Part shown: piece by piece, positions 1 to 32,000 of the stretch
Numbering within the stretch: the first letter of the stretch is position 1
How the letters are laid out: each line of letters starts with the position of its first letter
Origin: Methanofollis ethanolicus
GTDB taxonomy: Archaea; Halobacteriota; Methanomicrobia; Methanomicrobiales; Methanofollaceae
DNA length: 32,000 nt
Reading direction: 5' to 3'
Assembly: GCF_001571385.1 (NCBI RefSeq)
Contig: NZ_BCNW01000001.1
Location: 2,177,470 to 2,209,469 of the forward strand
The notes under the pieces: generated by a model
Databases searched by the model: none
What the model was told of the DNA's origin: nothing
What the model saw: the letters and a program-made list of their open reading frames with translations, nothing else
Translations under genes and position numbers: made by a program

Positions 1-142
1 TTGCCATCCGCCCCCCATCGCAATGATGGGGGGCGGGGGGTGAAACCCCCCGGACAAGACGCCAGAACAGGATTTTTCAGAACCGAATGTGCGTCCTTTC
101 ATCGGCGTGCATGAAGGTTCGGATCCGTTTTGGGATGACCTC
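1..142 (+). repeat. Composite intergenic element, copy A (right half only, cut by window edge): twin GC hairpins plus right module
   Basis: 1-142 is colinear with 18917-19060. Apart from a ~130-nt insertion it is also colinear with 21455-21719. Hairpin 1 is CCCCCCATC-gcaat-GATGGGGGG (11-33); hairpin 2 is CGGGGGGT-gaa-ACCCCCCG (34-52). The shared tail reads ggatttttcagaacc...tgggatgacctc. Confidence 0.85.
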
Positions 143-195
143 CGGGAGAGGATCGGGCAATCACCTCTCCAGAGACAAAAAATGAAATTTCGGAG

Positions 196-897
196 TTATT
201 TGTACTCGCGCTTCGAGTAACTGTACGTCTCGCTGTCGCCGCCCCGCACGACGATGGCGATCCACTCCCAGAGCGACGTGAGCGTCCCGAACTGCTCGTA
301 CCGGCGCATGTCGAATGCGACGCGGAGTTTCGGGTCGAGGAGCACCGTGCCGACCTTCCGGGTGCGGCGGGCGATCTCCAGGTCGTCGCCGGCGTCGATG
401 CACCGGTACATCCCGACCTGCAGGAAGACATTGCGCCTGAAGGCGGTGTTGCACCCGAGAGTGTAGTAGATAGTGTGCGTCAGGGCGCCGACGCGGGAGA
501 AGAAGTTTGCCAGGGCAAGGGAGATCGCGTTCTTGATCCCCTTCTCCTTCGGGTACACGAGGCCAAAGACCTGCACCGCATCCTGGTGACCGGCAAAGTC
601 CGCCTCTATCCGCTCCAGCCAGTCGGGCGGGATGATGCAGTCCGCGTCGGTCGTGGCGATGATCTCGCCCTTTGCGGCCTTCGCACCGTCGTTACGTGCG
701 CCGCCGACTTTCTTGCTCGTCTGCACGAAGACGAGGTCGGCGTACCTCTCCGCGATCTCCCGCGTTGCATCCTTCGAGTTCCCGTCCACGACGATGATCT
801 CGTACCTTTCGCGCGGCAGAGTCTGGTTGCAGAGAGACTCAAGACAGGAGGCGATGTTCGCCTCCTCATTGTAAGTCGGAACGATAACCGAGATCAT
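196..897 (-). CDS. Family 2 (GT-A) glycosyltransferase
   Basis: 233-aa ORF. N-terminal 'VIVPTYNEE' and 'TDADC' (DxD-type) motifs are typical of GT2 enzymes. Its ATG overlaps the stop of the upstream gene (ATGA, 894-897). Confidence 0.85.
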   Translation of the reverse strand: MISVIVPTYNEEANIASCLESLCNQTLPRERYEIIVVDGNSKDATREIAERYADLVFVQTSKKVGGARNDGAKAAKGEIIATTDADCIIPPDWLERIEADFAGHQDAVQVFGLVYPKEKGIKNAISLALANFFSRVGALTHTIYYTLGCNTAFRRNVFLQVGMYRCIDAGDDLEIARRTRKVGTVLLDPKLRVAFDMRRYEQFGTLTSLWEWIAIVVRGGDSETYSYSKREYK

Positions 898-1874
898 TGA
901 CCAATCAACTCCCTGTAGAGGTTCATATGGAGGTCTGCGACCTCATTGATGTCGAATTTTCCTGAGAATGTTCGTGCAAGGGAAGCGTGCCTCCCGAGCG
1001 CCGCCTCGTCGCCAAAGAGCGTCCCCGCTTCCTCGTTGTCCCCGAAGAAGAGGGCGGCGTCCCCGAAGATCTCGACGAACTCCGGGATCCGCCTGACGAC
1101 GGTCGGCAGGCCGCTTGCCAGGGCCTCCAGCACGACGAGGCCGAAGGTCTCGGCATAGGAGGGCATGAAGAAGATGTCGGCCCCGCAATAGGCGGCGGCG
1201 ATGTCGTCGACAAAACCGGTGAAGGTGACGTTCTTCCCGCACCTCTCCTTCTCCTCCTCGATCCGGCCGTGGTCCTTGGAGAACCTCCCGTACGGATACC
1301 CGCCGACCCAGACGAAGTGAAGGTCCGGGTGGTCGTGCGAGAGGGCGAGGAAGTCGTGGATACCCTTCCGCGGCGTCTGCTGGGCGACCGAGAGCACCAC
1401 CCTCTCGTCCTCGCCGATGCCGTACTTCGCCCTGAATGCCGCCCGCTTCGCCAGGTCTGGCCTGAACCTCTCCCTGTCCACGCCGTTCGGGATGAGGGTG
1501 GTCGGGACGTCGGGGGCGATCTCGTGGACCTCCTCCTCGCAGAGGTGCGAGATGGTGATGATGTGGTCGAATCCCCCGTAAATTTCAGGGTAGAAGTGGT
1601 TCACCGTCTCCGAGAAGGCGAGGTTGCCGGTGTTGAGGCGCGGTGTCGAGTGGGCGGTGAGCACCTTGACGCCGTGGCTGTATTTCTTGTTCGTCAGGGC
1701 GAGGGGGCCGAAGGTGTGGTAGTGGACGAGGTCGAAGTCGCGGCCGCGGGCATTCCAGGAGACCTCCGGGCCGGCCTCTTCCCTCGCGAGGGCGCCGTAC
1801 AGGGTCTTTGCCAGGGTGGCGCACCCGATGTACTTGAAAAAGAGCATGTCCTCGACGAAGAAGTTGACCTTCAT
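894..1874 (-). CDS. GT-B fold glycosyltransferase (GT4/GT1-like)
   Basis: 326-aa ORF. The C-terminal 'ETFGLVVLEALASGLPTV' is the EX7E motif of retaining GT-B glycosyltransferases. It has 4-nt start/stop overlaps with both neighbours. Confidence 0.85.
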   Translation of the reverse strand: MKVNFFVEDMLFFKYIGCATLAKTLYGALAREEAGPEVSWNARGRDFDLVHYHTFGPLALTNKKYSHGVKVLTAHSTPRLNTGNLAFSETVNHFYPEIYGGFDHIITISHLCEEEVHEIAPDVPTTLIPNGVDRERFRPDLAKRAAFRAKYGIGEDERVVLSVAQQTPRKGIHDFLALSHDHPDLHFVWVGGYPYGRFSKDHGRIEEEKERCGKNVTFTGFVDDIAAAYCGADIFFMPSYAETFGLVVLEALASGLPTVVRRIPEFVEIFGDAALFFGDNEEAGTLFGDEAALGRHASLARTFSGKFDINEVADLHMNLYRELIGQ

Positions 1875-3184
1875 GGGTATTCCTTCACGAAATCGATGAC
1901 ATGGCGGATGCAGGCGTCCATATTGATGTACTCGAACTCCGCGAAACGGCCGACGAGGTCGATGCCCCGGCCCCGGCAGTAGTCCCTGACAACCCCGACA
2001 TTCTTCTGGTAGGCGAGGTCGTAGATGACGTACGCGTACCTCTGGCGGTCGACAGAGGCGGAGACGACCTGGTCGCGGGACGCAACGACGCCCATCTTCA
2101 TCAGGCCCTCGATAGTGTGGTCGATGAGGGCCTCGTCGTCCATCAGGGCGGCCTCGTCGCCGTCACGGTAGGTGATCTCGGCGAGGACCGACCCGCACCC
2201 GTCAGGGGCGTTCCCGTCACTGTAGCCCGAGGGGAAGGAGATGCGGTTGAAGAGACCGATCTCCTCCTGCGGGACATAGACCCAGGAGTACGGCGGGATC
2301 CCGCCCTTCAGGCCGAGGCAGATGCAGGCGACAGAGTTGTACGCGAGGGCTTTGCAGGCCTCCGTCACCGTCTCAGGCACGTCCTCCAGGCAGGGGAGGA
2401 GGGCCTGGAGGGGTATGGTGGAGACGCACCTCTCCGCCCTGACCTCCTTTGTGCCGTCGCTGATCACGAAGGCACCGTCCTCCTCTCTCACCGACCTGAC
2501 CGCGAATCCTGTCCTGATAATGTCCTCGACCGGCGCGGCGATCGCCCTGACCAGCGCCTCGATGCCCCCCACCTCGGGGTACGAGAAGACGGCCTGGTGG
2601 GTGTAGCCCTCTGTCTCGATGCCGACCGCCGCCTTGATCACGTCCTCCACCGGCGGCCGGGGGACCCGCCCGTCCACCCAGTGGGTGGACATCTCCTCGG
2701 GCGGGAACTTCCAGATCTTCCGGTTGTACGGGACCATATAGCAGTCGGCGATACCCTCCCCGAAGGTGCGGACGATCCACTCCCTGAAGTTCCGGGGGGC
2801 GGAGAGTTCCCCTTTCTCCGCTTTGATGAGAGTTTTTACGAACTCGTTGATGCAGAGGAAGAGGTCGTCCTTCGGGAGGTCTGCAAGACCATTCTCGAAG
2901 GGGTATTTGACGTATTTCCCCTTGTAGAAGATCTTGGTGTTCCGGTGCCTCTCTGTGCGGTTCTGCCCGAGCACCTCCTTCATAAATGCGAGGGCCCCGG
3001 CGTCCCGGGAGAAGATGATGTGCGATCCGCCTGTGTCAAAGGTGAAGCCGTCGATGGTCTTCGACCGGCAGAGACCTCCGTATTCAGGCTCCGCTTCGAG
3101 AACGACCACATCTTCGCCTCTCTCCCGGAGCAGTCTGGCCAGAGTCACCCCGGTCAGCCCGCCGCCCAGTATCGCCGTTTTCAC
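1871..3184 (-). CDS. FAD-dependent oxidoreductase (amine-oxidase / HemY / UDP-galactopyranose-mutase-like flavoprotein); substrate unknown
   Basis: 437-aa ORF with a GTG start (rc of cac at 3182-3184). N-terminal 'AILGGGLTGVTLARLL...VVLEAEPEYGG' is a dinucleotide-binding fingerprint. It is the first gene of a three-gene overlapping operon with two glycosyltransferases. Confidence 0.7.
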   Translation of the reverse strand: MKTAILGGGLTGVTLARLLRERGEDVVVLEAEPEYGGLCRSKTIDGFTFDTGGSHIIFSRDAGALAFMKEVLGQNRTERHRNTKIFYKGKYVKYPFENGLADLPKDDLFLCINEFVKTLIKAEKGELSAPRNFREWIVRTFGEGIADCYMVPYNRKIWKFPPEEMSTHWVDGRVPRPPVEDVIKAAVGIETEGYTHQAVFSYPEVGGIEALVRAIAAPVEDIIRTGFAVRSVREEDGAFVISDGTKEVRAERCVSTIPLQALLPCLEDVPETVTEACKALAYNSVACICLGLKGGIPPYSWVYVPQEEIGLFNRISFPSGYSDGNAPDGCGSVLAEITYRDGDEAALMDDEALIDHTIEGLMKMGVVASRDQVVSASVDRQRYAYVIYDLAYQKNVGVVRDYCRGRGIDLVGRFAEFEYINMDACIRHVIDFVKEYP

Positions 3185-3320
3185 GCCATAGAGATTCGCG
3201 GTCGGGTGATATATGATTGTTCATAGGGAAGGCGTCGATACAAAGCGGGGCATTTTCTTTCGCATTGCGCCTGTTCCTCCCGGTGCATCCGCACCTGTCT
3301 GTCAGGAAACCGGATGACAC

Positions 3321-3330
3321 TCACTATATT
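3321..3330 (+). promoter_or_regulatory. Putative archaeal TATA box of pyrD (transcript would be leaderless or nearly so)
   Basis: TCACTATATT lies in an otherwise GC-rich spacer, with its TATA core about 26-30 nt upstream of ATG 3356. The identical 10-mer recurs at 7367-7376. Confidence 0.45.
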
Positions 3331-3355
3331 AATCCTGACCCACAATCTCATCAGG

Positions 3356-4246
3356 ATGATTACCCTCAAACCTGGCGATGTCGAGGCGGGCGGCGTCGGC
3401 CTGAGAAACCACCTCATCCTTGCGGCCGGCGTCCTCGGGACGACCGGCGCCTCACTCTCGCGGATGCTCAGGCTCGGTGCCGGCGGCGTGGTCACGAAGT
3501 CCATCGGCCCCGCGCCCAATGCGGGCCACCACGGCCCCTGCCTGATCAGGACGGACTGCGGACTGCTCAATGCGATGGGCCTCCCGAACCCGTCGAAGAA
3601 CTTCGTCGAGGAACTGGAGCCCCTCACGGGCGAACCGGTGGTCGTGAGCATCTTCGGGGGCAACCCCGAGGAGTTCAAGGAGGTCGCCGGGTGGTTCGCC
3701 GGGCAGGCGCAGGCCTTCGAACTGAACGTGAGTTGTCCTCATGCCGAGGGGTATGGGGCGGCGATCGGGACTGACCCGGAGACGGTGCTCGAGTGCACGC
3801 GGGCGGTCGCCTCGTACGGCCTGCCGGTCTGGGTGAAACTCACCCCGAATGTCACCGACATCACGACCATCGGGAAGGCGGCGGAGCAGGGCGGGGCGAG
3901 CGCGATCGTGGCCGTCAACACGGTGCGGGCGATGCGGATCTCCACCGCGATGCGCCGGCCCGTGCTGGGACACAGGTCAGGCGGACTTTCCGGGAAGGCG
4001 ATCTTCCCCGTCGCGGTGAAGTGTGTCTGGGACCTGTACGAGGCCTGCTCCGTCCCGATCATCGGGTGCGGCGGGGTCTCGACGGCGAACGACGTCGTCG
4101 AGATGATGATGGCCGGTGCGCAGGCGGTCGAGATCGGGAGCGCGGTCGTCGACGACGTGCGGGTCTTCGAGCGGATCGGGCGTGACCTCTATGCAAAGGA
4201 CGGCCATGCGGCCGACGAGATCGTGGGGGCGGCGCACCATGACTGA
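3356..4246 (+). CDS. pyrD: Dihydroorotate dehydrogenase, class 1B catalytic subunit
   Basis: Motifs 'NAMGLPN', 'ELNVSCPH' (class-1 catalytic Cys), 'GGLSGKAI' and 'IIGCGGV'. The ORF opens at 3314, but 'MITLKPG...' at 3356 fits the typical ~300-aa length and the upstream TATA box. Confidence 0.92.
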   Translation: MITLKPGDVEAGGVGLRNHLILAAGVLGTTGASLSRMLRLGAGGVVTKSIGPAPNAGHHGPCLIRTDCGLLNAMGLPNPSKNFVEELEPLTGEPVVVSIFGGNPEEFKEVAGWFAGQAQAFELNVSCPHAEGYGAAIGTDPETVLECTRAVASYGLPVWVKLTPNVTDITTIGKAAEQGGASAIVAVNTVRAMRISTAMRRPVLGHRSGGLSGKAIFPVAVKCVWDLYEACSVPIIGCGGVSTANDVVEMMMAGAQAVEIGSAVVDDVRVFERIGRDLYAKDGHAADEIVGAAHHD

Positions 4247-5057
4247 GATCCCCACGATGCCGGTGCCGGTGACGATCAAGGCGATCGTGCAGGAGACCCC
4301 GTCGATCAGGACCTTCTACTTCGACCCGGCCATCCCCTCCTCGCCCGGCCAGTTCGTGATGGTCTGGGTGCCGGGCATCGACGAGATCCCGATGGCCCTC
4401 TCCTCAAGCCACTCGATCACCGTCCAGAAGGTGGGGGACGCCACCGCGGCCCTCTTTACGATGCAGGTCGGCGACCGCCTCGGTATCCGCGGGCCTCTCG
4501 GCAACGGGTTCATCGTGAGCGGGAAGACTCTCGCGATCGGCGGCGGTGTCGGTGCCGCTCCTCTCCTGAACCTTGTCTCGGCAGGACAGGTGAGCACCTT
4601 CCTTCTCGGGGCGCGGACGAAAGACGAACTCCTCTTCGCCCCGCTGATCCGGGCGACGTGCACCCTGCGCATCGCCACCGACGACGGGACGGCCGGCCGC
4701 CACGGTTTTGTCACCGACCTGATGGACGAGACCGACCTTGCCGACTACGACCATATCTGCGTCTGCGGCCCGGAGATCATGATGGTGAAGGTGCTCGACC
4801 GTCTCCAGAAGGCGGACATCGCGGAGCGCGGCCAGTTCTCCCTTCACCGGTACATGAAGTGCGGCATCGGCGTCTGCGGGTCCTGCGCCACCGACCCGCA
4901 CGGTCTGCGGGTCTGCCGGGACGGCCCGGTCTTCACCGGCGACAGTCTCCTCGAAACCGAGTTCGGGAAATATACACGCGACGCCAGCGGCCGCAGGGTC
5001 CACTTCCCGCCGCTCCACCCCGAAACTCCGAAAAAGCCGGAGACGAAGGAAGAATAA
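4239..5057 (+). CDS. pyrK: Dihydroorotate dehydrogenase electron-transfer subunit (FAD / 2Fe-2S)
   Basis: 272 aa starting at 'MTEIPTMPVPVTIKAIV'. Ferredoxin-reductase-like N-terminal half and a C-terminal 'CGIGVCGSCATDPHGLRVCRDGPVF' 2Fe-2S motif. 8-nt overlap with the pyrD stop. Confidence 0.9.
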   Translation: MTEIPTMPVPVTIKAIVQETPSIRTFYFDPAIPSSPGQFVMVWVPGIDEIPMALSSSHSITVQKVGDATAALFTMQVGDRLGIRGPLGNGFIVSGKTLAIGGGVGAAPLLNLVSAGQVSTFLLGARTKDELLFAPLIRATCTLRIATDDGTAGRHGFVTDLMDETDLADYDHICVCGPEIMMVKVLDRLQKADIAERGQFSLHRYMKCGIGVCGSCATDPHGLRVCRDGPVFTGDSLLETEFGKYTRDASGRRVHFPPLHPETPKKPETKEE

Positions 5058-5069
5058 GAGAGCCTCCAC

Positions 5070-5076
5070 TTTTTTT
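5070..5076 (+). terminator. Oligo-T terminator after pyrK
   Basis: A T7 run 13 nt after the pyrK stop. Archaeal RNA polymerase terminates at oligo-T tracts. Confidence 0.55.
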
Positions 5077-5148
5077 GCGGTCCGATAAGTGTCAGAGGAC
5101 GGGCCGATGCCGGGAGTGAATGACCCGGGAGAGGCCCGACTCATTTTC

Positions 5149-5156
5149 AAAAAAAA
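5149..5156 (-). terminator. Oligo-T terminator after mobA (T8 on minus strand)
   Basis: An A8 run on the plus strand, 11 nt beyond the mobA stop, in a convergent intergenic spacer. Confidence 0.55.
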
Positions 5157-5166
5157 GATTCAGGTC

Positions 5167-5787
5167 TCAGTCCTCGACCCTGGCTCCGGTTTTCGCCTCG
5201 AACTGGGCCCTGAACTTCTCCAGGTCGTGGATATGGTTGATGTTTGTGAAAGTGAGGAGGTCAGGGTCCATTTCCCGGAAAGATTCCACATCCATATATC
5301 GTGCGTTGAGACTCCGGATCATCGCCCGCAGGGAGAGGGACTCGTGCTCCCTGAGGTAGTCCATGACCGCCGAACGGCGGTAGACGGCATGGAGGGGTTC
5401 GTACATCTCCTTGTTCCAGAAGGGGATGGCGGCGTCGAAATCGTCGAGACCGTCAAAAAGGGCGTTAATCACCCCGCCGTTGATGCAGGGCATGTCGCAG
5501 GCGACGACAAAGAGTGTCTCGCCGTGCGCCGCAAGGCACCCGGCATGGAGGCCGCCGATGGGGCCGAGACCGGGCCTGAGGTCGGAGATGCAGACGACAT
5601 CCTCGAAGCCGGCAAAACGGGCGCACTGTTCCCTGTTCCGTGCCACGATGACGATCTCGTCGACCACCCCCCTCAGGGTCTCAAGCAGTCGTTCGATGAA
5701 CGTCTTGCCGCAGAACTCGAAGAGATACTTCTCCACGCCGCCGGCACGGCGCCCCTCGCCGCCCACCAGCACGATGCCCGTCCGCAT
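5167..5787 (-). CDS. mobA: Molybdenum cofactor guanylyltransferase
   Basis: 206 aa. N-terminal 'GIVLVGGEGRRAGGVEK' and 'LFVVACDMPCI' motifs match the MobA family. The start lies 1 nt after the panE stop. Confidence 0.85.
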   Translation of the reverse strand: MRTGIVLVGGEGRRAGGVEKYLFEFCGKTFIERLLETLRGVVDEIVIVARNREQCARFAGFEDVVCISDLRPGLGPIGGLHAGCLAAHGETLFVVACDMPCINGGVINALFDGLDDFDAAIPFWNKEMYEPLHAVYRRSAVMDYLREHESLSLRAMIRSLNARYMDVESFREMDPDLLTFTNINHIHDLEKFRAQFEAKTGARVED

Positions 5788-5788
5788 G

Positions 5789-6703
5789 TTACCCCAGAAG
5801 TGACTCGCGGAAGTGCATCAGCTTTGTGATGCAGTCGTTGTACGGGGCAGGTATGCCGTACGTCGCGGCGCGTGCGGCGATCTCGCCGTTCATGAAGTCG
5901 ATCTCGGTCAGGTGCCCGTGTTTGATGTCCTGAAGCATGGAGGCGTGGTGCTCGGCGGTGCTCGGCACCTGGACGTCGTGAAGATAGGCGAGGTAGTCGT
6001 CGGCCGTCTTCCAGGGGACGCGGACCCCTTCCCGCGCCATGACGGCAAAGGCCTCCCTGACGACGTGCTCGATGATCCCCCAGGTCATGGGGTGGATGAG
6101 TTTCCCGTACGGGACGCCCATCAGGGCGCCGAGGGGGTTGAGGGAGGAGTTGTACAGGGTCTTCGCCCAGAGGTCGCCCCTGATGTGGCTGCTCCCCTCG
6201 ACAGGGATGCCTGCCTTCTCAACGAGGGCGACGAGGGCGTCGACCTTCGGGTCGGGGCCGTCGGGGAAGCGGCCGAGTTTCATCGGGCCGCCCACGACCG
6301 AGACATGGACAGAGGCGTCCCCGGCCCACTCGAAACCGGTGATGATCGTGCCGCCGATCACATGGTCGGTGTACGCCGCGATGATCTCCTCGTTCCCGAT
6401 GCCGTTCTGGAGGCTGACCGTCTCGGCGTCCTTGATCACGTCGGCGAACTCCTCGCAGACCGACCGGGTGGCGAGCGACTTGGAGGTGATGAAGATAAAG
6501 TCATAGCGCTCGCCTTCGGGCACGGTCTCGGAAGCGGAGAAATGGAATGTCCCCTCGCCCCAGAGACCGGTCATCCGAAAGCCGCGCTCTGCGATCGCAT
6601 CGGCATGCCGTTGTCTGCAGACGGCATGGACGTCGCAGTGGTCCGAGAGCCTGGCCGCAAGGGAGAGGCCGACTGCACCTGCTCCGAGTATCAGCACTTT
6701 CAT
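5789..6703 (-). CDS. panE: 2-dehydropantoate 2-reductase (ketopantoate reductase, ApbA/PanE family)
   Basis: 304 aa. Rossmann motif 'KVLILGAGAVG', then 'SLQNGIGNEE' and 'ASMLQDIKHGHLTEIDFMNGEI', which are characteristic of the PanE/ApbA family. Confidence 0.85.
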   Translation of the reverse strand: MKVLILGAGAVGLSLAARLSDHCDVHAVCRQRHADAIAERGFRMTGLWGEGTFHFSASETVPEGERYDFIFITSKSLATRSVCEEFADVIKDAETVSLQNGIGNEEIIAAYTDHVIGGTIITGFEWAGDASVHVSVVGGPMKLGRFPDGPDPKVDALVALVEKAGIPVEGSSHIRGDLWAKTLYNSSLNPLGALMGVPYGKLIHPMTWGIIEHVVREAFAVMAREGVRVPWKTADDYLAYLHDVQVPSTAEHHASMLQDIKHGHLTEIDFMNGEIAARAATYGIPAPYNDCITKLMHFRESLLG

Positions 6704-6738
6704 GGAAAAATCACTCCATAGGTTTGCACCGCAGGGGC

Positions 6739-7179
6739 TTAAGATATCCCCCTTCCCGCCTCCATGGCAAGGAGGGCCCGCTTCAGATCAACCGAAGGAG
6801 AGAACCCGCCGATCCCGCCCTTCGCCACAACACGGTGGCAGGGGACGACGAGGGGTGTGGGGTTGGCCCGCATCGCGTTGCCGACGACCCGCGCCGACGT
6901 CCCCACCCGTGCGGCGACCTCCCCGTAGGTCGCCGTCTCCCCGTACGGGACCGCCTGCACCGCCCGGTAGATCCGTGCATAGACGGTGTCCCCCTCGACT
7001 GCCGCGCTCCGGAGGCCGACGAGGGCGGCGGGGTCGCCGGCAAGGTACCGGACAAAGGGGGCCGGCGCCCGTGCCAGGGCAGGCGACCGCCCGAACCGCA
7101 CCTGGAGGACGCGGTCTCCCGACCAGACGACATGGACATGCCAGAGCCCGAAGGGGCAACTTCCTTCCTGCACTCCCAT
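6739..7179 (-). CDS. ogt: Methylated-DNA--protein-cysteine methyltransferase
   Basis: Active site 'PCHRVV' and helix-turn-helix 'TYGEVAARVGTSARVVGNAMRANP'. The start is uncertain. 'MGVQEGSCPFGLW' at 7179 gives a compact 146-aa Ogt. The ORF also has an ATG at 7299, which is preceded by an A-rich TATA-like stretch. Confidence 0.85.
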   Translation of the reverse strand: MGVQEGSCPFGLWHVHVVWSGDRVLQVRFGRSPALARAPAPFVRYLAGDPAALVGLRSAAVEGDTVYARIYRAVQAVPYGETATYGEVAARVGTSARVVGNAMRANPTPLVVPCHRVVAKGGIGGFSPSVDLKRALLAMEAGRGIS

Positions 7180-7366
7180 CCTGCAGGTGGGTTTTGCGTC
7201 GTGAAAGAAAAGGGTGGTGGTGGGGACTCGGGAGAGAATGATATGCACCGGTGATAGCGTGCGGGGTTGGGTAACTCTGACCCGTCCCCTTCCTGTCATG
7301 TCGCCGCTGCTTTTTCATTTTCGGCCTTACGTCGTATCAAGCATACCTACGCCCATTTCTCCCTCA

Positions 7367-7376
7367 TCACTATATT
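7367..7376 (+). promoter_or_regulatory. Orphan TATA-like box identical to the pyrD promoter 10-mer
   Basis: TCACTATATT is identical to 3321-3330. No plus-strand CDS follows it. Downstream lie a GC hairpin (7428-7448) and a T5 run (7480-7484). Confidence 0.3.
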
Positions 7377-7404
7377 CTCCATCTGAGGAGAGGGAACCAT
7401 CTCA

Positions 7405-7450
7405 CCTCTATCCTAATGGTGGGGGGACCGGGGGGTGAAACCCCCCGGGG
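7405..7450 (+). repeat. Partial copy of the twin-hairpin module (hairpin 2 intact)
   Basis: 'atcctaatggtggggggaccggggggtgaaaccccccgg' matches 'atcgcaatgatggggggaccggggggtgaaaccccccgg' at 18933-18971. The hairpin is CCGGGGGGT-gaa-ACCCCCCGG at 7428-7448. Confidence 0.8.
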
Positions 7451-7486
7451 GGGTGCGTAGATCCACGGCCTTCCCCATATTTTTCA

Positions 7487-7625
7487 CCGGGGCAAAAGTC
7501 CCCCGGCGCGTGACACCGATCAACCGCCTTCCACCCCTATCCTGAGCAGGGAACCGGGGCAACGAGCGACAGCGAGTTCAAGAAAATCTCTGATTTTCGG
7601 CGTAGTCCCCCAGCACAGGAATCCT
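7487..7625 (-). repeat. Inverted mosaic copy of the middle modules of the composite element (empty G5ACT hairpin, filled G5ACT hairpin, 'caggatagg' module)
   Basis: The reverse complement of 7530-7625 aligns with 21349-21430 (ggggact.acgccgaaaatcagagattttct.ga.ct...caggatagggt). 7487-7506 read in reverse complement is ccgggggacttttgccccgg. Confidence 0.75.
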
Positions 7626-7632
7626 CGGCCCT

Positions 7633-9642
7633 CTACTTCCACGTCGCCACGAGTTCCCTGAACCTGACGACGTCGCAGACCTCCATCTCCTGCTGCATCC
7701 AGGGGGGGAGGCCGGCGAAGACGCCGGGGTCAAGGAAGCGTTCTTCGGCGAGGACGAGGACGCCGGTGTCCTCCGGTGTCCGCAGAACCCGGCCGAGGGC
7801 CTGGGTGGCCCTGTTGATCGCCGGGAGGGTGTACGAGATGAACTCGCCCTCGCGCCCGAACTTGTGCCTGTAGTACTCGATCACCATCTTCCGAACGCTG
7901 TTGTAGGGAGCGAGGGGGAGGCCGACGACCATCGCCCCGCGGAGCATCTCGCCGCGGTAGTCCAGGCCCTCGCTCCACTTGCCGCCGCAGACGGCAAAGA
8001 GGATCCCGGCCCGCCCCTTCTCGGGGAGAGAGACGAACTCCTGAAGAGCGGCCGTCGCCTCCCTGGACTCCTTCGGTTCGGTGAAGACCTCTTTCCCGTT
8101 TATGCGGCCGCCGCAGAGTTGGGCATAGGTGTTCAGGATCTGGTACGAGGGGAAGTAGACCGCGAGGTTGCCGCGGGCATGGGCAAACGCCCTGATGTAC
8201 TCGACGATCCTCCCGGTGTTCTGTTTGTTCTGGCGCATCCTGTAGGCGGTGGTGACGTCCCGACCGCAGGCGACAAGACGGTTCTCCTTCGGGAAACTGT
8301 TCGGGAGGGAGAGGGTCTGCACAGGGATGTCGCCGAAGTAGTACTTCCTGTAGGCGTCGAGGGGCGAGAGCGTGCCTGAGATGAGGATGCAGGCGGCGTG
8401 GGCCTGCCCGATCTCCTGGAGTTTCTCGCCGGGGTCGATGTTTCGCACCTCCAGTTCCACCTTCCCCTCGGCAGAGCGGTACAGGGTGAGGAAGGTCGGG
8501 TCCGCACCGGCACGGAAGACGCGGTACATGAAGTCGGCGAGGCGCTCGACCGCACTCTCCTTGTAGACCCCGGCGCTCTTGTTCTTTTCAGAGATGCGGT
8601 TTGCGATCTTCGAGAGGTCGCCGACGATCTCTTCGAGATTTTTGTACAGCGAACCCCTGACCACCGACCGGTGGAAGATGCCGGGGTCGAACCAGTCCTC
8701 CCCCTTCTCCGAGCGCCTGAGGGCCTCCATGAATGTCTCGATGTTCGGGAGGATCTGGCGGACGGCGTTCACGTCCTTCATCGTCCGGGAGAGGTGGGCG
8801 AGTTCGGTCATCGCCTGTTCGAGCATCTCGTATTCGAGGACGACGCTCTGGATCCCCTCCACGACGTCGCCACAGTTGTGGGCCTCGTCGATGAGGAGGA
8901 GGACGTCTTTGGGCTCGATATCGAGGGTGGCGTACAACTGGTCCCTGATATCGTCGTTGAAGAGGTGGTGGAAGTTGCAGATGAGGACGTCGGCACCCCG
9001 CGCCGCCTGCATCATCGTCTCGTACGGGCACATGCCGCTGCAGAAGGACTTCAGGTTCTCCGGGGCGATCGCCTCGCTCTTCACCCTGTCGGCCTTCTGC
9101 CTGAGCGTCACGGACGACGCCATCCGCAGGCCGCTCTCCTCGTCGCCCCGCACAAACACCTTGCTCCTGATGAAATACGGACAGATGAGGGGGTGCTCCG
9201 GGTCCAGGTGCCGGATCTGGTCCTGGATCGTCCGGTCCTCGGAGGGGACGAGGGAGCCCTTCTGCGCCCTCTCCCGCATCAGTGCCGAGGAGAAGGCCTT
9301 GACCCCCTCGCACCGGCGGTACGGATCGCCTTCGCCGCCGAGGGGGCACATCGAGCCCTTGCCGACGAGGTACGAGAATGTCAGCGACGGCTGCTTTTTC
9401 CTGACAAGGGCGAGTTCCCTGATGAAGGTGGCGAGTTGGGAGATCGTCCGCACCGCCACGATCACCTTGCGCCCGTTGCGTTCGGCGAGGAGGGCCGAGA
9501 CGACGCTCGACTTCCCGCTCCCTGTCGGGGCGTCGATCATGGCGATCCCGCCGGACCGCGCGGTCTCCGCGGCAAATGCCAGCATCTCGCGCTGGTTGGG
9601 GCGGAAGTCCGGATACGGGAACCAGTCATCAAGCGGGTCCAT
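7633..9642 (-). CDS. xpd: ATP-dependent DNA helicase, XPD/Rad3 family (FeS helicase)
   Basis: 669 aa. Walker A 'DAPTGSGKS' and DEAH box 'IDEAHN'. Cys residues (MCPLGG, RRCEG, ICPYF, CSGMCPYE) between motifs I and II are consistent with the 4Fe-4S domain. C-terminal 'QALGRVLRTPEDTGVLVL'. Confidence 0.9.
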   Translation of the reverse strand: MDPLDDWFPYPDFRPNQREMLAFAAETARSGGIAMIDAPTGSGKSSVVSALLAERNGRKVIVAVRTISQLATFIRELALVRKKQPSLTFSYLVGKGSMCPLGGEGDPYRRCEGVKAFSSALMRERAQKGSLVPSEDRTIQDQIRHLDPEHPLICPYFIRSKVFVRGDEESGLRMASSVTLRQKADRVKSEAIAPENLKSFCSGMCPYETMMQAARGADVLICNFHHLFNDDIRDQLYATLDIEPKDVLLLIDEAHNCGDVVEGIQSVVLEYEMLEQAMTELAHLSRTMKDVNAVRQILPNIETFMEALRRSEKGEDWFDPGIFHRSVVRGSLYKNLEEIVGDLSKIANRISEKNKSAGVYKESAVERLADFMYRVFRAGADPTFLTLYRSAEGKVELEVRNIDPGEKLQEIGQAHAACILISGTLSPLDAYRKYYFGDIPVQTLSLPNSFPKENRLVACGRDVTTAYRMRQNKQNTGRIVEYIRAFAHARGNLAVYFPSYQILNTYAQLCGGRINGKEVFTEPKESREATAALQEFVSLPEKGRAGILFAVCGGKWSEGLDYRGEMLRGAMVVGLPLAPYNSVRKMVIEYYRHKFGREGEFISYTLPAINRATQALGRVLRTPEDTGVLVLAEERFLDPGVFAGLPPWMQQEMEVCDVVRFRELVATWK

Positions 9643-9729
9643 TCAATACCGTTTTGTCGGCGGGCATGATGTAGTATTGGGTCGGTCTGACAAAGGGATA
9701 AGAGCGAGGAGGACAAGGACGGAGGGGGG

Positions 9730-10755
9730 ATGAGAATGGCAAAAGGGGACGTCGCCATATTTATCGCGCTCCTTCTCACCGCAGGGCTCTTCTGGGCGGC
9801 CGACAGGCTCTACCCCGACCTGCTCCTGGAAAGGATCACGCTCACCGTCTTCGCCGTCGCCGTTATCTATTTCCTCCTCAGGCCCGGCGCCGAGAGGGTG
9901 CTGACCAGGGCGGTCGGGTCTGAGATGGCACGCTACTCGGTGAGGAAGGCGGTGTCCATCATTTCCCTCGTCCTGATCCTCGCGGTGGTGATCAGGATCT
10001 GGGTCGAAGACCCCCGGACCCTCCTTCTCTCGTACGGGATCATCGCCGCCGGCCTTGCCATCGCCCTCCAGGACGTCTTCAAGGACTTTGTCGGGAGCCT
10101 GGTCATCCTTGTCGCCCGGCCCTTCGGCATCGGCGACAGGGTCGAGATAGAGGGGCATGCCGGGGACGTGATCGATATCGGCCTCCTGAACACCGTGCTG
10201 ATGGAGATCGGCGGGTGGGTCTCGGGCGACCAGCCGAACGGCCGCATCACCTCTGTCCCGAACAGCGCCATCATCTCCGGGGCGGTGAGCAACTATACCC
10301 GTGACTTCACCTTCCTCTGGGACGAGGTCACGGTGCCGGTCGCCTACGGGGGCGACTGGAAGGAGGCGGCAGAGACATTTCTCGCCATCGCACGGGAGGA
10401 GACGGAAGAGGCGGTCCGTGCGGCCGGGCAGGAGATCGACCGGATCAGGCAGGAGTATTACCTCACCAGGAGGAGCGTCGAGCCGATGGCCTTCGTCGCT
10501 CTCACCGACAACTGGGTCGGGGTGACGGTCAGGTACATCGCCCCGGTGATGGAGAGGCGGGCCGTGAAGGACAGGATCAGCCGTGCGGTCCTTGCGGCGG
10601 CAGAGGCGTCGGAGAGTTTCAGGGTCGCAAGCGCCACCCTGGAGATCGGCGGGGCCCTCGCGGTCGGGTCACAACCTATATCTACCCGGATGCCGACCGG
10701 CAGGCCGGGGGAGAGAGAGGATGGACCTGGGAACCGCCGTCCCGCAGGGGAATGA
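9730..10755 (+). CDS. Mechanosensitive ion channel, MscS family
   Basis: 341 aa with N-terminal TM helices. 'GLAIALQDVFKDFVGSLVILVARPFGIGDRVEIEGHAGDVIDIGLLNT' is the MscS TM3 plus beta-domain signature. The start could be ATG 9730 or 9736, with GGAGG at 9721-9725. Confidence 0.88.
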   Translation: MRMAKGDVAIFIALLLTAGLFWAADRLYPDLLLERITLTVFAVAVIYFLLRPGAERVLTRAVGSEMARYSVRKAVSIISLVLILAVVIRIWVEDPRTLLLSYGIIAAGLAIALQDVFKDFVGSLVILVARPFGIGDRVEIEGHAGDVIDIGLLNTVLMEIGGWVSGDQPNGRITSVPNSAIISGAVSNYTRDFTFLWDEVTVPVAYGGDWKEAAETFLAIAREETEEAVRAAGQEIDRIRQEYYLTRRSVEPMAFVALTDNWVGVTVRYIAPVMERRAVKDRISRAVLAAAEASESFRVASATLEIGGALAVGSQPISTRMPTGRPGEREDGPGNRRPAGE

Positions 10756-12742
10756 AAGGCTGGAGAGAGAGATGGACGGGCTGGAGGGGGAGGCCGCCTA
10801 TGCGGAGACGGCCTATGCCCTGCCGGTGAGTTATGCCCTGACGGGTCTCCGGGTGGCGACGGCCGACGGGGCGCGGAAGGCGTACCTGGCGTCGGGGAAA
10901 AACCCGCTCGTTGCCGCGGAGTGCGTCCGGGCGTTTGTCGGCGGCGGTGTTGAGGAGGCGCCGTACACCGGATTCCTCGGCGACACCGAACTGCGGCGTC
11001 TCGGCTATTCCCTGGTGGACGGGAGCATCCTCGGCCTCGCCCTCCTTGTCGGGACGCCGGAAAACGCCGACGCCGCCGCGGCGGTCTGCCGGGAACTGCA
11101 GGAGACGTACATGCTCACCTTTCTTGCCGGCGGGGTGACGGAGGTGCTCACGGCGGCGGGCGTGAAGGTGGGGCCGGGCTACCGCCTCATCCCCCTCGGG
11201 CCGGGCGGGATGGCGGCCGTCCACGTCGCCGACGTCCTCGCACGGGTGGCGATGATGTTCGGCGGGGTGCAGGCCGGCGACGCCGGACGTCTCCTCGCCT
11301 ATGCACGGGAGAGGGCGAAGGCCTTCGTCGTCGCCTTCCCCGGCCTTTCGGAGGAGGAGGTGGCGGTCCTCGACGCCCTCAGGCCGCTCGGCGTCCCTGT
11401 CCTCTCTGTCGGCGGCTACGAAGGGGGCGAGTGGGTGCCGGTCGGGGCCGACGAGGCGGTCGGCCGCGGCAGAGACCTGCGGGAGATCAGGGTGAAGGTG
11501 ACGGCGATCCCGATCCCGATGGCCTGCTCCCCGGCCTTCGAGGGGAAGAGCATCAGGAAAGAGGAGATGCACGTCGAGTTCGGCGGCGGGCGGACCCCGG
11601 CCTTCGAACTCCTCCGGATGCGGCCGGCCGCGGAAGTGGAGGACGGGAAGGTGACGGTGACCGGGCCGGAGGCCGACGCCGTCGCCGAGGGGTCGGCCCT
11701 CCCCCTCGCCATCATCGTGGACGTCGCCGGGAAGAGGATGAAGAAGGAGTACGAACCGGTGCTGGAGAGGCGGGTCCACACCTTCCTCAACTACGGCGAG
11801 GGGTCCTGGCACGTCGCCCAGCGCGACCTCATCTGGGTCCGCCTCTCGAAGGAGGCGGTGGCGAAGGGTGTGCGGGTGCGCCACCTCGGCACCCTCCTTG
11901 CCGGTCGGTTCAGGGCCGACTTCCCCGACCTCATCGACGCCGTGGCGGTGACCCTGATCACCGACGGGGACGCCGTCCGCGCCGCCCGCACCGGGGCCGA
12001 GGAGGTCTACCGGCAGAGGGACGAGCGGATCGCGGGGATGAAGGACGAGGACGCCGCCCTCTTCTACTCCTGCACCCTCTGCCAGACCTTCGCCCCGAAC
12101 CATGTCTGCGTCATCACGCCCGAGCGCCCGGCCCTCTGCGGGGCGATCACCTGGCTGGACGCCCAGATCGCCCACGAGATCGCACCGGCGGGCGCGAACC
12201 AGCCCGTGGAGAAGGGGGAGGTCGTCGACGACCTCACGGGCGAGTTCGCCGGGGTGAACAGGTTCGTGAAGAAGGCCTCGCACGGGACGGTGGAGAGGGT
12301 CTGCCTGTACGGGATGATGGAGTACCCGATGACGGCCTGCGGGTGTTTCGAGGCGGTGGCGGCGGTGCTCCCGGAGACGAACGGGGTGGTGATCGTCACC
12401 AGGGAGTACAGGGGCGAGACGCCCCTCGGCATGACCTTCTCCACCCTGGCCGGGACGATCGGCGGCGGGGCACAGACGCCGGGTTTCCTCGGGATCTCCA
12501 GGAACTATATCCTCTCGGACCGCTTCCTCAGGGCCGAGGGGGGTATCGCACGGGTGGTCTGGATGCCCTCCCAACTGAAGGAGGAACTGGGGGAGAGACT
12601 GCGGGGGGTGCTCGCCGCACGCGGCATGCCCGACCTCTTCGAGAGGATCGCGGACGAGAGGACGGCGACGACCCTGGAGGACCTCGTCGCCTTCCTGGAG
12701 ACACACGGCCACCCGGCACTGGAGATGGACCCGATCATCTGA
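10721..12742 (+). CDS. acsB: Acetyl-CoA synthase catalytic subunit (A-cluster), bacterial AcsB-type with N-terminal domain
   Basis: 673 aa from ATG 10721, with a purine-rich gggggagagagagagg run directly upstream; the ORF opens at 10583. 'SCTLCQTFAPNHVCVITPERPALCGAITWLDA' supplies the [4Fe-4S] Cys ligands and 'TACGCFE' is the Cys-Gly-Cys Ni-Ni site. C-terminus 'HGHPALEMDPII'. The N-terminal ~260 aa ('YAETAYALPVSYALTG', 'YTGFLGDTELRRLGYSLVD') resemble the N-terminal domain of Moorella-type AcsB as I recall it. Confidence 0.93.
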   Translation: MDLGTAVPQGNERLEREMDGLEGEAAYAETAYALPVSYALTGLRVATADGARKAYLASGKNPLVAAECVRAFVGGGVEEAPYTGFLGDTELRRLGYSLVDGSILGLALLVGTPENADAAAAVCRELQETYMLTFLAGGVTEVLTAAGVKVGPGYRLIPLGPGGMAAVHVADVLARVAMMFGGVQAGDAGRLLAYARERAKAFVVAFPGLSEEEVAVLDALRPLGVPVLSVGGYEGGEWVPVGADEAVGRGRDLREIRVKVTAIPIPMACSPAFEGKSIRKEEMHVEFGGGRTPAFELLRMRPAAEVEDGKVTVTGPEADAVAEGSALPLAIIVDVAGKRMKKEYEPVLERRVHTFLNYGEGSWHVAQRDLIWVRLSKEAVAKGVRVRHLGTLLAGRFRADFPDLIDAVAVTLITDGDAVRAARTGAEEVYRQRDERIAGMKDEDAALFYSCTLCQTFAPNHVCVITPERPALCGAITWLDAQIAHEIAPAGANQPVEKGEVVDDLTGEFAGVNRFVKKASHGTVERVCLYGMMEYPMTACGCFEAVAAVLPETNGVVIVTREYRGETPLGMTFSTLAGTIGGGAQTPGFLGISRNYILSDRFLRAEGGIARVVWMPSQLKEELGERLRGVLAARGMPDLFERIADERTATTLEDLVAFLETHGHPALEMDPII

Positions 12743-12754
12743 GGGGAGGGACGA

Positions 12755-13672
12755 ATGACAGAGAGGATCACCGAGGTGGCAATCGGCGCCACCAGGGCTG
12801 AAGGAGGGACGAGGACGAGGTCGTACAGGGTCGGTGGGGCGTCGGCCCTCCCCGACATGGGCGACGCGGGGGCGAGGCCTCTTGTCGCCCTGGAGATCTG
12901 CGACGACCCGGCCCTCTGGCCGGCGGTCGTGCTGGACGAGGTCGGTGACCTCGCTGGCGACCTCGCCGGGTGGGCGAAGGCCGCGGAGGAGAGGTGGGGT
13001 GCCGACCTGGTCCGCCTCGTGCTGACGAGCACGCGGCGGCGGGGTTTCGACGACCCCGCGTCGGCAGGGAGAGCGGTCGAGGAGGTGCTCGCCGCCACAG
13101 GACTCCCCCTCATCGTCGAAGGGAGCATCGATCCCGCCCTGGACACCGGGGTCTTCAGGCGGTGCGGGGAGGCGGGCGAGGGGGAGAGACTCCTTCTCGG
13201 CACGGCCGAGGCCGAGAGGTACCGCTCGGTCGCGGCCGCCGCCCTTGCCTACGGCCACGCCGTCGTCGCCCAGACCCCGATCGACATCAATCTCGCAAAA
13301 CAGCTGAACATCCTCCTGCGGGAGACGGGGGTGCCGCACGACCGGATCGTCATCGACCCGTACACTGGCGCCCTGGGCTACGGCTTCGAGTACTCCTACT
13401 CGGTGATGGAGCGGGTCCGCACCGCCGCCCTCGCGGGCGACGCCGACCTTGCGATGCCGATGATCAGCGCCGCACAGGACTCCCTCACGGTGAAGGAGGT
13501 GCGGGAGGCCCCTGAGGAGGAGAGGGCGGAGACCGCCGTGCAGTGGGAGTTCTATGCCGCCTTCGCCGCGGCGGTGGCAGGCGCCGGGATCGTCTGCGTC
13601 CGCCACCCCCGCACCGTCGGGGTGCTCAGAGAGGCGATCGCCGACCTGTGGGGGGGAGAGGGATGGCGATGA
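12755..13672 (+). CDS. acsD: Corrinoid iron-sulfur protein small subunit (AcsD / CdhD-like, short bacterial-size form)
   Basis: 305 aa. 'INLAKQLNILLRETGVPHDRIVIDPYTGALGYGFEYSYSVMERVR' matches the TIM-barrel delta/small subunit. A GGGGAGGG run lies a few nt upstream of the ATG. Confidence 0.9.
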   Translation: MTERITEVAIGATRAEGGTRTRSYRVGGASALPDMGDAGARPLVALEICDDPALWPAVVLDEVGDLAGDLAGWAKAAEERWGADLVRLVLTSTRRRGFDDPASAGRAVEEVLAATGLPLIVEGSIDPALDTGVFRRCGEAGEGERLLLGTAEAERYRSVAAAALAYGHAVVAQTPIDINLAKQLNILLRETGVPHDRIVIDPYTGALGYGFEYSYSVMERVRTAALAGDADLAMPMISAAQDSLTVKEVREAPEEERAETAVQWEFYAAFAAAVAGAGIVCVRHPRTVGVLREAIADLWGGEGWR

Positions 13673-14988
13673 AGGCGCTCGAGGTCTACAAACTCCTGCC
13701 GAAGACCAACTGCAAGGAGTGCGGGTTCCCGACCTGCCTCGCCTTCGCGATGAAACTCGCCGCCGGGGGCGTCGAACCCGAACGCTGCCCGTACCTCGAC
13801 GAGGAGACGAAGGCCCTCCTCGGCGGGGCGACCAGGCCGCCGGTGCGAGCGGCGACGGTCGGCGTCGGCGCCCGCTCCTTCACCGTCGGAGAGGAGATCG
13901 TGATGTACAGGCACGAGAAGACCTTCTACCACCGTCCCGGCATCATGGTCTGCGCCGGCGACACCTCGCCGCTGGAAGGGATCAGGGCGACCGCCGGGGA
14001 GGTCCGCGACCTCGTCGTCCACCGGGTCGGGCAGGACCTGACCCTCGACGGCATCGCGATACGGTGCGAGAGCGGGGACCCGGACCGCTTTGCCGCGGCC
14101 TCCATGGCCGTCGGGGAGTGCGGCGACCTCCCCCGTCTCCTCATCGCGGCAGACCCCGACGCCCACGCGGCGGCCCTCCGGGTCTGCGGCCAGTTCCTGC
14201 CCCTCATCCACGCCGCGACCGCGGAGAACCACGCGGAGATGGCGGCCCTCGCGAAGCGCTACGGGTGCCCCCTCGTCGTGCGGGCGGAAACCCCGGAGGA
14301 ACTCGCCGACCTCGCCGCGGCATGCACCGCCGCCGGCGCCAGGTCCATCCTCCTGGACCCCGCCCCGCGGACGATGGGGGACTTCGTGGCGCGGGCATCG
14401 CACCTGCGGGAGCACGCGGTGACGAGGGCGTCGCCCGACCTCGGGTATCCCCTCTATCTCGACACCGTGACCCTCGGCACCGACGCAGCGCTCGCCGCCG
14501 GCATCCTCAGGTACGCCGGGGTCATCGCCGTCCCGCCCCTGCCGCGGCCCTCCCTCCTCGCCGCCCTCACCCTCCGCCAGAACATCTACACCGACCCGCA
14601 GAAGCCCATCCAGGTGACGCCCGGCATCTACCCGGTGAACAATCCGGGCAGGGACGCACCCGTCCTCCTCTCGGTGAACTTCTCCCTCACCTACTTCACC
14701 CTCCTCGGCTACCTGGAGGCCGGGAAGGTCCCCTGCTATCTCTTTGTCGTGGACACCGCGGGACTCTCCGTCTTGACGGCGGTCGCCGGCGGGAAACTCG
14801 ACGAAGACGTGGTGAAAAAGTCGATCGAGGCCATGGGCCTCGCCGGGACCGTGGACCACCGCACCATCGTCATCCCCGGCTACGCGGCACCCCTCTCCGG
14901 GAGGATAGAGGAGGCGACAGGGTGGAAGGTGCGTGTCGGGCCGCGCGACGCCGCGGAGATCGCAGAGTTCCTGGAGAAGGAGGGGTAG
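13663..14988 (+). CDS. acsC: Corrinoid iron-sulfur protein large subunit (AcsC / CdhE gamma)
   Basis: 441 aa from 'MAMKALEVYKLLPKTNCKECGFPTCLAFAMKLAAGGVEPERCPY', which carries the Cx2Cx4Cx16C [4Fe-4S] motif. The start overlaps the acsD stop; ATG 13669, in an ATGA overlap, is an alternative. Confidence 0.92.
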   Translation: MAMKALEVYKLLPKTNCKECGFPTCLAFAMKLAAGGVEPERCPYLDEETKALLGGATRPPVRAATVGVGARSFTVGEEIVMYRHEKTFYHRPGIMVCAGDTSPLEGIRATAGEVRDLVVHRVGQDLTLDGIAIRCESGDPDRFAAASMAVGECGDLPRLLIAADPDAHAAALRVCGQFLPLIHAATAENHAEMAALAKRYGCPLVVRAETPEELADLAAACTAAGARSILLDPAPRTMGDFVARASHLREHAVTRASPDLGYPLYLDTVTLGTDAALAAGILRYAGVIAVPPLPRPSLLAALTLRQNIYTDPQKPIQVTPGIYPVNNPGRDAPVLLSVNFSLTYFTLLGYLEAGKVPCYLFVVDTAGLSVLTAVAGGKLDEDVVKKSIEAMGLAGTVDHRTIVIPGYAAPLSGRIEEATGWKVRVGPRDAAEIAEFLEKEG

Positions 14989-16905
14989 ATGCCGGTCGTT
15001 ACCTTCCTGCCGGGTTATCGGAAGGCCCGGGTCCCGCAGGGCGCCACTGTCCTGGAGGCGGCGCAGAAGGCCGGCCTCGTGATGAACGTCGTCTGCGGCG
15101 GGCAGGGGAAGTGCGGCAAGTGCATCGTCCGCGTCGAGAGCGGGGAGACGACCTTCGACCGGGAGAAGTTCGGCGTCCTTTTTGCGGCCGCGGAACTGGA
15201 TGCGGGCGCCTGTCTCGCCTGCCAGACCCGCGTCTTCAGCGACGCCCGCATCGAGGTCCCGGCGCGGACATTGGTGCAGGAGCAGAAGATCCTGGTCGAC
15301 GCCCGACCCCTCGACGTCCCCCTCCACCCGTCGGTGCGGAAGTACGCCCTCGCTCTCTCGCCGCCGACTCTCGACGACCCCTCCTCAGACCTCGCACGTT
15401 TGCTCGACGGGGTGGAGAACACCGGAGGACCTGCGGCGGCGAAGGTCTACGCGCCCCTGGACGTGCTCAGGAAGATCCCTATCGTCCTCCGCCACGGCAG
15501 GTGGCGGTGCACGGCGACGGTCGCCCTGGTGCCCGGCGGGTACCGCCTGATCAACGTAGAGGAGGGGGACACGGCGGCGCGGCTGTACGGGGCGGCGGTG
15601 GACCTCGGGACGACGACGGTCGTCGCCTACCTCTGGGACCTCGCCGGGGGCCGCGTCCTCTCGACGGCCTCGAACTACAACAGGCAGATCTCCTGCGGCG
15701 AGGACATCCTCTCCCGCGTGAACTATGCGAAGAAGAACGGCACCGGCCACCTCCAGGAGCTCGCCGCGGTGAGCATCAACACCGCCCTCACCGCGGCGGC
15801 CGACGCCGCAGGGATCGACCTGGAGGACATCTACGAGGTGATGGTCGCCGGGAACACGGTGATGACCCACCTCCTCCTCGGCATCGACCCGGCCTACATG
15901 ATCGCCGAACCGTACGTCCCTGTCGTCAGGCGGACGTTCTCGACGACGGGGCAGCGCCTCGGCCTCTCCGTCGCCCCGACGGCCGGGGTCTTCACCTTCC
16001 CCGCGGTCTCGAACTTCATCGGCGGCGACATCGTCGCCGACATCCTCACCTCGGGGATGGCCGATGAGGACGAGGTCTCCCTCCTCATCGACATCGGCAC
16101 CAACTTCGAGGCGGTCCTCGGCGGGCGGGACTGGATGCTCGCCTGCGCCGGGGCGGCCGGACCGGCCCTGGAGGGCGGGGAGGTGCTCTTCGGGATGCGG
16201 GCGAACCCGGGGGCGATCGAGAGGGTGCGGATCGACGAGGCGACCCTCGAACCCGCCTTCGAGACGATCAACGAAGTCCCGCCCGTCGGTATCTGCGGGT
16301 CGGGTCTGATCGACCTCCTCGCGGGCCTGATCCGCGCCTGCGTCATCGACAGGACAGGGCAGATCAACACCGCCATCGACCACCCGCGGATACGCATGGG
16401 CCGCCATTTCCCCGAGTACGTCGTCGCATGGGAGAAAGAGAGCGGGGCGGGGAAAGATATCGTGATCACCGGGCACGACATCAGGAACCTGATCCTGAGC
16501 AAGGCGGCGGTGCTGGCGGCCTGCATCACCCTGATGGACGCGGCAGGCATCGCCCACGACGACCTCGCCACCGTCTTCTTCTCCGGGGCCTTCGGGAACT
16601 ATATCGACAAGGAGAACGCCGTCACCATCGGCCTCATCCCGGAGGTGCCCCTGGAGAGGGTGCGGAACCTGGGGAACGGGGCGGTCACCGGGGCGAACCA
16701 GGCCCTCGTCAGTCGGGAGAGGAGGAATGCCCTCGACCGGATCGCACGGACGATCACCTATATCGAACTGAACGCTGACCCGGGGTTCATGGACAGGTAC
16801 ACGCAGAGTTGTTTCCTCCCGCACACCGACCTCTCCCTCTTCCCGACGGTGCAGAAAGTCCTCGACGAGTGCAGACTGCGGAGAGGGGCGCAATGGCAGG
16901 GGTGA
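14989..16905 (+). CDS. RACo-type reductive activase of corrinoid proteins (N-terminal plant-type 2Fe-2S ferredoxin + ASKHA ATPase, COG3894/DUF4445-like)
   Basis: 638 aa. N-terminal 'CGGQGKCGKC...CLACQ' is a 2Fe-2S ferredoxin motif. 'VDLGTTTVVA', 'VAGNTVMTHLLLG', 'IDIGTNFE', 'GAAGPALEGG' and 'GICGSGLIDL' match ASKHA activase motifs. The ATG immediately follows the acsC stop. Confidence 0.88.
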   Translation: MPVVTFLPGYRKARVPQGATVLEAAQKAGLVMNVVCGGQGKCGKCIVRVESGETTFDREKFGVLFAAAELDAGACLACQTRVFSDARIEVPARTLVQEQKILVDARPLDVPLHPSVRKYALALSPPTLDDPSSDLARLLDGVENTGGPAAAKVYAPLDVLRKIPIVLRHGRWRCTATVALVPGGYRLINVEEGDTAARLYGAAVDLGTTTVVAYLWDLAGGRVLSTASNYNRQISCGEDILSRVNYAKKNGTGHLQELAAVSINTALTAAADAAGIDLEDIYEVMVAGNTVMTHLLLGIDPAYMIAEPYVPVVRRTFSTTGQRLGLSVAPTAGVFTFPAVSNFIGGDIVADILTSGMADEDEVSLLIDIGTNFEAVLGGRDWMLACAGAAGPALEGGEVLFGMRANPGAIERVRIDEATLEPAFETINEVPPVGICGSGLIDLLAGLIRACVIDRTGQINTAIDHPRIRMGRHFPEYVVAWEKESGAGKDIVITGHDIRNLILSKAAVLAACITLMDAAGIAHDDLATVFFSGAFGNYIDKENAVTIGLIPEVPLERVRNLGNGAVTGANQALVSRERRNALDRIARTITYIELNADPGFMDRYTQSCFLPHTDLSLFPTVQKVLDECRLRRGAQWQG

Positions 16906-17915
16906 TCCCCGCGGCGGGCCTGCGGGCGACCGGGGTCGGCGCCCTGCCGCACCGCGACCCGGACGCCGCATGCCGGGCGGTCCTCGCCGCATTCCCCGAG
17001 GTGCCGTACGCCCCGACCCTCCCGAACAGGAACCCCCTGGAAGCGATCGTCCTCGCGGAGGCCGGGTGTCTGCCCGGCGCGGAGGTCCGCGACGGGAAAG
17101 TGGTCGTCGACACGGGTGCCGACGAAGCGATGGAAAGGGTCTTCATGGACTACCTGGAGGGGCGGTATGCCGGGTACGCCGCGTCGGCGGCCACGGCCTC
17201 GGGTTTCCACCGCCTGATGACATACGACCTCTCCGGCGCCGTCCTCCTGAAGTGCCAGGTCACCGGCCCGGCGACTCTCGGGATGCAGGCGGTGGACAGA
17301 GGTCGGCGGCCCGTCCACTATGACGGGGCGTACGCCGACGTTCTCGGGAAGGCGCTCGCCCTGCGGGCGCGGTGGTCCGAGGCACGGATGCGGGAGCACG
17401 GGGTGCCGACCGTCGTGGTGCTGAACGAGCCCTACCTCACCGCCCTGGGGTCGCCTGTCGTCCCCCTGGACGAGGAGACGGTCAGTTCCTCCTTCGCCGA
17501 CATCGCCGCCCTCCTCGACGGGGGCATCGGTATCCACTGCTGCGCGAACACGGACTGGGGCTTCGTCTTCTCCCTCTCCCCGTCCCTCGTCTCCTTCGAC
17601 GCCCACGCCCATGCCCGCGAGTTCCTCCTGTACGGGGACGACCTTGCGGCGTACCTCGAAGGGGGCGGGGTCGTGGCATGGGGGATGATACCGGCCGACA
17701 GGCCTGCCCCTGACGCTGCGGAACTCGGCCGCATCCACGAGCGCTTCGCCGCGATCAGGCGGGCGGTGGAGGATCTGGTCGGCGACGAGACCTTTGTCGA
17801 CCGCTCCCTGGTCACGCCGACCTGCGGGATCAGGGCAACGGACGAGGCCGGGGCAGGGGCGGTCATGGCGGCGGCGGCGGCGGTCGCGAGACGGGCGCGG
17901 GGTGAGAGAACATGA
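16893..17915 (+). CDS. MetE C-terminal / URO-D-like TIM-barrel protein, probable Zn-dependent methyltransferase (not AcsE-like)
   Basis: 340 aa. 'ATGVGALPHRDP' near the N-terminus, 'GIHCCANTDW' (His-x-Cys) and 'VTPTCGI' (distal Cys) resemble the zinc/thiol-activating motifs of cobalamin-independent methionine synthase and MtaA-type enzymes. GGAGAGGGG lies upstream. 13-nt overlap with the RACo gene and an ATGA overlap with cooC. The family call is by motif only. Confidence 0.55.
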   Translation: MAGVIPAAGLRATGVGALPHRDPDAACRAVLAAFPEVPYAPTLPNRNPLEAIVLAEAGCLPGAEVRDGKVVVDTGADEAMERVFMDYLEGRYAGYAASAATASGFHRLMTYDLSGAVLLKCQVTGPATLGMQAVDRGRRPVHYDGAYADVLGKALALRARWSEARMREHGVPTVVVLNEPYLTALGSPVVPLDEETVSSSFADIAALLDGGIGIHCCANTDWGFVFSLSPSLVSFDAHAHAREFLLYGDDLAAYLEGGGVVAWGMIPADRPAPDAAELGRIHERFAAIRRAVEDLVGDETFVDRSLVTPTCGIRATDEAGAGAVMAAAAAVARRARGERT

Positions 17916-18670
17916 AGCCCTGCACCGTGGCGGTCGCCGGGAAAGGGGGGACAGGGAAGACGACGATCGCCGCCCTCCTGGTGGACGCCCTCGTCGCCGC
18001 CGGCGTGCGCCCTGTCCTCGCGGTGGACGCGGACCCGAACGCCAACCTCCACGAGGCGATGGGGGTCGCCGTCGACGAAACTCTCGGCACGATGCGGGAG
18101 GAGGCGTTCACCCGCGGCATCCCGCCGGGGATGGACAGGCGGGCCTACATCGGTTACCGCTTCAGGAAGGTGCTCGTCGAGGCCGGGGGCTTCGACCTCC
18201 TGGCGATGGGGAGGCCTGAAGGGACGGGGTGCTACTGTTTCGCAAACGACCTCCTCCGCGAGTGCGTCGACTCGCTGGTGCAGGACTACAGGTGCGTGGT
18301 CGTCGATGCCGAGGCCGGGATGGAGCACGTCTCCCGCGGCACCGTCGGGGCGCCCGACGTCCTCCTCGTCGTCTCCGATCCCTCGGCCCGCGGCCTGCGG
18401 ACTGCCCTGCGGATCCGGGACCTCGCCGTCTCCCTCGGCCTTGACGAGGGGCGGATCTTCCTTGTCGTCAACCGCTCGAAAGGGGAGGCGGTGGCGGACG
18501 TACCTCTCCCCCTCGCCGCCGTGGTCCCGTACGACCCGGCAGTCGAGGAGGCCGACGTCGCGGGCCGCCCGGTCATCTCCGTCCCGCCGGGGAGTCCGGC
18601 GAGGGCGGCGGTGGAGGGGCTTCGCCGGTGGGTGATATCCTATACTGCTGTCCGGCCTCCCTCCAGATAG
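17912..18670 (+). CDS. cooC: CooC/AcsF-type Ni-insertion accessory ATPase
   Basis: 252 aa. Deviant Walker A 'AGKGGTGKTT', 'GCYCF' CxC metal-binding motif and 'VVVDAEAGMEH'. Confidence 0.9.
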   Translation: MKPCTVAVAGKGGTGKTTIAALLVDALVAAGVRPVLAVDADPNANLHEAMGVAVDETLGTMREEAFTRGIPPGMDRRAYIGYRFRKVLVEAGGFDLLAMGRPEGTGCYCFANDLLRECVDSLVQDYRCVVVDAEAGMEHVSRGTVGAPDVLLVVSDPSARGLRTALRIRDLAVSLGLDEGRIFLVVNRSKGEAVADVPLPLAAVVPYDPAVEEADVAGRPVISVPPGSPARAAVEGLRRWVISYTAVRPPSR

Positions 18671-18703
18671 GGAAGAGATGAGAGAGATTTCAAAATAACG
18701 GAT

Positions 18704-19060
18704 GAGCATATCCCGGAAATCTCATCCACTCCCCCCATCTCTGCATGCAGGGATCGGGAGAAAAGATCCTGATCGGGTCGATGTCTTCCCGAATTCCCTG
18801 AAGAATCGTGCGAAACCACCGCCTTCCCCTACCTTTCTGCCGGGGGACTGACGCCCCCGGACCCCTTAAACAGGATAGGGTCGGGGAAGAGAGACCGGAG
18901 ATCCTGATGAAGGAGATTGCCATCCGCCCCCCATCGCAATGATGGGGGGACCGGGGGGTGAAACCCCCCGGAACAGACACGAGATCAGGATTTTTTCAGA
19001 ACCAGATACCGATCATTCCATCGACAGGACAGAGGGCATGATCACTTTTGGGATGACCTC
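18704..19060 (+). repeat. Composite intergenic element, copy B (complete, without insertions)
   Basis: Colinear with 21213-21719. Module order: left module with ctgcatgcag palindrome; G5ACT hairpin 18840-18860; 'caggatagggtcggggaagagagaccggagatcctgatgaagga'; hairpin 1 18927-18949; hairpin 2 18951-18971; right module ending tgggatgacctc. Confidence 0.85.
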
Positions 19061-19160
19061 GATCTGTAGAATCGGGCATGAGTCCCCGGGGACTCAGGCA
19101 TACGCGATGAAAATTGTTCTTTGTGGTCTGCTGGTCAACGTGCCTTCCTTTACGCTCGCG

Positions 19161-19205
19161 CCGGGGGACTACCTCGAAGACCTTCGGTCTTCTCGTTGCC
19201 CCCAG
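19161..19205 (+). repeat. 'Filled' G5ACT...C5 hairpin carrying a GAAGACC-ttc-GGTCTTC unit
   Basis: The sequence is ccgggggactacctcGAAGACCttcGGTCTTCtcgttgccccc. It has the same flanks as the empty site at 18840-18860. Confidence 0.75.
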
Positions 19206-19480
19206 ACCCCCGCAGTGCGATAGGGCCAGGAAGGCAGATGCGGAGATTCCATCTTTGAAAGGAGATGTTCGATGAAAATCAGAGTCCCGTGCATCCCCGG
19301 CATGAGGGGTCGGTGAGATCACATCCTCACACAAACCCGGAGAGTCGTTCCTCGGGATCATTTTCAGGGTAAATCCTTTGGATTACTCTCTTTGAGGGGT
19401 TGGCCGCCCTCGAGTCAGGACCGAGCAGGAGACAGAAATACTCTCATTCGATCTTCGATATGGCCTTCCCGGCCCAATCC

Positions 19481-19512
19481 TATGATGGGGGTCCGGGGGT
19501 CGCAACCCCCGG
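19481..19512 (+). repeat. Diverged copy of hairpin-2 module
   Basis: 'tatgatgggggtCCGGGGGTcgcaACCCCCGG' parallels 'caatgatggggggaCCGGGGGGTgaaACCCCCCGG'. Confidence 0.7.
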
Positions 19513-19605
19513 CGCGAAGATAGGGGAAGGCGAGTGATCAGAGGAGCACTCTAACAAAAGCAGGAGAGTTTGGCTTTGTAGAAACTCTCATGATGTATCT
19601 TTGTG

Positions 19606-19626
19606 CCGGGGGCTGGCCGCCCCCGG
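19606..19626 (+). repeat. 'Empty' G5...C5 hairpin
   Basis: The sequence is ccgggggctggccgcccccgg followed by 'acccc', like 18840-18865 (ccgggggactgacgcccccggacccc). Confidence 0.7.
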
Positions 19627-19823
19627 ACCCCGGCCATTAGGAGAGGCGGAGGATGGCAAAACCCTCTCTGGACCTCCTGTTCGCTCTTGTCGGGACAGGA
19701 CCCTTAAGGATCCGGGAGGTGAACCTGGCGGTCAGAGGAGGACGGGCACGGAGCACTGACCATGAAATATGAATGCCTGCGCCAGTGTCCCGCAGCAAGG
19801 ATCCGCCACCCCGACGCACACCC

Positions 19824-19831
19824 CTTTTATC
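19824..19831 (+). promoter_or_regulatory. Putative TATA box of purB (leaderless mRNA)
   Basis: cTTTTATc is centred ~27 nt upstream of ATG 19855. No Shine-Dalgarno-like sequence lies in between. Confidence 0.4.
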
Positions 19832-19854
19832 GCCAGGCGTCCACACTATTCCCC

Positions 19855-21195
19855 ATGGCGATCCACCCGATAGACTACCGGTACGGCACTCCGGAGATGA
19901 AGGCCGTCTGGGGCGAAGAGAACCGGTTCAGGTGCATAGTGGCGGCGGAGGTCGCGCTCGCGCAGGCCGAGGCGGCGTGCGGCGTCATCCCGGCCGACGC
20001 CGCGGCGACGATCAAGGAGTGCGCGGGGAAGGCAACCCTCGCGCGGGCGAACGAGATCGAGGCCGAGATCAACCACGACATGATGGCCGTCGTCAAGGCC
20101 GTCACCGAGGTCTGCGGCGACGCCGGGCGCTGGATCCACTTCGGCGCCACCTCGAACGACATGCTGGACACCGCCACCGGCCTCCAGATGAAGGCGGCGA
20201 TGGACCTGATCGAGGAGAAACTCCAGCGGCTCCTCGCGGTCCTCCTCCGCCGCGCCGGGGAGACGAAGAACCTCGTCTGCGTGGCCCGCACCCACGGCCA
20301 GCACGGCGTGCCGACGACGTACGGCCTGCGGTTTGCGATCTGGGCGAGCGAGGTGGGGCGGCACATCGAGCGCCTCCGCGAGATGCGGCCCAGAGTTGCG
20401 GTCGGTCAACTCACCGGCGCCGTCGGGACGCAGGCGGCCCTGGGCATGAAGGGGCTTGAGGTCCAGCCCGCGATGATGGAGTACCTCGGACTCACCGCAG
20501 TCGACGTCTCGAACCAGGTGATCGCCCGCGACCGGTACGCGGAGTACGTCCTCTTCCTGGCGAACATGGCAACGACCCTGGACAAGATCGGGGTCGAGGT
20601 CCGCTCCCTCCAGAGGACAGAGATCGCCGAGGTCGAGGAGGCCTTCGGCAAGAACCAGGTCGGGTCCTCGACGATGCCCCACAAGAGGAACCCGATCAAG
20701 AGCGAGCAGGTCTGCGGCCTCGCCCGTATCGTCCGCTCGATGGTCGAACCCGCCCTCCAGGACAACACCCTCTGGGACGAGCGCGACCTCACCAACTCCT
20801 CCTGCGAGAGGGTGGTCTTCCCCGAGGCCTCGGTCCTTGCGGACCACATCCTCAATGTGATGACCCGCGTCCTCGACCGCCTGAACATCAGGGAAGAGAA
20901 CATCAGGAAGAACCTCGACCTCCTCCACGGCGTGAACCTGGCCGAGTCGGTGATGATCGAACTGACGAAGAGGGGGATGGGCAGGCAGGACGCCCACGAG
21001 GCCGTCCGCGTGGCGAGCATGACCGCCCTCGCGGAGAAGAGGAGCATCGCCGGCGTCCTCGAAGAGGACCCGAAGGTCGCGGCCGTCCTCTCCTCCGAGG
21101 AGATCGCCGTCCTTCTCAACCCGGACAACTACATCGGCACCGCGGTCGAGCAGGTCGACCTGGTCATTGCAAAACTCAGGCCCCTCTCGGCCTGA
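19855..21195 (+). CDS. purB: Adenylosuccinate lyase
   Basis: 446 aa from 'MAIHPIDYRYGTPEMKAVWGEENRF'. Fumarate-lyase signature 'GSSTMPHKRNP'. The ORF opens at 19762, but the upstream residues are not PurB-like. Confidence 0.93.
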   Translation: MAIHPIDYRYGTPEMKAVWGEENRFRCIVAAEVALAQAEAACGVIPADAAATIKECAGKATLARANEIEAEINHDMMAVVKAVTEVCGDAGRWIHFGATSNDMLDTATGLQMKAAMDLIEEKLQRLLAVLLRRAGETKNLVCVARTHGQHGVPTTYGLRFAIWASEVGRHIERLREMRPRVAVGQLTGAVGTQAALGMKGLEVQPAMMEYLGLTAVDVSNQVIARDRYAEYVLFLANMATTLDKIGVEVRSLQRTEIAEVEEAFGKNQVGSSTMPHKRNPIKSEQVCGLARIVRSMVEPALQDNTLWDERDLTNSSCERVVFPEASVLADHILNVMTRVLDRLNIREENIRKNLDLLHGVNLAESVMIELTKRGMGRQDAHEAVRVASMTALAEKRSIAGVLEEDPKVAAVLSSEEIAVLLNPDNYIGTAVEQVDLVIAKLRPLSA

Positions 21196-21201
21196 AAAAT
21201 C

Positions 21202-21208
21202 TTTTTTT
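21202..21208 (+). terminator. Oligo-T terminator after purB
   Basis: A T7 run starting 7 nt after the purB stop. Confidence 0.55.
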
Positions 21209-21212
21209 CACG

Positions 21213-21719
21213 GAGCATATCCCAGAACTCTCGTTCATTCCCCCCATCTCTGCATGCAGGGATCGGGAGAGAATATCATGATCTGGTCGATATCTTCCTG
21301 AATTCCCTGAAGAATCGTGCGAAACCACTGCCTTCCCCCACCACTCTACCGGGGGACTGACGCCGAAAATCAGAGATTTTCTCGACTCCCTCCGGTCGTT
21401 CCCCGAAACAGGATAGGGTCGGGGAAGAGAGACCGGAGATCCTGATGAAGGAGGTTGCCATCCACCCCCTATCGCAATGATGGGGGGTGCGAGCGTTAGC
21501 GAGCATGAGAAGACGAAGTCTTCGAGACCGGGGGGAGGGAGCGATAGCGACCGTGAGAAAACCGTAGGTTTTCGAGTGGCGAACGCAGGGAGCCAAGAAG
21601 ACCCATCGGGTCTTCGCTGAAACCCCCCGGACAAGACGCCAGAACGGGATTTTTCAGAACCGAATGTGAGCCCTTTCATCGGCGTGCATGAAGGTTCGGA
21701 TCAGTTCTGGGATGACCTC
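21213..21719 (+). repeat. Composite intergenic element, copy C (carries two internal insertions)
   Basis: Same module order as 18704-19060. It has an extra ~35-40 nt inside the G5ACT hairpin (21349-21405) and an extra ~130 nt inside hairpin 2 (21488-21617). Its right module is nearly identical to 53-142. Confidence 0.85.
21488..21617 (+). repeat. Three tandem ~40-nt hairpin units inserted in hairpin 2 of copy C
   Basis: Units share a gagcg..agcga-like 5' part followed by a hairpin: GAAGAC-gaa-GTCTTC (21509-21523), GAAAACC-gta-GGTTTTC (21556-21572), GAAGACCC-atc-GGGTCTTC (21597-21615). Confidence 0.8.
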
Positions 21720-21723
21720 ACGC

Positions 21724-21731
21724 AAAAAAAA
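21724..21731 (-). terminator. Oligo-T terminator (T8 on minus strand) after surface-protein gene 1
   Basis: An A8 run on the plus strand, 8 nt beyond the stop at 21739. The same arrangement occurs at 25012-25019. Confidence 0.55.
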
Positions 21732-21738
21732 GAGGATT

Positions 21739-24708
21739 TTATCCCAGCCTCCCCCTGAGGAGGAGGGCGGCACCGGCCGCGAGGACGGCAAGCCCGAAGG
21801 GGAGGGGGCTCTGCTGCGGGGTGGTCGTCGCCGCGGCGGCGGGGGTCGTGACCGGGAGTGCGGTCGCGGTCCCGGTCGGCGTCACGGTCATGGTCGCCGT
21901 CGGCGCGGGTCCGGACTCCCCGGCCCCGATCGCGAAGAGGGAGAAACCGGGGCTCTCGGCGGTGAAGGAGTAGCCGTACGCGTCCTCGCCGACGATACGG
22001 GTCGGGAGGGCGTGCCAGGCGTCGTCGTGGTACCGGTAGAGCACGACGTCCTCAGGCGCGAAGCCCCTCGCGTCCAGCCATGCCTTCGGGACGGTGAAGT
22101 TCAGGGACGCACCCGCGAGGGCGGCGTCCGTGGCGCGGTAGAGAGTCACCTCGTCGTACTCAAAGACCGCACCTGCCGGGGCGTCGACGCCCGAGGGCAG
22201 GCTTCCCTTCTCCACGGTGAGGAGGACTTCAGGGATATGCTCCCCGGCCGTCACGCCGACCTCATAGATCGCGGAGTTCCTGATGCCGAAGGAGGCGTGG
22301 CCGCCTGCCGGGATGTTGCTCGCCGTACCGGCAGAGACGTCGGAGCGACCGCCGCCGGAACCGCCTGAACTGGGGGTCGGCACGGTCTGGAGGGCGAAGG
22401 AAAGGGGCGTGTTCGGGCCCTCGACGACCGTCACCGTCTGTTCGGCCGGGGTCACGTAGCCTGCGAGGGAGACGGTGATCGTGTGGACGCCGGGCGGGAG
22501 GTAGAGGGCGGCGTCCGTGGTGCGGTCGATCGCCACGCCGTCCAGGTGGACGGACGCACCGGTGGGCGTCGATGAGACCTGCACCGTCCCGCCGTACACC
22601 AGCGGGAGGGCGTCGGTGCCGAAGCCCGTGATGTTCAGCGGTTCGTCGCAGATGCCGTCGAAGTCGGCGTCCGCACCCCACTCCGAGATGTTCTGGGCGG
22701 GGTCATTCAGCCAGAGGTTGCCGCCGAGGTACGGCCCGCCCGCGATGTTCGTGCCGGCAGTGCGGGTGGCGTTCAGGACGGCGTCGGATTCCTCTGCATA
22801 GATGTTGGTGGGGTTGTCGAAGCGGCAGTTGGTGATGACGGCACCGGCGGACCTGTCGAAGAATGCACCGCCGCCGTTCATTGCCGTGTTGTTCGTGAAG
22901 GTCATGTCCGTCAGTCTGGCATTGGCGGACCAGAGGAAGAACGCACCGCCGCCGTTCATTGCCGTGTTGTTCGTGAAGGTCGTGCCCGTCAGGGCGGCAT
23001 TGTCAGACCAGAGGAAGAACGCACCGCCGCCGTCGTTCGTTGCCGTGTTGTCCTCAAAGGTCGTGTCTGTCAGGGTGACATTGAAGGAACTGTAGAAATA
23101 CGCACCGCCACCGCCATTTGCCGTGTTGTCCTCAAAGGTCGTGTCCGTCAGGGCGGCATTGTCGGACAGGAGGAAGAACGCACCGCCACCGCCACTTGCC
23201 GTGTTGTTCTCAAAGGTCGTGTCTGTCAGGGTGGCATCGGCGGAAGTGTCGAAGTACGCACCGCCGCCGCCAGCGTTTGCCGTGTTGTTCGCAAAGGTCG
23301 TGCCCGTCAGGGCGGCATTGGCGGAATCAGCGAACCACACACCGCCACCATAATATGTTGCCGTGTTGTTCGCAAAGGCCGTGTCTGTCAGGGTGGCATT
23401 GTCGGAACCTCGGAAGAACGCACCGCCGCCGAAGTTCGTTGCCGTGTTGTCCTCAAAGGTCGTGCCCGTCAGGGTGGCATCGGCGGAAGTGTCGAAGAAC
23501 GCACCGCCGCCGTACGATGTTGCCGTGTTGTTCGTGAAGGTCGTGCCCGCCAGGGCGGCACTGGAGGAACCGGTGAAGTACGCACCGCCGCCGTCGTTGT
23601 TTGCCGTGTTGTTCGCAAAGGCCGTGTCTGTCAGGGTGGCACCGGCGGACCTGTCGAAGTACGCACCGCCGCCGTACGATGTTGCCGTGTTGTTCGCAAA
23701 GGCCGTGTCTGTCAGGGTGGCATTGTCGGAGGTCTGGAAATACGCACCGCCGCCGTACGATGTTGCCGTGTTGTTCGTGAAGGTCGCGTTTGTCAGGGCG
23801 GCATCGGCGGAAGCTTCGAAGTACGCACCGCCACCGCCGCCCGCTGCTGCCGTGTTGTTCGTGAAGGTCGCGCCCGCCAGGGCGGCATTGGGGGAATCAG
23901 CGAAGTACGCACCGCCACCGTTCATTGCCGTGTTGTTCGCAAAGGTCGTGCCCGTCAGGGCGGCACCGGAGGAACCGGTGAAGTACGCACCGCCGCCGTT
24001 GTTCGTTACCGTGTTGTTCGTGAAGGTCGTGCCCGTCAGTCTGGCACCGGAGGAACAGGAGAAATACGCACCGCCGCCGCCGTTCGGTGCCGTGTTGTTC
24101 GTGAAGGTCGTGTCCGTCAGGGCGACATTGGCGGAATCATGGAAACACGCACCGCCGCCAGAGTTTGCCGTGTTGCCGGTGAACGCCGTCCTCTCGACCA
24201 GGAGGTGGTCGACGCTCTCGGCATAGAGCGCACCGCCGAAACCAGGGCCCCCGTTCCCGACAAAGGTGCAGTCGGCGATGGTGAGGCCCTGAATCCCGGC
24301 GGCGTTGATCCCGGCGCCGCCACCAGAGATCAACGTGTTCCTGGAGATGTTAAGGCCGCGGAAGGTGGCGTTGTCCGCGGTGACGGTGAACGCCCGGGCA
24401 GTACCGGAGATGAGGGGTTGGGCGGGCGACCCGTCCCAGCGCGTGACCGTCACATCCGGTGCGGCGATGGTGATCCCGCCCTCGTACACCTGGCCCTCCA
24501 CGCCCCAGATGCGGATCGTGTCGCCGGCGCCGATCTCCGGGATATCCAGAAGACCGGTGAGGTTCTCCGCCCCCGCCACCACGGAAATATTCCAGGTGTG
24601 AGGGTGGTCGATCGCCGCGGAAGCGGCCGCGGGGAGGAGGAGACATCCCGCAAGAAGGCACAGCACTGCGAGTCTGGCCATACTGTCGTGCATATGATCT
24701 GCAATCAT
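21739..24708 (-). CDS. Large secreted surface protein: signal peptide, Pmp-like parallel beta-helix repeats, PEGA-like domain, PGF-pre-PGF-like domain, Thr-rich linker, PGF-type C-terminal anchor
   Basis: Start is set at 'MIADHMHDSMARLAVLCLLAGCLLLPAAASAA' (24708) by alignment with the paralog's RBS-preceded start; the ORF opens at 24783 inside the AT-rich promoter. Dozens of ~27-aa 'TFxNNTA...GGGAYF' (FxxN + GGA) repeats. 'VQVSSTPTGASVHLDG' is PEGA-like. 'ESPGFSLFAIGA...TTTPQQSPLPFGLAVLAAGAALLLRGRLG' is the C-terminal sorting signal. Confidence 0.85.
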   Translation of the reverse strand: MIADHMHDSMARLAVLCLLAGCLLLPAAASAAIDHPHTWNISVVAGAENLTGLLDIPEIGAGDTIRIWGVEGQVYEGGITIAAPDVTVTRWDGSPAQPLISGTARAFTVTADNATFRGLNISRNTLISGGGAGINAAGIQGLTIADCTFVGNGGPGFGGALYAESVDHLLVERTAFTGNTANSGGGACFHDSANVALTDTTFTNNTAPNGGGGAYFSCSSGARLTGTTFTNNTVTNNGGGAYFTGSSGAALTGTTFANNTAMNGGGAYFADSPNAALAGATFTNNTAAAGGGGGAYFEASADAALTNATFTNNTATSYGGGAYFQTSDNATLTDTAFANNTATSYGGGAYFDRSAGATLTDTAFANNTANNDGGGAYFTGSSSAALAGTTFTNNTATSYGGGAFFDTSADATLTGTTFEDNTATNFGGGAFFRGSDNATLTDTAFANNTATYYGGGVWFADSANAALTGTTFANNTANAGGGGAYFDTSADATLTDTTFENNTASGGGGAFFLLSDNAALTDTTFEDNTANGGGGAYFYSSFNVTLTDTTFEDNTATNDGGGAFFLWSDNAALTGTTFTNNTAMNGGGAFFLWSANARLTDMTFTNNTAMNGGGAFFDRSAGAVITNCRFDNPTNIYAEESDAVLNATRTAGTNIAGGPYLGGNLWLNDPAQNISEWGADADFDGICDEPLNITGFGTDALPLVYGGTVQVSSTPTGASVHLDGVAIDRTTDAALYLPPGVHTITVSLAGYVTPAEQTVTVVEGPNTPLSFALQTVPTPSSGGSGGGRSDVSAGTASNIPAGGHASFGIRNSAIYEVGVTAGEHIPEVLLTVEKGSLPSGVDAPAGAVFEYDEVTLYRATDAALAGASLNFTVPKAWLDARGFAPEDVVLYRYHDDAWHALPTRIVGEDAYGYSFTAESPGFSLFAIGAGESGPAPTATMTVTPTGTATALPVTTPAAAATTTPQQSPLPFGLAVLAAGAALLLRGRLG

Positions 24709-24745
24709 AATCCTTCGCATCGTCCCGCCCATTCTTTTACGGGCA

Positions 24746-24775
24746 CAAACTGATTTTTTTATAATGATCAGTTTG
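24746..24775 (-). promoter_or_regulatory. Promoter of surface-protein gene 1: TATA box (minus strand cattataaaaaaa) bracketed by a perfect 9-bp inverted repeat
   Basis: caaactgat (24746-24754) and atcagtttg (24767-24775) flank ttttttataatg. The site lies ~50 nt upstream of ATG 24708. Confidence 0.5.
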
Positions 24776-25011
24776 TATATCAAATCTGCGAAGTAAAAAT
24801 CATAATATGTGAGAACTGATATCTGCCCATTCGTGCAGGCCGGTTCCGGGGGGGCATGTGCGGGTTTTCTCTTTCATCCGGGAGAGGGGCGGACCGGACG
24901 AGGCGCCGGAGGCCTCGGAGACGGCGCGCACAGTGAAGACACCGCCATACCTGCATCGAAAAGGACGTATCATACCGAAAATTCGGTTCAGGAGTGATTC
25001 TCCAGATCCAG

Positions 25012-25019
25012 AAAAAAAA
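25012..25019 (-). terminator. Oligo-T terminator (T8 on minus strand) after surface-protein gene 2
   Basis: An A8 run 6 nt beyond the stop at 25025. The flanking 'ggattttatccc' is shared with 21732-21743. Confidence 0.55.
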
Positions 25020-25024
25020 GGATT

Positions 25025-28000
25025 TTATCCCAGCCTCCCCCTGAGGAGGAGGGCGGCACCGGCCGCGAGGACGGCAAGCCCGAAGGGGAGGGGGCTCTGC
25101 TGCGGGGTGGTCGTCGCCGCTGCGGCGGGGGTCGTGACCGGGAGTGCGGTCGCGGTTGCGGTCGGCGTCACGGTTGCGGTCGGCGCGGGCCCGGACTCCC
25201 CGGCCCCGATCGCGAAGAGGGAGAAACCGGGGCTCTCGGCGGTGAAGGAGTAGCCGTACGCGTCCTCGCCGACGATACGGGTCGGGAGGGCGTGCCAGGC
25301 GCCGTCGTGGTACCGGTAGAGCACCACATTTTCAGGCGCGAAGCCCCTCGCGTCCAGCCAGGACTTCGGGACGGTGAAGTTCAGGGACGCACCCGCGAGG
25401 GCGGCGTCCGTGGTGCGGTAGAGTGTCACCTCGTCGTACTCATAGACCGCACCGGCCGGGGCGTCGACGCCCGAGGGCAGGCTTCCCTTCTCCACGGTGA
25501 GGAGGACTTCAGGGATCTGCTCGCCTGCCGTCACGCCCACCTCGGAGATCGCGGAGTTCCTGATGCCGAAGGAGGCGTGGCCGCCTGTCGGGATGTTGCT
25601 CGCCGTACCGGCCGAGACATCGGAGTGACCGCTGCCGGAACCGCCGGGACTGGGGGAGACGGGGGTTGTGACGGCGATGTTTGCAGTGGAGGTGTCGTTC
25701 CCATAGACATTTCCAACGGTCAGCCTGACGGTGTAGGTCCCGGCACTCACGTAAGTATGAGTCAGGTTCTGCTCAATTGAGGTGGTGCCGTCGCCGAAGT
25801 CCCAGAGCCGGGCGGTGATGTTCCCGGTCGACGCGTCGGTGAAGGTGACGTTCAGGGGAGCATTGCCTCCGGTCGGGGTGACGGTGAAATCCGCCACCGG
25901 TGCCGGGAGGACGCGGACGGCATCGGTGACCGTGGAGACGTTGAAGCTGTAGGCGTTGCTCGCGTTCAGGGAGACGGTGTACGTGCCGGGGGTCACATAC
26001 TCGTGCGACGGGTTCTTTTCGGACGAGACGTTCCCGTCGCCGAAGTCCCATGCCCACGCCGTGACGTCCCCGGTCGACGCGTCGGTGAAGGTGACGGTCA
26101 GGGGAGCGTTCCCTTCCTCTGTACTCTGCGTGAAGTTCGCCGTCGGCGGTGTCAGGATGCGAACCGTTGAATCAGAGACGTTGAACCCGTACGCGTTGCT
26201 CGCGTTCAGCCGGACGGTGTAGGTGCCGGCGGTCACATACTCGTGCGACGGGTTCTTTTCGGACGAGACATTCCCGTCGTCGAAGTCCCACGCCCATGCC
26301 GTGACGTTGCCGGTCGACGCGTCGGTGAAGGCGACGGTCAGAGGTGCATTGCCTCCGGTCGGCGTGACGGTGAAATCCGCCACCGGTGCCGGGAGGATGC
26401 GAACCGTTGAATCAGAGACGTTGAACCCGTACGCGTTGCTCGCGTTCAGCCGGACGGTGTACGTGCCGGGGGTCACATACTCGTGCGACGGGTTCTTTTC
26501 GGACGAGACATTCCCGTCGTCGAAGTCCCACGCCCACGCCGTGACGTTCCCCGTCGACGCGTCGGTGAAGGCGACGGTCAGAGGTGCATTGCCTCCGGTC
26601 GGCGTGACGGTGAAATCCGCCACCGGTGCCGGGAGGACGCGGACGGTCGCATCAGAGAGGCTGAACCCGTACGCGTTGCTTGCGTTCAGCCGGACGGTGT
26701 ACGTGCCGGGGGTCACATACTCATGCGACGGGTTCTTTTCGGACGAGACGTTCCCGTCGCCGAAGTCCCATGCCCATGCCGTCACGTTGCCGGTCGACGC
26801 GTCGGTGAAGGCGACGGTCAGCGGGGCATTGCCTTCGCCGGTGCTCTGCGTGAAGTTCGCCAGAGGCGGCGGGAGGATGCGAACCGTCGCATCAGAGAGG
26901 CTGAACCCGTACGCATTGCTTGCGTTCAGCCGGACGGTGTACGTGCCGGGGGTCACATACTCGTGCGACGGGTTCTTTTCGGACGAGACATTCCCGTCGC
27001 CGAAGTCCCACGCCCATGCCGTGACGTTCCCGGTCGACGCGTCGGTGAAGGCGACGGTCAGCGGAGCGTTCCCTCCGGTCGGCGTGACGGTGAAATCCGC
27101 CACCGGTGCCGGGAGGACGCGGACGGCATCGGTGACCATGGAGACGTTGAACCTGTAGGCGTTGCTCGCGTTCAGGGAGACGGTGTAGGTCCCGGCGCTC
27201 GCGTAGATGTGGTTCGGGTTCTGCTCGGTCGAGGTGGTGCCGTCGCCGAAGTCCCAGAGCCAGGCGGTCACGTCCCCGGTGGAGGTATCGGAGAAGGTGG
27301 CGGTCAGGGGAGCGTTGCCTCCGGTCGGCGTGAAGGTGAAGTCTGCGGCCGGCAGTTCGAGGACGGTGATGGTCACGTCCTCAATCGTACCGGCAGTGAC
27401 GCCGACCGTCGCCCTCCCGTAGGCCGTCGCACCGACCACTTCAAGGGTGTGGTTGCCGGCGAGGAGGTAGAAGGCGTTGTTTGTAGTGCGGGTGGTGTTC
27501 GTGCCGTCGACGAAGACAAAACCGCCGGTGGGCGTCGATGAGACCTGCACCGTCCCGCCGTACACCAGCGGGAGGGCGTCGGTGCCGAAGCCCGTGATGG
27601 TCAGCGGTTCGTCACAGATGCCGTCGAAGTCGGCGTCGGCACCCCACTCCGAGATGTTCCGGGCGGGGTCATTCAGCCAGAGGTTGCCGCCGAGGTACGG
27701 CCCGCCCGCGATGTTCGTGCCGGCGGTGCGGGTGGCGTTCAGGACGGCGGCGGACCCCTCTGCATAGATGTTGGTGGGGTTGTCGAAGCGGCAGTTGGTG
27801 ATGACGGCACCGGTGGAATCGACGAAATACGCACCGCCGCCGTTCTGTGCTGCCGTGTTGTCTGTGAAGGCCGTGTCTGTCAGGGCGGCATCGGCGGAAC
27901 TGGAGAAGTACGCACCGCCGCCGTCATTGTTTGCCGTGTTGTTCGTGAAGGTGGTGTCCGTCAGGGCGGCATCGGCGGAATTGATGAAGTACGCACCGCC

Positions 28001-30583
28001 GCCGTCAGAGTTTGCCGTGTTGTTCGTGAAGGTGGTGTCCGTCAGGGCGGCACTGGCGGAACTGTCGAAGACCGCACCGCCGCCGTCATTGTTTGCCGTG
28101 TTGTTCGTGAAGGTGGTGTCCGTCAGGGCGGCATCGGCGGAATTGATGAAGTACGCACCGCCGCCGTCAGAGTTTGCCGTGTTGTTCGTGAAGGTGGTGT
28201 CCGTCAGGGCGGCACTGGCGGAACTGTCGAAGACCGCACCGCCGCCGTCATTGTTTGCCGTGTTGTTCGTGAAGGTGGTGTCCGTCAGGGCGGCATCGGC
28301 GGAATTGATGAAGTACGCACCGCCGCCGTCAGAGTTTGCCGTGTTGTTCGTGAAGGTGGTGTCCGTCAGGGCGGCACTGGCGGAACTGTCGAAGACCGCA
28401 CCGCCGCCGAAGCCTGCCGTGTTGTCCGTGAAGGTCGTGCCCGTCAGGGCGGCATTGGGGGAACTGTCGAAGAACGCACCGCCGCCGTTCATTGCCGTGT
28501 TGTTCGCAAAGGTCGTGCCCGTCAGGGCGGCACCGGCGGAACCTCGGAAGTACGCACCGCCGCCGTCGTTCATTGCCGTGTTGTTCGCAAAGGCCGTGTC
28601 TGTCAGGGTGACATTGACGGAATTTTCGAAGACCGCACCGCCGCCGTCGTTCGTTGCCGTGTTGTCTGTGAAGGTCGTGCCCGTCAGGGTGGTATTGTCG
28701 GAACCGGTGAAGTGTGCACCGCCGCCGTTCAGTGTTGCATTGTTGTTCGTGAAGGCGGTGTTTGTCAGGGTGGTACCGGTGGAAGAGAAGTACGCACCGC
28801 CGCCATTCTGTGCTGCCGTGTTGTTCGCGAAGGTCGTGTCCGTCAGGGTGGCATTAGAGGAACCTTCGAAGCATGCACCGCCACCGCTGAGGTCCTTTGC
28901 CGTGTTGTTCGCAAAGATCGCGCGTGTCAGATTGGCATTGGGGGAATAGGCGAACCATGCACCACCACTGCCATAATCTGCCGTGTTGTTCGCAAAGATA
29001 GTGTCCGTCAGGTCGGCATCGGCGGAATTTTCGAAATCCGCACCGCCGGCGAAGTCTGCCGTGTTGTTCGTGAAGGTCGCGCGTGTCAGCGTGGCACCGG
29101 TGGAACCGCGGAAGAACGCACCGCCACCGTTGTTCGTTGCCGTGTTGTTCGCAAAGGTCGCGCCCGTCAGGACGGCACGGGGGGAATCGACGAAGTACGC
29201 ACCGCCGCCCCAGTTCATTGCCGTGTTGCCGGTGAAGGTGGTGTCCGTCAGGGCGGCATCGGCGGAACCGGTGAAGTACGCACCGCCGCCGTCTTTCTTT
29301 GCCATGTTGTGCGTGAAGGTCGCGTTTGTCAGGGTGGTACCGGTGGAACCGAAGTACGCACCGCCGCCGTCAGAGTTTGCCGTGTTGTTCGTGAAGGTGG
29401 TGTCCGTCAGGGTGATGTCCACCGAGGTAGAGATGGACCAGGAGAAATACGCACCGCCACCGTTCGCTGCCGTGTTGTGCGTGAAGGTCGCGTTTGTCAG
29501 TCGGGCTGTGGAACAAAGAGAGTCGAAGTACGCACCGCCGCCACCGAAGTTTGCCGTGTTGTTCGCAAAGGTCGTGCCCGTCAGGGCGGCATCGGCGGAA
29601 GCTTCGAAGTACGCACCGCCACCGTTGCTGTTCTCTGCCGTGTTGTTCGCAAAGGTCGTGCGTGTCAGGTCGGCATTGGGGGAACCGCAGAAGTACGCAC
29701 CGCCGCCGGAGTTCGTTGCCGTGTTGTTCGTGAAGGTCGCGCCCGCCAGGGCGGCACCGGGGGAACTGGTGAAGTACGCACCGCCGCCGTCGTTCGTTGC
29801 CGTGTTGTTCGCAAAGGCCGCGCCCGTCAGGGCGGCACCGGCGGACCTGAAGAAGACCGCACCGCCGCCGGTCTCTGCCGTGTTGTGCGTGAAGGTCGTG
29901 CGTGTCAGGGCGACACCGGCGGAATAGGCGAAGTACGCACCGCCGCCGGTCTGTGTTGCCGTGTTGTCCGTGAAGGTCGTGTCCGGCAGGGCGACATCGG
30001 CGGAACTGTCGAAGTACGCACCGCCGCCTTTCTCTGCCGTGTTGCCGGTGAACGCCGTCCTCTCGACCAGGATGTGGTCGACGCTCTTGGCATAGAGCGC
30101 ACCGCCGAGGGCAGAGTCTCCCCCATTCCCGACAAAGGTGCAGTCGGCGATGGTGAGGCCCTGAATTCCGTAGGCGTTGATCCCGGCGCCGCCACCAGAA
30201 CTCAACGTGTTCCCGGAGATGTTGAGGCCGCGGAAGGTGGCGTTGTCCGCGCGGACGGTGAACGCCCTGACGGTGCCGCCGGAGATGAGGGGTTGGGCGG
30301 GCGACCCGTCCCAGCGCGTGACCGTCACGTCGGGCGCGTCGATGGTGACCCCGCCCCCGTAGGTGTGGCCCGGAACACCCCAGATGCGGATCGTGTCGCC
30401 GGCCCCGATCTCCGGGATATCCAGAAGACCGGTGAGGTTCTCCGCCCCCGCCACCACGGAAACATTCCAGGTGTGAGGGTGGTCGATCGCCGCGGAAGCG
30501 GCCGCGGGGAGGAGGAGACATCCCGCAAGAAGGCACAAAATTGCCATTCTGGCCCTATTATTGTATATATGATCTTCAGTCAT
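25025..30583 (-). CDS. Giant secreted surface protein (1852 aa): signal peptide, long Pmp-like beta-helix, PEGA-like domain, 7 PKD domains, PGF-pre-PGF-like domain, PGF-type C-terminal anchor
   Basis: GGGAG lies 4 nt upstream of ATG 30583. The signal peptide is 'MAILCLLAGCLLLPAAASAA'. It has FxxN/GGA 27-aa repeats and seven 'WDFGDG...NPxHxY...GTYTVxL' PKD units. The C-terminal ~200 aa are almost identical to the paralog. Confidence 0.9.
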   Translation of the reverse strand: MTEDHIYNNRARMAILCLLAGCLLLPAAASAAIDHPHTWNVSVVAGAENLTGLLDIPEIGAGDTIRIWGVPGHTYGGGVTIDAPDVTVTRWDGSPAQPLISGGTVRAFTVRADNATFRGLNISGNTLSSGGGAGINAYGIQGLTIADCTFVGNGGDSALGGALYAKSVDHILVERTAFTGNTAEKGGGAYFDSSADVALPDTTFTDNTATQTGGGAYFAYSAGVALTRTTFTHNTAETGGGAVFFRSAGAALTGAAFANNTATNDGGGAYFTSSPGAALAGATFTNNTATNSGGGAYFCGSPNADLTRTTFANNTAENSNGGGAYFEASADAALTGTTFANNTANFGGGGAYFDSLCSTARLTNATFTHNTAANGGGAYFSWSISTSVDITLTDTTFTNNTANSDGGGAYFGSTGTTLTNATFTHNMAKKDGGGAYFTGSADAALTDTTFTGNTAMNWGGGAYFVDSPRAVLTGATFANNTATNNGGGAFFRGSTGATLTRATFTNNTADFAGGADFENSADADLTDTIFANNTADYGSGGAWFAYSPNANLTRAIFANNTAKDLSGGGACFEGSSNATLTDTTFANNTAAQNGGGAYFSSTGTTLTNTAFTNNNATLNGGGAHFTGSDNTTLTGTTFTDNTATNDGGGAVFENSVNVTLTDTAFANNTAMNDGGGAYFRGSAGAALTGTTFANNTAMNGGGAFFDSSPNAALTGTTFTDNTAGFGGGAVFDSSASAALTDTTFTNNTANSDGGGAYFINSADAALTDTTFTNNTANNDGGGAVFDSSASAALTDTTFTNNTANSDGGGAYFINSADAALTDTTFTNNTANNDGGGAVFDSSASAALTDTTFTNNTANSDGGGAYFINSADAALTDTTFTNNTANNDGGGAYFSSSADAALTDTAFTDNTAAQNGGGAYFVDSTGAVITNCRFDNPTNIYAEGSAAVLNATRTAGTNIAGGPYLGGNLWLNDPARNISEWGADADFDGICDEPLTITGFGTDALPLVYGGTVQVSSTPTGGFVFVDGTNTTRTTNNAFYLLAGNHTLEVVGATAYGRATVGVTAGTIEDVTITVLELPAADFTFTPTGGNAPLTATFSDTSTGDVTAWLWDFGDGTTSTEQNPNHIYASAGTYTVSLNASNAYRFNVSMVTDAVRVLPAPVADFTVTPTGGNAPLTVAFTDASTGNVTAWAWDFGDGNVSSEKNPSHEYVTPGTYTVRLNASNAYGFSLSDATVRILPPPLANFTQSTGEGNAPLTVAFTDASTGNVTAWAWDFGDGNVSSEKNPSHEYVTPGTYTVRLNASNAYGFSLSDATVRVLPAPVADFTVTPTGGNAPLTVAFTDASTGNVTAWAWDFDDGNVSSEKNPSHEYVTPGTYTVRLNASNAYGFNVSDSTVRILPAPVADFTVTPTGGNAPLTVAFTDASTGNVTAWAWDFDDGNVSSEKNPSHEYVTAGTYTVRLNASNAYGFNVSDSTVRILTPPTANFTQSTEEGNAPLTVTFTDASTGDVTAWAWDFGDGNVSSEKNPSHEYVTPGTYTVSLNASNAYSFNVSTVTDAVRVLPAPVADFTVTPTGGNAPLNVTFTDASTGNITARLWDFGDGTTSIEQNLTHTYVSAGTYTVRLTVGNVYGNDTSTANIAVTTPVSPSPGGSGSGHSDVSAGTASNIPTGGHASFGIRNSAISEVGVTAGEQIPEVLLTVEKGSLPSGVDAPAGAVYEYDEVTLYRTTDAALAGASLNFTVPKSWLDARGFAPENVVLYRYHDGAWHALPTRIVGEDAYGYSFTAESPGFSLFAIGAGESGPAPTATVTPTATATALPVTTPAAAATTTPQQSPLPFGLAVLAAGAALLLRGRLG
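25680..27355 (-). repeat. Seven tandem 240-bp (80-aa) PKD-domain coding repeats
   Basis: The landmark 'tcgtgcgacgggttcttttc' recurs at 26001, 26241, 26481, 26721 and 26961 (the 26721 copy differs by 1 nt), an exact 240-bp period. The outer two units are more diverged. Confidence 0.9.
27911..28396 (-). repeat. Three base-perfect tandem copies of a 162-bp (54-aa, two beta-helix rungs) unit
   Basis: 27911-28072, 28073-28234 and 28235-28396 read identically by eye. They encode 'GGGAVFDSSASAALTDTTFTNNTANSDGGGAYFINSADAALTDTTFTNNTANND' three times. Confidence 0.9.
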
Positions 30584-30630
30584 AATACTCCCTATCGTCC
30601 CGCTCTTTTTTCACGGGATGTGATGACATC

Positions 30631-30662
30631 CTTATAGATTGCGATGAGATGATATATCAAAA
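30631..30662 (-). promoter_or_regulatory. Promoter region of surface-protein gene 2 (TATA-like ctataag plus upstream TTTGATATA motif)
   Basis: The minus strand reads tttttgatatatcatctcatcgcaatctataagg ~50-75 nt upstream of ATG 30583. The TTTGATATA motif and the 5' leader 'cccgt.aaa..ag.gcgggacgat' are shared with the gene-1 upstream region. Confidence 0.45.
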
Positions 30663-30905
30663 ATTCCGATTAGTAATGGTAATATACTATATATTGGATT
30701 TACTAATTGCAGACATATACAAACCATGCAGGCTGATTACGGCCAACGGAACACATATAGGGTTAATCCGTCTCTACGAGTTTCATGAGGGCCGGATACG
30801 GGACCGGGGATCTCGAATGCGGCGCGCAAAAGAGAGTGCACCGCCAACGGCACCAGAATAGGAAGAGAACAGCCGTCAACTGATCCCCACGGCAACCCTG
30901 CCGCC

Positions 30906-30936
30906 TTCTCGAAAACCCCGGGGGGTTTTCTCGAAC
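30906..30936. repeat. Palindromic GAAAACC-type hairpin 3' of the NTF2-like gene
   Basis: The sequence is tctcGAAAACCCCggGGGGTTTTCtcga. It has the same ctcGAA...TTCtcg stem type as the units at 21488-21617, 19171-19198 and 7582-7598. Confidence 0.65.
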
Positions 30937-31009
30937 CATTCCCGCCCCTACAGGTCATGTATGGTGCCCGGAAAAAAGAACCGGCGCCCCTTCCGGGACC
31001 GCCAATCAC

Positions 31010-31414
31010 TCACTCCTCCCCGCCCTCCGGCACGGAGACGTGTATCTGGACAAAGCGCCACCCGTCCCAGGTGTTCATCAGGACGGCGGTCAGGACGCCG
31101 TTCAGGTGCCGCACCCTGCCCTCCGCCGTGACCGTCATCTCGAAGGGCGTCGCCACCCAGGCGATGATCCCGTCCGCCGCGATCCTGAGGTCGCCGTATT
31201 CGAGCGAGAGATCGTCGCACCCTGCGAATTCGCGGGTGATGGCCGAGACGTACTCGTCGCGCCCCTCCACCCACTCCCCGCTCTCCGAACCGATCCCGAT
31301 CACCTCGGGCGCCAGCAGCGCCGCAACGCCGTCCGCGTCCTTTCGTCCGTACGCGGAGGCGTAGGCGTACATCGTCTTCGTCACCGCCTCACGTGTCTTT
31401 GCACTGAGAAACAT
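31010..31414 (-). CDS. SnoaL/NTF2-like (DUF4440-type) small protein
   Basis: 134 aa from 'MFLSAKTREAVTKTMYAYASAYGRKDADGVAALLAPEV...'. The C-terminal 'LTAVLMNTWDGWRFVQIHVSVP' is typical of the NTF2-like fold. The ORF extends to 31576, but the extra N-terminus is not protein-like; the start is uncertain. Confidence 0.65.
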   Translation of the reverse strand: MFLSAKTREAVTKTMYAYASAYGRKDADGVAALLAPEVIGIGSESGEWVEGRDEYVSAITREFAGCDDLSLEYGDLRIAADGIIAWVATPFEMTVTAEGRVRHLNGVLTAVLMNTWDGWRFVQIHVSVPEGGEE

Positions 31415-31659
31415 CTGTACAGAATAGAACAGAAAGGAGTTAGCCTTTCCTGACCCTGCGCCATCCGCGCCCCCTGCCGGCGAGATGAGAGCGGAGAACA
31501 CACCCGGAGCGAGAGGGTACGACAGAGACATAAGAAGAAAAAATACGCGACCCCGGCCTGATGAAACCGGAACCAATTAATACGATTATTGGAATGTCTT
31601 TTTAGCCTCCATTCCGGGAAATCCCCTTGTCCCGCCCCTTAATAGAGGAGACTTCAGAC

Positions 31660-32000
31660 ATGTACAGAGACACGTTGCAGTACCGATCAGAGTCAGCAAA
31701 AGGGGGGGATACCATACCAGAGCAAAAATACCAGATACCACGCGGGAGTTCTGCTCCCGGAGAGAGCATGCGGATGACCGGAAAATCCCTGGAAAAGAGA
31801 GACCACTCTCCCACAATCCCCGGGGGCGAATATCTGCTTCTCCTCGACGCCATGCCCGTACAGGCATGGACACTCTCCGACCCTTCGACATACGGGGCGG
31901 TCAACACCGCCAGGGCGGAGTTCCTCGGGCTGAAGAAAGAAAACCTTGAGAAACGGGCGATCAGGGACGTCATCCCAGAAGAAGATGAGGCGGCAACCTG
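31660..32000 (+). CDS. PAS-domain sensor protein, 5' partial (runs off window)
   Basis: I translated this frame manually. It is open from 31606 to the window end, with ATG 31660 nine nt after GAGGAG (alternative ATG 31768). 'EYLLLLDAMPVQAWTLSDPSTYGAVNTARAEFLGLKKENLEKRAIRDVIPEED' is a typical PAS N-terminal segment. It is not in the ORF track because no stop falls inside the window. Confidence 0.6.
   Translation, partial: MYRDTLQYRSESAKGGDTIPEQKYQIPRGSSAPGESMRMTGKSLEKRDHSPTIPGGEYLLLLDAMPVQAWTLSDPSTYGAVNTARAEFLGLKKENLEKRAIRDVIPEEDEAAT

What the first reader, a model, noticed from the sequence alone, without database searches (positions are those of the whole stretch)
10721..18670. Bacterial-architecture acetyl-CoA synthase / CoFeSP operon with no CODH gene, in an archaeal neighbourhood
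Six genes (acsB-acsD-acsC-RACo-methyltransferase-like-cooC) are joined by abutting or overlapping start/stop codons (13663/13672, 14988/14989, 16893/16905, 17912/17915), so they form one operon. The parts look bacterial rather than like the canonical archaeal cdhABCDE set. AcsB is 673 aa with an N-terminal domain, the delta-like subunit is only 305 aa, and the activase has an N-terminal 2Fe-2S domain. No CODH catalytic subunit (cdhA/acsA/cooS) or cdhB lies next to it. Upstream is an MscS channel gene and downstream is 1.2 kb of non-coding repeats followed by purB. The surrounding genes and signals are archaeal (XPD, PGF-type anchors, TATA/oligo-T). Three explanations are possible: (i) a laterally acquired ACS module working with a CODH encoded elsewhere; (ii) a CODH-independent ACS that cleaves acetyl-CoA to harvest methyl groups, as reported for the incomplete Wood-Ljungdahl pathway of Dehalococcoides mccartyi; (iii) an uncharacterised variant pathway.
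Basis: partly seen in the sequence, partly recalled or inferred. Interest (0 to 1): 0.72.

Follow-up and report, generated by a model that had tools for sequence, protein, structure and literature searches.

The report
CODH-less acetyl-CoA synthase/methionine synthase cassette
A Methanofollis methanogen carries a six-gene, bacterial-type acetyl-CoA synthase operon that has no CO dehydrogenase but does include a corrinoid-dependent methionine-synthase-like gene, a cassette shared by many Methanomicrobiales and partly described already, so it is real and interesting but not a new kind of system.

Summary
Six tightly coupled genes lie at 10721-18670: AcsB, AcsD, AcsC, RACo, a 340-aa protein and a CooC-like ATPase. 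AcsB is of the bacterial type, and the 32-kb window holds no CODH gene.

The unnamed "methyltransferase-like" gene is a MesB-type core methionine synthase. It has a MetE-like TIM barrel and an invariant His-x-Cys/Asp/Cys zinc site. Price et al. 2021 already reported mesB in an operon with acsCD in some methanogens.

The cassette is not a recent import. It keeps the same gene order in about 35 Methanomicrobiales loci, one bacterial locus (Deferrimicrobiaceae) and one locus from an uncultured archaeon. In Methanoculleus it sits at the same XPD...purB site. It is under purifying selection (dN/dS 0.10-0.18). It is missing as a clean 9-kb indel in Methanofollis tationis and M. fontis.

A stand-alone cooS-cooC pair is found across the order and lies elsewhere in Methanofollis genomes. 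It is next to the cassette in only 2 loci.

Best reading (about 0.5): acetyl-CoA is cleaved, the methyl group passes to CoFeSP, and MesB uses it to methylate homocysteine, as proposed for Dehalococcoides. CO would be removed by the separate CooS.

One new lead: the two homocysteine-binding residues are replaced (Ser to Ala, Asp to Asn) in most Methanomicrobiales copies.

Verdict: new member of a known kind, moderate interest.

The parts
10675..10684 (+). TATA-like box (CCTATATCTA) 37-46 nt upstream of the acsB start, followed by a purine-rich GGGGGAGAGAGAGG stretch. Putative cassette promoter, lying inside the 3' tail of the MscS ORF.
   Evidence: Read directly from the sequence. TTTAT(A/G) boxes lie at the same distance upstream of acsB in four Methanoculleus loci, L001, L003, L004 and L023. 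Function is inferred, not shown.
10721..12742 (+). acsB: bacterial-type acetyl-CoA synthase, 673 aa, with the N-terminal domain and all A-cluster ligands.
   Evidence: NF040764 at 867 bits (cut-off 800), covering residues 10-673. Pfam CdhC plus ACS_CODH_B_C. PDB matches: C. hydrogenoformans and Moorella ACS at 580-599 bits, archaeal CdhC at 364 bits. The CxxC...C...C and CGC motifs align. The start codon is supported by conserved N-termini.
12755..13672 (+). acsD: small subunit of the corrinoid iron-sulfur protein (CoFeSP), 305 aa, short bacterial form.
   Evidence: NF003376 at 333 bits (cut-off 280); Pfam CdhD.
13663..14988 (+). acsC: large subunit of CoFeSP, 441 aa, with an N-terminal 4Fe-4S motif.
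   Evidence: NF003195 at 505 bits (cut-off 306); Pfam FeS plus CdhD.
14989..16905 (+). RACo: ATP-dependent reductive activator of the corrinoid protein, 638 aa, with an N-terminal 2Fe-2S ferredoxin domain.
   Evidence: Pfam Fer2, RACo_linker, Raco_middle and RACo_C_ter all match. NCBIfam AcsV scores 553 bits, below its exception cut-off of 800.
16893..17915 (+). MesB-like core methionine synthase homologue, 340 aa. It is a MetE-like TIM barrel with zinc ligands H215, C217, D236 and C311. The presumed substrate-binding residues are A17 and N178.
   Evidence: No Pfam, NCBIfam or PDB sequence hit. The AF2 model has pLDDT 90.3. Foldseek top hits are MetE, MesD, UROD and MtaA. Invariant residues are shown. 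It scores 190-226 bits against Dehalococcoidia MesB homologues. The family and its operon link are described in PMC7857596.
17912..18670 (+). CooC/AcsF-like P-loop nickel-insertion ATPase, 252 aa, with GKGGTGKT and CxC motifs. Presumed to mature the ACS A-cluster.
   Evidence: Pfam CbiA and AAA_31. It is only 35% identical to the CooC that sits next to cooS in M. tationis, so it is a distinct paralogue. Its role is inferred.
18671..19854 (.). Non-coding spacer with four GC-rich hairpin repeats (CCGGGGG-N6-8-CCCCCGG at 18840, 18951, 19493 and 19606). It ends at the conserved purB TATA box and the true purB start at 19855.
   Evidence: No Rfam family matched.
10666..19810 (.). Approximate extent of the ~9.1-kb segment (cassette plus spacer) that is absent between MscS and purB in Methanofollis tationis and M. 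fontis.
   Evidence: Gene maps of L083 and L084 and junction alignments A3 and A4.

Best explanation
The six genes form a self-contained methyl shuttle that works without a CO dehydrogenase.

Proposed steps:
1. AcsB, a bacterial-type acetyl-CoA synthase, reversibly cleaves acetyl-CoA into CoA, CO and a methyl group.
2. The methyl group is passed to the cobalt of the AcsC/AcsD corrinoid iron-sulfur protein.
3. The MesB-like zinc enzyme takes the methyl from methyl-CoFeSP and puts it on a thiol. The most likely acceptor is homocysteine, giving methionine.
4. RACo re-reduces cobalt that has become inactive.
5. The CooC paralogue loads nickel into the ACS A-cluster.
6. The CO released is probably oxidised by a stand-alone CooS-CooC pair encoded elsewhere.

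This is the route proposed for Dehalococcoides mccartyi, here packaged as one operon in a methanogen.

What is shown: the gene identities, the catalytic residues, the conservation, the synteny and the selection.

What is inferred: the direction of the ACS reaction, the thiol substrate and the fate of the CO.
For: - All six genes are intact. They are translationally coupled and under purifying selection, with dN/dS 0.10-0.18 against 0.14 for purB.
- The A-cluster, CoFeSP and RACo metal motifs are present.
- The fifth gene has a MetE-like fold. Its His-x-Cys/Asp/Cys zinc site is invariant in 80 homologues.
- The fifth gene scores 190-226 bits against Dehalococcoidia MesB homologues.
- The gene order AcsB-AcsD-AcsC-RACo-MesB-CooC is conserved in every Methanomicrobiales locus long enough to show it. 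It also occurs in a Deferrimicrobiaceae bacterium (L080) and an uncultured archaeon (L067).
- None of these cassettes shows a match to anything beyond the six proteins. tblastn and motif scans find no CODH inside any of them. An AcsE-type methyltransferase was not specifically searched for.
- Literature: D. mccartyi core-MetE/MesB uses methylcobalamin, not methyl-THF. It is proposed to draw methyl from AcsCD after AcsB cleaves acetyl-CoA (PMC7005905).
- Literature: Price et al. note that mesB sits in an operon with acsCD in some methanogens, and predict CoFeSP as the methyl donor (PMC7857596).
- A CooS-CooC pair is available elsewhere in Methanofollis.
Against: - There are no biochemical or labelling data for any methanogen cassette.
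- According to Price et al., most Methanomicrobiales also have MesA, which probably uses MtrA. The cassette therefore looks redundant for methionine synthesis. It is indeed dispensable in M. tationis and M. fontis.
- The two residues listed as homocysteine-binding are Ala17 and Asn178 here, not Ser and Asp. The same holds in most Methanomicrobiales copies. Homocysteine may therefore not be the substrate.
- AcsB keeps the N-terminal domain that contacts CODH in bacterial complexes.
- cooS lies about 2 kb downstream of the cassette in two Methanoregulaceae loci. A physical CODH/ACS complex is therefore not excluded.
Confidence: 0.5

Rival explanations
1. Split bacterial-type CODH/ACS working in the synthetic direction. 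CooS, encoded elsewhere or just downstream, supplies CO. An unidentified methyl-H4MPT:CoFeSP methyltransferase supplies the methyl group. AcsB then makes acetyl-CoA, and MesB merely taps the methyl-CoFeSP pool for methionine.
For: - AcsB keeps the full N-terminal domain.
- A CooS with a complete C-cluster is conserved across the order at about 70% identity.
- That CooS lies about 2 kb downstream of the cassette, with its own CooC, in L013 and L024.
- Methanofollis liminatans and M. tationis encode it.
Against: - No additional gene that could load methyl onto CoFeSP is conserved in any of about 38 cassettes (AcsE or MtrH homologues were not specifically searched for).
- CooS is adjacent in only 2 loci.
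- CooS belongs to the stand-alone D. vulgaris E-2 group, not an ACS-linked group.
- M. tationis keeps cooS-cooC but has lost the cassette.
- Methanomicrobiales that also encode a conventional CdhA, which is expected to support autotrophic acetyl-CoA synthesis, have it in an archaeal cdhABCDE cluster or listed as clade A-1 (M. hungatei, Methanoregula). M. hungatei itself still requires acetate.
Confidence: 0.2
2. The MesB-like enzyme of Methanoregulaceae and Methanomicrobiaceae has changed its thiol substrate, for example to coenzyme M or another small thiol. The cassette would then move the acetyl-CoA methyl group to a product other than methionine.
For: - The zinc site is strictly kept.
- The residue equivalent to MetE Ser433 is Ala or Gly in 32 of 39 Methanomicrobiales copies. 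The residue equivalent to Asp599 is Asn or Ser in 35 of 40.
- All 40 bacterial and Methanomassiliicoccales homologues keep Asp, and 37 keep Ser.
- Basal Methanospirillaceae-like copies keep both residues.
- Glu243 is invariant only in Methanomicrobiales.
- These hosts usually already have MesA (PMC7857596).
Against: - Asn can still hydrogen-bond an amino group, and a backbone amide can still bind a carboxylate.
- Glu243 may compensate for the lost Asp.
- Price et al. accept a Gln-for-Glu replacement in MesA and MesC.
- No docking or assay was done.
- Methanomicrobiales are not known to make methane from acetate.
Confidence: 0.12
3. Recent lateral acquisition of a bacterial island, possibly non-functional in this host.
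For: - G+C is 0.68-0.72 in the operon against about 0.60-0.66 in the flanks.
- The cassette is an indel relative to M. tationis and M. fontis.
- A repeat-rich spacer lies at its 3' end.
Against: - Five Methanoculleus loci show the same gene order. Four have XPD upstream, and L001, L004 and L023 also have purB downstream.
- Identity to other Methanomicrobiales is 63-73% for AcsB.
- Identity to the bacterial cassette locus L080 and to C. hydrogenoformans ACS, the comparators tested, is only 47%.
- dN/dS is 0.10-0.18.
- An archaeal TATA-like box lies at a conserved distance upstream.
Confidence: 0.03
4. A split but conventional archaeal cdh system whose cdhA-cdhB pair lies elsewhere.
For: Some Methanomicrobiales do have archaeal CdhA. 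M. hungatei has it in a cdhABCDE cluster, and Methanoregula boonei and M. formicica have a clade A-1 CdhA.
Against: - AcsB, AcsD and RACo here are the bacterial forms.
- CdhC-type models match only residues 265-668.
- The Methanofollis entries recovered from the Inoue et al. tables (complete for M. liminatans) are CooS types, with no CdhA.
Confidence: 0.02

Closest known systems
Incomplete Wood-Ljungdahl pathway of Dehalococcoides mccartyi: AcsB plus AcsCD plus core-MetE/MesB (Zhuang et al. 2014, as cited in PMC7005905; Deobald et al. 2020)
   Same: - Bacterial-type AcsB, CoFeSP and a MesB-family zinc methyltransferase.
- No AcsE was detected.
- No CODH next to the acs genes.
- The proposed flow is acetyl-CoA to methyl-CoFeSP to methionine, with CO as by-product.
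   Different: - Here mesB is inside the acs operon. In D. mccartyi it sits with SAM-cycle genes.
- The host is a methanogen with H4MPT C1 chemistry and probably MesA.
- Congeners encode CooS-type CODHs, so CO need not be excreted.
- The homocysteine-binding Ser and Asp are replaced.
MesB family of folate-independent methionine synthases (Price, Deutschbauer and Arkin 2021, PMC7857596)
   Same: - Length of about 340 aa.
- The zinc ligands fall at almost the same positions (215/217/236/311 here, 214/216/235/311 in DET0516).
- It co-occurs with AcsC/AcsD. The authors already note an operon with acsCD in some methanogens.
   Different: - The window protein has Ala and Asn where the family has Ser and Asp.
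- The paper treats acsBCD as 'the Wood-Ljungdahl pathway' and does not discuss the missing CODH.
Bacterial CODH/ACS gene clusters of acetogens (Moorella thermoacetica, Carboxydothermus hydrogenoformans, Clostridium autoethanogenum)
   Same: - AcsB with the N-terminal domain. Identity to C. hydrogenoformans ACS is 47% overall and 54% outside the N-terminal domain.
- Short AcsD, AcsC, a RACo with a 2Fe-2S domain, and a CooC-type maturase.
   Different: - No acsA/cooS and no acsE in the cluster.
- A methionine-synthase-like gene sits between RACo and CooC.
- The promoter and the host are archaeal.
Archaeal acetyl-CoA decarbonylase/synthase (cdhABCDE) of Methanosarcina, Methanothrix and M. hungatei
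   Same: Homologous A-cluster domain and corrinoid protein, and the same chemistry at the acetyl C-C bond.
   Different: - CdhA and CdhB are absent.
- The beta subunit carries an extra N-terminal domain.
- The delta subunit is 305 aa, against about 430 aa.
- CdhC models match only residues 265-668.

Membership tests
Bacterial-type acetyl-CoA synthase (AcsB, NCBIfam NF040764) | Full-length match above the curated cut-off, including the N-terminal domain that archaeal CdhC lacks | tested here: met
   867 bits against a cut-off of 800, covering residues 10-673 of 673. Bacterial ACS structures score 580-599 bits; CdhC scores 364 bits over residues 265-667 only.
Bacterial-type acetyl-CoA synthase (AcsB, NCBIfam NF040764) | A-cluster ligands: four Cys for the 4Fe-4S cubane and Cys-Gly-Cys for the Ni-Ni site | tested here: met
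   SCTLCQTFAPNHVCVITPERPALCG and TACGCFE align with the same motifs of C. hydrogenoformans ACS.
Bacterial-type acetyl-CoA synthase (AcsB, NCBIfam NF040764) | Partner CODH (acsA) encoded in the same cluster | tested here: not met
   No CODH in the 32-kb window. Among the cassette loci, cooS is within 10 kb only in L013 and L024.
Corrinoid iron-sulfur protein (AcsC/AcsD) | Large subunit with an N-terminal 4Fe-4S motif plus a CdhD-type barrel, and a small subunit with a CdhD-type barrel, both above the curated cut-offs | tested here: met
   AcsC matches NF003195 at 505 bits (cut-off 306) and has PF04060. AcsD matches NF003376 at 333 bits (cut-off 280).
RACo / AcsV corrinoid activase | Architecture of 2Fe-2S ferredoxin, linker, middle and ASKHA C-terminal domains | tested here: met
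   All four Pfam domains match. The NCBIfam AcsV exception model scores 553 bits, below its 800 cut-off, so equivalog status is not reached.
MesB core methionine synthase (Price et al. 2021) | MetE-like catalytic barrel with His-x-Cys, Asp/Glu and Cys zinc ligands | tested here: met
   The AF2 model has pLDDT 90.3, and the Foldseek top hits are MetE and MesD. H215, C217, D236 and C311 are invariant.
MesB core methionine synthase (Price et al. 2021) | Sequence similarity to D. mccartyi DET0516 (at least 130-173 bits by phmmer) | tested here: inconclusive
   DET0516 itself was not retrieved. The window protein scores 190-226 bits against Dehalococcoidia and Dehalococcoidales homologues from genome contigs.
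MesB core methionine synthase (Price et al. 2021) | Homocysteine-binding residues equivalent to MetE Ser433 and Asp599 | tested here: not met
   The window has Ala17 and Asn178. All 40 bacterial and Methanomassiliicoccales homologues have Asp, and 37 have Ser. The equivalence rests on motif alignment (IGS / DEP), not on a solved complex.
MesB core methionine synthase (Price et al. 2021) | Occurs only in genomes with AcsC/AcsD | tested here: met
   It is encoded in the same operon as acsC and acsD.
MesB core methionine synthase (Price et al. 2021) | Methylcobamide:homocysteine methyltransferase activity | not testable with these tools
   Needs an enzyme assay.
Archaeal ACDS (cdhABCDE) | CdhA and CdhB present, short CdhC and long CdhD | tested here: not met
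   No cdhA or cdhB in the window. AcsB is 673 aa with an N-terminal domain, and AcsD is 305 aa.
Dehalococcoides-type CODH-free Wood-Ljungdahl remnant | No Ni-CODH anywhere in the genome, so CO is released | tested here: inconclusive
   The genome of this organism could not be searched. The congeners M. liminatans and M. tationis encode CooS-type CODHs, so this feature is probably not met.

The most novel reading that the evidence does not exclude
In Methanoregulaceae and Methanomicrobiaceae the MesB-like enzyme may have been retuned to a thiol other than homocysteine, for example coenzyme M. The evidence is that Ser is replaced by Ala or Gly and Asp by Asn or Ser at the substrate-binding positions, while the zinc site stays intact. 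If so, the cassette would be an Mtr-independent shortcut from the acetyl-CoA methyl group to methyl-CoM or another methylated thiol. That would be a hidden acetate-methyl route in methanogens regarded as strictly hydrogenotrophic.
Probability: 0.08. Interest if true: 0.85.

Novelty: new member of a known kind. Interest (0 to 1): 0.45.

Why it matters
Methanomicrobiales are major hydrogen- and formate-using methane producers, and at least some of them (M. hungatei) need acetate for growth.

A conserved, selected operon that couples acetyl-CoA cleavage directly to a methionine-synthase-like enzyme would show three things:
- The Dehalococcoides 'methyl harvest' is not an oddity of one bacterial genus. 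It is a portable module found in both domains.
- Presence of acsBCD should not be scored as 'Wood-Ljungdahl carbon fixation' in metabolic reconstructions of methanogen MAGs.
- CO may be an internal metabolite in these methanogens.

The presence/absence polymorphism within Methanofollis, and the altered substrate-binding residues, give direct handles for experiments.

Tried and rejected
- **Sequence searches on the 340-aa protein.** Pfam and NCBIfam gave nothing even at E = 10. A PDB profile search also gave nothing. Only structure prediction and a fold search revealed the MetE relationship.
- **Exact look-up of the 340-aa protein.** It is not on record.
- **Adam et al. 2018 (PNAS).** This paper on CODH/ACS evolution could not be read. 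What I recall of it, bacterial-type ACS in some archaea, is unverified.
- **Literature on Methanomicrobiales ACS.**
  - Anderson 2009 says ACDS is absent from M. marisnigri and M. labreanum.
  - Gunsalus 2016 calls the M. hungatei Cdh role undefined. That cluster turned out to be an archaeal cdhABCDE, not this cassette.
- **Labelled-acetate data for M. hungatei purines.** These are explained by the serine/folate route and say nothing about ACS.
- **Metaproteome and other papers.** They held nothing relevant. One hit was a false match to 'acsbiomedchemau'.
- **Rfam on the spacer.** No credible family.
- **Donor lineage.** C. hydrogenoformans ACS and the Deferrimicrobiaceae cassette are both only 47% identical to AcsB, so no donor can be named.
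- **ORFs inserted between acsC and RACo in some Methanoregula loci.** These are membrane-anchored proteins with no obvious link to the cassette.
- **Hypotheses considered and rejected.** MscS as part of the operon (other genes intervene in M. taiwanensis), recent HGT, and a pseudogenised relic.

Full report
**Observation**

The window has high G+C (0.59-0.72). Its purB is 95% identical to that of a Methanofollis MAG and 89% identical to those of M. tationis and M. liminatans, so the host is a Methanofollis species.

- AcsB 10721-12742
- AcsD 12755-13672
- AcsC 13663-14988
- RACo 14989-16905
- a 340-aa gene 16893-17915
- CooC 17912-18670

The junctions are a 12-nt gap, a 10-nt overlap, a direct abutment, a 13-nt overlap and a 4-nt overlap.

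Pfam and NCBIfam confirm five of the six:
- AcsB passes the equivalog model for the bacterial 'alpha/beta' ACS over its full length (867 bits, cut-off 800).
- AcsD fits the 313-position short delta model.
- AcsC carries the Fe-S motif.
- RACo has the 2Fe-2S, linker, middle and ASKHA domains.
- CooC is a CbiA-type P-loop protein with a CxC motif.

Against solved structures, AcsB scores 580-599 bits with C. hydrogenoformans and Moorella ACS. It scores 364 bits with Methanosarcina CdhC, and that match covers only residues 265-667. All A-cluster cysteines align.

The start at 10721 is supported by a conserved N-terminal pattern in about 35 homologues. A TATA-like box lies 37-46 nt upstream, where Methanoculleus relatives have TTTAT(A/G).

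The flanks are as described:
- XPD and MscS lie upstream.
- About 1.1-1.2 kb of hairpin-repeat DNA and then purB lie downstream.
- Two surface proteins have PGF-CTERM-like tails.

No CODH is present in the window, by Pfam scans, a motif scan or tblastn.

**The unnamed gene**

The 340-aa protein has no Pfam, NCBIfam or PDB sequence match, even at permissive thresholds. It nevertheless belongs to a large family:
- It matches 1447 clusters at 50% identity.
- Bacterial members are labelled 'methionine synthase' by their sources.

An AlphaFold model built on 22 homologues is confident (pLDDT 90.3, pTM 0.91). Its best structural neighbours are cobalamin-independent methionine synthases (MetE, and the MesD structure 3RPD), followed by UROD and MtaA.

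Alignments show an invariant His215-x-Cys217, Asp236 and Cys311. These sit in motifs that parallel the MetE motifs:
- HxC
- the strand-end acidic residue
- PxCG

This matches the MesB family of Price et al. 2021. In D. mccartyi DET0516 the zinc ligands are at 214/216/235/311. The window protein scores 190-226 bits against Dehalococcoidia homologues.

Three literature points bear on the gene:
- Deobald et al. 2020 showed that the D. mccartyi enzyme uses methylcobalamin and not methyl-THF.
- They also proposed that AcsB cleaves acetyl-CoA and that AcsCD hands the methyl group to the synthase.

**Distribution and history**

A scan of species-representative genomes with a MesB alignment returned 80 loci. 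tblastn with the window proteins gave these results:
- The order AcsB-AcsD-AcsC-RACo-MesB-CooC occurs in every Methanomicrobiales locus long enough to show it. The genera are Methanofollis, Methanoculleus, Methanoregula, Methanosphaerula, Methanolinea and Methanospirillaceae. AcsB identity to the window is 63-73%.
- The same order occurs in a Deferrimicrobiaceae bacterium (L080) and an uncultured archaeon (L067).
- A rearranged version occurs in Methanomassiliicoccales.
- Most bacterial mesB genes are not next to acs genes.

In Methanoculleus the cassette sits with XPD upstream in four loci (L003, L004, L007, L023), and with purB downstream in L001, L004 and L023, as in the window.

In M. tationis and M. 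fontis, MscS is followed directly by the conserved purB promoter. The cassette plus spacer (about 10666-19810) is therefore a 9.1-kb indel within the genus. Ancestral presence with later loss is the simpler reading.

Between the window and the closest MAG, all six genes have dN/dS of 0.10-0.18, like purB at 0.14. The cassette is functional and old, not a fresh import.

**Where is the CODH?**

Only two Methanoregulaceae loci (L013, L024) have a cooS within 10 kb. It lies about 2 kb downstream of the cassette and is followed by its own cooC.

That CooS family is conserved across Methanomicrobiales at about 70% identity. In M. tationis it is a cooS-cooC pair about 1.2 Mb from the purB locus.

The supplementary tables of Inoue et al. 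2019 list two CooS-type enzymes for M. liminatans. One is an HCP-like D-1 form. The other is an E-2 form next to cooC. E-2 is the group of the stand-alone D. vulgaris CooS.

The same tables show that the M. hungatei 'Cdh' is a conventional archaeal cdhABCDE-RACo cluster.

The CooC next to cooS and the CooC of the cassette are only 35% identical. This fits one maturase per nickel enzyme.

CODH is therefore available in the genus. It is not dedicated to the cassette, because M. tationis keeps it without the cassette.

**Mechanism**

The parts list is ACS, CoFeSP, its activase, an ACS-type nickel maturase and a zinc thiol methyltransferase. The cassette has no CODH, and no match to anything beyond these six proteins was seen. 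(An AcsE- or MtrH-type gene was not specifically searched for.)

This content fits best a reversible shuttle: acetyl-CoA <-> methyl-CoFeSP -> methylated thiol.

I commit to acetyl-CoA cleavage feeding homocysteine methylation, with CO oxidised by the separate CooS, at about 0.5 confidence. From general knowledge of the partial reactions, the sum should be roughly neutral to mildly favourable and pulled forward by CO oxidation. This is inference and was not computed here.

The main rival (0.2) is a split CODH/ACS that makes acetyl-CoA. It would need an unknown methyl-H4MPT:CoFeSP methyltransferase.

**New lead**

At the positions that Price et al. equate with the homocysteine-binding Ser433 and Asp599 of MetE, the window has Ala17 and Asn178. 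The pattern across homologues is:
- 32 of 39 Methanomicrobiales copies have Ala or Gly at position 17.
- 35 of 40 have Asn or Ser at position 178.
- All 40 bacterial and Methanomassiliicoccales homologues keep Asp, and 37 keep Ser.
- The basal Methanospirillaceae-like copies keep both residues.
- Glu243 is fixed only in Methanomicrobiales.

This could mean a changed substrate, compensation by Glu243, or drift. I could not decide between these.

**Comparison and verdict**

The system works like the Dehalococcoides incomplete Wood-Ljungdahl pathway. Its parts are members of known families: bacterial AcsB, CoFeSP, RACo and CooC. The fifth gene belongs to MesB by fold, zinc site and similarity, but not by the substrate-binding residues.

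The operon link was published in 2021. In the searchable open literature, only that paper connects AcsB with Methanomicrobiales.

What this analysis adds:
- The full six-gene cassette and its breadth.
- Its bacterial counterpart.
- The intragenus indel.
- The independence from CooS.
- The residue replacements.

I rate it a new member of a known kind, with interest 0.45.

Noticed in passing
window 18671-19854: The spacer between cooC and purB holds four copies of a GC-rich hairpin (CCGGGGG-N6-8-CCCCCGG at 18840, 18951, 19493 and 19606) and several longer inverted repeats. A T6 run at 18991-18996 follows one hairpin. No Rfam family matches. The closest MAG (L002) has only 415 nt here and shares the last copy.
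   Followed up: partly
window 19762-19857: The mechanical purB ORF starts at 19762, but the conserved start is 19855 (MAIHPIDYRYG). It lies just downstream of a TATA box, CCCCTTTTATCGCC, shared with M. fontis and the L002 MAG and present in variant form (CCTTTTTTACTGCC) in M. tationis.
   Followed up: yes
window 21739-24783 (-) and 25025-30583 (-): Two giant beta-helix/PKD surface-protein genes (1014 and 1852 aa) end in nearly the same 50 residues (49 of 50 identical). The tail includes a PLPFG-hydrophobic-RGRLG motif, a PGF-CTERM-like sorting signal. This suggests recent duplication or gene conversion of the anchor.
   Followed up: partly
window 10666-10755: The MscS ORF is 18-26 aa longer than in M. 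fontis and M. tationis. Its extra C-terminal tail reads through the cassette promoter and overlaps the acsB start by 35 nt. This marks the left edge of the 9-kb indel.
   Followed up: yes
L013 13878-16711 and L024 12871-14856: In two Methanoregulaceae MAGs a cooS gene lies about 2 kb downstream of the cassette. In L013 it is followed by its own cooC and a DUF2114 gene. These are the only loci where a CODH is near the cassette.
   Followed up: partly
L005 6768-7757, L006 6939-7949, L010 4835-5950: Some Methanoregulaceae cassettes (L005, L006, L010) carry an extra 330-370 aa ORF with an N-terminal membrane anchor, inserted between acsC and RACo. Its function is unknown.
   Followed up: no
L080 3852-11718 and L067 2512-10372: A Deferrimicrobiaceae bacterium and an uncultured archaeon have the same six-gene order. 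Identity to the window proteins is 37-49% for L080 and 29-42% for L067. No CODH lies within 10 kb. The cassette is therefore a module that occurs in both domains.
   Followed up: partly
window 10001-19000 versus flanks: The operon has a G+C of 0.68-0.72, about 5 points above the surrounding genes (0.59-0.67), despite its old age in the lineage. The cause is unexplained and could be codon usage or amino-acid composition.
   Followed up: no

Follow-up and report, generated by a model that had tools for sequence, protein, structure and literature searches.

The 32,000-nucleotide stretch of Methanofollis ethanolicus DNA analysed here (the window) carries an open reading frame, currently annotated as 'hypothetical', among genes for acetyl-CoA synthase (AcsB) and the two CoFeSP subunits (AcsC/AcsD), and this raises the question of which reaction its product contributes to an acs cluster. 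A sequence-only reading had described the product as a 'MetE/URO-D-like' zinc methyltransferase standing where AcsE, the methyl-THF:CoFeSP methyltransferase, would be expected, and had offered two roles: (a) a non-orthologous stand-in for AcsE, moving methyl groups between methyl-H4MPT and CoFeSP, and (b) a methyl-CoFeSP:thiol methyltransferase.

The gene and its operon

The frame is a genuine gene, since its coordinates (Table 1), its length of 340 residues, its conservation and its overlaps with both flanking genes were all reproduced. The translation contains no internal stop, the ATG start is preceded by a purine-rich GGAGAGGGG stretch and homologues begin at the same aligned Met. The TGA stop of the RACo gene occupies positions 16903–16905, giving an overlap of 13 nt, and an ATGA at 17912–17915 is common to the stop of the frame and the start of cooC. 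The motifs IHCCANTDW (H215, C216 and C217) and TPTCGI (C311), to which attention had been drawn, are present in the translation, without variation in 121 cluster representatives of the Methanomicrobiales clade and with hardly any in 139 of the wider family, and profile matches bear out the neighbours as AcsB, AcsD, AcsC, RACo/AcsV and a CooC-type ATPase. The best NCBIfam match of RACo is AcsV, at 553 bits and below the 800-bit cut-off of that model. The start of acsB was chosen by homologue length and an RBS-like sequence upstream, and that of acsC by homologue length.

Table 1. Positions of the genes and codons discussed, in window coordinates.
Feature	Position	Strand	Description
acsB	10721..12742	+	Acetyl-CoA synthase (A-cluster subunit), long bacterial-type; NF040764, 867 bits; CdhC + ACS_CODH_B_C
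acsD	12755..13672	+	CoFeSP small subunit; Pfam CdhD; NF003376, 333 bits, above cut-off
acsC	13663..14988	+	CoFeSP large subunit (4Fe-4S domain + corrinoid-binding part); Pfam FeS + CdhD
acsV/RACo	14989..16905	+	ATP-dependent reductive activator of CoFeSP; Fer2 + RACo_linker + Raco_middle + RACo_C_ter
mesB-like gene	16893..17915	+	340 aa, predicted single-domain (beta-alpha)8 zinc methyltransferase, MesB/core-MetE family
A17 codon	16941..16943	+	At MetE Ser433 position; Ser in wider MesB family
T42 codon	17016..17018	+	Conserved Gln (WPQLP) in wider family
N178 codon	17424..17426	+	At MetE Asp599 position; Asp in wider MesB family
H-x-C zinc motif, H215-C216-C217 codons	17535..17543	+	Equivalent of E. 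coli MetE H641/C643
D236 codon, third zinc ligand	17598..17600	+	MetE E665; D236 in D. mccartyi CbdbA481; invariant
C311 codon, distal zinc ligand	17823..17825	+	MetE C726; invariant
cooC/acsF-type gene	17912..18670	+	P-loop ATPase, presumed nickel-insertion factor; Pfam CbiA/AAA_31

When 1.84 billion representative proteins were searched with a profile, 2061 of them matched at E ≤ 1e-3. Methanofollis (92% identity), Methanoculleus (~58%) and Methanoregula (~51%) supply close homologues of the window protein, and 40 sequences of the clade, mostly only 50–60% identical to it, share 68 invariant columns, which cover every zinc ligand as well as the HCC-N-TDW motif.

Both in the window and wherever a Methanomicrobiales locus extends far enough to judge, the mesB-like gene shares its operon with acsD and acsC, an arrangement already recorded for methanogens (Price 2021, PMC7857596), so that the linkage to acsC/acsD on which the sequence-only reading had staked its proposal holds. 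Among Methanomicrobiales, each of the 32 loci whose contig reaches far enough keeps the order acsB-acsD-acsC-RACo-mesB-cooC, which an uncultured archaeon (L060) and a Deferrimicrobiaceae bacterium (L069) also have, and cooC is the gene immediately after mesB in 34 loci. The cassette is the sole conserved unit, with no conserved neighbour beyond it in the 32 Methanomicrobiales genomes, and neither CODH nor AcsE was found within 8–10 kb of it. Some Methanoregula loci carry extra genes between acsC and acsV, namely one for a thioredoxin-like protein and ORFs to which no assignment could be given. The cassette of the uncultured archaeon is directly followed by HcyBio (PF01837, 465 bits), an unassigned 237-residue ORF and aspartate-semialdehyde dehydrogenase, HcyBio and the dehydrogenase being homocysteine-biosynthesis genes, which favours homocysteine as the acceptor. 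A search with Rfam for SAM and cobalamin riboswitches, covering the window together with eight related loci, returned only rRNA. The cassette may have originated by transfer from bacteria.

Fold, family and zinc site

The AlphaFold2 model of the window protein is a single (beta-alpha)8 barrel (pLDDT 91.6). Its best 18 Foldseek matches are all cobalamin-independent methionine synthases (MetE), with E values of ~1e-7 to 2.5e-6, chains of 712–768 residues, TM-scores of ~0.6 (query) and ~0.3 (target) and identities of ~13%, and the matches that follow are generic TIM barrels with E > 3e-4. Foldseek thus places the protein in a methyltransferase family, as the sequence-only reading had expected, and of its label 'MetE/URO-D-like' the MetE part stands while the URO-D part does not: no URO-D/MtaA structure occurs among the 50 Foldseek matches listed and there is no match to PF01208. 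A Dehalococcoidales protein named methionine synthase by NCBI aligns with the window protein end to end (196 bits, 30% identity over 338 columns), and its zinc ligands by alignment are H215, C217, D236 and C312, the residues given for the D. mccartyi core-MetE/MesB enzyme CbdbA481 (Deobald 2020, PMC7005905). The published MesB criterion is at least 130 bits and ~29% identity to the D. mccartyi enzyme (Price 2021, PMC7857596), with which our score is compared by proxy, the Dehalococcoidales orthologue standing in for CbdbA481.

By its predicted MetE fold, this alignment and the matching zinc ligands, the window protein is a member of the MesB ('core MetE') family. It gave no Pfam or NCBIfam match at E ≤ 10, 40 clade members gave nothing useful, and PDB sequences searched with phmmer and hmmsearch yielded nothing beyond chance matches. 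The NCBIfam methionine-synthase models PRK00957 and PRK04326 are matched weakly by two other family members and leave the window protein unmatched. Because MesB proteins generally lack such matches, their absence is not evidence against membership; and since the protein is invisible to Pfam and NCBIfam, renaming it as a MesB-family protein is warranted.

H215, C217, D236 and C311 show no variation among the 121 cluster representatives of the Methanomicrobiales clade and are kept in 137–138 of 139 representatives of the wider family. [quoted passage not shown]

The window protein resembles MesB in its size (~340 residues), its single barrel similar to the C-terminal barrel of MetE, the lack of a folate domain, the matching positions of the zinc ligands (His215/Cys217/Asp236/Cys311-312) and the presence of AcsB, AcsC and AcsD in the genome. 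It differs in several clade-fixed residues, treated below, in lying inside an acs operon, whereas in Dehalococcoidia/Chloroflexota loci mesB lies away from acs genes (its neighbour in two Dehalococcoidales loci is a PNP/MTA-phosphorylase-family gene), and in that its hosts, judged from the proteomes of Price 2021, also carry MesA. The C-terminal barrel of canonical MetE (E. coli, T. maritima and C. albicans) is the best structural match and has the motifs G-x-x-P, [ILV]-x-E-P, H-x-C and P-x-C-G in common with it. However, the window protein is half the size of MetE, a single barrel rather than a tandem double one; it lacks the N-terminal barrel, which in MetE forms the cleft for methyl-folate, has Asp in place of the zinc ligand Glu665 and matches neither PF01717 (Meth_synt_2) nor TIGR01371. 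MesA, the methylcobalamin:homocysteine methyltransferase of Methanothermobacter with MtrA as predicted donor, is likewise a core methionine synthase of methanogens with a corrinoid methyl donor, but forms a separate family with less than 30% identity (Price 2021, PMC7857596). The URO-D-family methylcobamide:CoM methyltransferases MtaA, MtbA and MtsA similarly use zinc to activate a thiol for attack on a methyl-corrinoid protein, and would be the functional analogue if the acceptor of the window protein were CoM.

Substituted positions in the Methanomicrobiales clade

The Methanomicrobiales sequences form a monophyletic clade on a long branch. Motif mapping on E. coli MetE (TIG-S-FPQ against GVG-A-LPH, and QI-D-EPAL against VL-N-EPYL) makes positions 17 and 178 equivalent to MetE Ser433 and Asp599, which bind the carboxylate and the amino group of homocysteine, respectively. 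Position 17 is Ala in 116 of the 121 clade sequences (96%) and Ser in 127 of the 139 others; position 178 is Asn in 100 and Ser in 17 of the clade (together 97%) and Asp in 131 of the others. Ala/Gly and Asn/Ser thus occupy the two positions in ~97% of the clade, against Ser in 91% and Asp in 94% elsewhere. The Ser433- and Asp599-equivalent residues were described as 'mostly conserved' in MesB (Price 2021, PMC7857596), a feature that the window protein, with A17 and N178, has lost.

At position 42 the clade has Thr (94%) where the others have Gln (91%), the loss of a third polar residue conserved in the family that, besides A17 and N178, also speaks against a methionine synthase. An equation of Gln42 with MetE Glu484 was rejected, because the spacing is wrong and Price 2021 puts Glu484 near Trp69 of MesB, and Gln42 is treated as family-conserved only. 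Further changes fixed in the clade are G121C and the gain of R/K242 and E243 adjoining the zinc ligand D236. The replacement of S17, D178 and Q42 appears undiscussed in the literature. Because homocysteine-binding positions have changed, the thiol acceptor may differ from that of other MesB proteins; what makes the clade of interest is this systematic replacement of homocysteine-holding residues in hosts already equipped with MesA.

Methyl donor, acceptor and alternative roles

The MetE fold, the MesB family and the acs linkage make option (b), a methyl-CoFeSP:thiol methyltransferase, the best-supported role. It is right but not new, and hardly the 'poorly described link' it had been called, because CoFeSP has already been proposed as methyl donor of MesB/core-MetE (Deobald 2020, PMC7005905; Price 2021, PMC7857596). 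Occurrence only in genomes encoding CoFeSP is taken as a mark of MesB, and methylcobalamin, but not methyl-THF, serves the D. mccartyi enzyme as donor (PMC7857596, PMC7005905). With slightly better than even confidence, we propose that the window protein transfers the methyl group of methyl-CoFeSP to a thiol, by default homocysteine, yielding methionine. As has been suggested for Dehalococcoides mccartyi, AcsB would transfer the acetyl-CoA methyl group to the corrinoid of the CoFeSP, encoded two genes upstream in the same operon, with release of CO and CoA. Zinc held by His215, Cys217, Asp236 and Cys311 would deprotonate the thiol, which would attack the methyl-Co(III) corrinoid, and MesB would in this way take the methyl group off. 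RACo would re-reduce oxidised corrinoid and CooC would presumably mature the Ni site, the six genes, which overlap or lie close together, making up a self-contained module. The CO released in the AcsB step has no explained fate, which counts against the methionine-synthase reading.

We infer CoFeSP as the physiological donor, cleavage as the direction and homocysteine as the acceptor, the last being the weakest step because the clade has changed two homocysteine-binding positions. The cleavage direction fits M. hungatei, which carries the cluster yet needs acetate, the genome paper calling the role of the cluster undefined (PMC4704411), together with the lack of CODH or AcsE nearby; beyond that paper, nothing on M. 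hungatei locus tags or on CODH in Methanomicrobiales turned up in the literature searched. If homocysteine is the acceptor, the cassette would be one more folate-independent shortcut from CoFeSP to methionine, first proposed for Dehalococcoides, and would give the CODH-less ACS cluster of acetate-dependent Methanomicrobiales a concrete function.

Donor and chemistry could be unchanged and the Methanomicrobiales clade could have switched from homocysteine to CoM or another non-amino-acid thiol (CoB, sulfide/methanethiol and mercaptopropionate are further candidates), which we regard as a possible but doubtful alternative. The substitutions at positions 17, 42, 121, 178, 242 and 243 beside four invariant zinc ligands suggest such a switch, as does the monophyly of the clade on its long branch; conservation of the new residue states speaks against simple decay, although the occurrence of N, S, T, D and G at position 178 within the clade looks partly like relaxation. 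Asn could still hydrogen-bond the amino group, and the basal Methanospirillum-like sequences (L027, L032 and L026), whose genes lie in the same operon, still have Ser17 and Asp178. MesB occurs in six of 12 Methanomicrobiales proteomes and MesA in all 12, including genomes that lack Wood–Ljungdahl genes (Price 2021, PMC7857596), and a second methionine synthase therefore looks redundant. Similar reasoning led Price 2021 (PMC7857596) to doubt the function of MSBL-1 MesC from lost residues and a second synthase, and to infer another function for MesB-like proteins of Chloroflexales from lost residues and pathway absence. Nothing direct points to a specific alternative thiol. If it were CoM, the cassette would link the methyl group of acetyl-CoA to methyl-CoM, bypassing H4MPT and Mtr, in either direction. 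From known bioenergetics, a catabolic route from acetate to methyl-CoM that lacks CODH and Mtr would make little energetic sense, and methyl transfer from methyl-CoM to a corrinoid is uphill, which also counts against CoM. That MesB was retuned to a non-homocysteine thiol, CoM being the obvious candidate, and that the cassette bridges the acetyl-CoA methyl group and a methanogenic thiol is a tentative proposal to which we give somewhat less credence still; it could account for the retention of an 'ACS' by hydrogenotrophic methanogens that require acetate.

The transfer of methyl groups to a thiol, whichever it is, accounts better for the data than two other roles. A substitute for AcsE, option (a), would let the cluster make acetyl-CoA, and the cassette indeed contains neither AcsE nor another methyltransferase, while its AcsD is short and bacterial-like (305 residues), the N-terminal region described for archaeal CdhD being one that would add length. 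AcsE takes the place of the methyltransferase in an acs cluster and would have the same CoFeSP as docking partner, but it is a DHPS-like pterin-binding barrel that lacks a zinc-thiolate site. That the window protein does not resemble it had been seen correctly: AcsE and pterin-binding models, PF00809 included, are unmatched even at E ≤ 10, and no AcsE/MeTr structure is among the 50 Foldseek matches listed. The invariant His/Cys/Asp/Cys site implies thiol activation, which transfer from pterin to cobalt does not need; the characterised homologue rejects methyl-THF; the family, with unchanged core motifs, operates in bacteria that use THF as well as in archaea that use H4MPT; and CODH is absent from the cassette, M. 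hungatei and others still needing acetate. Nor is AcsE necessarily to be expected in an archaeon, because archaeal CoFeSP reportedly needs no separate methyltransferase (PMC13370988). We therefore consider option (a) extremely improbable. Scarcely more probable is a protein that has ceased to be a methionine synthase and to act on small thiols, serving as a structural or regulatory partner of CoFeSP or acting on a protein cysteine. The changed substrate-binding residues and the apparent redundancy with MesA would agree with such a role, but the 68 columns invariant in the 40 clade sequences, zinc ligands and HCC-N-TDW among them, speak against it, as does an operon position strictly kept in more than 30 species-level genomes.

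The mesB-like gene and its operon

The 340-residue ORF on the + strand at 16893–17915, which a sequence-only reading had described as carrying His-x-Cys and distal Cys motifs and as translationally coupled to the genes for RACo and CooC, is confirmed by the sequence, by its conservation and by the aligned starts. Its start Met is common to its homologues and is preceded by a purine-rich GGAGAGGGG stretch; the ORF shares 13 nt with the RACo gene, whose stop codon lies at 16903–16905, and the ATGA at 17912–17915 with the cooC start. The motif IHCCANTDW contributes H215-C216-C217 and TPTCGI contains C311. Since the G+C content of the window is 65%, long opposite-strand ORFs are expected as noise, and the + strand reading is adopted because of conservation. 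The closest relatives of the protein are found in Methanofollis (92%), Methanoculleus (~58%) and Methanoregula/Methanoregulaceae (~51%), which points to a Methanofollis-like member of the Methanomicrobiales as the source of the window.

The ORF is the fifth gene of a closely packed six-gene operon. Neither a CODH catalytic subunit (AcsA/CdhA/CooS) nor AcsE is encoded in the operon (10721–18670) or among the scanned ORFs of the window, and in this respect the operon resembles the incomplete Wood–Ljungdahl set of Dehalococcoides. Further flanking content comprises housekeeping genes and two very large ORFs with right-handed beta-helix/NosD repeats, Chlamydia-PMP repeats, PEGA and at least seven PKD domains, which are probably surface or S-layer-associated proteins. 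The sole ORF in the cooC–purB gap (~1.1 kb) has 94 residues and no Pfam match; the counterpart of this gap in Methanoculleus taiwanensis holds a 114-residue SAM-methyltransferase-like fragment.

Features of the mesB-like gene region (window positions)
Feature	Position	Strand	Remark
acsB	10721–12742		operon gene 1
acsD	12755–13672		operon gene 2
acsC	13663–14988		operon gene 3
acsV/RACo	14989–16905		operon gene 4
mesB-like ORF	16893–17915	+	operon gene 5
CooC/AcsF-type ATPase	17912–18670		operon gene 6
XPD-like helicase (-), upstream MscS channel (+), downstream purB	7633–10755 and 19762–21195		flank genes
cooC–purB gap	18671–19761		
ORF in gap	18939–19223		94 aa
Very large ORF	21739–24783	-	1014 aa
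Very large ORF	25025–30583	-	1852 aa

Assignment to the MesB family

No Pfam or NCBIfam match was obtained for the window protein and 40 members of the Methanomicrobiales branch (the clade) at E ≤ 10, and neither a sequence nor a profile search against PDB sequences turned up a meaningful match. An AlphaFold2 model computed from 40 homologues is confident (mean pLDDT 91.6, pTM 0.91) and consists of a single (beta-alpha)8 barrel. When it was compared with the PDB using Foldseek, the top 18 matches were exclusively cobalamin-independent methionine synthases (Candida, Thermotoga, Neurospora, Streptococcus and Arabidopsis; E ~1e-7 to 2.5e-6, query TM-score up to ~0.63), followed by generic TIM barrels (E > 3e-4); no URO-D, MtaA or AcsE structure was among the 50 matches listed. 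A clade profile matched 2061 of 1.84 billion representative proteins at E ≤ 1e-3, the best 150 being mostly ~330–360 residues long. Members from Deferrimicrobium-like bacteria and Methanomassiliicoccales bear the name 'methionine synthase II (cobalamin-independent)', and among the best 80 genome loci those outside Methanomicrobiales belong mostly to Dehalococcoidia, Anaerolineae and other Chloroflexota; a few come from Methanomassiliicoccales and other MAGs.

The window protein aligns end to end (196 bits, 30% identity) with a Dehalococcoidales protein named methionine synthase at NCBI, in which the aligned residues His215, Cys217, Asp236 and Cys312 are those that bind zinc in the characterised Dehalococcoides mccartyi enzyme CbdbA481 (Deobald et al., 2020; PMC7005905). 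The corresponding ligands of the window protein, His215, Cys217, Asp236 and Cys311, are invariant in the clade and nearly so in the wider family. On the basis of this similarity and these ligands the window protein belongs to the MesB/core-MetE family, the comparison being with the Dehalococcoidales orthologue rather than with CbdbA481 itself. Members of the family generally have no Pfam match, so the lack of a PF01717 hit is typical of the family; the gene currently carries no annotation and is a newly recognised member.

Conservation of the acs linkage

Among 80 genome loci surveyed, all 32 from Methanomicrobiales show the order acsB-acsD-acsC-acsV-mesB-cooC wherever the contig is long enough, which places mesB in one cluster with acsC and acsD, the linkage that the sequence-only reading had asked to be surveyed. 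Clustering of all ORFs in the loci identified this cassette as the sole unit conserved across these 32. The M. taiwanensis chromosome has the same cassette between the same helicase–MscS and purB flanks, together with CorA and DUF2115 genes and with no CODH within 10 kb; the identical flanks indicate a stable chromosomal position in the lineage. Some Methanoregula-type loci have an acsC–acsV insert of 1.4–3.4 kb (L003:4768–5760, L007:2835–4268) encoding a thioredoxin/GILT-like protein of 330 residues or ORFs without a Pfam match.

The identical six-gene order also occurs in an uncultured archaeon (locus L060) and a Deferrimicrobiaceae bacterium (L069:1852–10437; AcsB 46% identical to that of the window, the cassette being followed by a DUF166 gene, PF02593), and the bacterial copy suggests that the cassette is transferred whole between domains. 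In Methanomassiliicoccales, mesB-cooC adjoins a divergently oriented acsCDB. None of the Dehalococcoidia/Chloroflexota mesB genes among the 80 loci is linked to acs; in two Dehalococcoidales loci a 287-residue ORF directly precedes mesB (L073:7101–7964, L046:7112–7975), that of L073 matching the PNP_UDP_1 phosphorylase family (MTA-phosphorylase-like), which is a methionine-salvage rather than an acs context. In the archaeal locus the cassette is immediately followed (L060:9817–12992; CAZEQQ010000023.1) by HcyBio (PF01837, 465 bits, plus a ferredoxin domain), an unassigned 237-residue ORF and aspartate-semialdehyde dehydrogenase. HcyBio and the dehydrogenase belong to the archaeal homocysteine pathway, and the block would constitute an apparent set for making methionine from aspartate semialdehyde, sulfide and the acetyl-CoA methyl group, which gives strong contextual support to methionine synthesis by canonical acs-linked MesB.

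Proposed methyl transfer and the thiol acceptor

The MetE-type zinc site, the MesB family membership and the operon are supported; from them we infer that AcsB would cleave acetyl-CoA, methylating Co(I) of the corrinoid protein AcsCD (CoFeSP) and releasing CO and CoA, and that the MesB zinc site would deprotonate a thiol that accepts the methyl group from methyl-Co(III), while RACo would rescue Co(II) and the Ni site would presumably be matured by CooC. Operation in the cleavage direction agrees with the lack of CODH and AcsE, and also with the acetate requirement reported for Methanospirillum hungatei, which has this acs cluster nevertheless; because of that requirement the genome paper describes the role of the cluster as 'undefined' (PMC4704411). 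Replacement of AcsE, with methyl-H4MPT as the substrate, was one of two roles proposed from sequence and finds no support: no pterin domain was found, transfer from methyl-H4MPT to CoFeSP would not need an invariant thiol-activating zinc site, the characterised homologue does not accept methyl-THF, and archaeal CoFeSP reportedly methylates itself from the pterin unaided (PMC13370988). CbdbA481 methylates homocysteine from methylcobalamin and rejects methyl-THF, with AcsCD as the proposed donor in vivo (Deobald et al., 2020; PMC7005905), and MesB, as the family was named, was found in no genome lacking AcsC/AcsD (Price et al., 2021; PMC7857596). The other role proposed from sequence, that of a putative methyl-CoFeSP:thiol methyltransferase, is supported and is thus the one already predicted in print, as is the arrangement in an acs operon; to call it a poorly described link was an overstatement.

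We give roughly even chances to homocysteine as the acceptor of the window MesB. MetE Ser433 and Asp599 bind the carboxylate and amino groups of homocysteine, respectively, and correspond to D. mccartyi MesB residues 15 and 177 (Price et al., 2021; PMC7857596) and to positions 17 (TIG-S-FPQ versus GVG-A-LPH) and 178 (QI-D-EPAL versus VL-N-EPYL) here, E. coli MetE being the reference. When 121 Methanomicrobiales cluster representatives were compared with 139 from other parts of the family, position 17 was Ala in 116 of the former and Ser in 127 of the latter, and position 178 was Asn (100/121) or Ser (17/121) as against Asp (131/139). Gln42 (91% of others) is replaced by Thr (94% of the clade), R/K242-E243 is gained near the zinc ligand Asp236 (89%/100% versus 12%/4%), and M52I, G121C and loss of the Trp of WPQLP are further conserved differences. 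In the AlphaFold2 model predicted beta-strands reach their C-terminal ends at residue 178 and at, or immediately before, residues 215–217, 236 and 311, and residue 17 is assigned to a strand by itself; this arrangement is consistent with the catalytic face of a TIM barrel.

This remodelling, of which we found no discussion in the published text consulted, is the sole element that could go beyond ordinary MesB. A shift of thiol specificity away from homocysteine is a serious rival, since the new residues are conserved in their own right and MesA, a separate core methionine synthase, is present in all 12 Methanomicrobiales proteomes analysed (MesB in six of the 12; Price et al., 2021; PMC7857596); we nevertheless consider it less likely than homocysteine, as Asn178 could still bind the amino group, position 178 varies among clade members, and methyl-CoM formation at high flux would be energetically implausible without CODH and Mtr. 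The clade is a monophyletic group subtended by a long branch, and its changes are stepwise: basal Methanospirillum-like members have Thr42 and Glu243 and retain Ser17 and Asp178, which are lost in Methanoregula, Methanolinea, Methanoculleus and Methanofollis. Members with acs linkage from outside Methanomicrobiales (the uncultured archaeon, the Deferrimicrobiaceae bacterium and Methanomassiliicoccales) retain the canonical residues, so operon linkage alone does not account for the change.
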